64,000 nucleotides of DNA, from positions 576,001 through 640,000 of the forward strand of contig CAWHVC010000001.1 in NCBI GenBank assembly GCA_963832745.1, read 5' to 3'. This DNA is from Candidatus Bathyarchaeota archaeon (GTDB taxonomy: Archaea; Thermoproteota; Bathyarchaeia; Bathyarchaeales; Bathycorpusculaceae). This document shows, in pieces, positions 1 through 64,000 of this stretch; within the stretch, counting starts at the first letter, position 1, and the number at the start of each line of letters is the position of its first letter. The notes below the pieces were generated by a model. It did no database searches. It was not told where the DNA came from and worked only from the letters and a program-made list of their open reading frames with translations. The translations under genes were made by a program, and so were the position numbers.

Positions 1-135
1 AAGAATAACTTAGCAGAAACTTAAATTTTTTCAAATATAAATTCCAATCGAGATATTATTATCATAAAATAAGAAGTGACAGCATTCAGCATTAGAAAAA
101 ATATTTTAAAAATACTGGAGTAAATTATTTCCAGC

Positions 136-1374
136 TTACTTATCTTTTCTTAAAAGTAGTTTCCAAACCTTTTCAGGAGTTCGATTAAAAAGAGCTTTTC
201 GGCATAGTTGTATGTATCTCTTCCGTTTAATTTTGTCCGGAACTTTTGGCTCGATTTTTTCAGCCGTCGTTCCATAACGAAGAGAAAACTCGTATACTTC
301 AACATAGTCAAATGCAACAACATCTAAAAGGCGCATGCTTTCCATAAAATCTTCTTCAGTTTCGCCAGGAAAACCAGCAATCAGTTGAGTACGCAAAATT
401 ATACTTGGATTAGCTTTTTTAATCATTTTAGCACAATAAATGAACTCTTCAATTGTATAATTTCGGTTCATAAGCTTTAAAACATGATTACTGCCCGATT
501 CCGCAGCCATTTCAATATAACGTATCTTACCTGTTTTTAAAATTGGAATCAACTCATCCAACATTCTGCTTATATGATATGGATTGAGATTCCTTAAGCT
601 AATTTTAAAATCACCAGTTTCTTTGGCAAGCAAAGAAAGTAAATCAACAAGATTATATCCTAAATCTATACCATAAGCAGCAACATCAGTCCCCATAAGA
701 CTGAAATTGTTATACCCATTTTTTCTGCCTGTCTTAAATTCAGATAGAATAAGGTCAAGAGGTTTACTTTTAACCAAGCCCCTGGATTTTCTTATGGCAC
801 AATAAGCGCAATTACTCCTACACCCAGTTGCTATACCAATATAAAAAACGGATTTGCCTTTTACCAAATTAAATCTTGATTCTAGAAAGTTTAGCCAGCT
901 TAACACTGTTTTTTCGAAAAATAAATTATGTAGCAAAAGTTCGTACCTGAAAACCCTTTTTTGGTCTTTTGCAGTTGGCAAGCAACATTTGCCCAAGTAA
1001 TTTGCACATTCTTTTTCAAATAGGTCACCAGTTTTAAGAATCAGATGAATCGACTCTAGATTAGGTCCTGCTAAAACCAAGCTTTTGTAATCCAAAACAG
1101 CCGGTTCTATTTTTGGCAAACAGCCCCAGACTATTAAATTTTGGTCAACCCGTTTTTCTTCGGTAAGCTTGGTAATAATTTTAATCGAGTGACTTGTGGT
1201 TCCTTGACTTCTACCACAAGCATTAAACAGTATTAATTCAGCATTATGCCAACCATCTGTTATTGTATAACCATTTTTGAGCAAGTATGATTCTGCTCTC
1301 GCAACATCTAGGCGGTTCTCTGGGCAGCCATTACAGAAAACGTAAGCCAGTTTTTTTCTATTCTCGTTATTCAA
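136..1374 (-). CDS. MiaB/RimO-family (methylthiotransferase-like) radical SAM protein without TRAM domain
   Basis: N-terminal UPF0004-type Cys pattern (GCPEN...NAC...WGC), radical SAM motif GCRSNCAYC, ESGS and AGFPGETEEDF motifs; ORF ends about 20 aa after KRKRYIQL with no TRAM domain. Confidence 0.85.
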   Translation of the reverse strand: MNNENRKKLAYVFCNGCPENRLDVARAESYLLKNGYTITDGWHNAELILFNACGRSQGTTSHSIKIITKLTEEKRVDQNLIVWGCLPKIEPAVLDYKSLVLAGPNLESIHLILKTGDLFEKECANYLGKCCLPTAKDQKRVFRYELLLHNLFFEKTVLSWLNFLESRFNLVKGKSVFYIGIATGCRSNCAYCAIRKSRGLVKSKPLDLILSEFKTGRKNGYNNFSLMGTDVAAYGIDLGYNLVDLLSLLAKETGDFKISLRNLNPYHISRMLDELIPILKTGKIRYIEMAAESGSNHVLKLMNRNYTIEEFIYCAKMIKKANPSIILRTQLIAGFPGETEEDFMESMRLLDVVAFDYVEVYEFSLRYGTTAEKIEPKVPDKIKRKRYIQLCRKALFNRTPEKVWKLLLRKDK

Positions 1375-1499
1375 TATAACACCATAGCCTGGTTACTGAT
1401 GAAATGCTTCTGAAAAATAAAAACTTTTATAATCAAAAATAAGCATATTTAAAACAAGTTACACGAATAAAACAGTCCAATTAAACAATGTACTACATT

Positions 1500-2165
1500 T
1501 CATGAATTGAAATATGCAATATTCTTTCTATATTTTTTCACGAAAATAGATTTTCTTGAACGATATTCACGCCAAATCGCTGCCGATGCGAAAAAAATTG
1601 TAACACCAAGAAGACTTAGGGCAATGGGCAAAAGTTTTATGCCTAAAGGAGTATAATAAAGCAATAAACCAAGTATAGAGGTTACGGCTATGCTCAATCC
1701 TAAACTCAATGCCACTCTTTCAATAATGTCCAAAGTAAGTGATTGCGTCTTTAATGGAACGTTGATAGGATACAAAAACTTAATTATTGCATAACCAGGC
1801 AAATAAGTAACGAAAGCAAGACCCAAAATATTACGCAAATAAACAACAAGTGTTGAACTTTCAGGACTTAGCATAATGATAAATATTAAAGAAACAGACA
1901 TCAGTACAAATAACCAATACCAAAGTGCCTTAGTCGAAAAAAGGAAACCATGACCTGATTCAGGAAAAACAGAATCATGAAATTCAAGCACCTTTTCATC
2001 CTCGAGCACCTGAAGTATATGCATAATTTGCTCCTCAGGCATGTTTAACTCTTTTTTTATTAAATTAACTAAAATTTCTGTTTTTTCAACATCTCTTTTC
2101 CTGATCGCTGAAATTATTATTTTTTTGACCTGATTGATTTCAGTTTCAGTTAAATTTTCAGTCAA
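1500..2165 (-). CDS. DUF1616-family membrane protein (N-terminal TM half) with a small soluble N-terminal domain
   Basis: LPGYAIIKFLYP...ERVALSLGLSIAV...LLLYYTPLGI pattern typical of the DUF1616 membrane region. Confidence 0.7.
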   Translation of the reverse strand: MTENLTETEINQVKKIIISAIRKRDVEKTEILVNLIKKELNMPEEQIMHILQVLEDEKVLEFHDSVFPESGHGFLFSTKALWYWLFVLMSVSLIFIIMLSPESSTLVVYLRNILGLAFVTYLPGYAIIKFLYPINVPLKTQSLTLDIIERVALSLGLSIAVTSILGLLLYYTPLGIKLLPIALSLLGVTIFFASAAIWREYRSRKSIFVKKYRKNIAYFNS

Positions 2166-2259
2166 ATATATATGCCTAAAATCACCTAAGACTTAATCAG
2201 ATTTAAGTTATTTCGTTTTACTGAACTATTTATATTATTAAAAAACGAGTATTTGTAAT

Positions 2260-3552
2260 TTAGGCTTCTTTCATGCAATACTCAATAGCTTCCTTAAACC
2301 CTTCAAACTGTTTATCAAAATCGTTAAATTCGTCAAAAACTTGTCTTGAACTAATCCCCATTTTTAATTGCAATTCTTTATCAGAAAGTAACTTTCTGAT
2401 AGCCAAATATAACGACTTCACATCACCATTTCTTACAACTAAACCATTAACACCATCCTTGACTAAATCAGCTACCGCACCAACAGCATCAGTAGCAATA
2501 ATGGGTTTACTCATACTCATAGCCTCATTGATAACTAGGCCCCAACCTTCAACAATAGGCCTAACCGCAAAAACCCTTTGTAGGTATGACGATGAATATC
2601 TTGCACATGAAGGAAGCACAAATATATCAGAAGTCTTAAAACAGGAAGCAATTTGGTCAGCCGTATTAATAGAACCAAGAAAATATACCCTCTGAAGACC
2701 CAAATTTTTAACTAATAGTTCATAGCTCTTTCTAAGGTCACCATCACCAACTATCAGCAAGATACAATCCGTTCTTTCTTGTTCTATCAGTGAAAATGCC
2801 TTAATTAAGACATCAACACCCTTAGAATCCACAAGTCGCCCCAAATATAATATTACTTGAGAATTAACATTTTTCAGATCTTTTAGGATTACACCATTCT
2901 TCTCCTTGTAGTCAATACTGCAGTGATTAGAGAAAAAAATATTTTCACGAGGCACCTCTAAAAGTTTCAAATAATTTAGTTGAGCAGTCCCTTCAACAAC
3001 AAGGGCACTAAAATTTCTCATGACAAATTTTGAAAGACCAACAACAACTAAAATTTTGAGACCGTGTAAAAAAGATTTAGCATCTGGTAAATACCAATCT
3101 TCAATCCACAGAATGCATTTGTGTTTGGTAAACCTTGAAACAATAAACGATATAAATGTAGGAGTCCCGAAACCTTCGGTTATTACAGCGCGATTTTCAT
3201 TTTTGAACAGATAGATCAGTAAATCCATAATTTCATAAAAACGACTTAGTAAGATATTTTTTTTGCAATATTCTTTTCTACGGGGAACAAGGTTTAGATC
3301 AATTTGTTCATCACCTTTAAGAAAATCAGAAGGCGATTCTTGAAAATAAAAGCTCATGTTAAAATAATCTTGCATCTTCGCGTAAAATGTTGATCTATAT
3401 TTAGCGTAGCTAGGATGAATAAGAACAACTTTCAATTTATTGCCACATTGGGTTCTTTCCTTTTTAGAGTTTACCAAATCTAAATGCTCCTGCAGGAATT
3501 TTAATATAAAATAGTTATGAATTTTTACCTCTTCAACTTGCATACAAACCAA
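2260..3552 (-). CDS. GT4 glycosyltransferase (real start probably TTG at 3435)
   Basis: YLGRLVDSKG, EGWGLVINEAMSMSKPII and KDGVNG GT-B motifs. Confidence 0.9.
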   Translation of the reverse strand: MVCMQVEEVKIHNYFILKFLQEHLDLVNSKKERTQCGNKLKVVLIHPSYAKYRSTFYAKMQDYFNMSFYFQESPSDFLKGDEQIDLNLVPRRKEYCKKNILLSRFYEIMDLLIYLFKNENRAVITEGFGTPTFISFIVSRFTKHKCILWIEDWYLPDAKSFLHGLKILVVVGLSKFVMRNFSALVVEGTAQLNYLKLLEVPRENIFFSNHCSIDYKEKNGVILKDLKNVNSQVILYLGRLVDSKGVDVLIKAFSLIEQERTDCILLIVGDGDLRKSYELLVKNLGLQRVYFLGSINTADQIASCFKTSDIFVLPSCARYSSSYLQRVFAVRPIVEGWGLVINEAMSMSKPIIATDAVGAVADLVKDGVNGLVVRNGDVKSLYLAIRKLLSDKELQLKMGISSRQVFDEFNDFDKQFEGFKEAIEYCMKEA

Positions 3553-4520
3553 TTTTTAATGAATTTTACAAGTCCATAGTAGAAACCAAAAAGCCTTGCT
3601 AAAGTTAAAAGAATCACTAGCGGGTAATAGATAATCCGTTTGAGTTCCACTTTTGTACGAATAGCAGTGAAAGTGAAATGTGCCAACAGAACTACTGACA
3701 CTAAAATAAGAAAAATAAATGGAGAAATAATAAGAAGAAAAAAAAGCATCAGAAAAATAACGTTTGTGACATAAAACGAAGCAAAAAGTGATTCATATCT
3801 TGCTGATTTCAATGTACTCCAAGACATGAAAAAAGGCACCATATTAGAACTACCGATAAAAGCATGCTTTAACCCTTGCCTGTGATGCCATACATATACA
3901 GCAGGATCAAATTGTATTGTTAAATTTTTCTCTGCCAACCTTCGATGAAACGCCCAATCTTCACCAGACCTAACTTTTTCATCCAAATAGCCTATTTTTT
4001 CAAAGACAACCTTTCGGTAGAAAACATTACAGCCTGCAATCTTTCCTATGGCAGAACTACCGTAATATGATTTATTGAACCTAGATTCCAAAAATGAACC
4101 CTCGACGAAGCGTAATGGATTCCTTTCACACTCAGCTTTAGGTGTTATATGAGGTCCACCTAAACAATACAAATCAGGATTTTTTTGGAAAATCAAAAAA
4201 GCTTGCTCAAGCCATTCTGTAGGTGCCGCACTATCATCATCAATAAAAGCCACGATGTTACCTTTTGATTGTTTTACACCTAAATTTCTTGCTGCACCTA
4301 AAGTATGACCGTGTTCTTCAAAAATAAGAACTGAATATTGATCTACTAACCTCAATAATTTCTCAGAAAATATTGAGTAAACCAAAATTATCTCGAAATC
4401 AGTGAAACTTTGATTTTTTAGCGATTTTAAGCAATCTTCCAGCAAATTTAATTTATCGCCCTTTGTGGCCACTATTACACTAATAGCAATTTTTGGATTT
4501 TTCACAACAGTCATTTTCAA
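3525..4520 (-). CDS. GT2 glycosyltransferase with C-terminal TM helices
   Basis: SVIVAT, ARNLG, AFIDDD and GEDW motifs; hydrophobic C-terminus. Confidence 0.9.
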   Translation of the reverse strand: MKMTVVKNPKIAISVIVATKGDKLNLLEDCLKSLKNQSFTDFEIILVYSIFSEKLLRLVDQYSVLIFEEHGHTLGAARNLGVKQSKGNIVAFIDDDSAAPTEWLEQAFLIFQKNPDLYCLGGPHITPKAECERNPLRFVEGSFLESRFNKSYYGSSAIGKIAGCNVFYRKVVFEKIGYLDEKVRSGEDWAFHRRLAEKNLTIQFDPAVYVWHHRQGLKHAFIGSSNMVPFFMSWSTLKSARYESLFASFYVTNVIFLMLFFLLIISPFIFLILVSVVLLAHFTFTAIRTKVELKRIIYYPLVILLTLARLFGFYYGLVKFIKNWFVCKLKR

Positions 4521-4542
4521 TCACTTTTTATTTATTGAGTTA

Positions 4543-6090
4543 CTATGGATTTTTAAAAATAATTCTGGAATAACCATTATCATACAATAAACTCGTTGAA
4601 TTACCTGTGTTTATGTAATTGGAGTAATTAAAAGAATAACCGAGACCAGTCGTATAAAAAATAATATCATAATCAGTTATTTTTCCAGGGTCAGCATCAA
4701 AAAATCCTTTGCCTAAAAACCAAGTTTGGAGATAATCTTTAACTCTAAATTCTGCGAGAACTGAAATGTTTTTTACTAAAGTTGAATTATTACCAATATT
4801 TATGAAAAAATTTTCTGCAGAATATGTCTCTTTGGTTTGATAATAAATATTTTGACCATAGGACATGTGTATAGGAATGAAGACAAATAATAATAGAATT
4901 ATAAGTAATAAAGCCTGAAAATGTTTCTTAAATCTACTTTCTAAGAAAAAGAAAGCACTTAAAGAGAGAGACAAAAGTACTAAAGAAACAGCACGGATTC
5001 CTAACAGGTAAATAAAAGAGCCCAAGATTGAATAAAATACGCCTATTATGAAGACCGCTTTATCAGCAACTCTTAGCTTACGCCTCATAATAAGCATAAT
5101 AAAACCAATGAGACAAACAGCAACAGACAATATTGTAATTAAGCGCGAAATATTTTGAGCAAAAGTATCAATAGCAATTGACGTGGAGTTTATTGTACTT
5201 TCAAGATAAAAACTATAATCTGAACGATTAGTTAGCAAATATAGCAAGTTTGAGCCAAATTGAGAAGGCAGTTTTAAAAATTGTGTAAATAAATAAATTA
5301 TTGCGGTTGCCATAAACAGATACATGTTTCTCGCTTTTTTGCTAAGAATAAAAACACCAAACTGATACAGTATATAAAAAATGGCTACAAACGCATGAGT
5401 ATAAACTACACCAATGAAAAGTACTATCAGAAGCATTGTTTCAGTTAAGCTATGTTTTTCTCTTGTTTCAATCGTCAGAAGTAAAAGCACAAGAACAAAT
5501 GCGAGGGAGAATGGAACAGCTTGATAATTAAAGAAGTAAAAATCAACTATTATAAAAAGAAGCGTAGCATAAAAAGCATTTTCTTTATTTTTAGTTGCAA
5601 AAAAGATAAACACTGTGGTCGTAAGTAAGAATCCTATCATAGCATACAGAATGAAACCAAAGTATGTCAGGTTTAATTCGCTGAATAAAGTTGCAACAGC
5701 ACCAAATATGAAATATAGAGGCCAAGAATAATAGCTATGTAACCAAGAAGTCGAGGTCAAATCATTTGTTTTTATAAAATACTCACTTAACCCTCTAAAA
5801 TAAGGCGCATCTGAACCGGGAATCATGAAGTAAAAATATGATATTGAATAAATAAATAGAAAAATGCTTACAGCCATTAACCACTTTACAAAATAATTTT
5901 TTGATTGCATAGCTATCAAATAGGCCGAAACCAGTGCCATTGGCAAAGAAAACCAGTAAACAACAGACACATGATTAAAAATATAATCGTCAACACCATT
6001 GACAGATACTGGATAACTTATGTACCATGAATAGATCAGCAAGAAAATGCTAACAAAAAAAAATAGCCACAGAACATAACTTTTATTCAT
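4543..6090 (-). CDS. Polytopic membrane protein, GT-C/polysaccharide polymerase-like
   Basis: About 12 hydrophobic segments; GSDAPYF loop and YYSWP motif; position inside a glycosyltransferase cluster. Confidence 0.55.
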   Translation of the reverse strand: MNKSYVLWLFFFVSIFLLIYSWYISYPVSVNGVDDYIFNHVSVVYWFSLPMALVSAYLIAMQSKNYFVKWLMAVSIFLFIYSISYFYFMIPGSDAPYFRGLSEYFIKTNDLTSTSWLHSYYSWPLYFIFGAVATLFSELNLTYFGFILYAMIGFLLTTTVFIFFATKNKENAFYATLLFIIVDFYFFNYQAVPFSLAFVLVLLLLTIETREKHSLTETMLLIVLFIGVVYTHAFVAIFYILYQFGVFILSKKARNMYLFMATAIIYLFTQFLKLPSQFGSNLLYLLTNRSDYSFYLESTINSTSIAIDTFAQNISRLITILSVAVCLIGFIMLIMRRKLRVADKAVFIIGVFYSILGSFIYLLGIRAVSLVLLSLSLSAFFFLESRFKKHFQALLLIILLLFVFIPIHMSYGQNIYYQTKETYSAENFFINIGNNSTLVKNISVLAEFRVKDYLQTWFLGKGFFDADPGKITDYDIIFYTTGLGYSFNYSNYINTGNSTSLLYDNGYSRIIFKNP

Positions 6091-6282
6091 TTGCTGAACC
6101 TTTTTAGCGCTTATGAAAAGTTTAAAAGTTTATTAAAGATACACTTGCGTGTAGTAAGATCGACCTTAATTGTTCCACTCTGTATTTGTGTTGAACAAAT
6201 AAACTATCAAGTTTATTAATACACAATATATAAAGGAAAGCTGACTAAAAGGTAAAACTAAAGCAAGCCAGGATCTGAAAAA

Positions 6283-7485
6283 ATGCAAAGCACAAAAAGA
6301 TGCATAATATCGGTCATTCTAATAATCCTTATAGAAGCAAGTTTTGTTATGCCAGTCTTTTCTGCAAGCACCAGCAACCAAACACTTCGCACCACAGGCA
6401 TAATCATCTCGCCGATACTCAAAGTTAACGGTCAAATGATAGAAGATGCATTAGGAAATCAAGTAAAATTAAAAGGCATCCAAGTGGGCTGGAACGACCG
6501 CGTTAAAACACTTGGCACTACAGGCATGGCTGAATCTCCAGAAAATTCCTGGTTTACAACAGAAGATATTTCAAGAATTAAAGCCGCAGGGGGTAATGTA
6601 ATCGAACTCCATGAAAATGGGTTGGTTGACCTTATGCCTTCAAAAAATAGTCCAAACGAGGCGTATTTCTCCAATTGGCTCGATAAATGGGTTGCATGGT
6701 GTACACAAAACAAAGTTTACGCAATTATAGGAGTAAGAGGAATACATGCTGAAGAAGATTGGGCAATCCAACTAAGTTTGCCAAATTGGCTATGGCAAGG
6801 TATGTACGATAAACCTACGACCAAGGCGCAATACGATGCAATAATTAGAGATTTCTTTGATACCAGTGTTACAAAACAGGATTCAAACAGACAAGCTTTC
6901 ATAGATCTCTGGACATACATCGCAAACAGATACAAAGATAACCCGTATGTCATGTATGGCATTATCAACGAACCATTTAACTTTGTTGATGTACCTGCCG
7001 ATAATCAGGTTCATCTAAGCCAAACATATAGCACTCTTATGGAAAAAGTAGTTGATGGCATAAGAAGTACAGGAACTCAACAAATAGTTTTTATCGATGA
7101 CCCATTTTTGGGAGGAAACACACAACCAGTAAACAAAGAAAACATAGTGTGGGAAGTGCATGAATATATCGGTCCTTGGTGCCCAACATTAAATCAATGG
7201 AAAAGTTCAATTGATCAAGTCGTGCAGAAATTTGTTATTGGATTTGGCAAGCCTTTGTTCGTAGGAGAATATGGATTTGACCCAATATCTGAAGTGGAAA
7301 CAACTTATGCAAGTAACTGGCAATCACTTTTAAACAGTCAAGTTTCCTACATGGACAGCAAACAAATCAGCGGGAGACAATGGCACGCATGGGACTACAT
7401 CGAAGGAGAATATGCAGACTATACCCAAGACTCTACGTTTGATTTGCAGGAATCAAATTGGATAGTTCAAACGGTACTAGGATAA
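6283..7485 (+). CDS. Secreted glycoside hydrolase family 5 (cellulase-like)
   Basis: Signal peptide; LKVNG...DALGNQVKLKG; acid/base NEP; EVHEY; nucleophile VGEYG. Confidence 0.85.
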   Translation: MQSTKRCIISVILIILIEASFVMPVFSASTSNQTLRTTGIIISPILKVNGQMIEDALGNQVKLKGIQVGWNDRVKTLGTTGMAESPENSWFTTEDISRIKAAGGNVIELHENGLVDLMPSKNSPNEAYFSNWLDKWVAWCTQNKVYAIIGVRGIHAEEDWAIQLSLPNWLWQGMYDKPTTKAQYDAIIRDFFDTSVTKQDSNRQAFIDLWTYIANRYKDNPYVMYGIINEPFNFVDVPADNQVHLSQTYSTLMEKVVDGIRSTGTQQIVFIDDPFLGGNTQPVNKENIVWEVHEYIGPWCPTLNQWKSSIDQVVQKFVIGFGKPLFVGEYGFDPISEVETTYASNWQSLLNSQVSYMDSKQISGRQWHAWDYIEGEYADYTQDSTFDLQESNWIVQTVLG

Positions 7486-7487
7486 AT

Positions 7488-8681
7488 TCAAGTTCGATTT
7501 AAATATCTTAAATATTGGCGAATATAAACTTCAGGAGAAAAATTTTCTAAATATATTCGCTTCACAGTTTCTTTAGGATAATCGTTCTTAGAATAATTAT
7601 GAAACAAATCACGCAATTCATCAATATTTCGAAAAATTAAACGTTTATCTAATTTCCCAACTATTTCAGGTAATCCACCATAATCGGAAGAAATAACAGG
7701 GGTTCCAACTGAAAGTGCTTCAAGAACTATCAAGGGACTATTCTCAGCCCACATAGAAGGAACTATCAAAGCATTAGCTATTGAAAGTAATCGATATAGA
7801 ATATCAGAAGTAACCCAACCCAAAAGTACAACTTTTTTCTCAAGATGATTAGTTTTAACTATTTGACTTAGTTTTTCTTTTAAGCTTCCTTGCCCAATTA
7901 TTAATAGTTTAATATTAACATCCTTTTGTTTAACTAAATTAACAAGTTTAAGTAGCCCTTTATGCTCCTCTAGGACACCAGCATATAGATAAAAGTCTGA
8001 ATACTCAGCAACCACATCACTGATTGGCGGTTTTGAAGCAAAGTTAGGAATAACAACGTGATTAGAAAATGGCATTTTTTTATTAATTTGATCTCGTGTA
8101 TAAATACTGGGAGAAATTACTAAGTCAACATCTGTATTAACTACCTTTTGGAACGCCCCGCCGAGACGCCACAACTGAGGAGGACGCTTATCCCGAAGTT
8201 GGCAAAAAAAACAGGATCCCCCCAAACAAATTTTTGATTGAAAATTCAACAAACTACTTTTTGGACAAATTAACCAGTAATCGTGAGCGGTGTAAGCATT
8301 AAAGTAATCACCTTGTTTTTTTAATATTTTATAACCTAAAAGAGAAATATTATGATGATGAACAACATCCGGATTTACCTTTTTTATTAAATCGGCGAGT
8401 TTTAGATTTATGGTCTTAGATGATCCCGTAATATAAGAAAGATACGCACTTGAATTAAATTTAGTTTGGATCTCATAAGTATTTACAAGATCTTTTGTAT
8501 GAGTTTTTTTGTAACCGTATTTTTTTGTTTTTATTTCGTAAGCATCTAAGCTAGATAAAACATGAACATCATGACCAATCTTGGCTAATGCATCAGCCAA
8601 GTACTTAACATGAACAGCATCACCGCCTATGTGATAAGGAGGATAAAATGAGGCGGTGAAAAGAAATCTTAAAGTTTCCAT
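7488..8681 (-). CDS. GT4 glycosyltransferase
   Basis: YPPYHIGG, TAHDYWLICP, ENSPLIVLEALSVGTPVI. Confidence 0.9.
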   Translation of the reverse strand: METLRFLFTASFYPPYHIGGDAVHVKYLADALAKIGHDVHVLSSLDAYEIKTKKYGYKKTHTKDLVNTYEIQTKFNSSAYLSYITGSSKTINLKLADLIKKVNPDVVHHHNISLLGYKILKKQGDYFNAYTAHDYWLICPKSSLLNFQSKICLGGSCFFCQLRDKRPPQLWRLGGAFQKVVNTDVDLVISPSIYTRDQINKKMPFSNHVVIPNFASKPPISDVVAEYSDFYLYAGVLEEHKGLLKLVNLVKQKDVNIKLLIIGQGSLKEKLSQIVKTNHLEKKVVLLGWVTSDILYRLLSIANALIVPSMWAENSPLIVLEALSVGTPVISSDYGGLPEIVGKLDKRLIFRNIDELRDLFHNYSKNDYPKETVKRIYLENFSPEVYIRQYLRYLNRT

Positions 8682-8703
8682 TTTTTATTCTCTTTTTAGA
8701 ATT

Positions 8704-10140
8704 TTAATGTGCATGAACCATTCCATAAACCAAGTAATTTCTTAAAATTTTGAGAACATATTGTTTTGCCAAAGAAAAATCAGACGGATTTCTAGCTATA
8801 TACCAAACGTTTTGCAACCACCATTTAGGATTGAAATAAAGCGAACGATAAGCAAGCCTTCTAGCTTTATTTAAGTCATTGTAGTCTAATTCGGCAGTTC
8901 GCATAATTGATTCATGCTGGAACATATTCCAACCTATGCCTTCCTTGACCCAATTGTTCTCGATTGCTATTTTGTATAATTCAGTACCGGGATAAGGAAC
9001 CGCCACATTAATTTGTGCACCAGTTGGCAATGTCCTTTTTATGAAACCTATTGTTTCTTTTACTGTCGCCCAGTTTTCACCTGGCAACCCAAACATAAAA
9101 CTACAAAGCACCTTTATCCCCGCTTCTTTAGCCCATTTAATTGCATGTTCTGCTTGCCTGACTGTTACACCTTTTTGAGCATTATTAAGAATAAGTTGGC
9201 TACCTGATTCGATACCAAAAGAAATACCTCTACAACCACCATCGTAAAGAATACGCAGAAGCTCAGGGTCTACGAGGTTAACTCGTGTATTACAGTACCA
9301 AACAATACCCAAGTTCTCAGTCTTTATACTCTTCGAAATTAATATCGCTCTTTCTCGGTCAATTGTAAAAGTTTCATCGAAGAAGGAGACAACCTTCACG
9401 TTATGGACACTCTTCAGATAACGAAGCTCCTTCAGAATACTTTCAGCTGATCGCTTTTTTAGCGTTGTTCTTCTTTCAGTACAGTAAATGCAAGAATAAG
9501 GACAACCTTTACTTGAGTAAAGAATTGTGAAAGCGCCACCCTGTGGGATATTTACGAAGTATCCCTCTAAGTTTGGAAGCAAATCATAAGCGGGTAAAGG
9601 AAGAAAGTCCCAATTCAATTCCGGCACCGCTAATTCAGTAATTTTTGCAGCATCATTTTCACGATAAGCGATACCTGGAACAGTTGATAGAGACTCACCT
9701 TTAAAAAAGGCAGATATAACCAGAGGAACAACAACTTCACTTTCATGCAGAATATAGATATCCATGTCAGGAGCGGATTCTAACACTTTTAATGGAAGAG
9801 TTCTAAGTGTCCAACAGATTCCAATGGTTACCGCTCTCGGCAGTAATTTTTTTGAAATTTTGGCGGTTTTCATGTCCCATTCGAAAGTTGTAGGAGTAAA
9901 CCTAAAAACCAAAAAATCGAAGCTTAAACTAGATAATTTAGTTGTCAATTGAGACCAACTTAAATTTAGGAGATTAGCATCGATTAGTTGAACTTCATGC
10001 CCTGCTGCTTTTAATTGAGCAGCAACCTGTAGTAAACTATAAGGGGGGATAACTGCATCACGGTCTGTAATTTCGCATCGTTCTTCCCGTATAACAGGCA
10101 ATCCGTGGAATCTAGGGGGATTTATCAACAAAATGTTCAT
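8704..10140 (-). CDS. B12-binding domain radical SAM protein
   Basis: N-terminal LLINPP...PPYSL cobalamin-binding domain; SKGCPYSCIYC; FDETFT; GIESG; FMFGLPGE; PYPGT. Confidence 0.9.
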   Translation of the reverse strand: MNILLINPPRFHGLPVIREERCEITDRDAVIPPYSLLQVAAQLKAAGHEVQLIDANLLNLSWSQLTTKLSSLSFDFLVFRFTPTTFEWDMKTAKISKKLLPRAVTIGICWTLRTLPLKVLESAPDMDIYILHESEVVVPLVISAFFKGESLSTVPGIAYRENDAAKITELAVPELNWDFLPLPAYDLLPNLEGYFVNIPQGGAFTILYSSKGCPYSCIYCTERRTTLKKRSAESILKELRYLKSVHNVKVVSFFDETFTIDRERAILISKSIKTENLGIVWYCNTRVNLVDPELLRILYDGGCRGISFGIESGSQLILNNAQKGVTVRQAEHAIKWAKEAGIKVLCSFMFGLPGENWATVKETIGFIKRTLPTGAQINVAVPYPGTELYKIAIENNWVKEGIGWNMFQHESIMRTAELDYNDLNKARRLAYRSLYFNPKWWLQNVWYIARNPSDFSLAKQYVLKILRNYLVYGMVHAH

Positions 10141-11388
10141 TCAACAATCTCCTTGAATGTTTAAAGATATTATTTCCTCGTAAAGTTCAAGATATTTACT
10201 GAGATTAGAAGTCCATGAAAAATTTTTGGCAATAGTCTTGGTCGCATTTTGACTTAATTTTAATTGTAAATCTTTGTTTTCCAAAAGATTGATAATAGAA
10301 TCCGCGAGCATCTGGGATGATTTTTGATCAATTAAAATTCCATTATCACCATTTTGAATTATTTCAGGGATACCGCCAACTCTTGTTGCTACGACAGGCT
10401 TTCCACAAGCCATAGCCTCTAAAATTGTGTAAGGGCTATTTTCTGTAAAGCTTGGAGCAACAAGCAACTCTGATTTCTTAATCAGATGAATTATAGACTC
10501 TCTTGATAAAGGTCCTGTAAATAGTGCATAAGAAGATAAATTCATTGCTTTAATTTTCTTTAAATAACGCTCTTGATCACCTGGACCAGCAAAAACAAAC
10601 AATAAATTTTCCCGGCGCAGTTTTTGAATAACAGCTGGCATAGATTCAATTATGCAATCTACACCTTTCAATGCTAATAATCGTCCAACAAAAAGAATTA
10701 TGCGATAATCATTTAAAATAGATAGATCACTTTTTTCTGAAAAGTCATAATCAAAGGTATAATCGGCAAAGTCAACAGAGTTAGGTATAACGCGAATATT
10801 TGAATTTATTGAAAAATCTTTACGCATTAATTGCATCATCCATCTTGATGGAGATATCAAAAATCTATTATGTTTAAAATAGGCAGCCTCCGCTAACCTA
10901 AGAAAAGGATACATAATGCAAGTAGCTTGCTCAGACTTCTCCAGTTCACCAAATTGTCTATCAGAATACCTCGTGGCCAACCTTTGAGATTTTATTGTTG
11001 TATGCACTGTTGTCACAAAGGGTTTGCCCATTTTTCTGAACATCAAAAGAAGGTCCGGCATTTGAGCGGTATGAGAATGGATTAGTTCAATTTTTTCTTC
11101 TTTTACAAGTTTGGGAACATAAGTTAAACAAGCTCTTTGAAATTTAGCGTTATAAAAAAATGTATCATTAGCAGCAGATATGAAATGAACATGCACATTG
11201 CTTCCAAAATATTGAGAAAAGTTTACTTTATCAATTTTTTGTTTTCCAAAACTTGTTCGCTCTGGTGTCAAAACATGTACGTCTATATTTTTTGGCAAAT
11301 GTCTAACTAGCTCGATTATATATGTCCCTACACCGCCCCAAACTGGGAAAAACTCGGGAGCTAACATACAAATTTTCAATACATACAC
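10141..11388 (-). CDS. GT4 glycosyltransferase
   Basis: PVWGGVG, FVGRLLALKG, ENSPYTILEAMACGKPVV. Confidence 0.9.
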   Translation of the reverse strand: MYVLKICMLAPEFFPVWGGVGTYIIELVRHLPKNIDVHVLTPERTSFGKQKIDKVNFSQYFGSNVHVHFISAANDTFFYNAKFQRACLTYVPKLVKEEKIELIHSHTAQMPDLLLMFRKMGKPFVTTVHTTIKSQRLATRYSDRQFGELEKSEQATCIMYPFLRLAEAAYFKHNRFLISPSRWMMQLMRKDFSINSNIRVIPNSVDFADYTFDYDFSEKSDLSILNDYRIILFVGRLLALKGVDCIIESMPAVIQKLRRENLLFVFAGPGDQERYLKKIKAMNLSSYALFTGPLSRESIIHLIKKSELLVAPSFTENSPYTILEAMACGKPVVATRVGGIPEIIQNGDNGILIDQKSSQMLADSIINLLENKDLQLKLSQNATKTIAKNFSWTSNLSKYLELYEEIISLNIQGDC

Positions 11389-11458
11389 CCAAAATATTAA
11401 GAAATTAACCTAAACAACAGAATAATTTGGAATAGCCCTGTTTTGCCGTTCTACTAAC

Positions 11459-13873
11459 TCAAGGCTGTATCAACTTTACTGCAGAATTACCCCATAAGTC
11501 ATTTGCAGCTACACCAATTTTTTCTATTCCAGCGATTGGGGATGAAGTTACATGATAAACTTTTATTTCTTCTATTAGCGCACCATCATTGGCTGAGTTT
11601 GACAAAACAGTTAACCTAACGTATCTAACAGTTCGTTCACTAAATTGGTCTAAAACTATTCCGTGTTTTCCAGTATTAGAAACTATTTGGACCCAATTTG
11701 AACGGTCATTAGATACCTCGATTTTATAGTTGTAAAGTCTATTATCGCTACCATCATCACAAAAATAGGTTTGAATCTCACTTATAGAAACCGATGACCC
11801 CAAGTCTATTTCGACCCACTGAGGTAATTGAGTACTAGTACCCCAATAATTATTTTCTAGCTCTACCCCATCAACAATGAGTTCTGGTGCGTGCCCTAAC
11901 TCTTGAGATGATGCAGTAACACCCGAGGGGTTAGCGTTTACACTCACTTCAAGGATATGTGCATAAGAATTAGCCGAGTTATATGTGACGACAATTCTAA
12001 CATATTTTGCTTCGGTAGACTGATCAAGATAATCCCACACTACACCTCGACCATCTTTCTCATTTACCACTGTATTCCATGACAAATGATCATTTGAAAC
12101 TTGAATATAGTATCTGTATAAACGATTATCATAATCAAAAAAGTGAGTTCTAATATTGGTTATAGAAGATACAGAACCTAAGTCAAGTTCTAACCATGCA
12201 CCAGCCTGTACGGTACTAGGCGTACTATCCCAGAAACTCGAAAGGGTATCGTCACCATCAACAGTTCTTTGAGGTTCATATCCTTCTAAAAAGCCAGAAG
12301 CCGTGACACTTTCTACAGGCAGCCCCATTGTTGCTCGAGCAGCGACTGCCACATTTTCTCTCATAACTATTTGATTGGGAAGATCAAAAGTCCAAGAGTT
12401 AGTCCCAGTTTTTGAAGCTGTCACATGCAAGTAGTTCCCGTTAGCATACTTAAGTGCAACATATGGATGATCGCCCCACAAGGGTTCATTTGATGTAACC
12501 GTGTACGTATTAGCATTTTGGGTAATTGTCAAAGTAGGAGGGACATCATCACTAATTCCTACTGCTTTTTGAATAGCAGTTTTTGCAGTGACATACTGGA
12601 AAGAGACGCCATTAAAATCAGGGTTAGATTCGGCATTACGTAAATAAAGGTCAAGCCAGTTAACTAAAGTGTTTAAGTCATTTCTATCATGACTGTAGAG
12701 TGAAAAAACTGCGCTACCTGTTTCTTTAGCTTTTTGAAAAGCCGAATTAACATCTACCTGATTAAGCTCACCAAGGCTTGTTACTGCCCAAGAGCTAATA
12801 CCCTCAGGGTGAAATGGATACCAATCGCCACCTGGCGAAGTATATTCAAAAGGCATCCAATATGACTCCCAATCCAGCATACCAGGAGAATTCCATCCAG
12901 TTCGCCAGACTGATGGATAATAATTACTATCCAATATCATATGATCCAAAGCATCCATATGATATGTGTATGAACCATCCAAATCATTGTAGTACATTTT
13001 CCACATACCATCTTCAAAAACCATAAAATGATGATGATACTCGATAGCATCACCATACAACCCCAACTCGTTTCCCCAATAAGTATTAAGAATATCATAA
13101 ACAGCAGTATACCCTGAAACACCAACTTGAGTACCGTTTGCCCAGACAAAGTTACTTTTAGACATAAAATAATCCATTTCAGCAAACCATGTAACTTTAA
13201 ACGGGTTACCAAAACTATCTACATATGACTGCCGAAATGCATCATCGAATATTGCTGAAAGGGATGAATCGGTTTTATCGTATTCTCGCATATCTAACGT
13301 GGGATGGGGGTCTTTATTTTTCGGGTCATTTACATCCAAATATGGACTATGGTCTTCCCACATTTCAGTGTCAACCGCTATTACAACATAAACCGTTTTT
13401 TGATTCGAATTCTTAGAGAGACTTAGGGTGGCCTCAGTAAAAGTTCCATCATTTCCAGTAACTTTAATTTTCACGGGTTCATTCAAAGATAAGACAGAGT
13501 AATCGACTAGAATTGAAGCGGTCTGCCCTTCAGAAAGCCCAAAGGGTAACACTTGAGTATTACCGTTAATACTAAAAATTGTTTGGAGTTCATTCTTTAC
13601 GTAAACACTACTTGAACCTATTTCTATAAGACCTTGTCCAATGTTCTGCACATAAACTATTAGTTTGTTTGTACTTGGGTCAATGGCAGCGCTTTGTATT
13701 TGAAGAGCTTTACCGGTTCGAGTGGTTGTAAAGTTTAGGTACCCTCCAATCCAAGCGTAAGCTGCCAGAGCGGCGACTATTGTTATAGCTATCATCAGAA
13801 GAGCAGATATAACAGGCGAAAGCGCTCTAATATTACGTCTAAGTTTAGAAATTTTTTTCTTCAACATATACAT
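11459..13873 (-). CDS. Archaeal pilin-like protein (class III signal peptide) fused to a deacetylase-like domain and two F5/8 type C (discoidin/CBM32-like) domains
   Basis: RA|LSPVISALLMIAITIVAA cleavage motif; VDTE / EYHHH / WRTG motifs; two copies of DG...W...W(L/V)E(L/I)DLG...SND...W...(K/R)YVR. Confidence 0.75.
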   Translation of the reverse strand: MYMLKKKISKLRRNIRALSPVISALLMIAITIVAALAAYAWIGGYLNFTTTRTGKALQIQSAAIDPSTNKLIVYVQNIGQGLIEIGSSSVYVKNELQTIFSINGNTQVLPFGLSEGQTASILVDYSVLSLNEPVKIKVTGNDGTFTEATLSLSKNSNQKTVYVVIAVDTEMWEDHSPYLDVNDPKNKDPHPTLDMREYDKTDSSLSAIFDDAFRQSYVDSFGNPFKVTWFAEMDYFMSKSNFVWANGTQVGVSGYTAVYDILNTYWGNELGLYGDAIEYHHHFMVFEDGMWKMYYNDLDGSYTYHMDALDHMILDSNYYPSVWRTGWNSPGMLDWESYWMPFEYTSPGGDWYPFHPEGISSWAVTSLGELNQVDVNSAFQKAKETGSAVFSLYSHDRNDLNTLVNWLDLYLRNAESNPDFNGVSFQYVTAKTAIQKAVGISDDVPPTLTITQNANTYTVTSNEPLWGDHPYVALKYANGNYLHVTASKTGTNSWTFDLPNQIVMRENVAVAARATMGLPVESVTASGFLEGYEPQRTVDGDDTLSSFWDSTPSTVQAGAWLELDLGSVSSITNIRTHFFDYDNRLYRYYIQVSNDHLSWNTVVNEKDGRGVVWDYLDQSTEAKYVRIVVTYNSANSYAHILEVSVNANPSGVTASSQELGHAPELIVDGVELENNYWGTSTQLPQWVEIDLGSSVSISEIQTYFCDDGSDNRLYNYKIEVSNDRSNWVQIVSNTGKHGIVLDQFSERTVRYVRLTVLSNSANDGALIEEIKVYHVTSSPIAGIEKIGVAANDLWGNSAVKLIQP

Positions 13874-13912
13874 ACCTCTTTTTTAAAAATAAAATGCCCC
13901 GTTTGAGAAATC

Positions 13913-14624
13913 TTATTTTAAAGATTCATAAAAAATTCGTTTTAGAATTACAGCGCCATGTTTTAATCCAAGTTTTTTTTCGCCTATTCGGGAACGATAA
14001 GCGATTGGAACCTCAACAGTTTCATAAGCCGCTTCTTTTAACATAACTGTTCAGTTCAACTTCGATATCAAAATCTTTAGAAATAGGAGTCCAACCACGC
14101 ATTAATTCTGCTCTAATAACCCGTAAACCAGTCAAAGGGTCTTTCAAACTTACGCCGTTTAATATTGCATGAGCTGTAGCTATCAACTTGTTGCCGAGAT
14201 GAAAAACATCTTTCATCACTTCAAGCGGATAAATTGAATTAAATCTGTTTCCACATACCATGCCTATTTGAGGGTTTTCTTCCAAAATTCTTATCATTTG
14301 AGGTATATGTTGTGCAGGATATGTATAATCTGCATCGCTTATCACTACGTATGCGATGTTAGCATCCATACATTTTAGTCCGAAGCTTAAAGCGTCCCCT
14401 TTACCCATTCCTTCTTGGAAAACAACGTCGGCACCTAAGCTTTTGGCAACATGAACGGTGTTATCTCGGCTTTTTCCATCAACCACTAAGATTCTAGGGT
14501 TTCTTAAGTACTCTTTTAGCTCAGCAATAGTGTAAGCTATACCTTGTTCTTCATTTAACGCTGCAATGATAATTTGCATAGGCTGAAACGCAAAATAATT
14601 ATCCATTTTGTCCAAGCAACTCAC
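13913..14624 (-). CDS. GT2 (Dol-P-Man synthase-like) glycosyltransferase, broken by a 1-nt insertion near 14025
   Basis: ALNEE, VDGKSRD, GKG, DADYTY; the +1 frame continues YETVEVPIAYRSRIGEKKL to a stop at 13913. Confidence 0.85.
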
Positions 14625-14703
14625 CGCTCTTAAATTAACTCAATGATACCATGTATATAAAAACGCATAGAAGCAAATTCTATAGTACACAACAAGATTG
14701 CGC

Positions 14704-15306
14704 CTACTGTGTTACGTTTAGTGTCAAATACACTGACCGGTTATGAAACTGGGAAACGCCCAAGGTGGAATTGAACAGCCAAAGCTCGACAAATAGGCCA
14801 TAGTAATACCCTGTTCTGTTTGAGTTCCACATAGACGCTTCATTTACAGGGAAATCTAACCCATTAATACTGACACTTGAAATCTGTGACTTACCCTCAG
14901 AAAAATTAAAGTCATTAACTTTAAATGTAAGAGGTGTTTCCCAACTTTGCTCATCCTGAATAAACGTGTTAAATTCATACAATCCAAGCAAAGGACTAGG
15001 TGTTCCCAACTGAGTATTTGGGAGAGGTTCTGTTTCATTTCTAAACTTAACAATGCAAGTATAGTAACTTGACTGACCCATATGGTTACCAACACCTAAA
15101 TAAACCGAGTATTCTACGCCAACTTTCACGTTAAATGGAATATCATCAAACGTATGATTAGGCCCAAGCATGTAAAGCTCCGAAAACTGTTCACCTACTG
15201 GCGCCGTGATTATAAGAGCCAGCGTGGGCGAGGCAAAAATTAGAATGCCGATGAGAGTGACAGCGATAAAAACCATTCGGTAATTTTCAAGTTTCGTTGT
15301 AAACAA
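14704..15306 (-). CDS. DUF1616 C-terminal-like membrane-anchored extracellular domain
   Basis: TM helix followed by EQFSELYMLGP...VGNHMG pattern. Confidence 0.6.
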   Translation of the reverse strand: MFTTKLENYRMVFIAVTLIGILIFASPTLALIITAPVGEQFSELYMLGPNHTFDDIPFNVKVGVEYSVYLGVGNHMGQSSYYTCIVKFRNETEPLPNTQLGTPSPLLGLYEFNTFIQDEQSWETPLTFKVNDFNFSEGKSQISSVSINGLDFPVNEASMWNSNRTGYYYGLFVELWLFNSTLGVSQFHNRSVYLTLNVTQ

Positions 15307-15787
15307 CCTCAGGTTTCATCGATAATAACTTCTTTGTGTAGGAACCACTAAACCGTTGCCAAGCGATTATCATTATTAATATAAAAACGATAGAACAAAC
15401 TACCGAAAAAATAACCGTAAACCAAAAACTATTTCGACCCAACATAAGGCTAAAATCTTTCAGAGTAAGCGCTTCAGTGTTAACTTGATCAGCTATTTGC
15501 CGGGCATTATCAGCCTTTGACACCACACTGGACGGGTTTCCAGCTTGGTAAGCGTTTTGAGCATCTGCTAAAAGATCGCCTGCCCCATCTAACCTAGCCA
15601 ATAGTGCTGTCACGTTGCCACCGGCCTTTTCTGCAGCTAAAACATTGGTAAATGCAAGGTTAATAGAAGATGTTGCGCTTTGAATGCTTACCTCTTCATC
15701 AGCACCTTTTACCGCCACTATTTGGCAACTACCAGTTAAAATCACTATTAACATAGTGATTGTTACCAAGATAACTTGCTTTTTCAA
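15287..15787 (-). CDS. Hypothetical secreted helical protein with C-terminal TM anchor
   Basis: Signal peptide, Ala-rich helices (AEKAGGNVTALL), C-terminal TM; overlaps the next gene. Confidence 0.7.
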   Translation of the reverse strand: MKKQVILVTITMLIVILTGSCQIVAVKGADEEVSIQSATSSINLAFTNVLAAEKAGGNVTALLARLDGAGDLLADAQNAYQAGNPSSVVSKADNARQIADQVNTEALTLKDFSLMLGRNSFWFTVIFSVVCSIVFILIMIIAWQRFSGSYTKKLLSMKPEVVYNET

Positions 15788-15836
15788 AACGCCACCTCGA
15801 AGAAGACACGTTTTTGTTACGCTAAAACGTTTAATT

Positions 15837-16154
15837 TTAACTACCGCTTGAACAAAATTCTTCCAAAATTTTTCGTGAATTATTTAAATGAACTAACCTC
15901 TTCTTGACATTTTGATTATACTTACAGTACTGCTTGTAGACCTCAATAAAATCATGACCACGATCAGTAAGTTGATAACATTGCTGCTCAGGCAAATAAT
16001 AAATTAAAGATGCATTGATAACTTCAATAAGATATTTTTGTAACACACTATAACTCAGATTTGCTTGATACATTATCTGAGTTTTTTTGGCATTTTTGCT
16101 AGCTGCCTCCAAAATGTCGGCAATTATGGCAAGCCTATCACGATAAATACCCAA
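15837..16154 (-). CDS. Winged helix-turn-helix transcription regulator (HTH_45/ArnR1-like)
   Basis: YRDRLAIIADIL...KKTQIMYQANLSY...YQLTDRG; TTG at 16154 follows a GAGGG RBS-like motif. Confidence 0.8.
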   Translation of the reverse strand: MGIYRDRLAIIADILEAASKNAKKTQIMYQANLSYSVLQKYLIEVINASLIYYLPEQQCYQLTDRGHDFIEVYKQYCKYNQNVKKRLVHLNNSRKILEEFCSSGS

Positions 16155-16615
16155 GAAACAACCCTCATTAATCAAAACGGATTCGAAACAATATTTCAAC
16201 TTAAAGCAAAACAGAATCATAATAACCTTTAATCAATCCCTTCCTGACGGAAGCGGACAATGAAAGGCTAATTTACTCTAGCGAGTTATCAGTTGCTCTC
16301 CTTTTCCATCTCTAACCAAACTATTTAAGACAAACAGGACAAAGCATCTATTTAAATTGTCTAGAACAATACTCTATATTTTACATAACAATTTATCCAG
16401 TTAGCAAGTACACTACAAACAATAACAAGTTAGATCTTCACTCAAGCGCGTAGAACGTTAAAAAAAGATTTCCTTTTCAGCTCACACATTTTGGAGCAAA
16501 ATTGACAAAACCTAAGACACCATAAAAAAATACTTTCACAATAAAAAGCCAACAAATAATGCAATAAAAGGATCATTAAAAAATTCAAAAGCAACAAACA
16601 ATTACGAAACCAAGA

Positions 16616-17737
16616 TCAGGCTCCCACGGCCAACTGCACATTCTTTATAACCGTTGAAACTTCAAGATCATTTAACATGCAATGCATCGGCAACGTGATT
16701 GTGCGAGCTAATACTTCTTCAGCTACCGAAAGCGACAGACCAGTGGGATTTAGCTTTTTGTAGAAAGGTTGCATATGACAGGGAGGATAAAAAACGCTTC
16801 CTGTTTCAATACCATGAAGTTTCAACGTTTGAGTAAAAAGTTCTTTGTTGACTTTCTTAATCAGAATTAAAGGATACTTGTAGTAACTACATCTACTGCC
16901 TTTTGGACAGTTAACCACAGATAAACCACCCATTTTTCCAAATGCTTCATCATAATCTTTAGCGATTTTATTCCTAACTTCGACAAAATCTTCAACATTA
17001 TTTAATTGATGGATGCCAAGTACAGCTGAGATTTCAGGCATCAACATATGACGACCCAAGCTTTCAAAGTTTGTTTTTCCGGAACCTGAACCATAATAGC
17101 TGAATAATGAAGCATATTCAGCCAGTTTATTGTCGTTTGTTGCAAGCATACCACCTTCGCCTGTTGTAATCACTTTGGTTGGTGTGAAGGCAAAAACTGA
17201 TGCATCGCCGAAAGTTCCAACTTTTTTACCATCTATTGAAGCACCTAAAGCGTGTGTAGCATCTTCAATCAAAAAAAGACTATGCTCCTTGCAGACTTCC
17301 ATTATTTCTTTCAAATTTGGATTAGGAAAACCTGCAATATGTGTAACTATTACACCACACGTGTTGTTGGTTATTTTATGCTTCAGACTATTCAAGTCCA
17401 TAGAAAGCGTGTCTTTATCTATGTCTGTAAAAACTACTCGCCCCCCAGCGTAAAGAACACTGTTAGGAATTGAAATAAAACTATTAGTACAAACGATAAC
17501 TTCTTTACGCTCAATTTTATAATATTTTAAAACAGTCTCTAATGCACTTAAATCTGAATCCAAAGCGATTGCATGCTTTATACCTAAATAATCAGCGGCT
17601 TTTTGTTGAAACAAATTTAGGTTTTTGCCGTTTCTCAATTGACCACTTTCCAAAACAGATGCAATTTCCGTCAAAATTTTGTCAACATCAGATTTAGAGA
17701 AGTATGGCCTTGATGAACGAATAAAAGAGTCAACCAT
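16616..17737 (-). CDS. DegT/DnrJ/EryC1/StrS PLP-dependent sugar aminotransferase
   Basis: IEDATHALGA and FTPTKVITTGEGG (PLP lysine), TLPMH. Confidence 0.9.
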   Translation of the reverse strand: MVDSFIRSSRPYFSKSDVDKILTEIASVLESGQLRNGKNLNLFQQKAADYLGIKHAIALDSDLSALETVLKYYKIERKEVIVCTNSFISIPNSVLYAGGRVVFTDIDKDTLSMDLNSLKHKITNNTCGVIVTHIAGFPNPNLKEIMEVCKEHSLFLIEDATHALGASIDGKKVGTFGDASVFAFTPTKVITTGEGGMLATNDNKLAEYASLFSYYGSGSGKTNFESLGRHMLMPEISAVLGIHQLNNVEDFVEVRNKIAKDYDEAFGKMGGLSVVNCPKGSRCSYYKYPLILIKKVNKELFTQTLKLHGIETGSVFYPPCHMQPFYKKLNPTGLSLSVAEEVLARTITLPMHCMLNDLEVSTVIKNVQLAVGA

Positions 17738-17830
17738 AAAAAACGCCCAAAAAGAAACACGCTCAATCTTAGATGGATTGAACACTGAAATAGAAGTACG
17801 TCAAAGGGGATAATATTTCTTTCTTAACGC

Positions 17831-18217
17831 TTATTTGTGCAGCCAGCCGCGTCCACTTTTTTTAGGTTGCTGCTTAACCTTTCCTTGTTCACAATAACTT
17901 GCTGCACATTTAACGGTTCTTTTAGACTTTTGAGGGATAATACTAGTTTTTACGAATTTTCCCCAGCCACCCATTGTGGGACTTGGAGAAATATACCTTT
18001 CAGTATTTTCTACTTGATGTTTTTCCAAGATTTCTTTAAAGTTTAATGGCTTACAATCTCTTGTGGCATGAACAATCAAACCTCTATCAACGAAAAGGGC
18101 TGAATAATCTTTTACAGCCACGCCTTCAGCCCGAACCTTATCATCTAATCGTTCAAGCCAAAGCCGCTTCCATTCAACTTTAAGGTTATTTACAAGTTCT
18201 TTTTGATTAGACTCCAA
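17831..18217 (-). CDS. Hypothetical protein
   Basis: 128-aa ORF with protein-like composition; no family recognised. Confidence 0.6.
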   Translation of the reverse strand: MESNQKELVNNLKVEWKRLWLERLDDKVRAEGVAVKDYSALFVDRGLIVHATRDCKPLNFKEILEKHQVENTERYISPSPTMGGWGKFVKTSIIPQKSKRTVKCAASYCEQGKVKQQPKKSGRGWLHK

Positions 18218-18485
18218 CTGATATGCTTCCCCCTTTTTTCTGTTAAGGCATTACAGCCCATTTCGCCCTACTAATCTTGCAGTTATTTTAAGTACTCAAA
18301 ACAGCGCTCATATTTAAGCAATAATGAAGATTAAGGAATATTTTCTATAAAGACTAACACTCACCATTATTTGCTATGAGACTTAAGAGGCTGAACACTC
18401 AACCAATAAAAAGCAGCCGACAAAGCGATCGTTTTGTAACCTTTAAATTCTACTTTTACATATTCGGAAAGAGAGGAAACTTTTT

Positions 18486-19667
18486 ATGTCGACACAAAAT
18501 TTTGCAAAAGACATCTACATCAAATGCGTTAGAACAGTAAATGAAAATGACACATTGTCAAGGTGCCTCGAATTTTTTAAAAATGAAATGCCACCTGTAT
18601 TAGCGGTTTTAGATGCCAAAGGCAAATACGCCGGCGTAATTGCAAGAAGATGGATATTAAGATCAAGACTTGACCCAGCATCAACCAAAGTAAAAAGTTT
18701 AATGCGAGCCTCACCTAAAATCACCCCTGACGACGGAATTTCCAAAATTGCAAAACTCATGATTGAAAGTGGAGTAAGACAACTCCCTGTTTTTGAGAAT
18801 GAAAAGCTTGTTGGTTTTGTTACTGACGAAAATGTTATTCATGCCGCGGTTGGTCAAGAATGGGGCAAAGGCAAGGTCAGCAGCGTTATGACGCGTGCAC
18901 CATATACTATTGATGCTAATAGGTCAGTTGGTGCAGTGCTTAGCTTGTTTAGAGAGCACGGTTTCTCGCATGTTCCTGTTATGGATGACGGAAAAATCGT
19001 GGGAATTATTAGCATACAGGACATTTTAGAAAACGTTTTCCAGCCTAATGAACGCCAAACAACTGGAGACAGAGTAGGCGAAAAAGTCGAAACCTTCAGC
19101 GTACCAGCAAAAGGCATAATGAATAGCCCAGTAATCACCGTTGAATCCAATTTGAATCTTAGAGATGCAGAGAAAAAAATGCATGACTACAACGTTTCCT
19201 GCCTTGCAGCAGTCTCTAATGATAGACTGGTAGGAATTATTACTAAACTAGACTTTCTTGAACCAATCTCCCAGTTGGAAACGACACTGCCCCAATTAAC
19301 TATTCAATTCGGACTAAAAGATACAACAATATCCAGCGACCAGCAAGCATTCATGATGGATGAATTCGACTCATTTACCCGCAAATATCAAGAAGCATTC
19401 CGCATGGGAACCCTCTTTGTATACATTAAATCTCATGGATCAACAAACATGCGCGGAACACCGCTTGTACATTGCAGACTACAGTTTAGAACCATAAAAG
19501 GTACATTCTTTAGTTCTGGCGAAGGCTGGGGAGTAGAATCAACTTTCAGAACTGCATTAGACCGAATGGATCGACGCCTACTTAGAAGCAAAGAGTTACT
19601 AGCATACAACCCAAAATACGCCAAAGATTACATGCGCAAAATGGGTCTACCCGAAGAAGAACTTTAA
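18486..19667 (+). CDS. 4xCBS domain protein with C-terminal HPF/RaiA-like domain (Hib-like ribosome hibernation factor)
   Basis: Four CBS repeats (e.g. LPV..LVGFVT, VPV..IVGIIS); C-terminal LFVYIK...CRLQFRT...EGWGVESTFRTALDRMDRRL resembles the HPF fold. Confidence 0.75.
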   Translation: MSTQNFAKDIYIKCVRTVNENDTLSRCLEFFKNEMPPVLAVLDAKGKYAGVIARRWILRSRLDPASTKVKSLMRASPKITPDDGISKIAKLMIESGVRQLPVFENEKLVGFVTDENVIHAAVGQEWGKGKVSSVMTRAPYTIDANRSVGAVLSLFREHGFSHVPVMDDGKIVGIISIQDILENVFQPNERQTTGDRVGEKVETFSVPAKGIMNSPVITVESNLNLRDAEKKMHDYNVSCLAAVSNDRLVGIITKLDFLEPISQLETTLPQLTIQFGLKDTTISSDQQAFMMDEFDSFTRKYQEAFRMGTLFVYIKSHGSTNMRGTPLVHCRLQFRTIKGTFFSSGEGWGVESTFRTALDRMDRRLLRSKELLAYNPKYAKDYMRKMGLPEEEL

Positions 19668-19669
19668 CA

Positions 19670-19722
19670 AAAATTTCTTCTTTTTATTTTTATAAACATT
19701 TTTTTCTTCCTTTTTGATTTAT
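19670..19722 (+). terminator. Oligo-T archaeal terminator region
   Basis: Several T5-T7 runs directly after the stop codon of the CBS gene. Confidence 0.5.
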
Positions 19723-19857
19723 ACTTAAAATAATTCTAATGCAAACATCCATACGCTTTCTCGTTTGCCCTAGAAAATTTTAATAAAACCGCTAAAAACA
19801 TTTATAGCTAAAGTTGCGGAGAAGGAAAAAATAAAACTAAAAGAGATCCCAGCAATC

Positions 19858-20367
19858 TTGGTATTTGCAGGGATTATTTTAACTATAATCACTATGGGGC
19901 TCATTCAAAACGTAGGTTACGCCACTAACGAGTCGGTTACTCCATCACCAAATTCTCCTCAAAAAAATCTGGTAACTTCGGATTCAACAAATAATAACAA
20001 TTCAACAGGCAGTAGCAATCCAACCCCAACAAATAACATACCAACGTCTTTCCAACATAGCGACGGCATAAAAGTGTACGGTAAAGATAGCTCTATCGAG
20101 TTAGAAGGAATCGATTGGGGAAGAATCTTTATCGATATAACAAATTATTACTATATTTCAATTACAAATGTAGGCGACCAACCTGTTATCCTTGAATTGT
20201 CAGTGACAAATTGGACACCAGGCGTAAATGGAGTTGTTTACTGGAATTATAATGGCGCAACTATTCCTATCAACGGAACAGTGGCAATAACTTTATCGTT
20301 AATAATTAAAGATGCCACAACAGACACTTTCAGCAATGACATAACAATAACTTCAAAGAGCACCTAA
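19858..20367 (+). CDS. Secreted Ser/Thr/Asn-rich protein with beta-sandwich domain
   Basis: Hydrophobic N-terminus, low-complexity linker, IDWG...ITNVG...NWTP...WNY beta-rich domain. Confidence 0.6.
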   Translation: MVFAGIILTIITMGLIQNVGYATNESVTPSPNSPQKNLVTSDSTNNNNSTGSSNPTPTNNIPTSFQHSDGIKVYGKDSSIELEGIDWGRIFIDITNYYYISITNVGDQPVILELSVTNWTPGVNGVVYWNYNGATIPINGTVAITLSLIIKDATTDTFSNDITITSKST

Positions 20368-21039
20368 ATTTTCAACAAAATCTTTGAGCTTAGTAACTAA
20401 CTTTTTGTTTTGACACCGACTATTTGATAATACCATCGATAATTTAAAACGCAAATCAATAAACATTGAACACGCAAAAATACCAAGCCATATTAGGCTT
20501 GGAATTACAAGCAACACAGATATCCCGCCAGGAACCCCTAAAGCAAACCAAAACAATGGCCCAAGAGTTGCCCCAAAACAAATTATCAAAAAATAATTTT
20601 TGTTTGCAGGCTTAAAGAGCGTTTGAAGGTCACGCTGCTGATACATAACTGCTAAACTAACAAAGAATAGTGCCAATTCTATAACACTAACTGCCAAACT
20701 GCTTACAGCCAAATCAAAACCAATGGCCGTTTTAGATACTGGCCACAGAAATTCGATGCCGCCAGTAAAAAAGTCACCGACAAAAACATGACTCAAAACA
20801 GCCGCAAGATAAGGAAGCATAACTTTATTGTATTTAGCAAAAAAGGGAATCGCAAGTACACCTATCACAATAATCGAATGCGTTAAACCACGATGATTCA
20901 TAAACCCAGAAAAAAGCAGGTCCACATCAGGGATAACTGACACCGCCAAAAGCAAAGGCAAATTTATTTTAACATGCGCAAGCTTGGAAGCGCCTTTTCC
21001 AGTCAGGTACCCTAAAGCAAAGTGACCAATTGCAAACAT
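20353..21039 (-). CDS. Membrane-bound metal-dependent hydrolase (YdjM-like)
   Basis: GH...PDVD...HRGLTHS...SH..D motifs. Confidence 0.8.
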   Translation of the reverse strand: MFAIGHFALGYLTGKGASKLAHVKINLPLLLAVSVIPDVDLLFSGFMNHRGLTHSIIVIGVLAIPFFAKYNKVMLPYLAAVLSHVFVGDFFTGGIEFLWPVSKTAIGFDLAVSSLAVSVIELALFFVSLAVMYQQRDLQTLFKPANKNYFLIICFGATLGPLFWFALGVPGGISVLLVIPSLIWLGIFACSMFIDLRFKLSMVLSNSRCQNKKLVTKLKDFVENLGAL

Positions 21040-21204
21040 CTATAATAACATCTTTTTTTATTTTAAAAAACAAAATATTTACTTATAAACCCAACTAGTT
21101 TTTGTTTAAACTTCAATGGAAATTCAAAGTTGCTAACACCAAATAGCAACTTAGAAAAAATAAGGCAATTAAGGTGACTTGGAATTTTGAGGGCCAACTA
21201 CCAA

Positions 21205-22032
21205 TTAAACAGGTATCCTACTGCCATCAAAACCCAACTTTGAAATGCCAAGTTCATCCTTAATCTCGTTCAACTTCTCCACATTAAACACGGGACCATC
21301 CCGGCAGACACGATATTTACCGATGACACAACTGCCGCATAAACCGATGCCACAACGCATCAAACGCTCTAAACTTGCTTCTAAAGGCAGTTTACGTTGC
21401 TGTATGAGATCAAAGATTTTTTTAACCATCACCTCTGGACCACAAGTGTATATCATATCAAATTTTTCGCGATCCAAAAGGTCAGCTAATGGCTCGGTAA
21501 CCATACATTGTAAACCATAAGTGCCATCATCGGTTGTTGTAATGAGGCTTTTTTCTTGACAAACCTTGTTAAGCTGGTCAACAAACAAAAGTTCACTTCG
21601 AGTTTTTGCGCCCACCACAAATGATAACTTTTTGGTTTTACCCGACAAGGCTTTTGCCAAAAACAGAAGAGGCGCTGTACCTGTTCCGCCACCAACCAAT
21701 AGAACGTTCCCATGGTTATGGGTGAAACTGTTTCCAAATGGTCCACGTACTCCGATAGTTGCGCCTGCTTCCATAGAATGCAAGTGACGTGTTGCATCAC
21801 CTACTGCTTTTACGGATACACTGGTTAAGCCTTCTTCATCGGCGCTAAGTATGCTTAAGGGAATCTCATCTATTCCAGGTATCCACAGCATTATGAATTG
21901 GCCAGGTTTGGCTTTTGCACACAACTTATCTATGAACGTGTAGGTTTTAACTGATGGACTTTCAGTTACAACCTGAACAATGTTTGTAGTTCGCATGGTG
22001 TTAATCTCGGTGAGATAATCCGACAATTTCAT
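21205..22032 (-). CDS. pyrK: Dihydroorotate dehydrogenase electron transfer subunit
   Basis: PGQF, RGPFG, GGGTG, CGPE, CGIGLCGSC...C [2Fe-2S]; downstream of pyrD. Confidence 0.92.
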   Translation of the reverse strand: MKLSDYLTEINTMRTTNIVQVVTESPSVKTYTFIDKLCAKAKPGQFIMLWIPGIDEIPLSILSADEEGLTSVSVKAVGDATRHLHSMEAGATIGVRGPFGNSFTHNHGNVLLVGGGTGTAPLLFLAKALSGKTKKLSFVVGAKTRSELLFVDQLNKVCQEKSLITTTDDGTYGLQCMVTEPLADLLDREKFDMIYTCGPEVMVKKIFDLIQQRKLPLEASLERLMRCGIGLCGSCVIGKYRVCRDGPVFNVEKLNEIKDELGISKLGFDGSRIPV

Positions 22033-22925
22033 TTACACTCCCAAAATGTTTTTTTCTCAAATAAACTTCGATACCCCGATTTATTGAATCAAAAACCTCA
22101 GGACTTATCAAAAGCGATGGCCGTACCGACTTGCATTGCGTTAGCTCCAGCTAAAAAGAACTCAACCGCATCCTGCCAACTGCTGATTCCGCCACACCCA
22201 ATAATGGGTACATCCGGAAGTTTTTCTCGAATATCATAAACACAGCGCAAAGCAACAGGTTTCATCGCTGGACCTGATAAACCACCTTTAATGTTGCTTA
22301 AGACTGGTTTTGTTGTTTCAGTGTCGATGGCGATTGCCCGCAGGGTGTTTACTGCGGTTAACGCGTCCGCGCCTGCCTTTGCTGCAGTACTTGCTAAATG
22401 TACAATGTCAGTCACGTTTGGGGAAAGCTTAACAAAAACAGGCACTTTAACTGCATCTTTTACTACTTTAACTACTTCCGAGAGCAGGTTAGGGTTTTGA
22501 CCAATTTCTGAACCTGTTTGTTTAACATGCGGACAGGACACGTTAAGCTCTAAAGCGTCTGCGCCTGCTTCTTCAGCTTTCTTTGCTACTGCCAAGTATT
22601 CTTCGGCTGAATAGCCAAAAATGCTCACGATTAACGGTTGATGAATTAGGGTTTTTGTGTAACTGATTTCTTCAGCATAATCATTTATGCCGGGGTTTGG
22701 TAAGCCCATAGCGTTAATTAAACCGCTTTTTGCTTGGACCACCGTTGGGTTAGCATACCCAGTTCTTGGTTGGAGACCCACGGATTTTGTTACGACGGCT
22801 CCTGCGCCGCCTTTTATTATTCTATGCATGGATTCAGCTGAGTAACCTAAAACTCCTGAAGCCAGCATACATGGAAAATCAAGGTTTAAACCGGCTATCG
22901 TTGTGCTTAACAGGCTGCTTTCCAA
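22001..22925 (-). CDS. pyrD: Dihydroorotate dehydrogenase 1B catalytic subunit; 1-nt insertion near 22106
   Basis: NAMGLPNPG, ELNVSCPH, KLSPN, GGLSG; the +1 frame gives SPEVFDSINRGI...EIVGLSHRD stop at 22001. Confidence 0.92.
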
Positions 22926-23473
22926 ACAAACTTCACCTCTTCAATAATCAACTATTCTAGTTTACATTATAGGAGATAAAGTTTCGTCAGGGCACTGAAC
23001 AGGCACAGCAAAGAAAAAGCCAAATCTATCAGCCCTTCACTGCTTTTTTGATGCCGTGCTTACTTTGGTTGCAGCGTACGTCAGAAAGAGTAATGGGTGT
23101 CGGTTAAAGTCAAGTAAAGTCATTTAAAGCATTGAAAAGAGTTGATTAGTAAAATGCATTTTGTACTCTATCATAGCCCATCAAAAACCGCATAAACTTT
23201 CTGGCGTTCCATACTTCAACAGCCAAAATAGCAGCAAAATAAATGTGTCAAAAACTCTGCAGATAATGGGTAAGTTCCGAACTTGAGTATACTTTGGCAG
23301 TTATCTTGACCATTGGCACCTGCCTGCCTTTAGGTGCAGTGCTTTGATTGGGTATTAAGCTCTGAACAGTTGCCTTTTTCTTGTTTTTAGCTGGTTGTTT
23401 GATGGAGCAACATTTTTAAATAAAAGTAAATAATTATGTGTTTATAATAAAGCGATAAAGCAGTTGGTAACCA

Positions 23474-23968
23474 ATGAGACAAACGTTCACAATAACATCA
23501 CCCCTAAGCCAGACACAAAAAACCGTCTGGCAAATGATAACCCAAGGATTACCAATAACAACAATAGCAGAAAAACTCCATACCACCCGCCAATTCGTAA
23601 ACCAAACAAAAATCTCTGCAGAAGCAAAACTCTCCACAACCTTAATGGATATAGCTCAAGCAAACGATTTCCAAGTCACCAAACTGTACTCCCAACAAGG
23701 CATGCTCTTAGGCTACCATCCTGTACTGAAACGCAAGGCTATTCTCACGTACAGCACCAATTATGGCATAAAAGTGTGGTACTGGCACAACAACGCCGAA
23801 GAAGTAACAAACCAAGAATTCCTCCACCAAACACGCGTATACCTGCTCGATGTTGCCAAAGAAAGAGGCTTAGAAATAGAAAACGCAGAAAAAATGCACC
23901 CTGCCAAACTGGCGACCATAATTTTTTCCAAACTGATGCCTGACGCAGGCCTAGGTGACCAACAATGA
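23474..23968 (+). CDS. HTH-containing putative transcription regulator
   Basis: N-terminal LSQTQ...IAEKLHTTRQFV helix-turn-helix; leads an overlapping gene run. Confidence 0.6.
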   Translation: MRQTFTITSPLSQTQKTVWQMITQGLPITTIAEKLHTTRQFVNQTKISAEAKLSTTLMDIAQANDFQVTKLYSQQGMLLGYHPVLKRKAILTYSTNYGIKVWYWHNNAEEVTNQEFLHQTRVYLLDVAKERGLEIENAEKMHPAKLATIIFSKLMPDAGLGDQQ

Positions 23969-24903
23969 CCAACCAAGCACACGTTTTAGGCTGCTTACGA
24001 AAACCCGCCTTGCCAGTGTTTTGCGCGTTGCTTTGCATGCTTCCTCTCCTATTTTCCACTCCTGCAGGCGCGAATAATTCTTTTCCATCAACGTTTCACG
24101 TCACCTTCCAAGGTCACCATTCATCATCAGAGCCAAACCCAGATGGCTCGACACCAAGTCTGTGGGTACGATTTTTGAACGGAACCGACTGTTTTCCTAA
24201 AACAGTGAATGTTACTTTCTCTATGGAAGAATCCTCTGAAGGCGAATACACTGTCAAGTTTATGCTCGCCTTTGACGGTTTTTACAAGGAAGTGTCTCTG
24301 CCGGCCACTGCTTCAAATGGTCGTGTTCTCATAGATTCGACTCCAACAATATTTGTTGTAGACCCAGCTTCTTTAGTTGATAATAACACTATTCAACTCT
24401 TCCAAACAGAAGACCTAACTTTGTCTGGCACTGTCCTCATGGATGGACAACCATCAACTTTAATTAATGATTATCGTGTAGCTTCAAAAGTAGTTCAGGC
24501 TTCCTATCAGCGACCTGACTCATCGGAACTATCATTGCCTGGAGCTCTAGTGTTTGGATCCACTCATTTGTTTTTTGATCCAAAAAATGGTGTAATGACT
24601 CACGCTCCCACCAAATTTAGTGACATTCTCTTAAACAAGTTAGGCGTAATGTGTATTGTTGATGGCATTTTTGATTTGGTGGATTATTCAGAAAACTTGG
24701 ATTTTACTTTAGTCCGCCCTTCGTCTCCACTTTGGCAGCTTATTACAATACCTGTAGCTGTCATACTACTTGTCTTAGTGGTGTTTTTCGCTTACAGATA
24801 TTCAAAGAAGAAAAAGAGCGGCAGATCAAAAACCAACTCCAAATTTCTAAAAATCCACCGCGCTTGTACATCAAAAGAGGAGTGTTTATATTATGAGTTC
24901 TAA
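23965..24903 (+). CDS. Secreted protein with C-terminal TM anchor
   Basis: Signal peptide, C-terminal TM followed by a Lys-rich tail. Confidence 0.65.
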   Translation: MTNQAHVLGCLRKPALPVFCALLCMLPLLFSTPAGANNSFPSTFHVTFQGHHSSSEPNPDGSTPSLWVRFLNGTDCFPKTVNVTFSMEESSEGEYTVKFMLAFDGFYKEVSLPATASNGRVLIDSTPTIFVVDPASLVDNNTIQLFQTEDLTLSGTVLMDGQPSTLINDYRVASKVVQASYQRPDSSELSLPGALVFGSTHLFFDPKNGVMTHAPTKFSDILLNKLGVMCIVDGIFDLVDYSENLDFTLVRPSSPLWQLITIPVAVILLVLVVFFAYRYSKKKKSGRSKTNSKFLKIHRACTSKEECLYYEF

Positions 24904-25820
24904 ATTTATTGGCGAATTTAAATCCGTGACAAAACGATTTGGCGCTACAACTGTCACTTAATGGTCTTAGCCTGAAAATATGTCGAGGCATCAATGGGTT
25001 AATTGGTCCAAATGGCGCAGGTAAAACAACAGCGATCCGGTTAAGTTTAGGGTTAATCAAGTCTAATGCTGGAAAAGCAGAATTGTTTGGGTTTGATTGC
25101 TGGAGTGATTCTTGTGCTATTCGCCGTAAAGTGGGCGTTTTGTACGAAAAGCTTGCCTTTTATGACCACCTGTCAGGTCTTGAACAGTTAAAGTTAATGG
25201 CTAAATTGAAGGGTGCGTCTGAGTCTTTAGTTGAGCTAAAGGAGCTTTTGAGGCTTGTTGAGCTTGACGAGGAGGCTCATGACCGACGCATTGGCGGGTA
25301 CTCGGCGGGGATGCGTCAAAGACTTGGTTTAGCACAGGCTTTTTTGGGTAATCCGGAGCTTGTGATGCTTGATGAACCAACTTCAAATTTAGACCCGTTG
25401 AATCGTACAAAAATTCTTGAGTTAATTACTTTTTTGAATAAAGAAAAAGACACTTCTTTTTTGATTTCAAGCCACATTTTGCCTGAGCTTGAAGAGGTGT
25501 GTGATAACTTCATTTTAATGAATAAGGGTAAACTGTTACGTCAAGGGGATTTAGAGCAAATGATTGACAAAACTTCTACAACAGAATTCATTGTTAAGGC
25601 ACAGCCTATTGGGTCGGTGGCGGCTCTTTTGAAAAGTGAGGCGTATATTGAGGATTTGTCGATAACTGAAGATGCATTGCATATTTCTGTGCATGATGTT
25701 GGCTTGTTTAAGCAGCGTTTACCTTTGCTTATAGGCCAAGCGGGCGCGTCTTTGGATGAAGTGAAGATGGTCAAGTCTGATTTAGCGTCAGTTTTCAAGT
25801 CGGTTGTTGAGGAGGCTTAA
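24893..25820 (+). CDS. ABC exporter ATP-binding protein; 1-nt insertion near 24954
   Basis: GPNGAGKTT, YSAGMRQR, LDEPT, SSH; ATG 24893 after GAGGAG gives KRFGATTALNGLSL once one base is removed. Confidence 0.9.
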
Positions 25821-25823
25821 CGG

Positions 25824-26657
25824 TTGTCTGTTCGAGCGGGTTTAGCTTTGTTAAAGGCTGAATTGGGGAAAGTTTGGGGCAGACCCATATTGGAGATTAC
25901 TGTTGCTCTTATGGCGGTAATGACTATTGTTTCGGTAAGACCTCTTTCGGAGATTGTTCTGCACGCGGATTTTCCAGCTGCTTTTCAATCTGCGATAACA
26001 GGGAGCGTAGGCGCTACTGTAGCTTCGTTGATGTTGCCGTGGGTTATTATGTGTGGGGTTTTGATGGCTTTGTCTTTTGCTAGGGATTATGAGCAGGGGT
26101 TGATGCAGTCGCTTTTATCTGTTCCAGTATCTCGCAGATTGTTTTTTACGGTAAAGTTTGTTGCTGTAATTTTACCCTTAGCTTTGCTTTCTTGGGGGTT
26201 TACTACTTTTTTTGTGGGCATGACTTTTTATTCAAGTCCTTGGCTTGTTTTGCAGCTTTCCTTTTTTGCTTTACCTGTTTCATTTTTATCTCTGATGTTT
26301 TGTGGAGGTATAAGCGTTTTAATTGCTTTAACGATAAAGCGCACTATTCCATCAGTGCTGACTGCATTGCTTGCAAACTTGTTCTTCTGGTTTCCAACAA
26401 CTATATCCACTAGCACTGCACTGTGGGAGGGGAACAGTTATGCTAATTATTTGTGTTTAACGCCCTACAAGGGGGCTTTGGTTTTTTTGGACAAACTGCT
26501 TGGCGTAGTCCCTAAAGCTTTATCGCCATCAATGGCAGATGCGCTTGAGTATACTCTTCCAGGAAGCAGTTTTGGTGTTTTACTGGTTTTTTATGCGTGC
26601 GTTTTGGTAATTCCAATGTTTGTTTATTTTTATCGGAGGTTTGAAATATGCGAATAA
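25824..26657 (+). CDS. ABC-2 type transporter permease
   Basis: Six TM segments; RDYEQG...LLSVPVSR...KF motif. Confidence 0.85.
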   Translation: MSVRAGLALLKAELGKVWGRPILEITVALMAVMTIVSVRPLSEIVLHADFPAAFQSAITGSVGATVASLMLPWVIMCGVLMALSFARDYEQGLMQSLLSVPVSRRLFFTVKFVAVILPLALLSWGFTTFFVGMTFYSSPWLVLQLSFFALPVSFLSLMFCGGISVLIALTIKRTIPSVLTALLANLFFWFPTTISTSTALWEGNSYANYLCLTPYKGALVFLDKLLGVVPKALSPSMADALEYTLPGSSFGVLLVFYACVLVIPMFVYFYRRFEICE

Positions 26658-27332
26658 ACTTTGCAAGATTTGGAAATTTTACACGACTTGGTTTAATCTT
26701 GATAATCATAGGAGCAGTTTTACTGTTTAATCTTTGGACTGCTTCTCTTCCCTGGTCTTCAAAAATGGGTTCTGGCTATATTAATCCAGATGAAACTTTG
26801 AGCTATGGTTTATTTATGGCGCCGGTTGGTTTAGGAAATCTTGTCATAGAAAGTGATACTTTGGTGGCACCGACGCCTCCGCCAAACGCTAATGCTAGCA
26901 GCGGTCCGATTCGAGTTGATGGGTCTCCGACACGCGTCGAGTTTGAGGCACCTGCGCATTTAGTGGTTGTTAATCCCTCAAATGTAGCTTTAGTTGATGA
27001 GGAAATTGTTACTCCGCATACTATTTCAACTAGATTTCAAAGAACGAGGCGAATACATTGTTCATGGAACAAACATGGGCAATGAAAGTTATCCCATTTC
27101 AGTTAGCCTAAAGTTTCCACAGGATAGTGATGTTGAAAATAGAGAAGCAGACAAGTTTCTTGTTAGCCTAGTTTTAACGGTAAGTGGAGTGGGGCTTTTC
27201 TGTTTGGGTGAAAGTGCGTCTTTATTATTAAAGCTAAAAAGAGACAACACCAAAAAAGTCAAAACAGTTAGCTCACCGCAAAGACCCTGCCCTAATAACG
27301 TAGAAAAACAAAATGGAAGTGTAAAACCATGA
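26648..27332 (+). CDS. Two-TM membrane protein, frameshifted near 27025
   Basis: ORFs 26648-27085 and 26994-27332 join on removing one T (HTIQLDFKERGEYIV). Confidence 0.6.
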
Positions 27333-27453
27333 AACACCTCATACCTATTACCACCAAGGCAGGCTCCCACAAGACCCCTATATTCCAAGCCACCTAAATT
27401 TTGCCTCCAATAACAGCCAAACAACAAAGCAAAAATTATTACTGTCAACTCTG

Positions 27454-28011
27454 TTGCTGATTGGCTTCATGTGTTTTCTGGCTGTTTTGGCAATGCAATC
27501 CACTAGTGAGATTTGTGATAAATCTTTAGTCATAAATGCTAACGAGCGGAATTCACCTATGTATATAGGAGGCGGATATGGCACAGAATCTTCTTATGAT
27601 AAGCCACCAACTCAAGAAGGCAAAATCACAGTTAATGGAGGACCAGTTGAGTTCACTATTATCAGCACAGAACAGATAACAAAAACGTTTTTCAACAATG
27701 GTCGATTGGTAAACTGCACCGTTAACTCACCTGACCCAAACGATCGTCATCAAATAATTAACACAACAATCGAAGGTACATACACTTTCAGGATTCCGGC
27801 GAATGGGGATTATGAATATATTTTCCAGAATTCAGGCAGCCAACAAGCAACGGTTGACTTCAATTTGACAGTAACATGGACATTCATGATTCCGCTGATA
27901 ATTGGTTTAGGTATACTGTTAGTTACTGCTCTTCCAGGAACAATTCTGATTGTAAGTGGACGCAGAAACAAGAAAGCAATCGCCCAGACACCGTTTAAAC
28001 AGCCAAATTAG
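27454..28011 (+). CDS. Membrane-anchored beta-sandwich protein
   Basis: N- and C-terminal hydrophobic helices flanking FRIPANGDYEYIFQN; start uncertain. Confidence 0.55.
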   Translation: MLIGFMCFLAVLAMQSTSEICDKSLVINANERNSPMYIGGGYGTESSYDKPPTQEGKITVNGGPVEFTIISTEQITKTFFNNGRLVNCTVNSPDPNDRHQIINTTIEGTYTFRIPANGDYEYIFQNSGSQQATVDFNLTVTWTFMIPLIIGLGILLVTALPGTILIVSGRRNKKAIAQTPFKQPN

Positions 28012-28047
28012 CGCCTGCCTTTTTAACTATAAAAAGCGGGGCATGAG

Positions 28048-28272
28048 CTATTTTTTAAAGACACTTCTTCTTAGGCCGTTGTCAGGCTCTTCTTCTCCGC
28101 CAAGTAAAACCCGTAGTGATTTTACTTCATCCCGCAACATCGAGATTTCGCTTTCTAAAGCTTTAGCCTTTGCATCAGCCATACGTTTAAGCTCTTCAAT
28201 TTCTATCAGCAGGTTTTTTCTCTCGGTTTCTAAAGTTTTTATTCGCTCCACTGTAGCTTTAAAACTACTCAA
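28048..28272 (-). CDS. Small coiled-coil protein
   Basis: Continuous heptad pattern; TTG at 28272 after GAGAGG. Confidence 0.6.
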   Translation of the reverse strand: MSSFKATVERIKTLETERKNLLIEIEELKRMADAKAKALESEISMLRDEVKSLRVLLGGEEEPDNGLRRSVFKK

Positions 28273-28466
28273 ATACCTCTCCCCTAACGAGTTACAGGTT
28301 GTTTTTTGCACTTAAACCTTTTCAAACGCACATTTTTTACTTTATTAAGACTCAGCAGATTCATGAATAAAAAGGCATATCGCAAATTCTGACTGGTCGT
28401 TAGCAGACATAGATGCTATTTTTATATAAGAACAGGTAATTTAACATTGAACTTAAAGCTCTTATC

Positions 28467-29807
28467 TTGTTGGACTGTGTCTGGATGAGAAAGACCATAT
28501 TCAAAAAGCTTGAAGCACAAGGGCTAATTGCTAATTACAACAGACTACGTAAGAATCTGCCGCCTAAACTTCCAGAACGCATCTTCATCTGGGATGAAAC
28601 CTTCCGTGAAGGAATCAAGGCTCCAACAGTCTACTTAACCTATGTAGAACAAGTAAAACTTGCAAAACTGATGGATGAAGCAGGCGTAGCAATAATCAAC
28701 GTTGGTTTCCCAGCTCTTTCAGAAGAAGAGAAACGCAATGTTAGCAGAATAGTTAACGAAAGCTTTGAGCATGCAAAACTTACCGCTTCCGCTGAACCAA
28801 CCAAACCAAGCATCGACGCTTGCCTGGAATGCGGTATTAAAGAAGTCACCCTCGAAGCACCTATCAACGGGTTAAACTTACAATACAGGTATAAAATAAC
28901 AAAAGAACAAGCACTGAAAAGAATAGTCGACTCTATCGCTTACTGCAAAAAACATGGAGCAAACGTTAACTTCATGCTTATGGACGGCACAAGAACCACC
29001 ATTGAAGACATACTACAAGTGTTTCAGCAAGCAGCAGACGCTGGAGCAAACAGACTTGGCCTTGCTGACTCTGTCGGGTTCATCAGACCCCTCTCAATGA
29101 GATACTTAATGTCCCACATACGTGACGGTTTACCAGATTCTATCAAAAAGAAAATCCCAATTTCAATACACTGCCACAACGATTTTGGTCTAGCATCAGC
29201 AAACACCTTAGCAGCCATGGAAGAAGGAACATCCTACGTTCACACATGCATTGCAGGTTTTGGCGAACGCGCCGGAATTGCACCTTTTGAAGAAGTCGTA
29301 ACCTGCGCCGAATTACTCTACAACATTGACACAGGCATTGACATGGGCAAAATCTCAAGAATCTCACAGTCAGCCGAAAAAGCCTTCGCATTACCAATCC
29401 AGTTCCATAAACCAATCATCGGCGAAAACATTTTTGCACACGAAGTAGAAGAAGAAGTCGAAGAAATGATGGCTCACCCCCTAGTTTTTGAGCCATTCCC
29501 ACCTGAAATCGTTGGACGAGAAACCACAGTTTTCGTAGGCAGAAACACTGGTCAAAACTTGATTCAGGAAATGCTAGAAAAAGCTGGAATCAGAGCTTCA
29601 CCACGACAAATGGATGAACTTTTCAGACGCATTAAAGGCCCACATGAAGGATTAGATAAAGGCGAAGCCCAAATGACCTACTACCAAGTAAAGAAGCTAA
29701 TGAAGGACCTTCAGAAAGGGTACACAATGGATGAGTTCTGGCGCCTGGTAGAACAAGTAACACGACAAAAACCAAGGATGTCCTCTGACAAGAAGGCATC
29801 ACCCTAA
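28467..29807 (+). CDS. Isopropylmalate/homocitrate synthase-like DRE-TIM protein with divergent active site
   Basis: DETFREG, LADSVG, IHCHNDFGLA, GFGERAG, KPIIGENIFAHE. Confidence 0.8.
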   Translation: MLDCVWMRKTIFKKLEAQGLIANYNRLRKNLPPKLPERIFIWDETFREGIKAPTVYLTYVEQVKLAKLMDEAGVAIINVGFPALSEEEKRNVSRIVNESFEHAKLTASAEPTKPSIDACLECGIKEVTLEAPINGLNLQYRYKITKEQALKRIVDSIAYCKKHGANVNFMLMDGTRTTIEDILQVFQQAADAGANRLGLADSVGFIRPLSMRYLMSHIRDGLPDSIKKKIPISIHCHNDFGLASANTLAAMEEGTSYVHTCIAGFGERAGIAPFEEVVTCAELLYNIDTGIDMGKISRISQSAEKAFALPIQFHKPIIGENIFAHEVEEEVEEMMAHPLVFEPFPPEIVGRETTVFVGRNTGQNLIQEMLEKAGIRASPRQMDELFRRIKGPHEGLDKGEAQMTYYQVKKLMKDLQKGYTMDEFWRLVEQVTRQKPRMSSDKKASP

Positions 29808-29816
29808 AACGCTTTT

Positions 29817-30821
29817 TTAAAGGGCTAACTGCTTTTTTATTTCCTCAACTTCTTTTAAACTCAATTCTTTAGGAAAATTGTACAATGGGCCACTAGGTTT
29901 TTCGTTATAAAACGGTCTATTGCAGTCTTTGCACCCGGAAGTCTGAAAAGGAACGCCACTGGCAACGGTTTCTTGTAAAACAGCCATATCAACGCCGAAA
30001 CCCAATATTTTTCCGGCTCCATCAAAAATCATACGCTCCAAAAAAGTTTTCTTATTTACAAGTAGGTACCGTGCAAGTTGCACTCGCCGATAAGACTCAA
30101 GACATGGCGGAGGATGCGTCTCTAAAGCGGTACCACGCACTGGGGTAAACGCAAACAAAGCAGGCAAAACACCCATAGCCACGCACTGTTGAATCAAACC
30201 TGCTGCTTCTTTTTCGGTTTCCCCAAGCCCAACAATCAAATGAGTACTTACGTTGCCCACCCCAAAAACCCTCAAAGCCTCTTCAAGCAGACAAAACTGA
30301 CTCGTCCAACTGTAAATACGCCCCTCGGCGCCCTTGACTCTGTTGAAGATTGCTTCGGTTGCAGCATCTAAAGCTATTGCGATGCGGTTAACACCAGCGT
30401 TTTTAAGAAACAGAATGTTTTGGCTGTTGAGTGGTTGACATGAAACAGAAACTGGAATACCTGTAGGCCTTTTAATTTCTTTAACTAAGGCTTCAAGATG
30501 CAAAAACACGTTCGGATAATTTAAGGCTTGTATGCAAACGCGTTTGATTTTTCCGTTATTAACAGCGGCATTTAATGCTTCAATTAGTTGGACAGTTGGG
30601 AAGTTGGGCCAAGTGACTCTTGAAAGCATCTGCGTACTGCTTTTGCTGCCTTTGGCTTGTGGGCAGAAACCACAGTTAGCGGTGCATTTACCTTCTTTGT
30701 AGGTCATCAAATAGGCTGTTGTGGGGGCTGCGTCTAATTTGCCCTTCAGCAAGCCTAAAACAATGGCGGTGCCTAATGAAACACGGGTTTGAAGCGGCAA
30801 GTTTAGGCTGGGTTGATTCAA
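29817..30821 (-). CDS. lipS2: Radical SAM protein, archaeal lipoyl synthase LipS2-like
   Basis: CTANCGFC; LSRVTWP; C-terminal TSGCKDCNRP matches the LipS2 TxGCxxC(N/D)RP motif. Confidence 0.7.
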   Translation of the reverse strand: MNQPSLNLPLQTRVSLGTAIVLGLLKGKLDAAPTTAYLMTYKEGKCTANCGFCPQAKGSKSSTQMLSRVTWPNFPTVQLIEALNAAVNNGKIKRVCIQALNYPNVFLHLEALVKEIKRPTGIPVSVSCQPLNSQNILFLKNAGVNRIAIALDAATEAIFNRVKGAEGRIYSWTSQFCLLEEALRVFGVGNVSTHLIVGLGETEKEAAGLIQQCVAMGVLPALFAFTPVRGTALETHPPPCLESYRRVQLARYLLVNKKTFLERMIFDGAGKILGFGVDMAVLQETVASGVPFQTSGCKDCNRPFYNEKPSGPLYNFPKELSLKEVEEIKKQLAL

Positions 30822-30854
30822 GTTTGCACCTTTAAAATGAATTATGACTGGGGT

Positions 30855-31424
30855 TTATGGCTTTTTAGTTACATTGTTTGTGTTTGCTGGTTGCATTTTT
30901 GTTTGGGCGACAATGAAAACCTTTTTTGTTATACCTGCGAGACCAAGCATACGGGTAATAAAGGACGTTACAGTGAACGCGAATACGCCCCCTTGAACAA
31001 TTATGAAAACCAACGCGGTGGGCGAAAGCAGAGTTAAAACTATACCGATGTAAAGCACGCTGCCAATGTATTTTCCCAACGGGTCATAAAGCCGCTTGCC
31101 AAAATAGCCTGAAACGGCAAACTGTGCAAAGGAACCAACAATCAACAACAACAGCCAAACTGGGTAGTAACCGTTTAGAGCAAAAACTGAAAAAATCCCC
31201 AAGACCAAGATGAAGTCTGTTACTGCATCAAAATAGGCACCCATTTTTGAGGCTACGTTTAGTTTTCTGGCGATGAAGCCGTCAAGCAGGTCGGTGCTGG
31301 CGGCTAACGCGAAAACGAGAAGGCACAAAGAAGGAGAGCCGACGCTGTTAAAGTAAAGAAACAGGGGCAAAGCTGCAATTCTTAGCATGCTTACGCCATT
31401 GGGGATTAAAGTTTTAGGACTCAC
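30855..31424 (-). CDS. CDP-alcohol phosphatidyltransferase (PgsA-like)
   Basis: IPN..S.LR; DLLDGFIARK...SKMGAYFDAVTD. Confidence 0.88.
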   Translation of the reverse strand: MSPKTLIPNGVSMLRIAALPLFLYFNSVGSPSLCLLVFALAASTDLLDGFIARKLNVASKMGAYFDAVTDFILVLGIFSVFALNGYYPVWLLLLIVGSFAQFAVSGYFGKRLYDPLGKYIGSVLYIGIVLTLLSPTALVFIIVQGGVFAFTVTSFITRMLGLAGITKKVFIVAQTKMQPANTNNVTKKP

Positions 31425-31437
31425 AGGTTTTGCCTTC

Positions 31438-31980
31438 TTATGGATGTATGCTGCTTGCTTGCTGTGTTAACTCGGTCATGTTGCGGTTGCTTCGGAACAG
31501 AGTTAATGACTGGATTACTTGGCCATGTGCATCTTGTACGATTTTGTTCATTGCTACGGATGCGTTTAGTGGGTCTAACCCGCCGCCGACTGTGACTATG
31601 GTTGTGTTTACGCCGTTGAGGTCTCCGACGCGGTAAAGGTAGTTGGTTAGGGTTGGTGCAGGGTTGAAGTCATATATTGGCCAGCAAAGTACCAGCAGTT
31701 GATACTTTGACAGGTTACAGGGGGCTTCTTTGCTTGCAGTTGTTAATTCTACTTGCCAACCGTTTGATACCAAACCATCGGCGTAGGCTGAAGCAACATC
31801 TTTAGTGAAGCTGGTCAAGCCTGGATGATATATTACTAATGCTATTTTCTGGCCTGAAGAGTTTAAGGTTTTTGTATAAGTAACTTCACGATACACGCTG
31901 TATTCAAGATAAACGCTTAAACCGGCAAAAACTGCTAAAACAACAAGGAGGGCCAGTTAGCATGATTTTTTTCCACCTTT
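31438..31980 (-). CDS. Membrane-anchored flavodoxin-like protein, frameshift near 31952; true start unresolved
   Basis: ALVIYHPG..SFTK..A, YQLLVLCWPIY flavodoxin fold; removing one C adds the TM helix IMLTGLLVVLAVFAGLSVYL. Confidence 0.6.
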
Positions 31981-32299
31981 TGGTGGGCCAATACTTCAAG
32001 CTTTGACCCTCCTGTAGAGGCTTGTTTGGTTTGCGTTTGAGGTGTTGCTTAATTTTTCGTTTAATTGTTCCATGTGATTGTTCATTTATTTTCACCGTTA
32101 GTTTGCGACTAATTTATTCATGGAACGTTTTCAATAAAAGAGGTAACGCACCCAACGCATACACCAAAGATGTAATCTTAAGAAAACACGGAAACAAAAA
32201 AGATTAATTTTGAAAAAGCAAAGTTGTTTTTAAAACTATTTTTATAACTGCAACAACTATCTCCCCATAATAGCGTTAAAAGTGCAATGAGGAATCTCT

Positions 32300-33775
32300 G
32301 TGAATCGAAGATATGACGTGTTAGTGATAGGCGCTGGCGTGATTGGTTGCTCCATCGCAAGAGACCTATCAAAATTCAAAATCAAAACAGCGCTATTAGA
32401 GAAAGAAAGCGACGTCAGCAGTGGCGTTAGCAAAGGTAACAGTGGAGTCCTTCACACAGGTCTTTACTATCCTAAAGGAAGCTTGAAGGCTAAGTTATGT
32501 GTAGAAGGGAGACTGATGTTTCCAGAACTGGCAAAACAACTTGACGTGCCATTCAAAATCTGCGGAAAACATGTAATCGCCCGGTCAGAAGAGGAACTCA
32601 AAGACCTGGAACATTTGAAAGCGGTCGGGGAATCAAACGACATCAAAGGCTTAACTATAATCACGGGGCAAGACTTAAAAAAAAGAGAACCAAACTTGGA
32701 TGCCCTTTACGCGTTATATTCTCCCGTGGCTGGAATCATTTCGCCATATCTTTTGACTATTGCCTTAGCCGAAAACGCTCTAAACAATGGCGTTGATGTT
32801 TACATAAACACTGAAGTGACAAAAATAGAACAGTTAAACAGCGGATACCAGGTAATAACAAATCAAGGTGTCTTTTATACAGACATAATCGTAAATAGTG
32901 CAGGTCTTTGCGCAGACAAAATCTCTGAAATGATAGGTGCACATAGTTACAAGCTATATCCGTGTCGTGGAGAATATCTCGTCCTAGACAAGAATTGTCG
33001 TAATCTAATCAACAGCCCCGCCTATCCAGTACCACCAAAAATCGCAGGCGTCTTAGGTGTTCATCTTACAACTACATTGAATGGTAATATACTAATTGGA
33101 CCTAGCGAAGAATTTATCAACGAAGGAGAAGATACAAGGACAACCAAAGAAAAGATTACTCAACTAATTGAAGGCGCCAAAAATCTACTGCCCTCAATTC
33201 CTTTGAACCAAATAATCTACAGCTTTTCTGCAGTGAGACCAAAAATTACTCCGCCTGAAGAAAAAGGATCTCGTGACTTTATCATAAAAGAAGAAACTGA
33301 AAGCTTTATAAACTTAATTGGAATGGAGTCCCCTGGTCTTACCGCCTCTCCTGCCATCGCAAGATTGGTTGTTAAGATGATAAGAGAAAAAATAGATTTG
33401 ATTGAAAAAACTGATTTTAACCCCATTCGTGAAAGAAAAACTGCTTTCAATAAAGCATCTAACTTGAAAAAGGCTTCTTTGATTAACAAGAATCCTGCTT
33501 ATGGCGAAATTGTCTGTAGATGTGAACAGGTGTCTAAACAGGAAGTCTTGGAAGCATTAAACAACCCAATTTCAGAGAAAACAATTTCTGCGGTAAAATA
33601 TCGAACCAGAGCAGGTATGGGTAGATGCCAAGGTGGTTTCTGTTTACCCAAAATTGTAGAAATCCTGAAAGACCAATACGGTTTAACGCCTGAAGAGATA
33701 AAATTGAAGAACATTGATTCGCCCATGTTTATAGGGGAAACAAAAAAAATGAGGAGCCGCAAAGGCCTTGAATGA
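32300..33775 (+). CDS. FAD-dependent glycerol-3-phosphate dehydrogenase-like oxidoreductase with C-terminal BFD-like [2Fe-2S] domain
   Basis: GAGVIG, SKGNSGVLH, ESPGLTASPA, CRCE...RTRAGMGRCQGGFC. Confidence 0.85.
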   Translation: MNRRYDVLVIGAGVIGCSIARDLSKFKIKTALLEKESDVSSGVSKGNSGVLHTGLYYPKGSLKAKLCVEGRLMFPELAKQLDVPFKICGKHVIARSEEELKDLEHLKAVGESNDIKGLTIITGQDLKKREPNLDALYALYSPVAGIISPYLLTIALAENALNNGVDVYINTEVTKIEQLNSGYQVITNQGVFYTDIIVNSAGLCADKISEMIGAHSYKLYPCRGEYLVLDKNCRNLINSPAYPVPPKIAGVLGVHLTTTLNGNILIGPSEEFINEGEDTRTTKEKITQLIEGAKNLLPSIPLNQIIYSFSAVRPKITPPEEKGSRDFIIKEETESFINLIGMESPGLTASPAIARLVVKMIREKIDLIEKTDFNPIRERKTAFNKASNLKKASLINKNPAYGEIVCRCEQVSKQEVLEALNNPISEKTISAVKYRTRAGMGRCQGGFCLPKIVEILKDQYGLTPEEIKLKNIDSPMFIGETKKMRSRKGLE

Positions 33776-35021
33776 TGTGCCTTCACACGCTGTTGATTTG
33801 GTTGTAATAGGTGCTGGCCCAGCAGGGCTATCTGCAGCTATAAGTGCTAGGAAAAATGGCATTCACAGTTTAATCGTTATAGAGAGAAACAGTTGGCTAG
33901 GCGGGGTTCTTCCCCAGTGTATACATGACGGTTTTGGTCTTGAATGCTTTAAAGAACAACTAACTGGTCCAGAATATGCTCAAAGATATGTTGATGAATT
34001 ACAAAGGTTAAAAATTCCATACATGCTTGACACCATGGTGCTGGAGGTTACGCCTAAAAAAAAGGTGCTCGTTGCTAGTCCAAAGGGTCTGTTTTGTTTT
34101 AAAGCCAAATCGGTAGTTTTTGCTATGGGTTGTCGTGAGCGTACCCGAGGACAGATATGCATTCCAGGAACAAGACCAGCTGGTGTATATACAGCAGGAG
34201 TAGCCCAAAATTTGATTAACTTAAAGAATGTGATGGTAGGCCGAGAGGTTGTTATACTCGGTTCGGGAGACGTAGGTTTGATTATGGCACGTAGGCTTAC
34301 TTTAGAAGGCGCGAAAGTCCATGCTGTTGTTGAGATTCTTCCTCACACTAACGGTCTACCGCGAAACGTACAGCAATGTCTAATTGACTATGACATTCCC
34401 TTACTGCTGTCTCATACTATCACCGAAATACACGGTAAAAATAGGGTTGAAGCAGTCACAATCTCGCCCGTAGACAAGAATTTAAAACCAATCAAAGGAA
34501 AAGACCAAAAAATTACTTGTGACACGGTTCTTCTCTCAATAGGCTTAATTCCAGAAAATGACCTGTCAAAAAAATGCGGGGTTAACCTCAGCGAAGTTAC
34601 TGGTGGAGCGATTATTGATGAAAATCTTGAAACGTCTGTATCAGGGGTTTTTGCTTGTGGGAATGCCCTTCAAGTCCATGATTTGGTGGATTTTGTTACC
34701 GTTGAAGCCGATAAGGCAGGAAAAAGTGCAGCAGATTTTATCCTTGGCAAAACAAAAAAATTAGAAAGAGTATCTGTAGAGGCAGGTAACAAAATTCGAT
34801 ATGTTTTGCCGCAAAGAATCTGCCCTGGCGCTGATGTTGAGCTATCGATGCGTGTTACCGGTCCAGAAGAAGATGGTAGTATTGGGTTTTTTAATGGAAA
34901 AACCCTTGTAATGACAAAAAAGTTTCGTAAAGTTCATCCTGCTCAAATGGTTAAAATAACACTTAAAGGGCATCAAACACGTGCTATTAACTCGATAAAA
35001 GTTGAGGTTTTAACTAAATGA
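33768..35021 (+). CDS. FAD/NAD(P)-dependent pyridine nucleotide-disulfide oxidoreductase
   Basis: GAGPAG, GGVLPQCIHDGFG, LTGPEY, GSGDVGLIMARR, GNALQVHDLVD. Confidence 0.88.
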   Translation: MNDVPSHAVDLVVIGAGPAGLSAAISARKNGIHSLIVIERNSWLGGVLPQCIHDGFGLECFKEQLTGPEYAQRYVDELQRLKIPYMLDTMVLEVTPKKKVLVASPKGLFCFKAKSVVFAMGCRERTRGQICIPGTRPAGVYTAGVAQNLINLKNVMVGREVVILGSGDVGLIMARRLTLEGAKVHAVVEILPHTNGLPRNVQQCLIDYDIPLLLSHTITEIHGKNRVEAVTISPVDKNLKPIKGKDQKITCDTVLLSIGLIPENDLSKKCGVNLSEVTGGAIIDENLETSVSGVFACGNALQVHDLVDFVTVEADKAGKSAADFILGKTKKLERVSVEAGNKIRYVLPQRICPGADVELSMRVTGPEEDGSIGFFNGKTLVMTKKFRKVHPAQMVKITLKGHQTRAINSIKVEVLTK

Positions 35022-35404
35022 AAAAGGAAATAATTTGCATTTGCTGCCCTAATGGCTGCTACCTCACGGTTGATTACGCCGAAACGGCTATAAGTAGTAT
35101 TTATGGAAACCGATGTGAAGCTGGGCTGAAATATGCTGAAAAAGAGGTTTTTAGCCCTGAACGAACTCTTACAACAACAATGAAGGTCAATCATGGGCAA
35201 TTTCCGCTGGTTAGTGTAAAAACCGAAAAACCAATTCCTAAAAGCATGATTTTTGACACTATGGATTTACTCTCAAAGGCTGAATTGGAAGCGCCCATTA
35301 AAATCGGAGGAATCGTCCTTCAAAACATCTTTAATACTGGCGTAAACATTGTAGCAACAAAAAATGTTCCAAAAAATACACAGAATATAGTTAGAAACCT
35401 TTGA
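35018..35404 (+). CDS. DUF1667 family metal-binding protein
   Basis: CICCPNGC...GNRC..G..YA.KE...P.R.LTTT; third gene of the G3PDH triad. Confidence 0.85.
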   Translation: MKKEIICICCPNGCYLTVDYAETAISSIYGNRCEAGLKYAEKEVFSPERTLTTTMKVNHGQFPLVSVKTEKPIPKSMIFDTMDLLSKAELEAPIKIGGIVLQNIFNTGVNIVATKNVPKNTQNIVRNL

Positions 35405-35421
35405 GGTTAAAGGTAAAAAAA

Positions 35422-35781
35422 TTACTTGCCTACTTCTTTGTCCGGATCTTCAGGAAGAAGTTTTTCTTCGTAACCGTAAATGCGTTTCATACGGCTTTCC
35501 CAACGCCTAAAGAACCTATACTGAGAAGTCATCAAATAAATTGTGTATACCAAAAAACCAGCGAGCAGCCCCACCAAAATCAAGTCGCTAACCTCAAAAC
35601 CAAACGTCTTAGAAATACGCAAATAAACCAAAACAAAACCCACCAGCAAAATAGAACAAATTAGAATGCTGAGAACTGCGCCACGTTTGAAACGGCCCCA
35701 TTCATGATTCATTTCAGATAGGAACTCGTGCGTTGTTTTTACTGGGTATTGCGGGTTTTCTTTTTCACTCATACTTGTCAT
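35422..35781 (-). CDS. Small two-TM membrane protein
   Basis: Two hydrophobic helices, charged tails. Confidence 0.6.
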   Translation of the reverse strand: MTSMSEKENPQYPVKTTHEFLSEMNHEWGRFKRGAVLSILICSILLVGFVLVYLRISKTFGFEVSDLILVGLLAGFLVYTIYLMTSQYRFFRRWESRMKRIYGYEEKLLPEDPDKEVGK

Positions 35782-35833
35782 CTTTTTGTGCTTTTTTTCT
35801 GTTATATAGTTGATGCACCATTGGTGAATCTGG

Positions 35834-36100
35834 CTAAAGCAGTGACGGCAACGAATCCCTTAGGTTCGTGTAGATTTTTCTGCCCTCAGCAGTCAATAAG
35901 ATGTGGCCTTGCTCGTTTTCCTGAACAAACCCTTTGTCTTTTAGGTAAGTTAAATGCTTCAAGAAGTCATCGTACGAAACGTCGGTTGCTTTTCGCCAAA
36001 CGTGAGTGCGTAGCTGGTTTTTGCCGCTAAAGAAAAGGAACTCCAGTACCTCAAACCGTATTTGGACTGAACCTTTCCTTTTATCCCCCATCATGCACAC
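35834..36100 (-). CDS. Winged helix-turn-helix protein (HTH_45-like)
   Basis: IRFEVLE...RTHVWRKATDVSYDDFLKHL..L..KG...LTAEG. Confidence 0.7.
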   Translation of the reverse strand: MCMMGDKRKGSVQIRFEVLEFLFFSGKNQLRTHVWRKATDVSYDDFLKHLTYLKDKGFVQENEQGHILLTAEGRKIYTNLRDSLPSLL

Positions 36101-36171
36101 CCACAGGCTAAATGCTTGCTTGCATCCGCCAGTTGAATGCTAAACATTGATTCCGTACGTACTTAAAAAAA

Positions 36172-37464
36172 TTAGCTAAACCTAAGAAGCAACGGATGAC
36201 GTTTCCTAAAATAAATAAGCAAACTGACACAACCCAAAACTGCTAAGCCTAACACTACCACTATACAGATCTCCAGAAATCCTGCAGATTGCTCAGTCAG
36301 GGGATTTTGCCTTTGGGAGACTAAATCAGAAGGGATTGGCGTAGAAGGCAAAAGCGCTGTTGATGTTGGGTTATTTATTTGCAGGTTGTAAGGTTTCATG
36401 GCGGGGTAGTTATCTCTGCCTTCTTCCACTGTTACGGTTCGATTTTGCTGATAATCCGTGTAGGTAGTCACTAGAAAGTATGGAGTGTCGCCGATACCAT
36501 CGTTGTTGTTGTCATAGCCAGTGTAGTCGCTCCAGTAATTGCCCACTGTACCGTTAAACCAAAAGTTCACCGGTGAATTTCTGATAAACCCAACTACCGC
36601 GTTTTCACAGTTATCGATAAAGTTGTTGCCGTAAACGTAATTGTTTACCCATTCAGCCGAATTCGCGTTTATCAGAATTCCTTCATAGTTTTCTTGAAAA
36701 TTGTTGCCCACTATCTGATTGTCGGCACCTATATTGTAAAGAGCAATTCCTTTGATACGGGTAAAATTGTTGTTTACCAATTTTGAATTAAGAAAGCCAC
36801 CCCAAATGCCGTATTGCTCAGGCTGTAACGCTATACGTGGCGCTTCTTGTCCGGTTCCCACTATAAGGTTTGCTTCGATACGGATGTAACTGGGAACACT
36901 TTCTTGAGGATTGTCTGGCAAGAAATGCATTGCAGATGAAAAAGACTGATCAGTTAATGCTATGTCGTTACCAACTATGTTAACGTGCGAAGCAGAAAAC
37001 ACAACTATCCCCGTCAAGGTGTCTCTTACAATGTTATGAATAATAGTAACTTCGGAAGAGTTCGCTTCAACTGTTACCCCAGTAATGCAGCCCTTAAACG
37101 CTATGTCAGTTACTGTGACATTATTTGCACCATTAACATGAACGCCAGGAAGCCAACCAACAGGCGCCATCAAGTTTTGAGTGTTAACAGACGGCTTAGT
37201 AATGCTGAAACCGTTGCCATCCAGCACAATGTTTGAACATTGAATATCTATGGTGTTATTGACGTTTCCAGTTAACATGTAAGTGTTTCCAGCAAGGACT
37301 AACGGTGCAGTTGAGGGATTAACTTGTCCGTCACTTTGAATGATTATTGGCGGCGGCAAAGCGGGAAGAGGAGTAAAATTGGCACATGCCAAACCAGTAA
37401 ACAGTACAGTGCAAGAGAATAACAAGATAAACATTAAACTTGTCGCTAACAATTTTTTCTTCAT
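36172..37464 (-). CDS. Secreted NosD/right-handed beta-helix protein with C-terminal TM anchor
   Basis: IIQSDG...LDGNG; parallel beta-helix repeats; GNYWSDY...DGIGDTPY...DNYP. Confidence 0.8.
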   Translation of the reverse strand: MKKKLLATSLMFILLFSCTVLFTGLACANFTPLPALPPPIIIQSDGQVNPSTAPLVLAGNTYMLTGNVNNTIDIQCSNIVLDGNGFSITKPSVNTQNLMAPVGWLPGVHVNGANNVTVTDIAFKGCITGVTVEANSSEVTIIHNIVRDTLTGIVVFSASHVNIVGNDIALTDQSFSSAMHFLPDNPQESVPSYIRIEANLIVGTGQEAPRIALQPEQYGIWGGFLNSKLVNNNFTRIKGIALYNIGADNQIVGNNFQENYEGILINANSAEWVNNYVYGNNFIDNCENAVVGFIRNSPVNFWFNGTVGNYWSDYTGYDNNNDGIGDTPYFLVTTYTDYQQNRTVTVEEGRDNYPAMKPYNLQINNPTSTALLPSTPIPSDLVSQRQNPLTEQSAGFLEICIVVVLGLAVLGCVSLLIYFRKRHPLLLRFS

Positions 37465-38391
37465 CTAAGTGGTCTCCTTTGGTTTCAATTTTCTAAAAAA
37501 GAGCAAAGAACATACAGCCACAAGGGTGACAATTGAAACTAAAACCATGAACGTTTGCACCGTACCATTCAAGGAGACATCTGCAGAGGCGACTGTTCCG
37601 GTTGGAGTTGGCGATAGAATGGTAATTGCTGGATGGTCATACGGCAAGCCTTCAAAGGAGGTGTCTTGGTTAAAATTGATTAAGGGGTCGGTTAAAGGGT
37701 GATAATCTATGATTTTATCGCCTTGACTATAAGGTGTGTCCCATACGCCGGTGTCTCGGATTTCTTGTGCGTTTGGAAATCTTGTAATGTAATCGCCCCA
37801 ATAGTTTCTGTCCACCGCAGGGTCTGGCGAAAGCCAAACAGACAAACTACTTAGAATATTGTTTTCGATGATGACATTGCCACCACTAGAATAGTTGATT
37901 GAAATTCCTGTTGTGCAGTTCTTCACCGTATTTTGTAAAAGAAGATTGTTTCCGCTTCCAATTATCCAAAAACCTGTGTCACAGTTTTCGATATAGTTGC
38001 CAATGAAGGTGTTGTTGTTTGAGTTTTCACTGCTTATTGCAAAATCGCAGTTTATGATTTTTAGGTTAGTTATTGTTACATTGCGAATGCTTGGCCGTGA
38101 AGGGTCTTGCCCTACCCCGTTTCCAAGGTCTATTCCTCGTGTCGCATCTTCAACAGTGTAACCGGCACCATCGATTGTGATATAACTTTTCTGAACTTGG
38201 ATTCCACCCGAAATGTTCCCCGTCAAAGTGTAGATGTTGCCGTTGCGTTGGATATTGCTGGTTCCAGTAACTGAGCCGTCAGCTTTAATCACAATGGGTT
38301 CTGATTGTTGGGCGGTTGTAAAACTTGTTAAGCATAAAGACAACGCGATTAAGGTTGCAAGCAAAATGGTTGAGGCTGCTTTTTTAGTCAT
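37465..38391 (-). CDS. Secreted NosD/right-handed beta-helix protein with C-terminal TM anchor
   Basis: IKADGSV, IDGAGY, NYWGDY...DTPY...DYHPL. Confidence 0.8.
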   Translation of the reverse strand: MTKKAASTILLATLIALSLCLTSFTTAQQSEPIVIKADGSVTGTSNIQRNGNIYTLTGNISGGIQVQKSYITIDGAGYTVEDATRGIDLGNGVGQDPSRPSIRNVTITNLKIINCDFAISSENSNNNTFIGNYIENCDTGFWIIGSGNNLLLQNTVKNCTTGISINYSSGGNVIIENNILSSLSVWLSPDPAVDRNYWGDYITRFPNAQEIRDTGVWDTPYSQGDKIIDYHPLTDPLINFNQDTSFEGLPYDHPAITILSPTPTGTVASADVSLNGTVQTFMVLVSIVTLVAVCSLLFFRKLKPKETT

Positions 38392-38432
38392 GACTTACCC
38401 CAAAAACCATTGGCGAAAAGTGGTTATAATGG

Positions 38433-38457
38433 GTTTTCGTCAAGAAAGTTTGACTAA
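38433..38457 (-). promoter_or_regulatory. Palindromic operator (GTCAA-N6-TTGAC) overlapping BRE, copy 1
   Basis: GTTTTCGTCAAGAAAGTTTGACTAA next to TTATAA (38423-38428), upstream of the gene starting at 38391. Confidence 0.6.
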
Positions 38458-38504
38458 CCGTTTCTAAGGTTAACTTGAACTTGTTTGACTAACCAGAAGG
38501 GGTT

Positions 38505-39506
38505 TCAAGTAAAAACTGGCGTGTTTGGGTACAGTTGCGCATACGCCTGATGATGCACAAATGCCACTTCTCCACTGCCAGCCCAAATGGAAACCAAAAG
38601 TTCAGTGACACTACCAGGATATGTCCCGTTAAGAGGCAAAGTTACGGACCAAGCAGGAAACAAAACGTTACCCTCCACAATTTGCGGCATCAAAACGGCG
38701 GTGCACCGATTTTCAAGTACATCAAACTCGTCAACAACCCAGTCGTCAGACATTCTGTAAGAATAGCTTTGAATAGCATTAAGGGCGATAACTACGGCTT
38801 GTTCCTTTGAAATATTCACATTGGTGTCGCCTATTGAATAGACTTGCCGATCATCTCCAATCATGGAAAAAAATCCATCCTTAAAACCCATCACTACATA
38901 TCGGTAATCACAACCGTTAAAGGACTGCATCCAACGGAACTGCACAGAATCGCCAAAAGCAGTGCCAGTTAAATCTGCATGTTTAACTTCCAGCTTAAGA
39001 TTGCCTGACATCAAAGTCGCGTTTTCGGCTGGGTTAATATCACGCAGCAGATCAAAAAGCAAAGTTGAGTTCAACCCAGAGAATTCTTGATATTTCTGCA
39101 AAAAGGTCACAGCGGTTTCGGTGATGTTGCTGTACTGAGAGTCACTAATTATGTAGCCTCTCTTATTATCCAATGCAACATAAGTTAAAACGCCGTTCCG
39201 TATTTCACAGATAACATTTAACGTATTATTTTCGGACTTTAAAGAGTAAGTTAAAAGTTCGTTTTCGTTGGCTGCAATTGAGCCATTGGATGAAGAAAGC
39301 GGTTTACCAGAATTTTCAAGACTGATGTTATATCGTGAAGTATCAATAGGCAACACGTTTTCTATGAAGTCTAAAGCAATTTTTTGGCCAACTGAAACAG
39401 CCGAGTCTTTTGACTCTGCAAACGGCAATTGTTGAACCACGACAACTGTTCCAGTAATAATACCAAGAACAGCGAACGCCAAGAGCACAACGTAAAAACG
39501 CTTCAT
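38505..39506 (-). CDS. Membrane-anchored secreted protein (PepSY/YcdB-like C-terminal motif)
   Basis: N-terminal TM; ISKEQAVVIA...PAWSV...SIWAGSGEV. Confidence 0.6.
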   Translation of the reverse strand: MKRFYVVLLAFAVLGIITGTVVVVQQLPFAESKDSAVSVGQKIALDFIENVLPIDTSRYNISLENSGKPLSSSNGSIAANENELLTYSLKSENNTLNVICEIRNGVLTYVALDNKRGYIISDSQYSNITETAVTFLQKYQEFSGLNSTLLFDLLRDINPAENATLMSGNLKLEVKHADLTGTAFGDSVQFRWMQSFNGCDYRYVVMGFKDGFFSMIGDDRQVYSIGDTNVNISKEQAVVIALNAIQSYSYRMSDDWVVDEFDVLENRCTAVLMPQIVEGNVLFPAWSVTLPLNGTYPGSVTELLVSIWAGSGEVAFVHHQAYAQLYPNTPVFT

Positions 39507-39549
39507 CAGGCTTCCCTATAGGGCAGAACTATTTTTTTGAAATAAAACC

Positions 39550-39574
39550 GTTTTCGTCAAGAAACTTTGACTAA
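39550..39574 (-). promoter_or_regulatory. Palindromic operator, copy 2
   Basis: GTTTTCGTCAAGAAACTTTGACTAA (24/25 identical to copy 1), upstream of the gene starting at 39506. Confidence 0.6.
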
Positions 39575-39782
39575 AGCAGTAAACAGCACCCTTTGGCGTA
39601 TATTTGCAACCTATTAGGCTCCAAATAACAGTTCTATGCAAAAACCTATAGAGGATAGGTCAAAACTGGGGAGTACGCTCTACCTGTGTTTTTCGGCCAT
39701 CAAAATTGCAAAACACTAAGGGGTAGTTGCTAATGCTGTAGAAGCCAGCTAAAAGCATGTTGAAATCTTATCAGAGCCAAAA

Positions 39783-41147
39783 TCAATTAAGTTTTGTAAA
39801 AGCCCAATCAGTCACATACTCGAAAGGTCTCCCAATAATGCTGTAACCTGTCTCACCAACGTGTTTTCTGCATTTGAACTGCAGTTGGGCTTTGCCTATG
39901 GCGAATTTTAGTTTTCTTTCACTAAAACCTGAATCACACAGCAGCTTGTGACGGATTAAACTCCAGTTTTTGGGTTCTTCCCAGTTAGCGGCAGAAACGG
40001 CGCCGACATGTTTAACTCGGTCATGCAGGGGCGTTCCAGGAATTGGGTAAGGCAAAGTAAAAGACAAATAATCCAGCGGCAGCTTGGTTGCAAAACGTAT
40101 CGTTTCAAGAATCGACTTATCATTCTCTCCGGGATACCCGATGATAAAGAAGGCACCAACTTTAAGTCCTGCTGCTTTAGCAGCAAAAACAGCGTGCCTA
40201 GCCTGAAAAACGTTGACACGTTTATGCATAAGATTAAGGATGCGGTCGCTGCCTGATTCAATCCCGAAAAATACACGTTCACACCCAGCCCGCTTCATAC
40301 AAGTAGCAACATCCAAATCAACCGTGTCCACACGAGACAAGCACTCCCAACCCAGCCGCAGGCGCCTTTTAACCAGCAAATCACACACCTGCAAAATTTG
40401 CTCTTTATCCAAAGTGAAGCAGTCGTCAGCAAACCAAACCCGCTCATACCCTAAACGTTCAACCTCATCAGCCTCCGCCACGATGTTTTCTGGCGAACGC
40501 ATGCGAAGGTGTTGACCAAAAACGGGACGGCTACAGAAATCGCAGCTAAAAGGGCAGCCTCGGGAAGAAATCATTGGAGTAGTTGTGTAACCGAAATGCT
40601 TAGCGTAATAAGCTTTGTAGTGGCTGTCATCGAAGAGGTCGCGGCTTGGAAAAGGCAAAGCATCCAAGTTCTCGATGAACCCACGTTGGGCTGTGTGAAC
40701 TGCGCGCCCATCCTTCTTGAAAACAATCCCGCGCACCCCACTAACATCTGAACCCTGCTCAATGCAGCCTGCAAGTTCAACAATCGTTTCTTCTCCCTCA
40801 CCTACAACGGAAACGTCGAAAACGTCTAAGAAGCCTTCAGGGTCAAGCGTCGGCAAAGGTCCGCCTACAACAAGCAAGTTGCAGTCATCACGTAGCAGTC
40901 GAGCAAGTTCCATTGTGGTTTGTTTCATTGAAAACATTGAGTAGAATCCGAGAATTTGAGGTTTGGACTGCCGGATTTGTTGGACTGCTTGTTGTTTTGT
41001 TAAAAATGTGCAGTCTACAAGGGCGACACTAAAGCCTTTTTGTTTTAAGGCGGATGCTAAGTATCCTAAGCCTAATGGTGGGAAACGGAAGATTGAGTTG
41101 TCCCTTTGAGGTTGAAAGAAAGGGTAAACCAGCGTTACGGTTACCAT
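39783..41147 (-). CDS. B12-binding domain radical SAM protein (class B methyltransferase-like)
   Basis: PPLGLGYLAS, VVGGPLPT, GEGE, SRGCPFSCDFC, ADDCFT, GIESG; ATG at 41147. Confidence 0.9.
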   Translation of the reverse strand: MVTVTLVYPFFQPQRDNSIFRFPPLGLGYLASALKQKGFSVALVDCTFLTKQQAVQQIRQSKPQILGFYSMFSMKQTTMELARLLRDDCNLLVVGGPLPTLDPEGFLDVFDVSVVGEGEETIVELAGCIEQGSDVSGVRGIVFKKDGRAVHTAQRGFIENLDALPFPSRDLFDDSHYKAYYAKHFGYTTTPMISSRGCPFSCDFCSRPVFGQHLRMRSPENIVAEADEVERLGYERVWFADDCFTLDKEQILQVCDLLVKRRLRLGWECLSRVDTVDLDVATCMKRAGCERVFFGIESGSDRILNLMHKRVNVFQARHAVFAAKAAGLKVGAFFIIGYPGENDKSILETIRFATKLPLDYLSFTLPYPIPGTPLHDRVKHVGAVSAANWEEPKNWSLIRHKLLCDSGFSERKLKFAIGKAQLQFKCRKHVGETGYSIIGRPFEYVTDWAFTKLN

Positions 41148-41341
41148 TAAAAACCACAAAACAAAGGTTGAGGACAGCGCCTCACAAGTTAATTGAGTGA
41201 AAATAGGCTTAAAAACCTTAACCAAAAACAAACCAACCAGCCATATTTCATGAAGGCTTCTTTAAGCAAAACTTTATTATGGATTGTTAAATTTTACAAT
41301 CGATTGAAAAAATCTCTATTAACAAATAATGCAGGGAAACT

Positions 41342-41980
41342 ATGGTTACATTGGCTGATTTAGGCTTCTGCCAAGACATAATCTGCGAAACCATACTCTG
41401 CACCTTCAATGCGGATGGAAGCCCAAACGCTGCGCCCATGGGCGTAACCATGCAAAACAACCAGCAAGTCTCCTTAATCATTTACAAGTCCTCAAAAACA
41501 CTGAAAAACCTGCAAACCACCAAAGCTGCCACATTAAACTTGACGGACAACATTGACGTTTACTACAAAGCAGCTCTGAAAGATGACGGATTGCCGGTAG
41601 AGTTGTTTGAAAAATCCGACATTGTAAACGCGCCAAAAATGAAAAAATCAAACGCTACTGTTGCATTAACAGTTGGAAACTTTACGCTTGTTGATGATAA
41701 AAGAATCAAAGTTACATGCAGTGTTAAGCAGATTGAGGCTTCAAAAGTGTACCCGCAAAGCTACTGTCGGGCGATGCCTGCCGTTCTTGAAGCAATAATC
41801 CATGCCACACGCATAAAAGTTTTAGCTGGCACCAAAGAGGAGCAGGAGCATGTGGCTAAACTTTTAAAGTTAATTCAAAACTGCAATGACGTGGTTAACC
41901 ATTCAGCCCCAGATTCGCATTACGCTGAATTAATGGCTAATTTGCAGAGAAAGATTGATTTATGGAGGGCTAAAACTTGA
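41342..41980 (+). CDS. DUF447 family protein (split-barrel, methanopterin-cluster associated)
   Basis: ETI..T...G.PNAAPMGV...SKTLKNL...RA..AVLEA.IHATR. Confidence 0.8.
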   Translation: MVTLADLGFCQDIICETILCTFNADGSPNAAPMGVTMQNNQQVSLIIYKSSKTLKNLQTTKAATLNLTDNIDVYYKAALKDDGLPVELFEKSDIVNAPKMKKSNATVALTVGNFTLVDDKRIKVTCSVKQIEASKVYPQSYCRAMPAVLEAIIHATRIKVLAGTKEEQEHVAKLLKLIQNCNDVVNHSAPDSHYAELMANLQRKIDLWRAKT

Positions 41981-42930
41981 AGGTTTACGTTAAAACTCCA
42001 TCACGACTACACCTTGGATTAATAGACTTAAACGGGAACCTTGGCAGAATGTTCGGCGGTTTAGGCGTCGGCATTGACCAGCCAAACATCATCATCCAAG
42101 CAGAATCTTCATCCGCACTAAAAGTTACCGGCAAAGAAACCAAGTTAGCCACCACACTTGCAAACCGCTTCTTCAAAACTTACCAAACAAAACCCAACGT
42201 ACACATCCACATAAAAGAAGCAATCCCAACCCACAGCGGTCTTGGCTCAGGCACCCAAATGGCACTTGCAATCGCCACAGCTCTCGGAAAACTGAACGAC
42301 ATAAAAGCCACAACGCCACAACTGGCTCTCGCCATGGGACGAGCAAAACGCACCGGCGTAGGTACTGCCATTTTCCAAGGCGGCGGCTTTGTGGTTGACG
42401 GAGGCAAAAAAACAGGCGAAAACGCAGGTTTTCCTTCGTTGATTTATCGGCAACCTTTCCCTGACGAATGGCGTTTTGTAATTGCAGTACCTAATGTTAA
42501 GAAAGGGCTATGTAATTCTGAGGAAACCTCCGCTTTTAACAAGCTGCCACCCATGCAGGAGGGAGAAGTAGCAAAAATTTGCCGCTTAACAATGCTTAAA
42601 CTGTTGCCTGCGCTTGCAGAGAAAGACATTGAAAGCTTCGGTGAAGCTTTAACGGCAATTCAAATTGTCACAGGCAACTATTTTGCCCACGTACAAGGGG
42701 GAACATACTCGAACAGGGAAGTCGCTGACACTTTAGAGTTCATTAAGGGTTTGGGCGTTCACGGGTTTGGTCAAAGTTCTTGGGGTCCAGCGGTTTACGG
42801 CGTCGTAAAAGAAGACCAATCCAAAGAGGCACTTAAAAAAGTTAAAACGTATCTTGCCCAAGGCGTCGGCGGAGAAGCTTTCGTAGCAAAAGCAAGCAAT
42901 AAGGGTGCAACAATCAAAATAACAAATTGA
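41977..42930 (+). CDS. mptG: Beta-ribofuranosylaminobenzene 5'-phosphate (RFAP) synthase, GHMP family
   Basis: TPSRLHLGLID, HSGLGSGTQ, GGFVVDGG, GQSSWGP. Confidence 0.88.
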   Translation: MKVYVKTPSRLHLGLIDLNGNLGRMFGGLGVGIDQPNIIIQAESSSALKVTGKETKLATTLANRFFKTYQTKPNVHIHIKEAIPTHSGLGSGTQMALAIATALGKLNDIKATTPQLALAMGRAKRTGVGTAIFQGGGFVVDGGKKTGENAGFPSLIYRQPFPDEWRFVIAVPNVKKGLCNSEETSAFNKLPPMQEGEVAKICRLTMLKLLPALAEKDIESFGEALTAIQIVTGNYFAHVQGGTYSNREVADTLEFIKGLGVHGFGQSSWGPAVYGVVKEDQSKEALKKVKTYLAQGVGGEAFVAKASNKGATIKITN

Positions 42931-42934
42931 ACGT

Positions 42935-44508
42935 GTGGTAAATTTGAAGGTTCTCTTAGTTACTGGCAGACTCGCGGAAGAAATGGTAAAAGGCTATGCA
43001 CTACAAGCACCTGTGGAAACTAAGGTTGTTGCACTAAATTATCCAGTTGCAGCCTTTCTAAATTCTGAAACAATCACAGCAGGCTTAAAAAACTGTAACC
43101 TGAAAGACGTTGACATGATTCTTACGCCCGGGTTAAGCCGTGGAGATACCAAAACCATTGCTGATTCGCTTGGTGTGCCAACGTTTAAGGGTCCAAGATA
43201 CGCCGCTGACCTGCCAACCGTGCTTGAAGTCATAGGCAAAGTCCAACTTTCAACTACCATACCCGCCTGCGACTTACTCCGAGACATCCTCACCGAGAAA
43301 GCATTAAAAGAAATTGAAAAAGCCGAACAAAACCGCGAAGAACTCATAAAACAGCCCGGCAGTATGCTGATTAAGAATTTAGCTGTTGGCAAGGACTTTC
43401 CAATGCGGGTTATGGCTGAAATCGTTGATGCAGCATTAATGGAAGATGAAGAGATTCAGTTTTTAGCTAAAAAATTCGCTTCAGAGGGAGCACACATAAT
43501 TGACGTGGGCATGATTGCAGGCAAGAGTGACCCTGAAACTGCTAAACGCATCGTCAAAGCCGTTAAAGCAGTGGTTGATATGCCAGTGAGCATTGACACG
43601 TTAAACCCTGAAGAAATCCATGCAGCAGTAGAGGCAGGGGCAGATTTGATTTTGAGTTTGGATGCGGGAAACATTGACAAACTTGCCGCCTTCGCCAAAG
43701 ATGTGCCTGTTGTGATTATTCCAACTAACCAGAGTGAAGGCTACTTCCCAAAGAAAGCCAGTGAACGCGTACAATTAATCGAAGAATTAATTGCTAAAGC
43801 CAAAAAACTTGGGTTCAACAAGATTCTTGCTGACCTGATTTTGGAGCCTTCAAACGTGCTGGAATCTTTCATTGCGTTTAAGGATTTTGGCGCAAGAACA
43901 TCCCAACGTGCCATTATTTGTTGGAGTAGCCAACGTTACCGAACTTTTTGACGCAGACTCCGTCGGCTTAAACGCGTTACTTGCAAGACTCTCCGCTGAA
44001 GTTAATGCAAGCATAATGCTGGCAACTGAGAAAAGCACCAAAGCAAAAGGAACCGTCAAAGAAGAAGTTGCCGCAGCAAAGATGATGTATCTTGCAAAAA
44101 AACGCGCTTCAGTGCCTAAGGATTTGGGCATCGATTTGCTTGTTTTGAAGGATAAGCGTTCACGCGAAGAACCATACAACCCGCGATTTAGAGCAGCAAA
44201 CAGATGGTCACAATTGCAGAAAGTGAAGGCTTGCCAGAGGAATTGGACAGCGCAGGAATGTTCAAAATCAGCCTCGACCGCAAAAACAACCTCATCGCAG
44301 CTGCATTGTCACGCGACACCACAATGGAAAAACCAATCAAAATCATCAAAGGAAAAACAGCAGAAGCACATCTACACTAAAATCGTCCAGATTGAGCTTA
44401 GTCACACGCTTAGACCATGCCGCTTACTTAGGAAGCGAAATTGCAAAAGCTGAAGTTGCCCTAAAAACAGGCAAAGAATACATTCAAGACAAAGAATTAT
44501 TCAAATAA
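42935..44508 (+). CDS. Dihydropteroate synthase-like protein (methanopterin pathway) with C-terminal DUF4346; about five 1-nt insertions
   Basis: [50 protein letters not shown]; corrected tail [18 protein letters not shown]...YIQD. Confidence 0.85.
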
Positions 44509-44514
44509 AAAAGG

Positions 44515-45333
44515 TTAGGCGTAAGCCTTTTTCGCGTTTTCTTTTTCATTTATTGGCGTCTCAAAAGGTAGCAGCGACCGCTTTACTGCAACGATCAAAG
44601 GTACACCTATTATTACTGCTATTAAGACCATTAGCAGACGTTCGAATGGATAAGCATAAAATGCTAAAGTCCATGTTGCTGCAAACTGTTCAACAGTCCA
44701 GTTTCCTATAGGAGGACCAAGTATTAACTGGAAAAGCAAGTTTCCTGTAAGGTGCTGCAGCATTGTTCCAATGAAGACTAAAACAGCTAAACTTAGGGTT
44801 AAACGGGGAATGTTGAATTTTTTAATGTTGTCTACTGCCTTGGCTCTTAGAGGTGATATCAGGACAATTAAAGCCACGACATGAAGCCACACGAAAGGTA
44901 CAGCTAATGAACCTACTTGAACTGTCAATAAAGTGTATGGACTTACTAAGAAGATTCCGAGCAAAACAGCATACAAGATTGTAACCGGTATCCATTTGCG
45001 TTTAATTAACAAGCCCATGGCTACACAGTTAAGAAACGCTGGAAGGAAATCTAAGCCAAGGAAAAATAATGGTTTACCTAAAGCTGCTGCAGAGAAGGTT
45101 CCAATTATTACGCTTATACCACCAGCGAAGGGTCCTAAAAGGATACCTAAAAGTGGGGCTAAGGCGTCTGCGAATGAAAATGTTGCAGGCATGCCTATCA
45201 TTGGGCCGAGGGGAATATACCGTAATATTGCGTATAGTGCTGAGAATATTGCTATTAATGCAATGTATTTTGTAGCGAATTTTGGGGTAAGATTTAGTTT
45301 CAACTTTTGCTTCTCCCTTGTAAATCTTTGCAA
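44515..45333 (-). CDS. ECF transporter S-component-like membrane protein
   Basis: IAIFSALY...PLLGILLGPFAG...IG pattern; 7-8 TM segments. Confidence 0.55.
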   Translation of the reverse strand: MQRFTREKQKLKLNLTPKFATKYIALIAIFSALYAILRYIPLGPMIGMPATFSFADALAPLLGILLGPFAGGISVIIGTFSAAALGKPLFFLGLDFLPAFLNCVAMGLLIKRKWIPVTILYAVLLGIFLVSPYTLLTVQVGSLAVPFVWLHVVALIVLISPLRAKAVDNIKKFNIPRLTLSLAVLVFIGTMLQHLTGNLLFQLILGPPIGNWTVEQFAATWTLAFYAYPFERLLMVLIAVIIGVPLIVAVKRSLLPFETPINEKENAKKAYA

Positions 45334-45514
45334 CGTTGTGTAAGTTTTTACATTGCATCATCGTATAAAAGATTTTCCAAACAAACCTGCCAGAAAAAAA
45401 CACGGAAAAGCGAAACAAAAATTCTCAAGAAAGCGTTTAAAACCTGTTTTTTTGGAAAAAACTTATATTCTGATACCTTACGATAAATAAAGGTAGAAAC
45501 GAGTTTTGGTTTAG

Positions 45515-46378
45515 ATGTCTTCTAGCAATTCTTCTCCACCTATTCTAGACAAAGATAGTTTAATCATAGTAGTCCCGCCAAAACTGTCACCGGACAGCCA
45601 ACCAAAAATTGAAGACTACACTCAACTACTTGAACAACTGGTAAAGCGACAAAAAAAACAATTAAAAGAAGCCGAAAGACTTGCAGCAATCGGGCAAACA
45701 GCAGGAATGGTTGGGCACGATATCCGCAATCCCTTACAAGCCATAATCTGTGAACTTTATTTGGCAAGGGTTGAAATACAGAATATGCCGCAGACCCAAA
45801 CAAAAAACGCCATTTACGAAAGCATAGCCTTCATTGAAGAACAAGTAAATTACATTAACAAAATAGTCAGCGACCTTCAAGATTACGCTAGACCCATTAG
45901 ACCCGAATTTAACGAAGTAAACGTCAGTGAAGTCGTTGAAGACTCAATCTCAACAACGGCATTCCCAAAAAACATCCACCTAAACGTACAGGCTGACAAA
46001 CAAATTCCCAAAGTAAAACTTGACCACATGCTGCTTAAACGGGTACTAGTAAATTTGATGACTAACTCTGTACAAGCTATGCCTAAAGGCGGCAAATTAA
46101 CCATAAAAACATTTATGGACGCTTGCAACGTAAAAATTTCTGTTGAAGATACCGGAATAGGAATTCCAAATGAAGTTAGGCACAAAATTTTTCAGCCGCT
46201 TATGACCACAAAATCGAAAGGTCAAGGCTTCGGGCTGGCAGTGGCTAAACGGTTGGTTGAAGCCCAAAATGGAACAATCAATTTTGAAAGTGAAAGAGGT
46301 GTCGGCACCAAATTCATGATTAGTTTTCCCTTAATATCAACGGGTAAGAACCTAAACCTGCTTGATTTCATGTGTTAA
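45515..46378 (+). CDS. Histidine kinase (HisKA + HATPase) without an obvious sensor domain
   Basis: ERLAAIG...VGHDIRNPL, NLMTNSVQAM, DTGIGI, GQGFGL. Confidence 0.9.
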   Translation: MSSSNSSPPILDKDSLIIVVPPKLSPDSQPKIEDYTQLLEQLVKRQKKQLKEAERLAAIGQTAGMVGHDIRNPLQAIICELYLARVEIQNMPQTQTKNAIYESIAFIEEQVNYINKIVSDLQDYARPIRPEFNEVNVSEVVEDSISTTAFPKNIHLNVQADKQIPKVKLDHMLLKRVLVNLMTNSVQAMPKGGKLTIKTFMDACNVKISVEDTGIGIPNEVRHKIFQPLMTTKSKGQGFGLAVAKRLVEAQNGTINFESERGVGTKFMISFPLISTGKNLNLLDFMC

Positions 46379-46470
46379 TTTGTTAACTTAGTGCCTTAAC
46401 TAGTAACCGCTTGCATAACAAATCTTATATTTAAGTGGCAGTTATTTTTTTACTGGAGTTCTGAAATTTT

Positions 46471-47451
46471 ATGGCAGTAAAAGTAACGCCAGAATATATT
46501 GACCTTCTAAATCGAGCAGTCGAACGTGAAATACAAGTTTCAATTCAATACATTCTGCAGCATGGAAAAATGGAAAAACTCATTAAAAGAGTATTACCTG
46601 AAAACATTCTCTTGGACCAAACAACTTACGACGCAGTAGGAAAAATCCTTCGCGACCTTGCAATAGTGGAAATGAAACACGCCGCTGACATCATGGAACG
46701 CATATACTATCTTGGTGGACAAGCAACAACAAAAGCAAGTACACCAAAAATCGGCAACAGCATAAGCGAATTTGCCAAAAACGGCGTCCAAGCAGAAGAA
46801 GAAGCCCTGACTCTTTACCGAGAAATAATTCAAACTGCAGAACAAATCGGTGACAGAAAAACAAAGGTTATGTTTGAAAAGATCTACAGTGAAGAAGAAG
46901 AACACCTTTTCAAATTCCAAGAATATGCAAACTTCAAAGATGAAAAGGAAGAACCAAGCAATGTACCTTTAGATGAATGGAGAAAAATTTACACTGATGA
47001 CTATTTTGCATTATTAAACAAGGCAGTTGCCGCTGAAATTACGGGAATTATCCAGTACACAAACCAGCATGAAAAGCAAGCATTCCTTGAACTGAGAACT
47101 AAAAATACTCCGCTTGAAACCGTAAAAGACACAAACAAAACCAAAGTTGTCAGCGACATTCTCAAAGGCATCTTTATGCAGGAAATGGATCACCTAGAAA
47201 AAATCAGTGAACGCATCTACCTGCTTGAAGGCGAAGCCACATACAAACCAGATCCGCTGCCAGTAATCGGAGGAAACGCGGAGGACTTCTTGCGTTTAGA
47301 CCACAAACTTGAAGCTGATACTATTCAGCTTTACCGCCAAATTATTGCTGAAGCACTAAAACGCCAGGACACAACAACAAGACGAATGTTCGAAGACATC
47401 ATAATCCAAGAAGAAGAACACTACTGGACATTTGACGACTTCGTAAAATAA
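46471..47451 (+). CDS. Tandem two-domain ferritin/bacterioferritin-like protein
   Basis: Two repeats of LNxAV..E....QY..QH, EMxH...ERIY.L.G, E.....Y and EEEH. Confidence 0.85.
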   Translation: MAVKVTPEYIDLLNRAVEREIQVSIQYILQHGKMEKLIKRVLPENILLDQTTYDAVGKILRDLAIVEMKHAADIMERIYYLGGQATTKASTPKIGNSISEFAKNGVQAEEEALTLYREIIQTAEQIGDRKTKVMFEKIYSEEEEHLFKFQEYANFKDEKEEPSNVPLDEWRKIYTDDYFALLNKAVAAEITGIIQYTNQHEKQAFLELRTKNTPLETVKDTNKTKVVSDILKGIFMQEMDHLEKISERIYLLEGEATYKPDPLPVIGGNAEDFLRLDHKLEADTIQLYRQIIAEALKRQDTTTRRMFEDIIIQEEEHYWTFDDFVK

Positions 47452-47469
47452 AGCACACTATTTGTCATC

Positions 47470-47526
47470 AAGCTTAGGCTCAAAAAGCCTATTGCTTAAC
47501 TATTTTTTAATATATTTTTAATTTTT
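47470..47526 (+). terminator. Hairpin followed by T-runs after the ferritin-like gene
   Basis: TAGGCT-caaaa-AGCCTA stem (47475-47491) followed by oligo-T tracts. Confidence 0.45.
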
Positions 47527-47682
47527 TGGTGCTATTCTGACCTGCCCACGAGATTCTGCATACAATCAATACAATCAATAGGTCCTAATAGGATACAAGA
47601 ACGCTGGCAAAAACCCAAAATCAACAGTCTAAACGTATTCTTCAACCATAGAACCTACGACTTCTTGAAAAAAAGAGATTGT

Positions 47683-48111
47683 TTAAGCAGGCGCCACATG
47701 GAGGACGATCATGTTTTCAGTCGCTGAAAATATTGTGACTTTTAAACCAAATGGAGTGTATGTTGCACCTGCAAAGGCAGAATAGCTTAACGTTTGTCCT
47801 TCTGAAGATACCTGCAGTAAATTCGCTTGGCCACCAGAAACAAATCTAAATTCGTAATTTATGCTGTTTTGGGTATAGTTGACGGATTGGTATAAAGCGA
47901 AGGTTAAGACGGTATAATTTTCAGAATTTTTAGGTGATTCTGAGAAAAGATTAGGCAGTGATGTGACTATAAGGTAGAAAGCGGATGAAGCTATACTTAT
48001 CACGAGAATCAGGGAGATTATCTTTTTAATATTGGATGTTTTTTCAGGTAATTTTTGACTTCCACGCGAGAACCTAAGCATTGTACTTTTCAACTTAATG
48101 GTTAAAAGCAT
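47683..48111 (-). CDS. Hypothetical membrane-anchored protein
   Basis: One TM helix followed by a beta-rich domain; start uncertain. Confidence 0.55.
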   Translation of the reverse strand: MLLTIKLKSTMLRFSRGSQKLPEKTSNIKKIISLILVISIASSAFYLIVTSLPNLFSESPKNSENYTVLTFALYQSVNYTQNSINYEFRFVSGGQANLLQVSSEGQTLSYSAFAGATYTPFGLKVTIFSATENMIVLHVAPA

Positions 48112-48243
48112 AGTTAAAAAATAAAAAAGTATCCTCTGAACGCTCCCTGTTAAGCTTACGGTTCTTGTGTTGCCTGAAAGGTGAATGTCATCGCTTGAGT
48201 TACTACTTGCTTTGGATGTGACTTATGTTTCGATTCAGTGAAT

Positions 48244-48499
48244 GTATTCTCGTGATTCGTAATTGCTTGAGGGTACAACTATGGGACCCCTGAGCATCAC
48301 TGTCCATTATTCAGTGCGTAATCGGCGGTTTTTGTTGGTATCAATTTGTTGTTTTATTGTTTGCTTCATTTGTGAGCAGTAAAAATTATCTTAAAAGTTA
48401 TATTTTTAGTACCTATTTTCTTGCAAAGAATTCTTTACAAACTTGCCATGCCCAGTAAACCTCAATCGCTTACTGACTTTGCAAAAATCACGAGAATAC
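48244..48499. repeat. 14-bp perfect inverted repeat pair in a divergent intergenic region
   Basis: GTATTCTCGTGATT (48244-48257) and AATCACGAGAATAC (48486-48499). Confidence 0.6.
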
Positions 48500-48558
48500 T
48501 TTTCAAAAATCAATAAATCGAATAGGGGTAGCTTGTTTGAACCCATGGAGAGAGAGAA

Positions 48559-50594
48559 TTGAAAAGAAAAACCAAAGCATTAGTCATCGCCACCATACTT
48601 ATCCCTCTAATAGTAAGTCTTATGGCTTCAACCGCAGGCTACGCAGCTAATACACAATCCGCAAACAAAGTGTTCATTGGTTTAAGCGGATATCCAACAA
48701 GCACATCTCAAATTGACAATATCATCGCAACAATGCAAGCAAATGGTATGAATACCTACCGCATGAGCTTCAACCCTACATGGGCTACTGGCTCACACGG
48801 ATACCATCAAGAATACATTCAATATTTCCTTGACCACAGCAACTTTAACATCATCGTAGACCGTAATCACCTGTATCCACCTACTGAAGCTTCTGCATCC
48901 ACCGCACGCAGCAACTGGGCAACTGTTGAAAGCAGCGTTTTTGCCGTGCTGAAAGCGTTCCCAAACAATCAACGTGTAATGGTGGAACTCATTAACGAGT
49001 ATGTTTCAAATGATTTCTACAGTCAGATGCAAAGCTTAGTTAATGATATCCGAGCGGAAGGTTACACAAATCCGATAGTAGTGGACAAATGGAACCAAGC
49101 GTGGACAGTAATAAATGACCCACTAGACAACACTTACCAAGGCTACCATTACTACTTTAACAGTTGGAGCGTATCTGGCGCAATCTCTCAAATGCAGACA
49201 GCACAATCTAAAGGCATCAAAATCATAAACACTGAAGTCGGCGCAGACTATAACGAACACAGCAGCTTCACTTCATCAACAGTCAGCGAACTAAACCAAT
49301 TCCTATCTCAATGCGCAAGCATGGGCATAGGCAACACTGTTTGGATGAACGAAAACCTAAACAACATGCCAACATACCAGCAACTTGGCCTAAAAATCCC
49401 ATCAGTTACAGCACCGACAAACCCATCAACTACACCTACGCCCACCCAGACACCTACACCGACTCCTACTCCGACATCAACTCCCCGAAAAAACCAACAA
49501 CAACTCCGACACCTACAGCCACCCCCCAACCAACTCAGACACCTACACCAATGCCAGAACTCGACTTCCCCACCCAAACCTGGCAAAGACTCTGGACAAC
49601 CCAAAACGGCCAATACTTAGGACAAACATATGAAACAGCACTGCAATTTGACACCAACTGGGGAAGCGGAACAGTAGCCTTTGACAAAACAGACGGCATA
49701 ATGTTTACTTCAAGCCGAACCATCACTTTAACAGAAGGTGCGTATACCTTCACCGTTGGCAGTGACGACGGCTTCAAACTCTACATTGACAATCAAATAG
49801 TAATGCAGAATTGGGCAGACCGATCATATAATACAAACAGCTACACAACAACCCTAACCTCAGGACAACACAAGTTCAGACTAGACTTTTTTGAAAACAG
49901 CGGTAACGCCAGGGTGTCCTTCGCATACCAAACGGAAGCAACTCCAACCCCAACTCCGAATCGACACCTACACCAACACAACCACCCAGCACAGGAAATA
50001 CAATCATTAACGAAGGGTTTGAATCAAACAACTTAGACAGCTGGAGCATAACAACTACAACCCATGATTCAATAATCACAGCCAACTTCGTTCCACAAGA
50101 GGGCAACTATCATGCACGCTTCTACACAAGCGGTTCTAGACGAGGAACCGAGAACGCGTTTCTAAGCAGCAACGTAAATCTTCAAACCGCTACAGCAACA
50201 GGACAATTCTATTTTAGCAGCTACCTAACAAAAACCATACTAGCCGACAACGGGGATAGAGTCAACCTAATACGCTTTGTCAACAGCAATGGAGACATCG
50301 CTTATGCAGGAATAATACGTGAAAATGGCGTCAACAAATGGTTACTCTACACAAACGGAGCCGTCAACCTACTCAGCAATAAACATCAACCTCGACAAAT
50401 ACTATACTGTATCGTTAAACTGGAATGCTGAACAACAAATAGCTGAAATGTACGTAAACGGCGTAAAAATTCTACAATCAAGCACCAGCAGCTACTCAGA
50501 AGTAACTAGAATCGACTTGGGGATAATATCTACCTACCGAGTGCAAAACCCACTAAACGTCTACGGCGACAACTTTAGCATAACAACAATCTAA
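48559..50594 (+). CDS. Secreted GH5/clan GH-A hydrolase + PT linker + PA14 + PT linker + jelly-roll domain; three frameshifts
   Basis: ELINEY, GYHYY, NTEVG; PA14 motif YTFTVGSDDGFKLYID; EGFESNNLDSW domain; ORF pieces join near 49485, 49960 and 50366. Confidence 0.7.
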
Positions 50595-50647
50595 AATTAA
50601 ATGCTGCTCCTAAAGAGCATGCATAAACCCTTTTTTCTCAAAATTTT

Positions 50648-53600
50648 TTACCCAAAAATGGGGGATGACGGAGTATTACCGTTTAGCAGTTCCCAAACTG
50701 ACTGCACATTTGTGTTCAAATCTAAACTGCAATGCCAAAGCGCATCACCATCAACACTTCGAACGACAATTTCCAAGTTACCGCCAACAACTGTTGCCGC
50801 AACGCTATCACATGTTAAACCGTTCAGCACAATCCAACCTTGCCATACACCGCTGCTCAAAGTGTTGATGTATATGCGGTCATCTAAGCCTCTAACAAGT
50901 AGGTAAAATTGTGTAGCTGAAGAGGTTAAAGTTGGCGCTGAATCCGTCAATCCGGGTATGTTTGTCCAGCCTGAAAAGCTGTCGTCCGCCAAATTCACTG
51001 AGCCACTCCATAATACTTGCGTTTCAATTGAACTTCTCACTACTAGGTTCAACCTGTTATTTTGGATAGCTATGGCGATGCGGTCACATGTTGTTCCCGG
51101 CAAAGCGTTCCAGTTGCCCCACGTGTTAAGCAAGCAATTGTATGTTCTGTAAAACACTGTGTCGTCTAATCCTTTAACTGCCAGAAACAGGTTGGTTCCG
51201 TCGCTGGTTAAAGCTGGAGAAGCATTAGTTGCACCATCAATCATTGACCACCCTGAAAAGTCGCCGTTTGCAACGTCCACTGAACTAAGCCATAGACTTG
51301 AGCCGTCGCTGCCTAAAACCGCAAAGTACATTTTTCCCATACACAGCGTTGCCGCGGGACTAGTTGCAGTTGCACCGTTAGGTAACTTGTTCCAGTTGTT
51401 CCACGAATCTGCTGCTGGGTTATATTGGCGATAGAAAATTTCGTTGTCACCACCCCTGACAACCAAGTAACTCGGCGTTTCCAGCTGAGCTTCACCCATA
51501 CTTATCGAAGCGTCATCAATGTAAACACTTGCAGAGGTTGTGCCTGTGTAGTATCCAATGCCGAACCGTGCAGACGTAACCGCGCTTGAGGATGTAGTGT
51601 CCTGGTTTAGGGATGCCACTTCTACGTCGTCGACAAAAATCGTCAATGTCTTGCCTGAGGCAGCGTCAGCATAGTAAACTTCTATGTGATACCAGTTTCC
51701 TTCGCTAGGACCAGAAGTAGCTAATGTATATGGCCAATTGCTGTACTGAATTGCCCAACATGAACCCGATGTATCTGCTCTAACACCAAACGACCCAATG
51801 GTTGCACCGCTGGAGTTTGTTAGTTGTATAAACCAAAGTGATTGCCCATCTGCAAGCGGCAATCCATCAGCAATGTACACGTAAGCGCTGGCATACAATT
51901 CTGAAAGCCCATCAAGATTCTTGTAAGTGTATGCGCGTCTTGTGCCGTTGCCAGCGTTTATGTTGAATTGGGCACTGTAAACACCGCTGTGGCTTAAGCT
52001 TGAAACAACGCTTGCTGTACCGCCTGTTGTGTTTGTTGAACTTGTCCACACGTTAAAGTTACCTGATTCGAAGCCGTCAGCGAAAATTGTTGGTGGCGAA
52101 ATCCTGATGGTTGAGGTTTTGGTTGAGCCGTCGGTTAAACCGTCATTTGGTGTTACCTGGCATGTCCACCGGTCGTTGACTGTAAGGCTGCTGTGTGGAA
52201 TTGTGGATTCACTGCTTAAACCATCTTTAGTGTCAAGATATCTTTGGTTTGTGTAAGCTGCTGAAACCGCTGTAGGATAAACTTTGACTTCGTCAAGTAC
52301 GCCTACAAAGTCGCTTAAGGCGGCCATGTAGCTGGGCAGATCAACTATCTGCGAATAGTCTATGGCACTATTGAATGCAATCTCTAAGGGACCATCTGTG
52401 GCATTAATGTTTCCGCTAGCATACGAGTTTGCTTTTTGTGTACCGTCTACGTATATTGTTAAGCCTACTCCAGACTTATAGGTGCATACGACATGATGCC
52501 AATCCGCAACACCAGAAGTTAAGGTGTAAGCAACAGTGTATACGCTAGTTTGTGTGTAAATGTACCAAGTGTAAGTTAACTGTTGGTTTGTCAAGTCTGC
52601 ACTACAATCCAGCTGGTACCCAACTTCTGCGGTGTCATAACGATCAGTTTTCCAAATAACCGGTTTACTATTCATTGTTTGGGTTGCTTTTATCCAGCAT
52701 TCCACAGAAATCTCCTGCCAAGAACCGTCGCCACCTAAACTGTTACCTTGCTCCTCGATTCTTATGAAATCATTTCCATCAAAAGAGAAGCCTCCTCCGA
52801 CAACCCCGGGTGCCCATGTTGCACCAAAAACTGTCCCATCATTACCTATGCCTGAATAGTCACGAGTAACTGCATAGCCACTGTAGACCGCAGTAGCGTC
52901 AGGTTTAGAATCAAACGGCAAGTTAAGGTTCGCGATGGATACACCGTTTTTAAGCCAATTGTAAACATTGGTAACCGAATTGTGGTTTACATCAGTAGTT
53001 GATTGGTTACTGCAGGTTAAATCTTCGCTGTCACCAGTTAAGCTCAGGGTTGGCGTGCCTTGGGTGGGCGCTGTGTTTGTAATGTAGGGTGCAGTGTTAA
53101 ACCAGTAGTTGCGGCTTGTCTTATACCCTGCTTCATCAGTCACGTTTATCTGCCAACGGTAAAGCGTTGACGCGGCTAACCCGCTTACAGAAAACGTTTG
53201 TACGCCATTGCCAACGTTTATTCCGTTGCTTGTGCCGATGTTTGGGGTAGTAGTCACAGTATAATTCATTGTTTGACCCAACGGGTGACTCAACGTGAAT
53301 GAAAGCTGGTTAACTGACGTAGACACGTTAACGGCGCCTGCCATAATGTTGGGGGCGCTCACGTCTGGATATGGCCTGTTAAAAGGAACGTATTCTGAAG
53401 CCCCCAGCCGGCTTTCACTATAGAAATGGATTTCACTTCTTGCCCTTGGTAAACCTAGTTTTTCCTGTGAAAGCCCAGGCGTGTCAAAACAGTAGATGAT
53501 GCCGCCTTGTGTTAGTACAAGCAGTTCGTTTAGACCGTTATCGTCACGGTCGATATCTTGAACCACTGTACCAATAGCGGGACGGCGTAACCCCACGTAC

Positions 53601-54931
53601 TGGTCAACCAACTGGTAGTTCTGATTATAAATTTTTACTGTGTCACTGTTATTGCCTTCTTCATTGTAAGTAGCAACAATGATGTCCATTAAACCGTCGC
53701 CTGTGACTTCACCGACGCTGGGTCCTCTAAAGCATAGCCCGGGGTCTATGACGCCGTCTAAATGCCAATCATAAAGGTCCCAAATCATTGTAAGGTTAGA
53801 AATTAAACCCATACTTGTAGCGGAATGTGTTCCGTCAGCACATAACAGTTCCAGGTTACCGTCTTGATCAATGTCGTAAATGCTTGACTGGTAATGAACG
53901 GGCAAGCCAAGTTGGGGATCGCAGAGGACTGTCCCAGCCGCGTTTGTTAGTGGACGGCCGTCTGTAGAGTTCAGGACACAGATCCCGGTGCCTAGGTTGG
54001 TGGAAACAACATCTGTTATGCCATCTTTGTTGACGTCAACCAGCATCGGTATGTCGCTGCTTGCACCCCAATCGTAAACTCTCCAACGAAGCGTCAAATT
54101 GTCAGCCCAAAAAGACGTTAAACCTCGACCCCAACTGCCGTCACCATAGTAGACGTCGCGTTCGTTCATGTATAATTCGTAAGTACCGTCATTATCCGTG
54201 TCGCCAAGTGACAAGCCACCCGCACATGGATGCCAAACTTGAGTACGTGCCTGTTCAACCATGGTTTGCTGTATGGGGTCCCACTCGTAAGCTAACAGTT
54301 TGCCCGTGTCCGGCTGCTCTTCGTAAGCCATTACGCCAATGAAAAGGTTGGGGTAACCGTTGCCGTCTATGTCGCCTATTACTCCACTGCCATCGATTCT
54401 TCCACCGATGGGTGTAATAAAGCCGCTAATTGTTGTGCCATTATACGTATAGGTTCCTGGCGCACACCAAAGAAGACTTCCGTCCTCTGCATTTAAGATG
54501 TATAGTCCAGCTGGTGCTTGTAGAGCAACTACAATTTCCAGTTTTCCATCGCCATCAATGTCTGCCATTTGAAGTGTTGCTGTGTCGCCGATGCAGGGGA
54601 TAGTGGTCCGCCATATTTCGTCGCCGGTGCGCCCGTTAAGACAGGTAACTCTTCCAGCCGTTTCAGAAGGCTGTGCTGGGCCTCCAGCGTGAAAAACTTC
54701 TTCGCCTGGAACATTTGCAAGGACATCTGCGGTGACGATTGCTTCGCCGCCTCCGGCTACATAGCCAACCCATTTAGGATGCAGATAGTTACCTTGTGAA
54801 CTTGAGTTCCAGAGTTCTGCTGAAACAGGGTTTGACGGCAAGAAAAGAATAATAACTGAACTAATCAGAAGTACGATTAATAAAAAACCGTTAAAACGGG
54901 CGTTGGATAGTTTACCAATAAAAGAATTCAT
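50648..54931 (-). CDS. Large secreted surface protein: FG-GAP/VCBS propeller, Ig/FN3-like, LamG, jelly-roll domain, C-terminal W-rich lectin-like propeller
   Basis: Repeated DxDxDGxxE/D motifs; FSFDGND...WHHVVCTY...YVDG...LDEVKVY (LamG); DGFESG; repeats of W..W..l.G.T...P. Confidence 0.8.
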   Translation of the reverse strand: MNSFIGKLSNARFNGFLLIVLLISSVIILFLPSNPVSAELWNSSSQGNYLHPKWVGYVAGGGEAIVTADVLANVPGEEVFHAGGPAQPSETAGRVTCLNGRTGDEIWRTTIPCIGDTATLQMADIDGDGKLEIVVALQAPAGLYILNAEDGSLLWCAPGTYTYNGTTISGFITPIGGRIDGSGVIGDIDGNGYPNLFIGVMAYEEQPDTGKLLAYEWDPIQQTMVEQARTQVWHPCAGGLSLGDTDNDGTYELYMNERDVYYGDGSWGRGLTSFWADNLTLRWRVYDWGASSDIPMLVDVNKDGITDVVSTNLGTGICVLNSTDGRPLTNAAGTVLCDPQLGLPVHYQSSIYDIDQDGNLELLCADGTHSATSMGLISNLTMIWDLYDWHLDGVIDPGLCFRGPSVGEVTGDGLMDIIVATYNEEGNNSDTVKIYNQNYQLVDQYVGLRRPAIGTVVQDIDRDDNGLNELLVLTQGGIIYCFDTPGLSQEKLGLPRARSEIHFYSESRLGASEYVPFNRPYPDVSAPNIMAGAVNVSTSVNQLSFTLSHPLGQTMNYTVTTTPNIGTSNGINVGNGVQTFSVSGLAASTLYRWQINVTDEAGYKTSRNYWFNTAPYITNTAPTQGTPTLSLTGDSEDLTCSNQSTTDVNHNSVTNVYNWLKNGVSIANLNLPFDSKPDATAVYSGYAVTRDYSGIGNDGTVFGATWAPGVVGGGFSFDGNDFIRIEEQGNSLGGDGSWQEISVECWIKATQTMNSKPVIWKTDRYDTAEVGYQLDCSADLTNQQLTYTWYIYTQTSVYTVAYTLTSGVADWHHVVCTYKSGVGLTIYVDGTQKANSYASGNINATDGPLEIAFNSAIDYSQIVDLPSYMAALSDFVGVLDEVKVYPTAVSAAYTNQRYLDTKDGLSSESTIPHSSLTVNDRWTCQVTPNDGLTDGSTKTSTIRISPPTIFADGFESGNFNVWTSSTNTTGGTASVVSSLSHSGVYSAQFNINAGNGTRRAYTYKNLDGLSELYASAYVYIADGLPLADGQSLWFIQLTNSSGATIGSFGVRADTSGSCWAIQYSNWPYTLATSGPSEGNWYHIEVYYADAASGKTLTIFVDDVEVASLNQDTTSSSAVTSARFGIGYYTGTTSASVYIDDASISMGEAQLETPSYLVVRGGDNEIFYRQYNPAADSWNNWNKLPNGATATSPAATLCMGKMYFAVLGSDGSSLWLSSVDVANGDFSGWSMIDGATNASPALTSDGTNLFLAVKGLDDTVFYRTYNCLLNTWGNWNALPGTTCDRIAIAIQNNRLNLVVRSSIETQVLWSGSVNLADDSFSGWTNIPGLTDSAPTLTSSATQFYLLVRGLDDRIYINTLSSGVWQGWIVLNGLTCDSVAATVVGGNLEIVVRSVDGDALWHCSLDLNTNVQSVWELLNGNTPSSPIFG

Positions 54932-55050
54932 TTTTGAATACTCCTAAAAAAACAAGCGATAACTAAAGTTGAAGAAGAAACTGTCAGGATATAAAGCTTG
55001 CGCTTTGATACAAAAAGGGCTTGATTATTGACTAAATCTCAACGGTTAAT

Positions 55051-56685
55051 TTGCTGGAAAGGCTTAAATTTGTGGCAAAACGAAGTTTAAGTAGGCAAGT
55101 TAACGTTTTACTGGTCTTTTACCGTTTGCCACTAACACTTTTTAAATCAAAACTGAGAGAAACAAAAATGGTCAAGCCACAACTGCAACCTAAACATGCA
55201 AAAGCAGCGTATATGTTGACAACAGTTCTGGTTTGCCTATGTAGCATGCTGTTGGTTTTAGAGTTAGCTTCAATCGGTACTTGGGTTTGGAACCTTTTTG
55301 ATTACAGCTACCCATTCAGCTTGGCTTCTCACTGGCAGTTTGCCCTCGTTAGCCAGAGTTTGACTGAACTGTTTAACCCGTTAACTTCCTGGCTGTTTCT
55401 GGTGTTCCTGTCATGCTGGCTTTGGTTCCCCATCGTCAAAGCCTTTAAAGCTTCACCGTTAGGCACAAAAATTTTGTCAAAACCAGTCCAATACATCCTG
55501 CCACCACAGACCAAACCGTTAGGCATTAAAGAGTTAGCTGGAGGCTTGCTTGTTGTTTCAGCGTTAGCAGTTTTAGTAGCCGCCTATCCGCTTGTTAGCC
55601 TTCCTATCGGTGTGTTGACAGGGACAGATTCAACCTACTATTACACTTGGTTAAACCAGCTCCATGCAAACGGGGCTCTTTTTGCTTTTGGAACTGATAG
55701 GCCATTGTCAAACCTGCTCTTGTACGCTGTTCAAGCGCTAACCGGCATGTCAACCGAATGGGTCATCAAACTGGCGCCTGTCGTGTGCTGTGTGGTTTTT
55801 TGTTTGGCGGTTTTCTGGTTTGTAAACACTGCGACAGGTAACAATCGTTTGGCTTTGTTGTCTGCGTTTTTCACGGTGTTTTCTTTTCAAACAACAGTAA
55901 GCCTGTACGTTTATAGTCTTTCAAACTGGATAGCGCTTATCTTGATGTTTTTCATTTTCGGCTTGTTCCTTAAAAACGCTAAACAGGGAACCTCTGTGAA
56001 ATTAACCATTCTTCTTGCTTCTTTGGGCGTTATCCTACTGTTAGTGCACCCTTATTCTTGGGAAGTGGTAATCGCAATCTTCGGATCATACCTCATTTAC
56101 ACGCTGTTAAGAAGAAACGAAACTAAACAAAAAATCAAGCAACTAACCCTTTTTCTGTCTGCAAACTTGGTTTTCTTCATAGTTTACGCTTTGTTGCCTT
56201 TCGGAAATGGGTTAGGCAACGCGGGAGGCGCCGTGCTGAACTTTGCCTTGCCAGCCAATATTTTTTCCAATGTGTTCCAAGTTCAAACGGGGCTACAGAA
56301 TATGGTGGATGTTTGGGTTGGCGGCTTGTTTGGGGACTCTCTTCTGGTTTTGCTTGCAATTGTGGGCGTCTTCACAGTGGCAAACTGTAGAAGACGGTTT
56401 AGTCGGTTAATGATGTTTTGGGTTGCTGTTTCCTCCGCTATGTTACTTGCTTTTTCGCCAGAGTCCTTCTTTTATTACCGTATAGTTTACATGGTTCCCA
56501 TGCAAGTTTTTGCGGCGTCAGGACTAAGTTTAGTTTTGCAAAAAATGGAAACAGCAAACCCGACAAAAAAAGAAAAAATGTTGATGGTTCTGAAAATTTT
56601 GGTTTTTGTTTTGGTGATGACTTTCCTGTTTAACTATGCATTGAGCAGCTTAGCCAAAGTGCCCCTGCATATCCTCAGCGACTAA
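55051..56685 (+). CDS. Polytopic membrane protein, GT-C-like (start possibly ATG 55168)
   Basis: About 13 TM segments; GTDSTYYY loop, DRP, HPYSW. Confidence 0.55.
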   Translation: MLERLKFVAKRSLSRQVNVLLVFYRLPLTLFKSKLRETKMVKPQLQPKHAKAAYMLTTVLVCLCSMLLVLELASIGTWVWNLFDYSYPFSLASHWQFALVSQSLTELFNPLTSWLFLVFLSCWLWFPIVKAFKASPLGTKILSKPVQYILPPQTKPLGIKELAGGLLVVSALAVLVAAYPLVSLPIGVLTGTDSTYYYTWLNQLHANGALFAFGTDRPLSNLLLYAVQALTGMSTEWVIKLAPVVCCVVFCLAVFWFVNTATGNNRLALLSAFFTVFSFQTTVSLYVYSLSNWIALILMFFIFGLFLKNAKQGTSVKLTILLASLGVILLLVHPYSWEVVIAIFGSYLIYTLLRRNETKQKIKQLTLFLSANLVFFIVYALLPFGNGLGNAGGAVLNFALPANIFSNVFQVQTGLQNMVDVWVGGLFGDSLLVLLAIVGVFTVANCRRRFSRLMMFWVAVSSAMLLAFSPESFFYYRIVYMVPMQVFAASGLSLVLQKMETANPTKKEKMLMVLKILVFVLVMTFLFNYALSSLAKVPLHILSD

Positions 56686-56805
56686 ATCTTTGTCGCAAGT
56701 TTTTGGTGCTTTAAAGGTCACTTGAACAACAGTTTTTATGGTGTTCTCTTGTTATTTGTAGACGGGACATTTGGTTGTTTGATGCTTTTCTATAAAGCAG
56801 CTTTT

Positions 56806-57330
56806 TTATTCGAAGCCTACTGTGCCTGTTAAGGAAAGATTCGAAAGTTCTCCGTTACCTTCTAAGGGTAAAGCTACGTTGTCAGCGCTTAAATTAACAG
56901 TAAACGTCTTTTCCTCTGCAGAAGCTACAACATTGTTTAGTGTCCATGTTACAGGGGTTCCACCGTACTGCGCAGTTATGTCAAGAGTAAACGTTGACTC
57001 GTCGGCTTGGCTTAAGGTTCCTGAACCGCTTGAAACAGTCAAGACATCGTAACCTTCAACGGTTACATCTCCGCCTCTAGTGTTAATGTTAATTGTTGAG
57101 TCTGTTTTTCCGTCAGCGGTACCAGTGACTGCGATTGAAACGTTAACGTTTTTTTGTGCTTGCTCATCAAATGCCGTGCCGGTTGCGGTTAGAGTGAAAC
57201 TGGAAACATTATTTGATGCAGATGTATTGTCCGAAAATGCAAGCATGTATCCAACAGAAAAAGGCACTATGATGCATGCCACCAAAACAATCAGTACTAT
57301 AGCAAACAATCGATTCCTCAAAAAAATCAC
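56806..57330 (-). CDS. Secreted beta-rich hypothetical protein
   Basis: N-terminal TM/signal followed by Thr/Ser/Val-rich beta strands. Confidence 0.6.
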   Translation of the reverse strand: MIFLRNRLFAIVLIVLVACIIVPFSVGYMLAFSDNTSASNNVSSFTLTATGTAFDEQAQKNVNVSIAVTGTADGKTDSTININTRGGDVTVEGYDVLTVSSGSGTLSQADESTFTLDITAQYGGTPVTWTLNNVVASAEEKTFTVNLSADNVALPLEGNGELSNLSLTGTVGFE

Positions 57331-57372
57331 TAAAATAACTGAGTAAGCGCCTGTATTTAAGAATTGTTATCT

Positions 57373-59983
57373 TTATTTTGATACACAACTGAGCCTTTTG
57401 TGCTTTAATAAAAAACTCCGCGCAAAAAAGATAAGCAGCCAAGCTGAACCCAAAACGGTTGTTAAAACCGACAGTGCACAAGCAACTGAAAACAGTTCTT
57501 GCGGTTTGTACTCTAAAGTAAACGTTAACTGCCCCGTCTGATTAATCAGGTAACCGTTCACCGCACCATATACGCAATCAGGCTCGATTCTCTGGCCACC
57601 AATCATGCAAACCCACGAGGGATTAAACGATTCTGAAAAAACCAGCAACGAAGGCTCGGTCAAACTGATTTCACCAGTATACTTGGTTGGGTTTATACAT
57701 AGGTAATTCACGTTTTGGTTAACTGAGAAAACGTCAGAGGCATCTTTAACTTGCAATGCAATTTCTTGAAAAGTGACATTAGCAAAACAGCTCAGTGTAG
57801 ACAAATAATTTTCAAGTCTGCTTGCCCCAAACCAGACGCAAGCGCTTTTTGCGCTTTCTGGAGCTGAAAAAACATTTCTTGTTTGCAGCCACATGTTGTC
57901 CTGCAAATCATTGTCACTCATAAAGCCTGACAAATTCAACGGAAAGTGCTTCATTCTCTGATGTAGATGTGGTCGTGTTGAACCACATGATTTTGGCGTG
58001 AAGATCCGTTATGTTGACGGCTTTAACAGCAAAAGATAACAGGTATTGTTTATTCTCTTCAACAGAGACGTTTTGGTTGATGTTAGCCCACCATTCCTTC
58101 TGCCCTGAAACGCAGAACACGTTGTCTTCTGTTATGTTGAGTGCGTCTGTTGGCCAAACCTGCCAATACTGCAGATCTGTTTTTGGGCTTGGGCTTTTTA
58201 TCAGATTTTCAGAGTTAGGCAGATAATCTGTTGTAATGTTTAAGTTAGTTGCTCTTGAATAAAGTGGGTTTATTGCCTGCGTATTTTCAAAAACCGCAAA
58301 ATCGTTATCCTCAAATTTTAGATTGAAATTTTTATCGGCATCGAAAATTTTGTAGAAGTACTGGGGATTGCCTGCGATCCAGTAGGAATCGTAGGAACTG
58401 TAAATGTTCGGCTCAGCGGGGGTTTTAGTGTTTGGTTCATCATAGGTTTTGTCTATCACCACAAATTTTACGCTGTAAAGACCTAAAAGCCTGCTACGGT
58501 CTGGACTGCTTTGGGAAACTGCAATCTCAAAACTCTGTTTTAGCCAGTCTGTTTTAGATGTAGTTCCAGAGCCTAACGCTATACCGAAATAGTTTGCTTC
58601 TTGACTGCTAACTTTTAGGAGCTCCGAATACTCCCAAGGAAGAAACAATACGCGGTAATCAGTGTTAGATGCGTTTAACTGGTTAAAAATCGAGGGTAGT
58701 TCAGAATATTTATCTTCAATGTAGTAGCCGTTTCCACGTGTTTTGTTTAAACCTAAACTACCATCTAACGCCGGCAAATTGTAAAGAGAAATAAGTACAA
58801 TCAAAACTATAGCAATCATAACTGAAAAACACGGTTTAAACTTGCTTTTTATCATTTTAAAAAGTTGTTCGCTTCCTAACGCAAAAAAGAAGCAGAGCAC
58901 AAAAGCAAAGGGATACATTAGTTTAACAGGGTTCCTTAAGCTTGACAAAACCGGGTTTAAATCAACCAACCCCGGATAAGCCTTCACCAGCAAAATCAAC
59001 CCAACAATTAAAACTGCTCCAACAGCGAGAGGGTAAAAAAGGCGCCCATTATCTTTTTGTTCTCTGCCTGTTTTTCTAATTAACGGCATAAACGCCAACA
59101 AGCCAATAGCAAAAATAACATAGCCCAAAGCTGTCTGTAAAGTCAAAACGTTATACCCTAAGTATTCTGCCGCTTGGGCGCTGCCTCTGTTTCCTGAAAG
59201 CCGGATAATATTGCCTATACTGCTATCACTATAACAATATGACGCGTCGGAAAGATAACTGGTTGACACTGAAGTGTTACTACCGATTCCAACATACCCA
59301 ATCAGGTTTGGGAGAAGAATAAACGCAGCCATGCTTAACGGAATAAGCAGTTTACCCAATTGTTTTATATTAAATCCTGCCTGAAAAACTGCAAAGAAGA
59401 GCAGCGGCAAAACCAGCGTTAAATACCAAAAAGCAGCGTGAACATTAAAAACTGCAAAACTAGTAACCCCTAAGAGCACGGCGTCAACGTAACCTGGCTT
59501 TCTAAGCCAAAGCAGCCGATGTAAGAGAAGGAAAATTAACGGAAAGACTGAATAAACAATCAATGTTACAGAACCGCTAACTATCTCTGCAATCGTTATG
59601 GGGTTTATTGCGTAAACAAAGGCGCCTAAAATTGCGGGGGCCAACTTGAGATTTGTTTTTCTTGAGAACAAAAAGAATGTAAAAAAAGACAACGGTAGTG
59701 GGAAGAAAAGGAATAGTTTCTGGGCAAGAGTTGAACCTATAAAATTTGAGACCACAAAAGCAGACAAGTAATAATTGAAGGGTTTAAAAGATATAAAACC
59801 CATGCCATCTTGGTTCCACGAAAAAAAGGACCAATCTAAAAAAACATTGTTGGTACTTGGAAACGCAATTAAATCGCCGTATGCCCACATTCTTGAAAGT
59901 TCAAGTTTATGCGTTAAAATCCATAAAAATAAAAAAGCAACCACTAAGATGCAGGCAATTGCGATTTTTTTCTTGTTGTCCAT
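57373..59983 (-). CDS. GT-C membrane glycosyltransferase-like (AftD/YfhO-like) protein with CBM-like domain; 1-nt insertion near 57916
   Basis: GD..FP...SWN, YAINP, RNPVK, YRVLFLP, LGLYSVKFVVIDK; C-terminal LVFSESFNPSW...NGY...LEY.PQ. Confidence 0.65.
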
Positions 59984-60765
59984 TAAGGCTTTAACATCCG
60001 TCCACCATTAACGTCGCCTGTGTTTGGTTGAAAAGGTTTTAGGAACTCTTTTTGGCTCCAAAAAATGTTAACTTCAGACAAAGCATAATTTGGAGGACTT
60101 TCTTTTGAGGCTACAATAACTATTTTTTCTGCAAGTCTAGGGAAAATGCCCGCGATTTTTCGGCTTAACCGGTTGTTATAAGGGTAAATATAGGTACCTT
60201 TTACGGAGATAGCGTCAAAACCAAAACTGTCAAGGAGCCATTCTACGATTTTGCGGGTGTAATCTCGGTAATGGGGGCATTTGTAGTGTGCAGAGTACAG
60301 GGGCGGCAGGTCATAAAATGTCTGAATCAGCAGAGAAGCGGGCTGGTTAACGTTTGGGAAAGTCAAAATAAATGTGCCTTTGGATTTTAGAACCCTATTA
60401 ATTTCGAAAAGCAGGTTATCGGGAACAAGAAGGTGCTCAATCGTTTCCGAACATACAACAATGTCGAAGTAGTCTGAATCAAACGGGAACTGGTCAACCT
60501 CTAAATCGGCAAGGTGAGTTTTAACGCCTAAAGTCTCTGCTTTCTGAAGCAGTCTATCGCTTACATCTAAACCGTGAACCTCGTTGCCACGGGTGAACGG
60601 TGCAAGAACATGGCCGTCTCCGCAGCCGACGTCCAAAATCTTAAGTGACCGTTTATTCTGAAGGAGCTTTAGCAATAGTCTATTTACAACTGTGTCTTTT
60701 TGGTCTCCGCTTGAGTCATCAAAATTATCATAAATTGCTTTCTGTAAAGAACTTGTTCTTTCCAA
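59983..60765 (-). CDS. Class I SAM-dependent methyltransferase
   Basis: ILDVGCGDG, GLDVS, FDIVVCSETIEHL, LTFPN. Confidence 0.9.
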   Translation of the reverse strand: MERTSSLQKAIYDNFDDSSGDQKDTVVNRLLLKLLQNKRSLKILDVGCGDGHVLAPFTRGNEVHGLDVSDRLLQKAETLGVKTHLADLEVDQFPFDSDYFDIVVCSETIEHLLVPDNLLFEINRVLKSKGTFILTFPNVNQPASLLIQTFYDLPPLYSAHYKCPHYRDYTRKIVEWLLDSFGFDAISVKGTYIYPYNNRLSRKIAGIFPRLAEKIVIVASKESPPNYALSEVNIFWSQKEFLKPFQPNTGDVNGGRMLKP

Positions 60766-60816
60766 CTGCTGGTGCTCCTTAAACGTTGAAAACTTTTAGT
60801 TAACGGTTAGTTGTTT

Positions 60817-61638
60817 TTAGGCTGCTAAAACTCCAATCTCATAAGCAGCCGCTTTTAAAGCCAAAAGAAGGCATGACTCCAAGCCAATCTTAAGGTTTGA
60901 CGGAGAAAAAGCGCCCTTCCTAAAAACCGACTTCTTAACTAACAAGTCACTGTAGCAACCGCTTACCAATAAATATTTCGTAGTCACGCCATACCGAAAA
61001 TTTTTCTTGCATAACTGCACAAGACTGTCCGGCTCAAAATGCCAAACACCATTTGGCAAAATACCGACTTTGGATGAAACACGATAAGCTTCAAAATAAA
61101 TAATCGCGTGATCATGCGCTACGATATCGCGAAAAATTTTTTTGGGTATATTTTCAAAAGCCTTCTCCAAAACTTGCCGTTTATATACGCGTGCCAGCAT
61201 GACGCCGTTTAAGGGATCAAGATGCAAGTCTGACCTTTTATGGATAAGCTTTCTGTCTGCTTCAAAAAGTTTTTCGGTAAACGTTCGAGGTTCAAAGGAG
61301 CGTTCTTCAACACACAACATGTCATACTTGTCCATAGCTTTAACCGCCCGCTTCACCGCTGTTTTCTCCAGAACCTGATCTGAATCAAGCAAAAAAACTA
61401 GGTCGCCTTTGCATCTTTGAAGACCAATGTATCTGGCGCCTAAAAGCGCCCCAGAATAGTTAATGACTTTACCATAGTTTTGTGCGATTTCTACTGTTCT
61501 GTCTGTGCTTTGGCTGTCTACTGTTAAAATTTCGATTTTAGAATAAGTCTGTTTTGAAATGGAATCGAGACACATTTTCAAGTGCTTATCTGAATTAAAT
61601 GTTGGAACCACAACAGAGACTAACGGTAAATCACTCAT
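60817..61638 (-). CDS. GT2 glycosyltransferase
   Basis: VSVVVPTFN, VDSQSTD, LDSD. Confidence 0.9.
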   Translation of the reverse strand: MSDLPLVSVVVPTFNSDKHLKMCLDSISKQTYSKIEILTVDSQSTDRTVEIAQNYGKVINYSGALLGARYIGLQRCKGDLVFLLDSDQVLEKTAVKRAVKAMDKYDMLCVEERSFEPRTFTEKLFEADRKLIHKRSDLHLDPLNGVMLARVYKRQVLEKAFENIPKKIFRDIVAHDHAIIYFEAYRVSSKVGILPNGVWHFEPDSLVQLCKKNFRYGVTTKYLLVSGCYSDLLVKKSVFRKGAFSPSNLKIGLESCLLLALKAAAYEIGVLAA

Positions 61639-62731
61639 TGAATTCTTCCTCCAAAATTTTCAGCAATTCAGTTACGGGATTATCCCACGAAAAACCGTCT
61701 GCGTACTCTAGAGCATTTTTAGAAAGTTCAAGCTTAAAAGCGTTATCTTTAATGACCCTGATAAGCCCTTCCGCTAAAGCCTCAATACTGCCGTCTACAA
61801 CTAGCAGCCCTGTCTTGCCATCCTGCACAGAATCCCTTAAACCCGCAACATTGTAAGCTACCGTTGGCACACCAAGCGCCGCCGCCTCAACCACATTCAA
61901 ACCCCAGCCTTCCCGAACACTTGGATTCACCAAAACCCATGATTCCATAATACGTTTGCGGCGTTCCTCACTTGACAAGTAACCCAAAAACCTGACACCC
62001 TCTCCGCCTATTTTTTCCAATTTGCTTTTGAAATCGCCGTCTCCAATCAGCCACAACTCAACCTCAGGAATACTCTTTTTTACAATCTTGAAAGCCTCAA
62101 CAGCGTGGTCTGGACGTTTAGCACGTTTCAAGCGTCCAGCGTAAACAATAACCGATTGCCGAGTTTTTGAGGAGGGTTCTTTTAATGGTTCAAAATTTAA
62201 TCCTTCGTGAACGATGAACACTTTTTTGAAGCCGTAACGTAGCAAATCCTGTTTTGTACTGTTAGAAACTGTCACTGTAGGGGTATTCACGTATTGTTTT
62301 AGCCATCTTTTTTCAAAAAAATGGTAGCCAAAAAAACTTACTACCAGCGGAGTTTCGTAGAACCAGTATTCTTTTGCGGTTTGGTGAATAAGAGCGACCA
62401 CTTTTTCGTTGTTTCTTGTAAATTTGTGAGCAAAAAAGGGAACAGTGTTTATCTCGTCAATAACTACGTCAAAGTTTTCTTTGCTGAAACGTTTCTTGTA
62501 GTACCGTTTAGCCTGCAAGTAAACCGTGTATTTTCCGCCTGCCCTAACTATCTGCACGCCATCCACAATTTCTTCGTTTTTAGACCCGGGGTATCTAGAG
62601 GTGAACAGAGTAACCTTATGCCCAAGCTTTACCAATCTGCTGCAGACTTCATGCGTGAAGACTTCGGCTCCGCCCATTTCGGGGTTAAGCCAGCAACGCC
62701 AGTTAAAAATCAGGATGTTTAGGGATTGCAT
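61631..62731 (-). CDS. GT4 glycosyltransferase
   Basis: NWRCWLNPEMGGAE, EGWGLNVVEAAALGVP. Confidence 0.9.
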   Translation of the reverse strand: MQSLNILIFNWRCWLNPEMGGAEVFTHEVCSRLVKLGHKVTLFTSRYPGSKNEEIVDGVQIVRAGGKYTVYLQAKRYYKKRFSKENFDVVIDEINTVPFFAHKFTRNNEKVVALIHQTAKEYWFYETPLVVSFFGYHFFEKRWLKQYVNTPTVTVSNSTKQDLLRYGFKKVFIVHEGLNFEPLKEPSSKTRQSVIVYAGRLKRAKRPDHAVEAFKIVKKSIPEVELWLIGDGDFKSKLEKIGGEGVRFLGYLSSEERRKRIMESWVLVNPSVREGWGLNVVEAAALGVPTVAYNVAGLRDSVQDGKTGLLVVDGSIEALAEGLIRVIKDNAFKLELSKNALEYADGFSWDNPVTELLKILEEEFNE

Positions 62732-63464
62732 GTTGGTACCACTTGCGTATTCTAAGTCTGTATGCTATGCCTAATAGGTCTTTTAGCATATGCCACGTTG
62801 ACTTAAACGTGAACAACTCTGTTACTTCCAAATCAACAGGAATTTCCTTTACTTTTAAGCCATAAATTTGGGCCAAAACTATCAATTCAACATCAAAAGC
62901 GTAACGTTTAACGCATAAACGTTCAAACACATCCAAGAAAGCCTGCCGTTTTAGTGCTTTTATCCCTGTCTGGGTGTCGCTTACTTTTACGCCCGTTAAC
63001 AGCCTAGCAAGCATGTTAAAAGCATGGCTAAGCATTTTTCGAACCAGCGGAACTTTAACCTGAGAGTCGGGATGCCATTTTGAACCGATGACTATGTCAG
63101 CCCCATTTAAACCATCAAGAAAACGTTGAATCTGTTTTGCGTCAATGTCGGAGTCGCCGTCGAAAAAAACGATTGCGTCGCCTTTGGATTTTTTGAAACC
63201 AGTTTTGATGGCGTAACCTTTTCCAACATTATTACGGTAACTTATTACTTTAATGTAATTCTTGTTTGAACCATAATTTTTGGCTTTCAAGCAAGTGTCA
63301 TCGATGCTTCCGTCGTCAACAATGAGAATTTCGTATGGTAACTCTTTGTTTGCTAAATTGTAGTCTATCCGTTCAAGAGTGTTTTGTATTAATTTACTTT
63401 CGTTATAAGCTGGAACAACAAGTGACACAGTTGGAATATTTGGAAGCTGAAAGAGCTTACTCAT
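62703..63464 (-). CDS. GT2 polyprenol-phosphate glycosyltransferase (DPM/DPG synthase-like)
   Basis: VPAYNE, VDDGS, GKG, DGD, DTQTG.K, FDVE. Confidence 0.9.
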   Translation of the reverse strand: MSKLFQLPNIPTVSLVVPAYNESKLIQNTLERIDYNLANKELPYEILIVDDGSIDDTCLKAKNYGSNKNYIKVISYRNNVGKGYAIKTGFKKSKGDAIVFFDGDSDIDAKQIQRFLDGLNGADIVIGSKWHPDSQVKVPLVRKMLSHAFNMLARLLTGVKVSDTQTGIKALKRQAFLDVFERLCVKRYAFDVELIVLAQIYGLKVKEIPVDLEVTELFTFKSTWHMLKDLLGIAYRLRIRKWYQHAIPKHPDF

Positions 63465-63556
63465 TTTACATCAACTCACTTTTTTGACAGGTCATACTCA
63501 GCTGGCCGTCAAAGCTGAAAAACAAAAAGAGGGGTAAAAAAGGGGCTAATTTCTTC

Positions 63557-64000
63557 TTAACTTGCCAGTGTTGGTGAAGAAGGCGTGTTACCGATTACCG
63601 GTGACCATGTCGACTGCACGTTTGTATTCACGGTTACGCTGCAATGCCACAAGCTACCGCCGTCTTGACTTCTCACGACTAACTCAAGTGTACCGTCTAT
63701 GATTGTTGCTGCTGGACTGTCACATGTTAAACCGTTTTCTGTTGCTGACCAGCCTTGCCACGTACCGCTGAGCATCTTGTTGATAAATATGCGGTTATCT
63801 AATCCTTTGACAACCATAAATACAGAGTCTGCAGACGCTGTTAATGCCGGCGTAGAATCTGTTAATCCTGAAATCGGTGTCCATCCGTTGAAAATGTTGT
63901 TGTTCAAGTTAATGCTGGTGTACCAAAGCGTCTGGTTATCTATTGGGTATTCTGTGCCATAGCCCCGAATCACCAGATACAGAGTGTTGCCGTAGACTGC
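63557..64000 (-). CDS. 3' end of a secreted protein with W-rich lectin-like propeller repeats (partial; paralog of the 50648-54931 C-terminus)
   Basis: Frame open to the window edge; shares GLD.RI, WQGW, NGLTCDS, LWHCS, NTNVQS.W and GNTPSSP with the 1427-aa protein. Confidence 0.8.
   Translation of the reverse strand, partial: AVYGNTLYLVIRGYGTEYPIDNQTLWYTSINLNNNIFNGWTPISGLTDSTPALTASADSVFMVVKGLDNRIFINKMLSGTWQGWSATENGLTCDSPAATIIDGTLELVVRSQDGGSLWHCSVTVNTNVQSTWSPVIGNTPSSPTLAS

Follow-up and report, generated by a model that had tools for sequence, protein, structure and literature searches.

An archaeal open reading frame joining a type IV pilin module to a barrel module structurally related to sugar deacetylases and a nested pair of CBM32-like domains

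Among the closest described systems are the modular pilins of bacteria, for example Streptococcus sanguinis PilB with a vWA module and PilC with a lectin module (PMC8179133). A bacterial survey listed more than 1,200 modular pilins with 264 different architectures, some of them with modules predicted to be S74 or M26 peptidases (PMC8179133); a carbohydrate esterase is not known to be among the modules listed there. For archaea, 4,397 class III signal peptide candidates have been described in connection with the bindosome and proposed to functionalise type IV filament machineries; the main text of that paper makes no mention of deacetylase, hydrolase, enzymes, catalytic or carbohydrate (PMC13705601). 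The motifs of CE4 carbohydrate deacetylases are described in the order MT1 (Asp), MT2 (His-His), MT3 (Arg), and MT5 (His), and the CE18 enzyme Agd3 of Aspergillus fumigatus has a gap of >120 residues between CM1 and CM2, over twice that in CE4 (PMC7229062). In HpPgdA (HP0310, 3qbu), zinc is bound by Asp14, His86, and His90, while Asp12 and His247 hold the water, and the enzyme was inactive in vitro on the usual polysaccharide substrates (PMC3084791).

The window, i.e., the whole stretch of 64,000 nucleotides of Candidatus Bathyarchaeota archaeon DNA analysed here, was originally predicted to encode a pilin joined to an enzyme-like domain and two F5/8C repeats. Translation verified this open reading frame on the minus strand, and every feature listed for it is present: VDTE lies at residues 167-170, EYHHH at 278-282, WRTG at 323-326, DDVPPTLTI...SNEPL at 442-463, and IGVAANDLWGN at 786-796. 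As judged by sequence comparison, the domain assignments are database matches with E-values well under chance rather than motif coincidences. GAGGT is located immediately upstream of the first ATG, and hence Met3 (13867) may be the true start. The features, in window coordinates, are as follows.

11459..13873, minus strand: whole open reading frame, 804 aa plus stop
13823..13873, minus strand: positively charged leader, residues 1-17 (MYMLKKKISKLRRNIRA)
13739..13822, minus strand: hydrophobic N-terminal pilin helix, residues 18-45 (TIGR02537 and pilin comparisons)
13424..13738, minus strand: pilin globular beta domain, residues 46-150 (8fk7_A and the nearby 154-aa pilin)
12554..13402, minus strand: enzyme-like module, residues ~158-440 (AlphaFold2, Foldseek, VIA-align, and 148 related representatives)
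13364..13372, minus strand: Asp168-Thr169-Glu170, candidate carboxylates (base and metal) closing barrel strand 1 at its C-terminal end
13028..13036, minus strand: His280-His281-His282, putative metal-binding HxH at the end of a barrel strand
12902..12904, minus strand: Arg324, in a strand, within the motif F-R-[SA]-G-W
12689..12691, minus strand: His395, candidate catalytic acid with which a barrel strand ends
12338..12553, minus strand: beta-sandwich, first part, residues 441-512, seven predicted strands
11933..12319, minus strand: F5/8 type C (CBM32-like) domain 1, residues ~519-647
11537..11920, minus strand: F5/8 type C (CBM32-like) domain 2, residues ~652-779
11462..11536, minus strand: beta-sandwich, last two strands, residues 780-804, resuming after the inserted lectin pair

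An Rfam search of the window gave no matches, and a promoter and terminator scan stayed at chance level, the models used being of bacterial type, which do not apply to archaea.

Sequence comparison assigned residues 1-150 to a full archaeal type IV pilin module. The NCBIfam model TIGR02537 matched residues 16-45 with 38.2 bits against a cut-off of 20, Pfam Pilin_N (PF07790) scored 22.3 bits, slightly below its cut-off of 25.2, and the solved archaeal pilin chain 8fk7_A (144 aa) matched residues 15-124 with E 4.6e-7 in a PDB sequence search. A type IV pilus locus (L002) located 12-25 kb from the gene on the same strand encodes four pilins that share 39-42% identity with residues 1-149, namely a 154-aa protein consisting of the pilin module alone (39.5% identity, E 5.6e-25) and three larger pilin-headed proteins of 417, 625, and 735 aa. 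All four share the start R-x-[KR]-A-[IL]-S-P-V-I-S, and the locus also encodes a T2SSE ATPase and two T2SSF platform genes. The predicted prepilin motif and pilin globular domain were thus upheld by the TIGR02537 score above cut-off, the 8fk7_A match, and the paralogy to the nearby pilins. The genome harbors an A24 prepilin peptidase gene (G000:C5:278644-278994; PF01478, 44.1 bits against a cut-off of 26.5), and prepilin-peptidase cleavage is predicted after Ala17, before LSPVIS. With pilin residues 1-150 followed by a non-pilus cargo, the protein fits the modular type IV pilin class (PMC8179133) and resembles its bacterial members in that a functional module follows a small but complete pilin module. 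It differs from them in being archaeal, with a Pilin_N/TIGR02537-type N-terminus, whereas the survey, as its text describes it, dealt only with the bacterial IPR012902 motif. The presence of a non-pilin cargo behind an archaeal class III signal peptide is likewise shared with the bindosome proteins; however, these are described as carrying ABC-transporter binding domains and as sharing just the signal peptide and helix, whereas the 804-aa protein has an entire pilin domain and a cargo of enzyme-like appearance.

The enzyme-like module was modeled by AlphaFold2 with a pLDDT of 92.6 and a pTM of 0.91 as a 7-stranded beta/alpha barrel of ~290 residues of the glycoside-hydrolase/deacetylase superfamily. 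The best Foldseek matches were CE4-type deacetylases (probability 1.00). In VIA-align, the best match was HpPgdA 3qbu (Z 15.0, 228 aligned, rmsd 4.1), followed by 1z7a (14.7), 3rxz (14.5), PuuE (13.8), the NDST1 deacetylase (12.9), and Agd3 (12.3), with lower scores for GH57 (~11.9; GH57 and GH38 barrels together 9-12), for canonical CE4 enzymes (2c1i, 2cc0, and 1w17; Z ~10), and for PelA (9.8). The gradient from deacetylases (15) to GH57 (~12) is shallow. An unbiased fold search of 48,161 chains returned, among the matches listed, 50 of 50 in the deacetylase/glycoside-hydrolase barrel superfamily, and the predicted NodB/CE4-type barrel is therefore in agreement with a search that was superfamily-pure among the matches listed and best for HpPgdA. 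In the ESM Atlas, the best named look-alikes were DUF3863, DUF2334, and polysaccharide deacetylase clusters at 0.84-0.88, which, all being <0.9, serve as leads only.

The sequence of the module gave no comparable assignment. It had no Pfam or NCBIfam match and no Pfam family even at E<=10; in the 41 relatives searched at E<=10, a GH or CE family was absent among the best 25 of the 76 Pfam families matched, and Pfam found nothing for the module on 35 distant representatives. A PDB sequence search with the 804-aa protein found nothing for the module, and the family profile against PDB sequences gave CBM32-type matches only. Using hhalign, a 132-row family alignment was compared with 18 PF01522 proteins and with 29 DUF3473-type CE4 proteins from related genomes, and in local mode the alignments to CE4 were collinear, motif for motif, with E ~0.1. 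The score of 18.6 is to be set against 10-23 in column-shuffled controls, where 2 of 10 shuffles reached >=18.4; the second CE4 set scored 18.3 against 7-12 in its column-shuffled controls. As the scores were no better than some column-shuffled controls, hhalign was discarded as homology evidence for CE4. Membership of CE4 at the sequence level is not supported, since no CE4 model matched and the profile-profile scores were at chance level. On the basis of the model, the module is described as a conserved family that lacks a Pfam or NCBIfam model and is structurally related to sugar deacetylases.

Conservation within this family singles out the Asp, His, His, and Arg residues picked in the original prediction, as seen in the alignment of relatives. 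Among relatives with a residue at the position, Asp168 was kept in 99 of 103 and Glu170 in 75 of 103, with Ser or Ala replacing Glu170 in 23 of 103; His280 and His282 were each kept in 126 of 131, Arg324 in 118 of 131, His395 in 123 of 127, and His355 in 92 of 127. Asp219 (126/126) and Asp275 (131/131) were invariant. The 804-aa protein keeps all the conserved polar residues of the family except at position 343, where the change is a conservative Asp-to-Glu. Asp168, His280, His282, Arg324, and His395 are each among the final residues of a predicted barrel strand and, judged solely from these strand-end positions, the Asp and His candidates would cluster in space. The conserved residues follow the CE4 motif order MT1, MT2, MT3, and MT5, and a D-x-E or D-x-D first motif also occurs in genuine PF01522 proteins, D-x-E among those of related archaea, and in HpPgdA (PMC3084791). 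The HxxxH of CE4 MT2 was looked for in the family alignment and was absent; the conserved pair is H280-x-H282, and at residue 284, i+4 of His280, the family has Met, Tyr, Phe, Pro, or Val. The NodB-like spacing that had been proposed was found between motifs 2 and 3 but not between motifs 1 and 2, where the gap is 112 residues. From the comparison given for Agd3, this is about twice the CE4 spacing and nearer to that of Agd3/CE18 (PMC7229062).

The module resembles the HpPgdA/PuuE branch in its non-canonical 7-stranded barrel, and the model places a D-x-E at what would be the matching strand end, together with two paired His residues and a further His late in the module (model position 246). 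Using the VIA-align offset (model residue 9 to HpPgdA residue 2), Asp168 and Glu170 would fall on HpPgdA Asp12 and Asp14. The two differ in that the identity is 11% only, the module has no PF01522 match, its His pair is HxH against HxxxH, and ~40 extra residues separate its first two motifs. Moreover, the module belongs to an extracellular multidomain protein and has CBM32 domains beside it, whereas HpPgdA forms a closed tetramer that lacks a groove for polysaccharide. A second likeness is to Agd3, PelA, PgaB, and IcaB, secreted metal-dependent deacetylases from exopolysaccharide clusters with a carbohydrate-binding module, the corresponding activity of the module described here being putative. 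Agd3 matches in fold over 240 aligned residues, has similarly distant first two motifs (>120 residues against 112 here; PMC7229062), and, like the module, shows its kinship to CE4 by structure only. However, Agd3 keeps DD and HxxxH, both absent from the module, and its binding module is CBM87 rather than CBM32; sequence similarity of Agd3, PelA, PgaB, or IcaB to the module was not detected, and none of these enzymes is pilin-fused.

C-terminal to the barrel, two F5/8C repeats were found as predicted, with matches to PF00754 (E 1.8e-38, 132 bits against a cut-off of 28.2, in two stretches) and to PDB CBM32 structures at residues 519-647 and 651-779 (E 3.3e-8 and 1.5e-7), which included chitosanase/glucanase 2rva and 4zz5 and AlyQ 7d29. 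Foldseek with the C-terminal model matched tandem discoidin/CBM32 structures only. Both domains are therefore CBM32/F5/8C-like by score, well above the PF00754 cut-off, and by fold; they differ from known tandem arrangements in being nested in another domain instead of strung in series. Relatives have zero, one, or two inserted domains, and in those without F5/8C the last-strand segment directly continues the first sandwich part. The last two sandwich strands (residues 780-804) were modeled with a pLDDT of ~93. The contiguity of the sandwich in relatives without F5/8C bears out the proposed insertion of the lectin pair in a small beta-sandwich, and the two CBM32 domains are truly inserted. This domain-in-domain layout is a clear natural example of modular insertion.

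Of 1.84 billion representatives searched with the module, 148 matched at E<=1e-3, and 41 of these reached E<=1e-30; within that set the family makes up 148 clusters (50% identity). The pilin fusion was found in only 4 of 159 relatives. These four metagenomic proteins (P0002, P0004, P0007, and P0024), two of which carry a flagellin-like name at source, have the same order of pilin, module, and sandwich with two inserted F5/8C domains and share 38-59% identity with the 804-aa protein in the pilin part and 42-47% over the sandwich/F5/8C part. A search for the same architecture, suggested in the original prediction, thus yielded relatives, and from these sequences the pilin-barrel fusion is regarded as real. 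Most module relatives have a Sec-type N-terminus, and some distant ones carry dockerin or cohesin modules; by sequence and hydropathy, a hydrophobic C-terminal anchor is present in at least 5 of the 21 first-search matches. The module was not found by this query in 40 related genomes, 24 of which belong to the same genus, nor in a sample of 400 genomes from the phylum, and the gene is an accessory gene. A contig search with the single protein gave only three chance-like matches of 25-31 residues in Alistipes MAGs, and a metagenome scan found 20 relatives' loci with a pilin head on 0 of 19 target ORFs.

The gene is flanked by GT2 and GT4 genes, with B12-radical SAM, further GT4/GT2, GH5, and DegT aminotransferase genes nearby; it lies within this glycan cluster and outside the pilus operon. 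A similar context was observed in 9 of 11 annotated relatives' loci, where the module gene is found among GT4/GT2, Wzx-type flippase, UDP-sugar dehydrogenase, or acetyltransferase genes.

The reading proposed, which has about an even chance of being right, is that of a modular pilin displaying a metal-dependent polysaccharide deacetylase/esterase of a new family. The pre-protein would be cleaved after Ala17 by the A24 prepilin peptidase of the genome, and the 150-residue pilin module, which is paralogous to the subunits encoded by the pilus locus nearby, would allow the ATPase/TadC machinery of that locus to take up the protein as a minor subunit that is probably exposed at the tip. The cargo of 650 residues would act as a metal-dependent carbohydrate deacetylase/esterase of an undescribed family within the superfamily of CE4-type 7-stranded barrels, with Asp168/Glu170, His280, His282, Arg324, and His395 as the candidate site, and the barrel would be kept beside two CBM32 lectin domains nested in a beta-sandwich spacer. 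The most likely substrate would be the polysaccharide of the surrounding glycosyltransferase cluster, as with the bacterial and fungal enzymes PelA, PgaB, IcaB, and Agd3. The cell probably shows the enzyme on or beside the pilus in order to remodel surface polysaccharide.

Among the rivals, the likeliest concerns the pilin module. A subunit with a 650-residue cargo may fit poorly into a filament body, and the pilin module could serve only as a membrane anchor or a short pseudopilus stalk, as in the Sulfolobus bindosome, with the enzyme cargo unchanged and acting at the cell surface. The Sec-type N-termini and C-terminal anchors of the relatives suggest that the pilin head replaces an anchor, the gene sits in the glycan cluster instead of the pilus operon, and among archaeal class III signal peptide proteins thousands of non-filament binding proteins are predicted (PMC13705601). 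However, the whole pilin globular domain is present beyond the signal peptide, with its identity to the subunits of the adjacent locus extending over residues 1-149, and a mere anchor is considered possible but unlikely.

A further alternative concerns the chemistry: instead of deacetylating the polysaccharide, the barrel could trim or cleave it, as a glycoside hydrolase, lyase-type enzyme, or another hydrolase of the superfamily (GH57, GH38, or YdjC-like). The GH57 and GH38 barrels match as well (Z 9-12), and the invariant Asp219 and Asp275 lie beyond the residues of the candidate deacetylase site. A canonical PF01522 (CE4) deacetylase gene is found near the module gene in 4 of the 11 annotated loci, directly upstream in L063, L064, and L067 and ~8 kb upstream in L062, and with such a neighbour the module could do something other than deacetylation. 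In the Pel and PNAG systems, a hydrolase is found alongside the deacetylase. Against this, the best structural matches are all deacetylases, ahead by 2-3 Z units, the His-rich conserved set (H280, H282, H395, and H355) with a single Arg fits a metal-amidohydrolase better than a Glu/Asp glycosidase pair, and the cluster in the window already holds a GH5; a hydrolase is hence judged improbable.

A similarly low probability attaches to a scavenging enzyme that acts on foreign polymers (chitin, acetylated xylan, or the matrix of other cells) and not on the cell's own polysaccharide. The dockerin/cohesin modules of some distant relatives, the similarity of the CBM32 domains to those of chitosanase/glucanase and alginate lyase, and the nearby GH5 gene are consistent with scavenging, but the 9 of 11 annotated loci described above are polysaccharide-synthesis clusters and not sugar-transporter or catabolic neighbourhoods. 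Lastly, a non-catalytic pseudoenzyme for glycan binding, under which the protein would be solely an adhesin of the pilus, binding carbohydrate through three units, is very improbable in spite of the CE4 pseudoenzyme BA3943 (7bkf and 6hpa) among the structural matches and of the three other large pilins of the locus with repeat or adhesin-type domains only, since the conserved polar residues, position 343 excepted, are retained and are 90-100% kept in 131 relatives, as is typical of an active site.

Under the proposed reading of a pilin displaying a polysaccharide deacetylase/esterase, the protein could tentatively be, at rather less than an even chance, the first type IV pilin with an active carbohydrate esterase/deacetylase cargo and the founding member of a new esterase family (D-x-E...H-x-H...R...H on a CE4-type barrel), the pilus being a catalytic appendage that edits the exopolysaccharide of the cell itself or of a neighbour away from the cell surface. 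The ~290-residue module, which is compact, well conserved, and found in polysaccharide-synthesis clusters, is in itself a good candidate for a new carbohydrate-esterase family. The grafted-module pilins of bacteria are for the most part known to be adhesins; a pilin-borne enzyme, if true, would add remote chemistry to the adhesion and pulling that type IV filaments perform and would provide a handle on the maturation of the poorly known exopolysaccharides of archaea.

The 804-codon ORF at 11459..13873 on the minus strand contains, in translation, all the sequence strings on which the original prediction was built, namely, VDTE (residues 167–170), EYHHH (278–282), WRTG (323–326), DDVPPTLTI...SNEPL (442–463), and IGVAANDLWGN (786–796). 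At the amino-terminus, the Pfam Pilin_N match was sub-threshold, the NCBIfam archaellin/type IV pilin N-terminal model matched residues 16–45 with 38.2 bits (cut-off 20), and a PDB sequence search aligned residues 15–124 with the 144-residue archaeal pilin chain 8fk7_A (E 4.6e-7). In the genome (3.02 Mb, five contigs), the class III N-terminal model matched eight times, with seven scores exceeding the cut-off; five of the eight matches are located 14–25 kb from the 804-aa gene in region L002 (G000:C1:558001-576000), which carries a type IV pilus locus at 3881-17112 (-). This locus encodes a T2SSE-type ATPase, two T2SSF platform proteins, a 154-aa pilin, a 625-aa pilin-headed protein with three Big_3_5 domains, and 417-aa and 735-aa pilin-headed proteins with Flg_new_2. 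Residues 1–149 of the 804-aa protein showed 39.5% identity to the whole 154-aa pilin (E 5.6e-25) and 41–42% identity to the heads of the 625-, 417-, and 735-aa proteins, and the start R-x-[KR]-A-[IL]-SPVIS...LLMIA...AYAW was nearly common to all of them. Two pilins encoded elsewhere in the genome were far more distant (28–31% over ∼80 residues). Owing to this identity to the L002 subunits, residues 1–150 are a complete paralogue of the neighboring pilus subunits and more than a signal peptide. A gene for an A24 prepilin peptidase was found in the genome; the 804-aa protein would be cut after Ala17 and taken up into the filament. The large L002 pilins and the 804-aa protein make four modular pilins of one family in one genome. 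A GAGGT Shine-Dalgarno-like motif (window 13867–13882) lies immediately 5′ of the first ATG and 6 nt before the third-codon ATG, and Met3 may be the real start. A TATA-like A/T-rich stretch is present 10–50 nt upstream of the gene start.

The pilin head is followed by a module (residues ∼158–440) that the original prediction had read as a NodB/CE4-like deacetylase. Residues ∼150–450 showed no match in Pfam, NCBIfam, or PDB sequences. Tertiary structure prediction of the module using AlphaFold2 with a 41-sequence alignment gave a confident model (pLDDT 92.6, pTM 0.91) in which strands and helices alternate. Its best Foldseek matches in the PDB were polysaccharide deacetylases, including 3rxz (E 5.7e-5), HP0310 3qbu, NDST1, insect chitin deacetylases, and ArnD. 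The VIA-align ranking was in agreement between the Foldseek list and 48,161 representative chains taken without Foldseek: 3qbu (HpPgdA; Z 15.0, 228 aligned, rmsd 4.1, 11% identity), 1z7a (14.7), 3rxz (14.5), 3s6o (14.4), PuuE (13.8), 3lm3 (13.2), NDST1 (12.9), Agd3 of CE18 (12.3), GH57 enzymes (about 11.9), YdjC/ChbG (about 11), canonical CE4 (about 10), PelA (9.8), and GH38 (9–10). As the best 50 entries all belong to the 7-stranded glycoside-hydrolase/deacetylase barrel superfamily, the predicted barrel fold is borne out. The model comes closest to the HpPgdA/PuuE branch of CE4, with a margin over GH57 of only ∼3 Z units. The turret protein of Haloferax tailed virus 1 (8qpg) has the same deacetylase-type barrel (Z about 11), which is thus found on a surface appendage of an archaeal virus too.

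Conservation was counted over 131 domain sequences, each of at least 200 residues, aligned to the family HMM. The residues chosen in the original prediction were well kept, i.e., Asp168 (99/103), His280 and His282 (126/131 each), and Arg324 (118/131), as were Arg214 and Asp219 (126/126 each), Trp229 (124/127), Asp275 (131/131), and His395 (123/127); Glu170 was kept in 75/103, His355 in 92/127, and Asp at position 343, which is Glu in the 804-aa protein, in 103/131. In the model, Asp168/Glu170, His280/His282, Arg324, and His395 each occupy, or immediately follow, the final two positions of a barrel strand. Since the strand ends of a parallel barrel form one face, these residues probably share that face, and we infer that they cluster in space. 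In their sequence order, D(x)E ... HxH ... R ... (D) ... H, the conserved residues follow the succession of CE4 motifs MT1, MT2, MT3, MT4, and MT5 given in the Agd3 paper (PMC7229062). In HpPgdA, Zn is held by Asp14, His86, and His90, and water by Asp12 and His247 (PMC3084791). The VIA alignment starts with model residue 9 on 3qbu chain residue 2; if strand 1 is gap-free, Asp168 (model 19) would fall on HpPgdA Asp12 and Glu170 (model 21) on Asp14. True PF01522 proteins encoded by related archaea (loci L006, L012, and L014) likewise have D-x-E or D-T-E as their first motif.

The Asp, His, His, and Arg picked in the original prediction are the conserved ones, whereas the proposed NodB-like spacing did not fit between motifs 1 and 2; their gap of 112 residues is close to that of Agd3, where >120 residues amount to over twice the CE4 distance (PMC7229062). 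Moreover, the His pair is HxH in the module but HxxxH in CE4. Profile–profile alignments to two CE4 alignments were collinear and motif-matching, with scores no better than some shuffled controls. On these three grounds, the module is placed outside CE4, as a new family within the barrel superfamily whose mode of action is probably that of a CE4/CE18 deacetylase. It would bind metal and carry out deacetylase or esterase chemistry.

The module is a conserved family. A word-indexed search found 21 proteins carrying it. Of 1.84 billion cluster representatives screened using HMMER, 148 matched at E ≤ 1e-3, including 41 at E ≤ 1e-30. No Pfam domain covered the module in any of 35 distant representatives, and the 41 aligned relatives gave no glycoside-hydrolase or esterase family at E ≤ 10 among the matches listed (25 of 76 families). 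Its partners include F5/8C, Flg_new_2, PKD, CARDB, cohesin, dockerin, beta-helix, Golvesin_C, and PEP-CTERM.

The carboxy-terminal part contains two F5/8 type C domains (E 1.8e-38, 132 bits against the Pfam cut-off of 28.2), both similar in PDB sequence searches to the CBM32 of a chitosanase/glucanase and of alginate lyases. When residues 436–804 were compared with 24 relatives by BLASTP, the counterparts of 436–∼505 and 775–801 were adjacent in relatives without F5/8C (e.g., P0005, P0006, P0008, P0012, P0027, and P0028), the matching segments of P0005 being 337–417 and 397–423. Two F5/8C domains separate the sandwich segments in the 804-aa protein, P0002, P0004, P0007, P0009, and P0024, and one appears to do so in P0011 and P0016, judging from HSP coordinates and lengths; in P0014, they follow a contiguous sandwich. 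The AlphaFold2 model of residues 436–804 (pLDDT 92.8, pTM 0.80) showed seven strands, then the two discoidin domains, and then the final strands 783–792 and 797–802 (pLDDT about 93). Foldseek on this model returned discoidin tandems only. The segment adjacency and the strand order establish the lectin pair, as had been proposed, as an insertion, preceding the final strand pair of a small, putatively Ig-like beta-sandwich.

A pilin module in front was present in 4 of 159 family proteins, of which P0004 and P0024 were flagged by a regular expression and P0007 and P0002 (N-terminally truncated) were recognized by alignment; P0013 was a regular-expression false positive. These four share the whole architecture, with 38–59% identity in the pilin part and 42–47% over residues 436–804 (sandwich/F5/8C); the fusion is thus conserved and no assembly artefact. 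At least five Sec-type relatives end with a hydrophobic C-terminal anchor, whereas in the pilin-type relatives the sandwich itself forms the C-terminus; surface display thus apparently depends on the pilin head in place of an anchor. These four proteins answer the search for the same architecture elsewhere that was called for in the original prediction. The module query found no match in 40 related genomes (24 of the same genus) or in 400 genomes drawn from the phylum. The module is single-copy in its own genome and is a sporadic accessory gene.

The 804-aa gene is placed in a run of co-directional glycan genes. Beyond the immediate neighbors of the gene, the run comprises GT2, GT4, two DUF1616, a DegT aminotransferase, and an HTH_45 regulator, with a GH5 in the opposite orientation.

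Genes and ORFs of the glycan cluster around the pilin gene (window coordinates)
13913-14639, minus strand: GT2 just upstream of the pilin gene, apparently frameshifted
Just downstream of the pilin gene: GT4, B12-binding radical SAM, GT4
4543-6090, minus strand: 515-aa ORF without Pfam match
15287-15787, minus strand: 166-aa ORF without Pfam match, with a signal-like N-terminal and a hydrophobic C-terminal segment
17831-18217, minus strand: 128-aa ORF without Pfam match

The G+C content of the glycan cluster (window 1–20000) is 31–38%, against 39–46% in most of 20000–64000. This low G+C and the lack of a module match in the 24 same-genus genomes suggest a variable, possibly horizontally acquired surface-glycan island. 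The GT2 ORF 14022-14624 ends after ...DFDIEVELNSYVKRSGL, and the frame 13913-14050 goes on with ...YETVEVPIAYRSRIGEKKLGLKHGAVILKRIF..., which we take to be the usual C-terminus of Dpm1/GtrB-type GT2 enzymes; with this frame, the gap to the pilin gene falls to about 40 bp. This apparent frameshift could be explained by decay into a pseudogene, an error in sequencing, or a site of recoding. A Wzx/MurJ-type flippase gene (L002 478-2071, minus strand) is apparently split into two overlapping ORFs of 216 aa (Polysacc_synt positions 6–152) and 385 aa (positions 132–273), possibly a second frameshift within the glycan region.

Metagenome contigs scanned with a 10-sequence alignment yielded 20 loci. 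Neighbors were annotated in 11 of these, which comprised all loci of at least 6 kb other than L069, with its giant target of 4,178 aa; the remaining eight were <3.1 kb. In 9 of the 11, the module gene lies among polysaccharide-type genes, such as GT4/GT2, Wzx-type flippase, UDP-sugar dehydrogenase, GNAT acetyltransferase, DUF2206, exosortase, polysaccharide lyase, and PGA_cap, and L061 has the same B12-radical SAM/GT4/GT2/GT4 set as the window. The exceptions were L057 (transposase-like neighbors) and L068 (an ABC transporter and unrelated genes). Conserved linkage of the module to polysaccharide-synthesis clusters is a firm result. A canonical PF01522 gene is positioned directly upstream of the module gene in L063 (3006-4013), L064 (3931-4938), and L067 (8453-9460) and about 8 kb upstream in L062 (1132-1986); this recurrent pairing may mean that the two cooperate or that the module has another activity. 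None of the 19 target ORFs in these loci had a pilin head; 17 carried the module from residue 28–72 behind a Sec-type N-terminus, and two deep within giant proteins.

In bacterial modular type IV pilins, the modules serve mostly in binding, and predicted peptidase modules (S74 and M26) may provide new functions (PMC8179133). In archaea, a 2026 survey reported 4,397 class III signal peptide binding proteins and proposed a role for them in functionalizing the machineries of type IV filaments (PMC13705601); its main text lacks the words deacetylase, hydrolase, enzym-, catalytic, and carbohydrate. Among the matches listed in a full-text literature search, none described, by title or abstract, a fusion of a pilin with a polysaccharide deacetylase in archaea. 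The original prediction was correct in its description and largely borne out in its reading: the pilin head, the CE4-type barrel with its conserved Asp/His/His/Arg/His set, from a family that lacks a Pfam or NCBIfam model, and two CBM32 domains nested in a beta-sandwich are firm. The 804-aa protein is rated as a modular pilin carrying a predicted CE4/CE18-like exopolysaccharide deacetylase, both of known kinds, which would have its place in the filament and would most likely act on the cluster's own polysaccharide.
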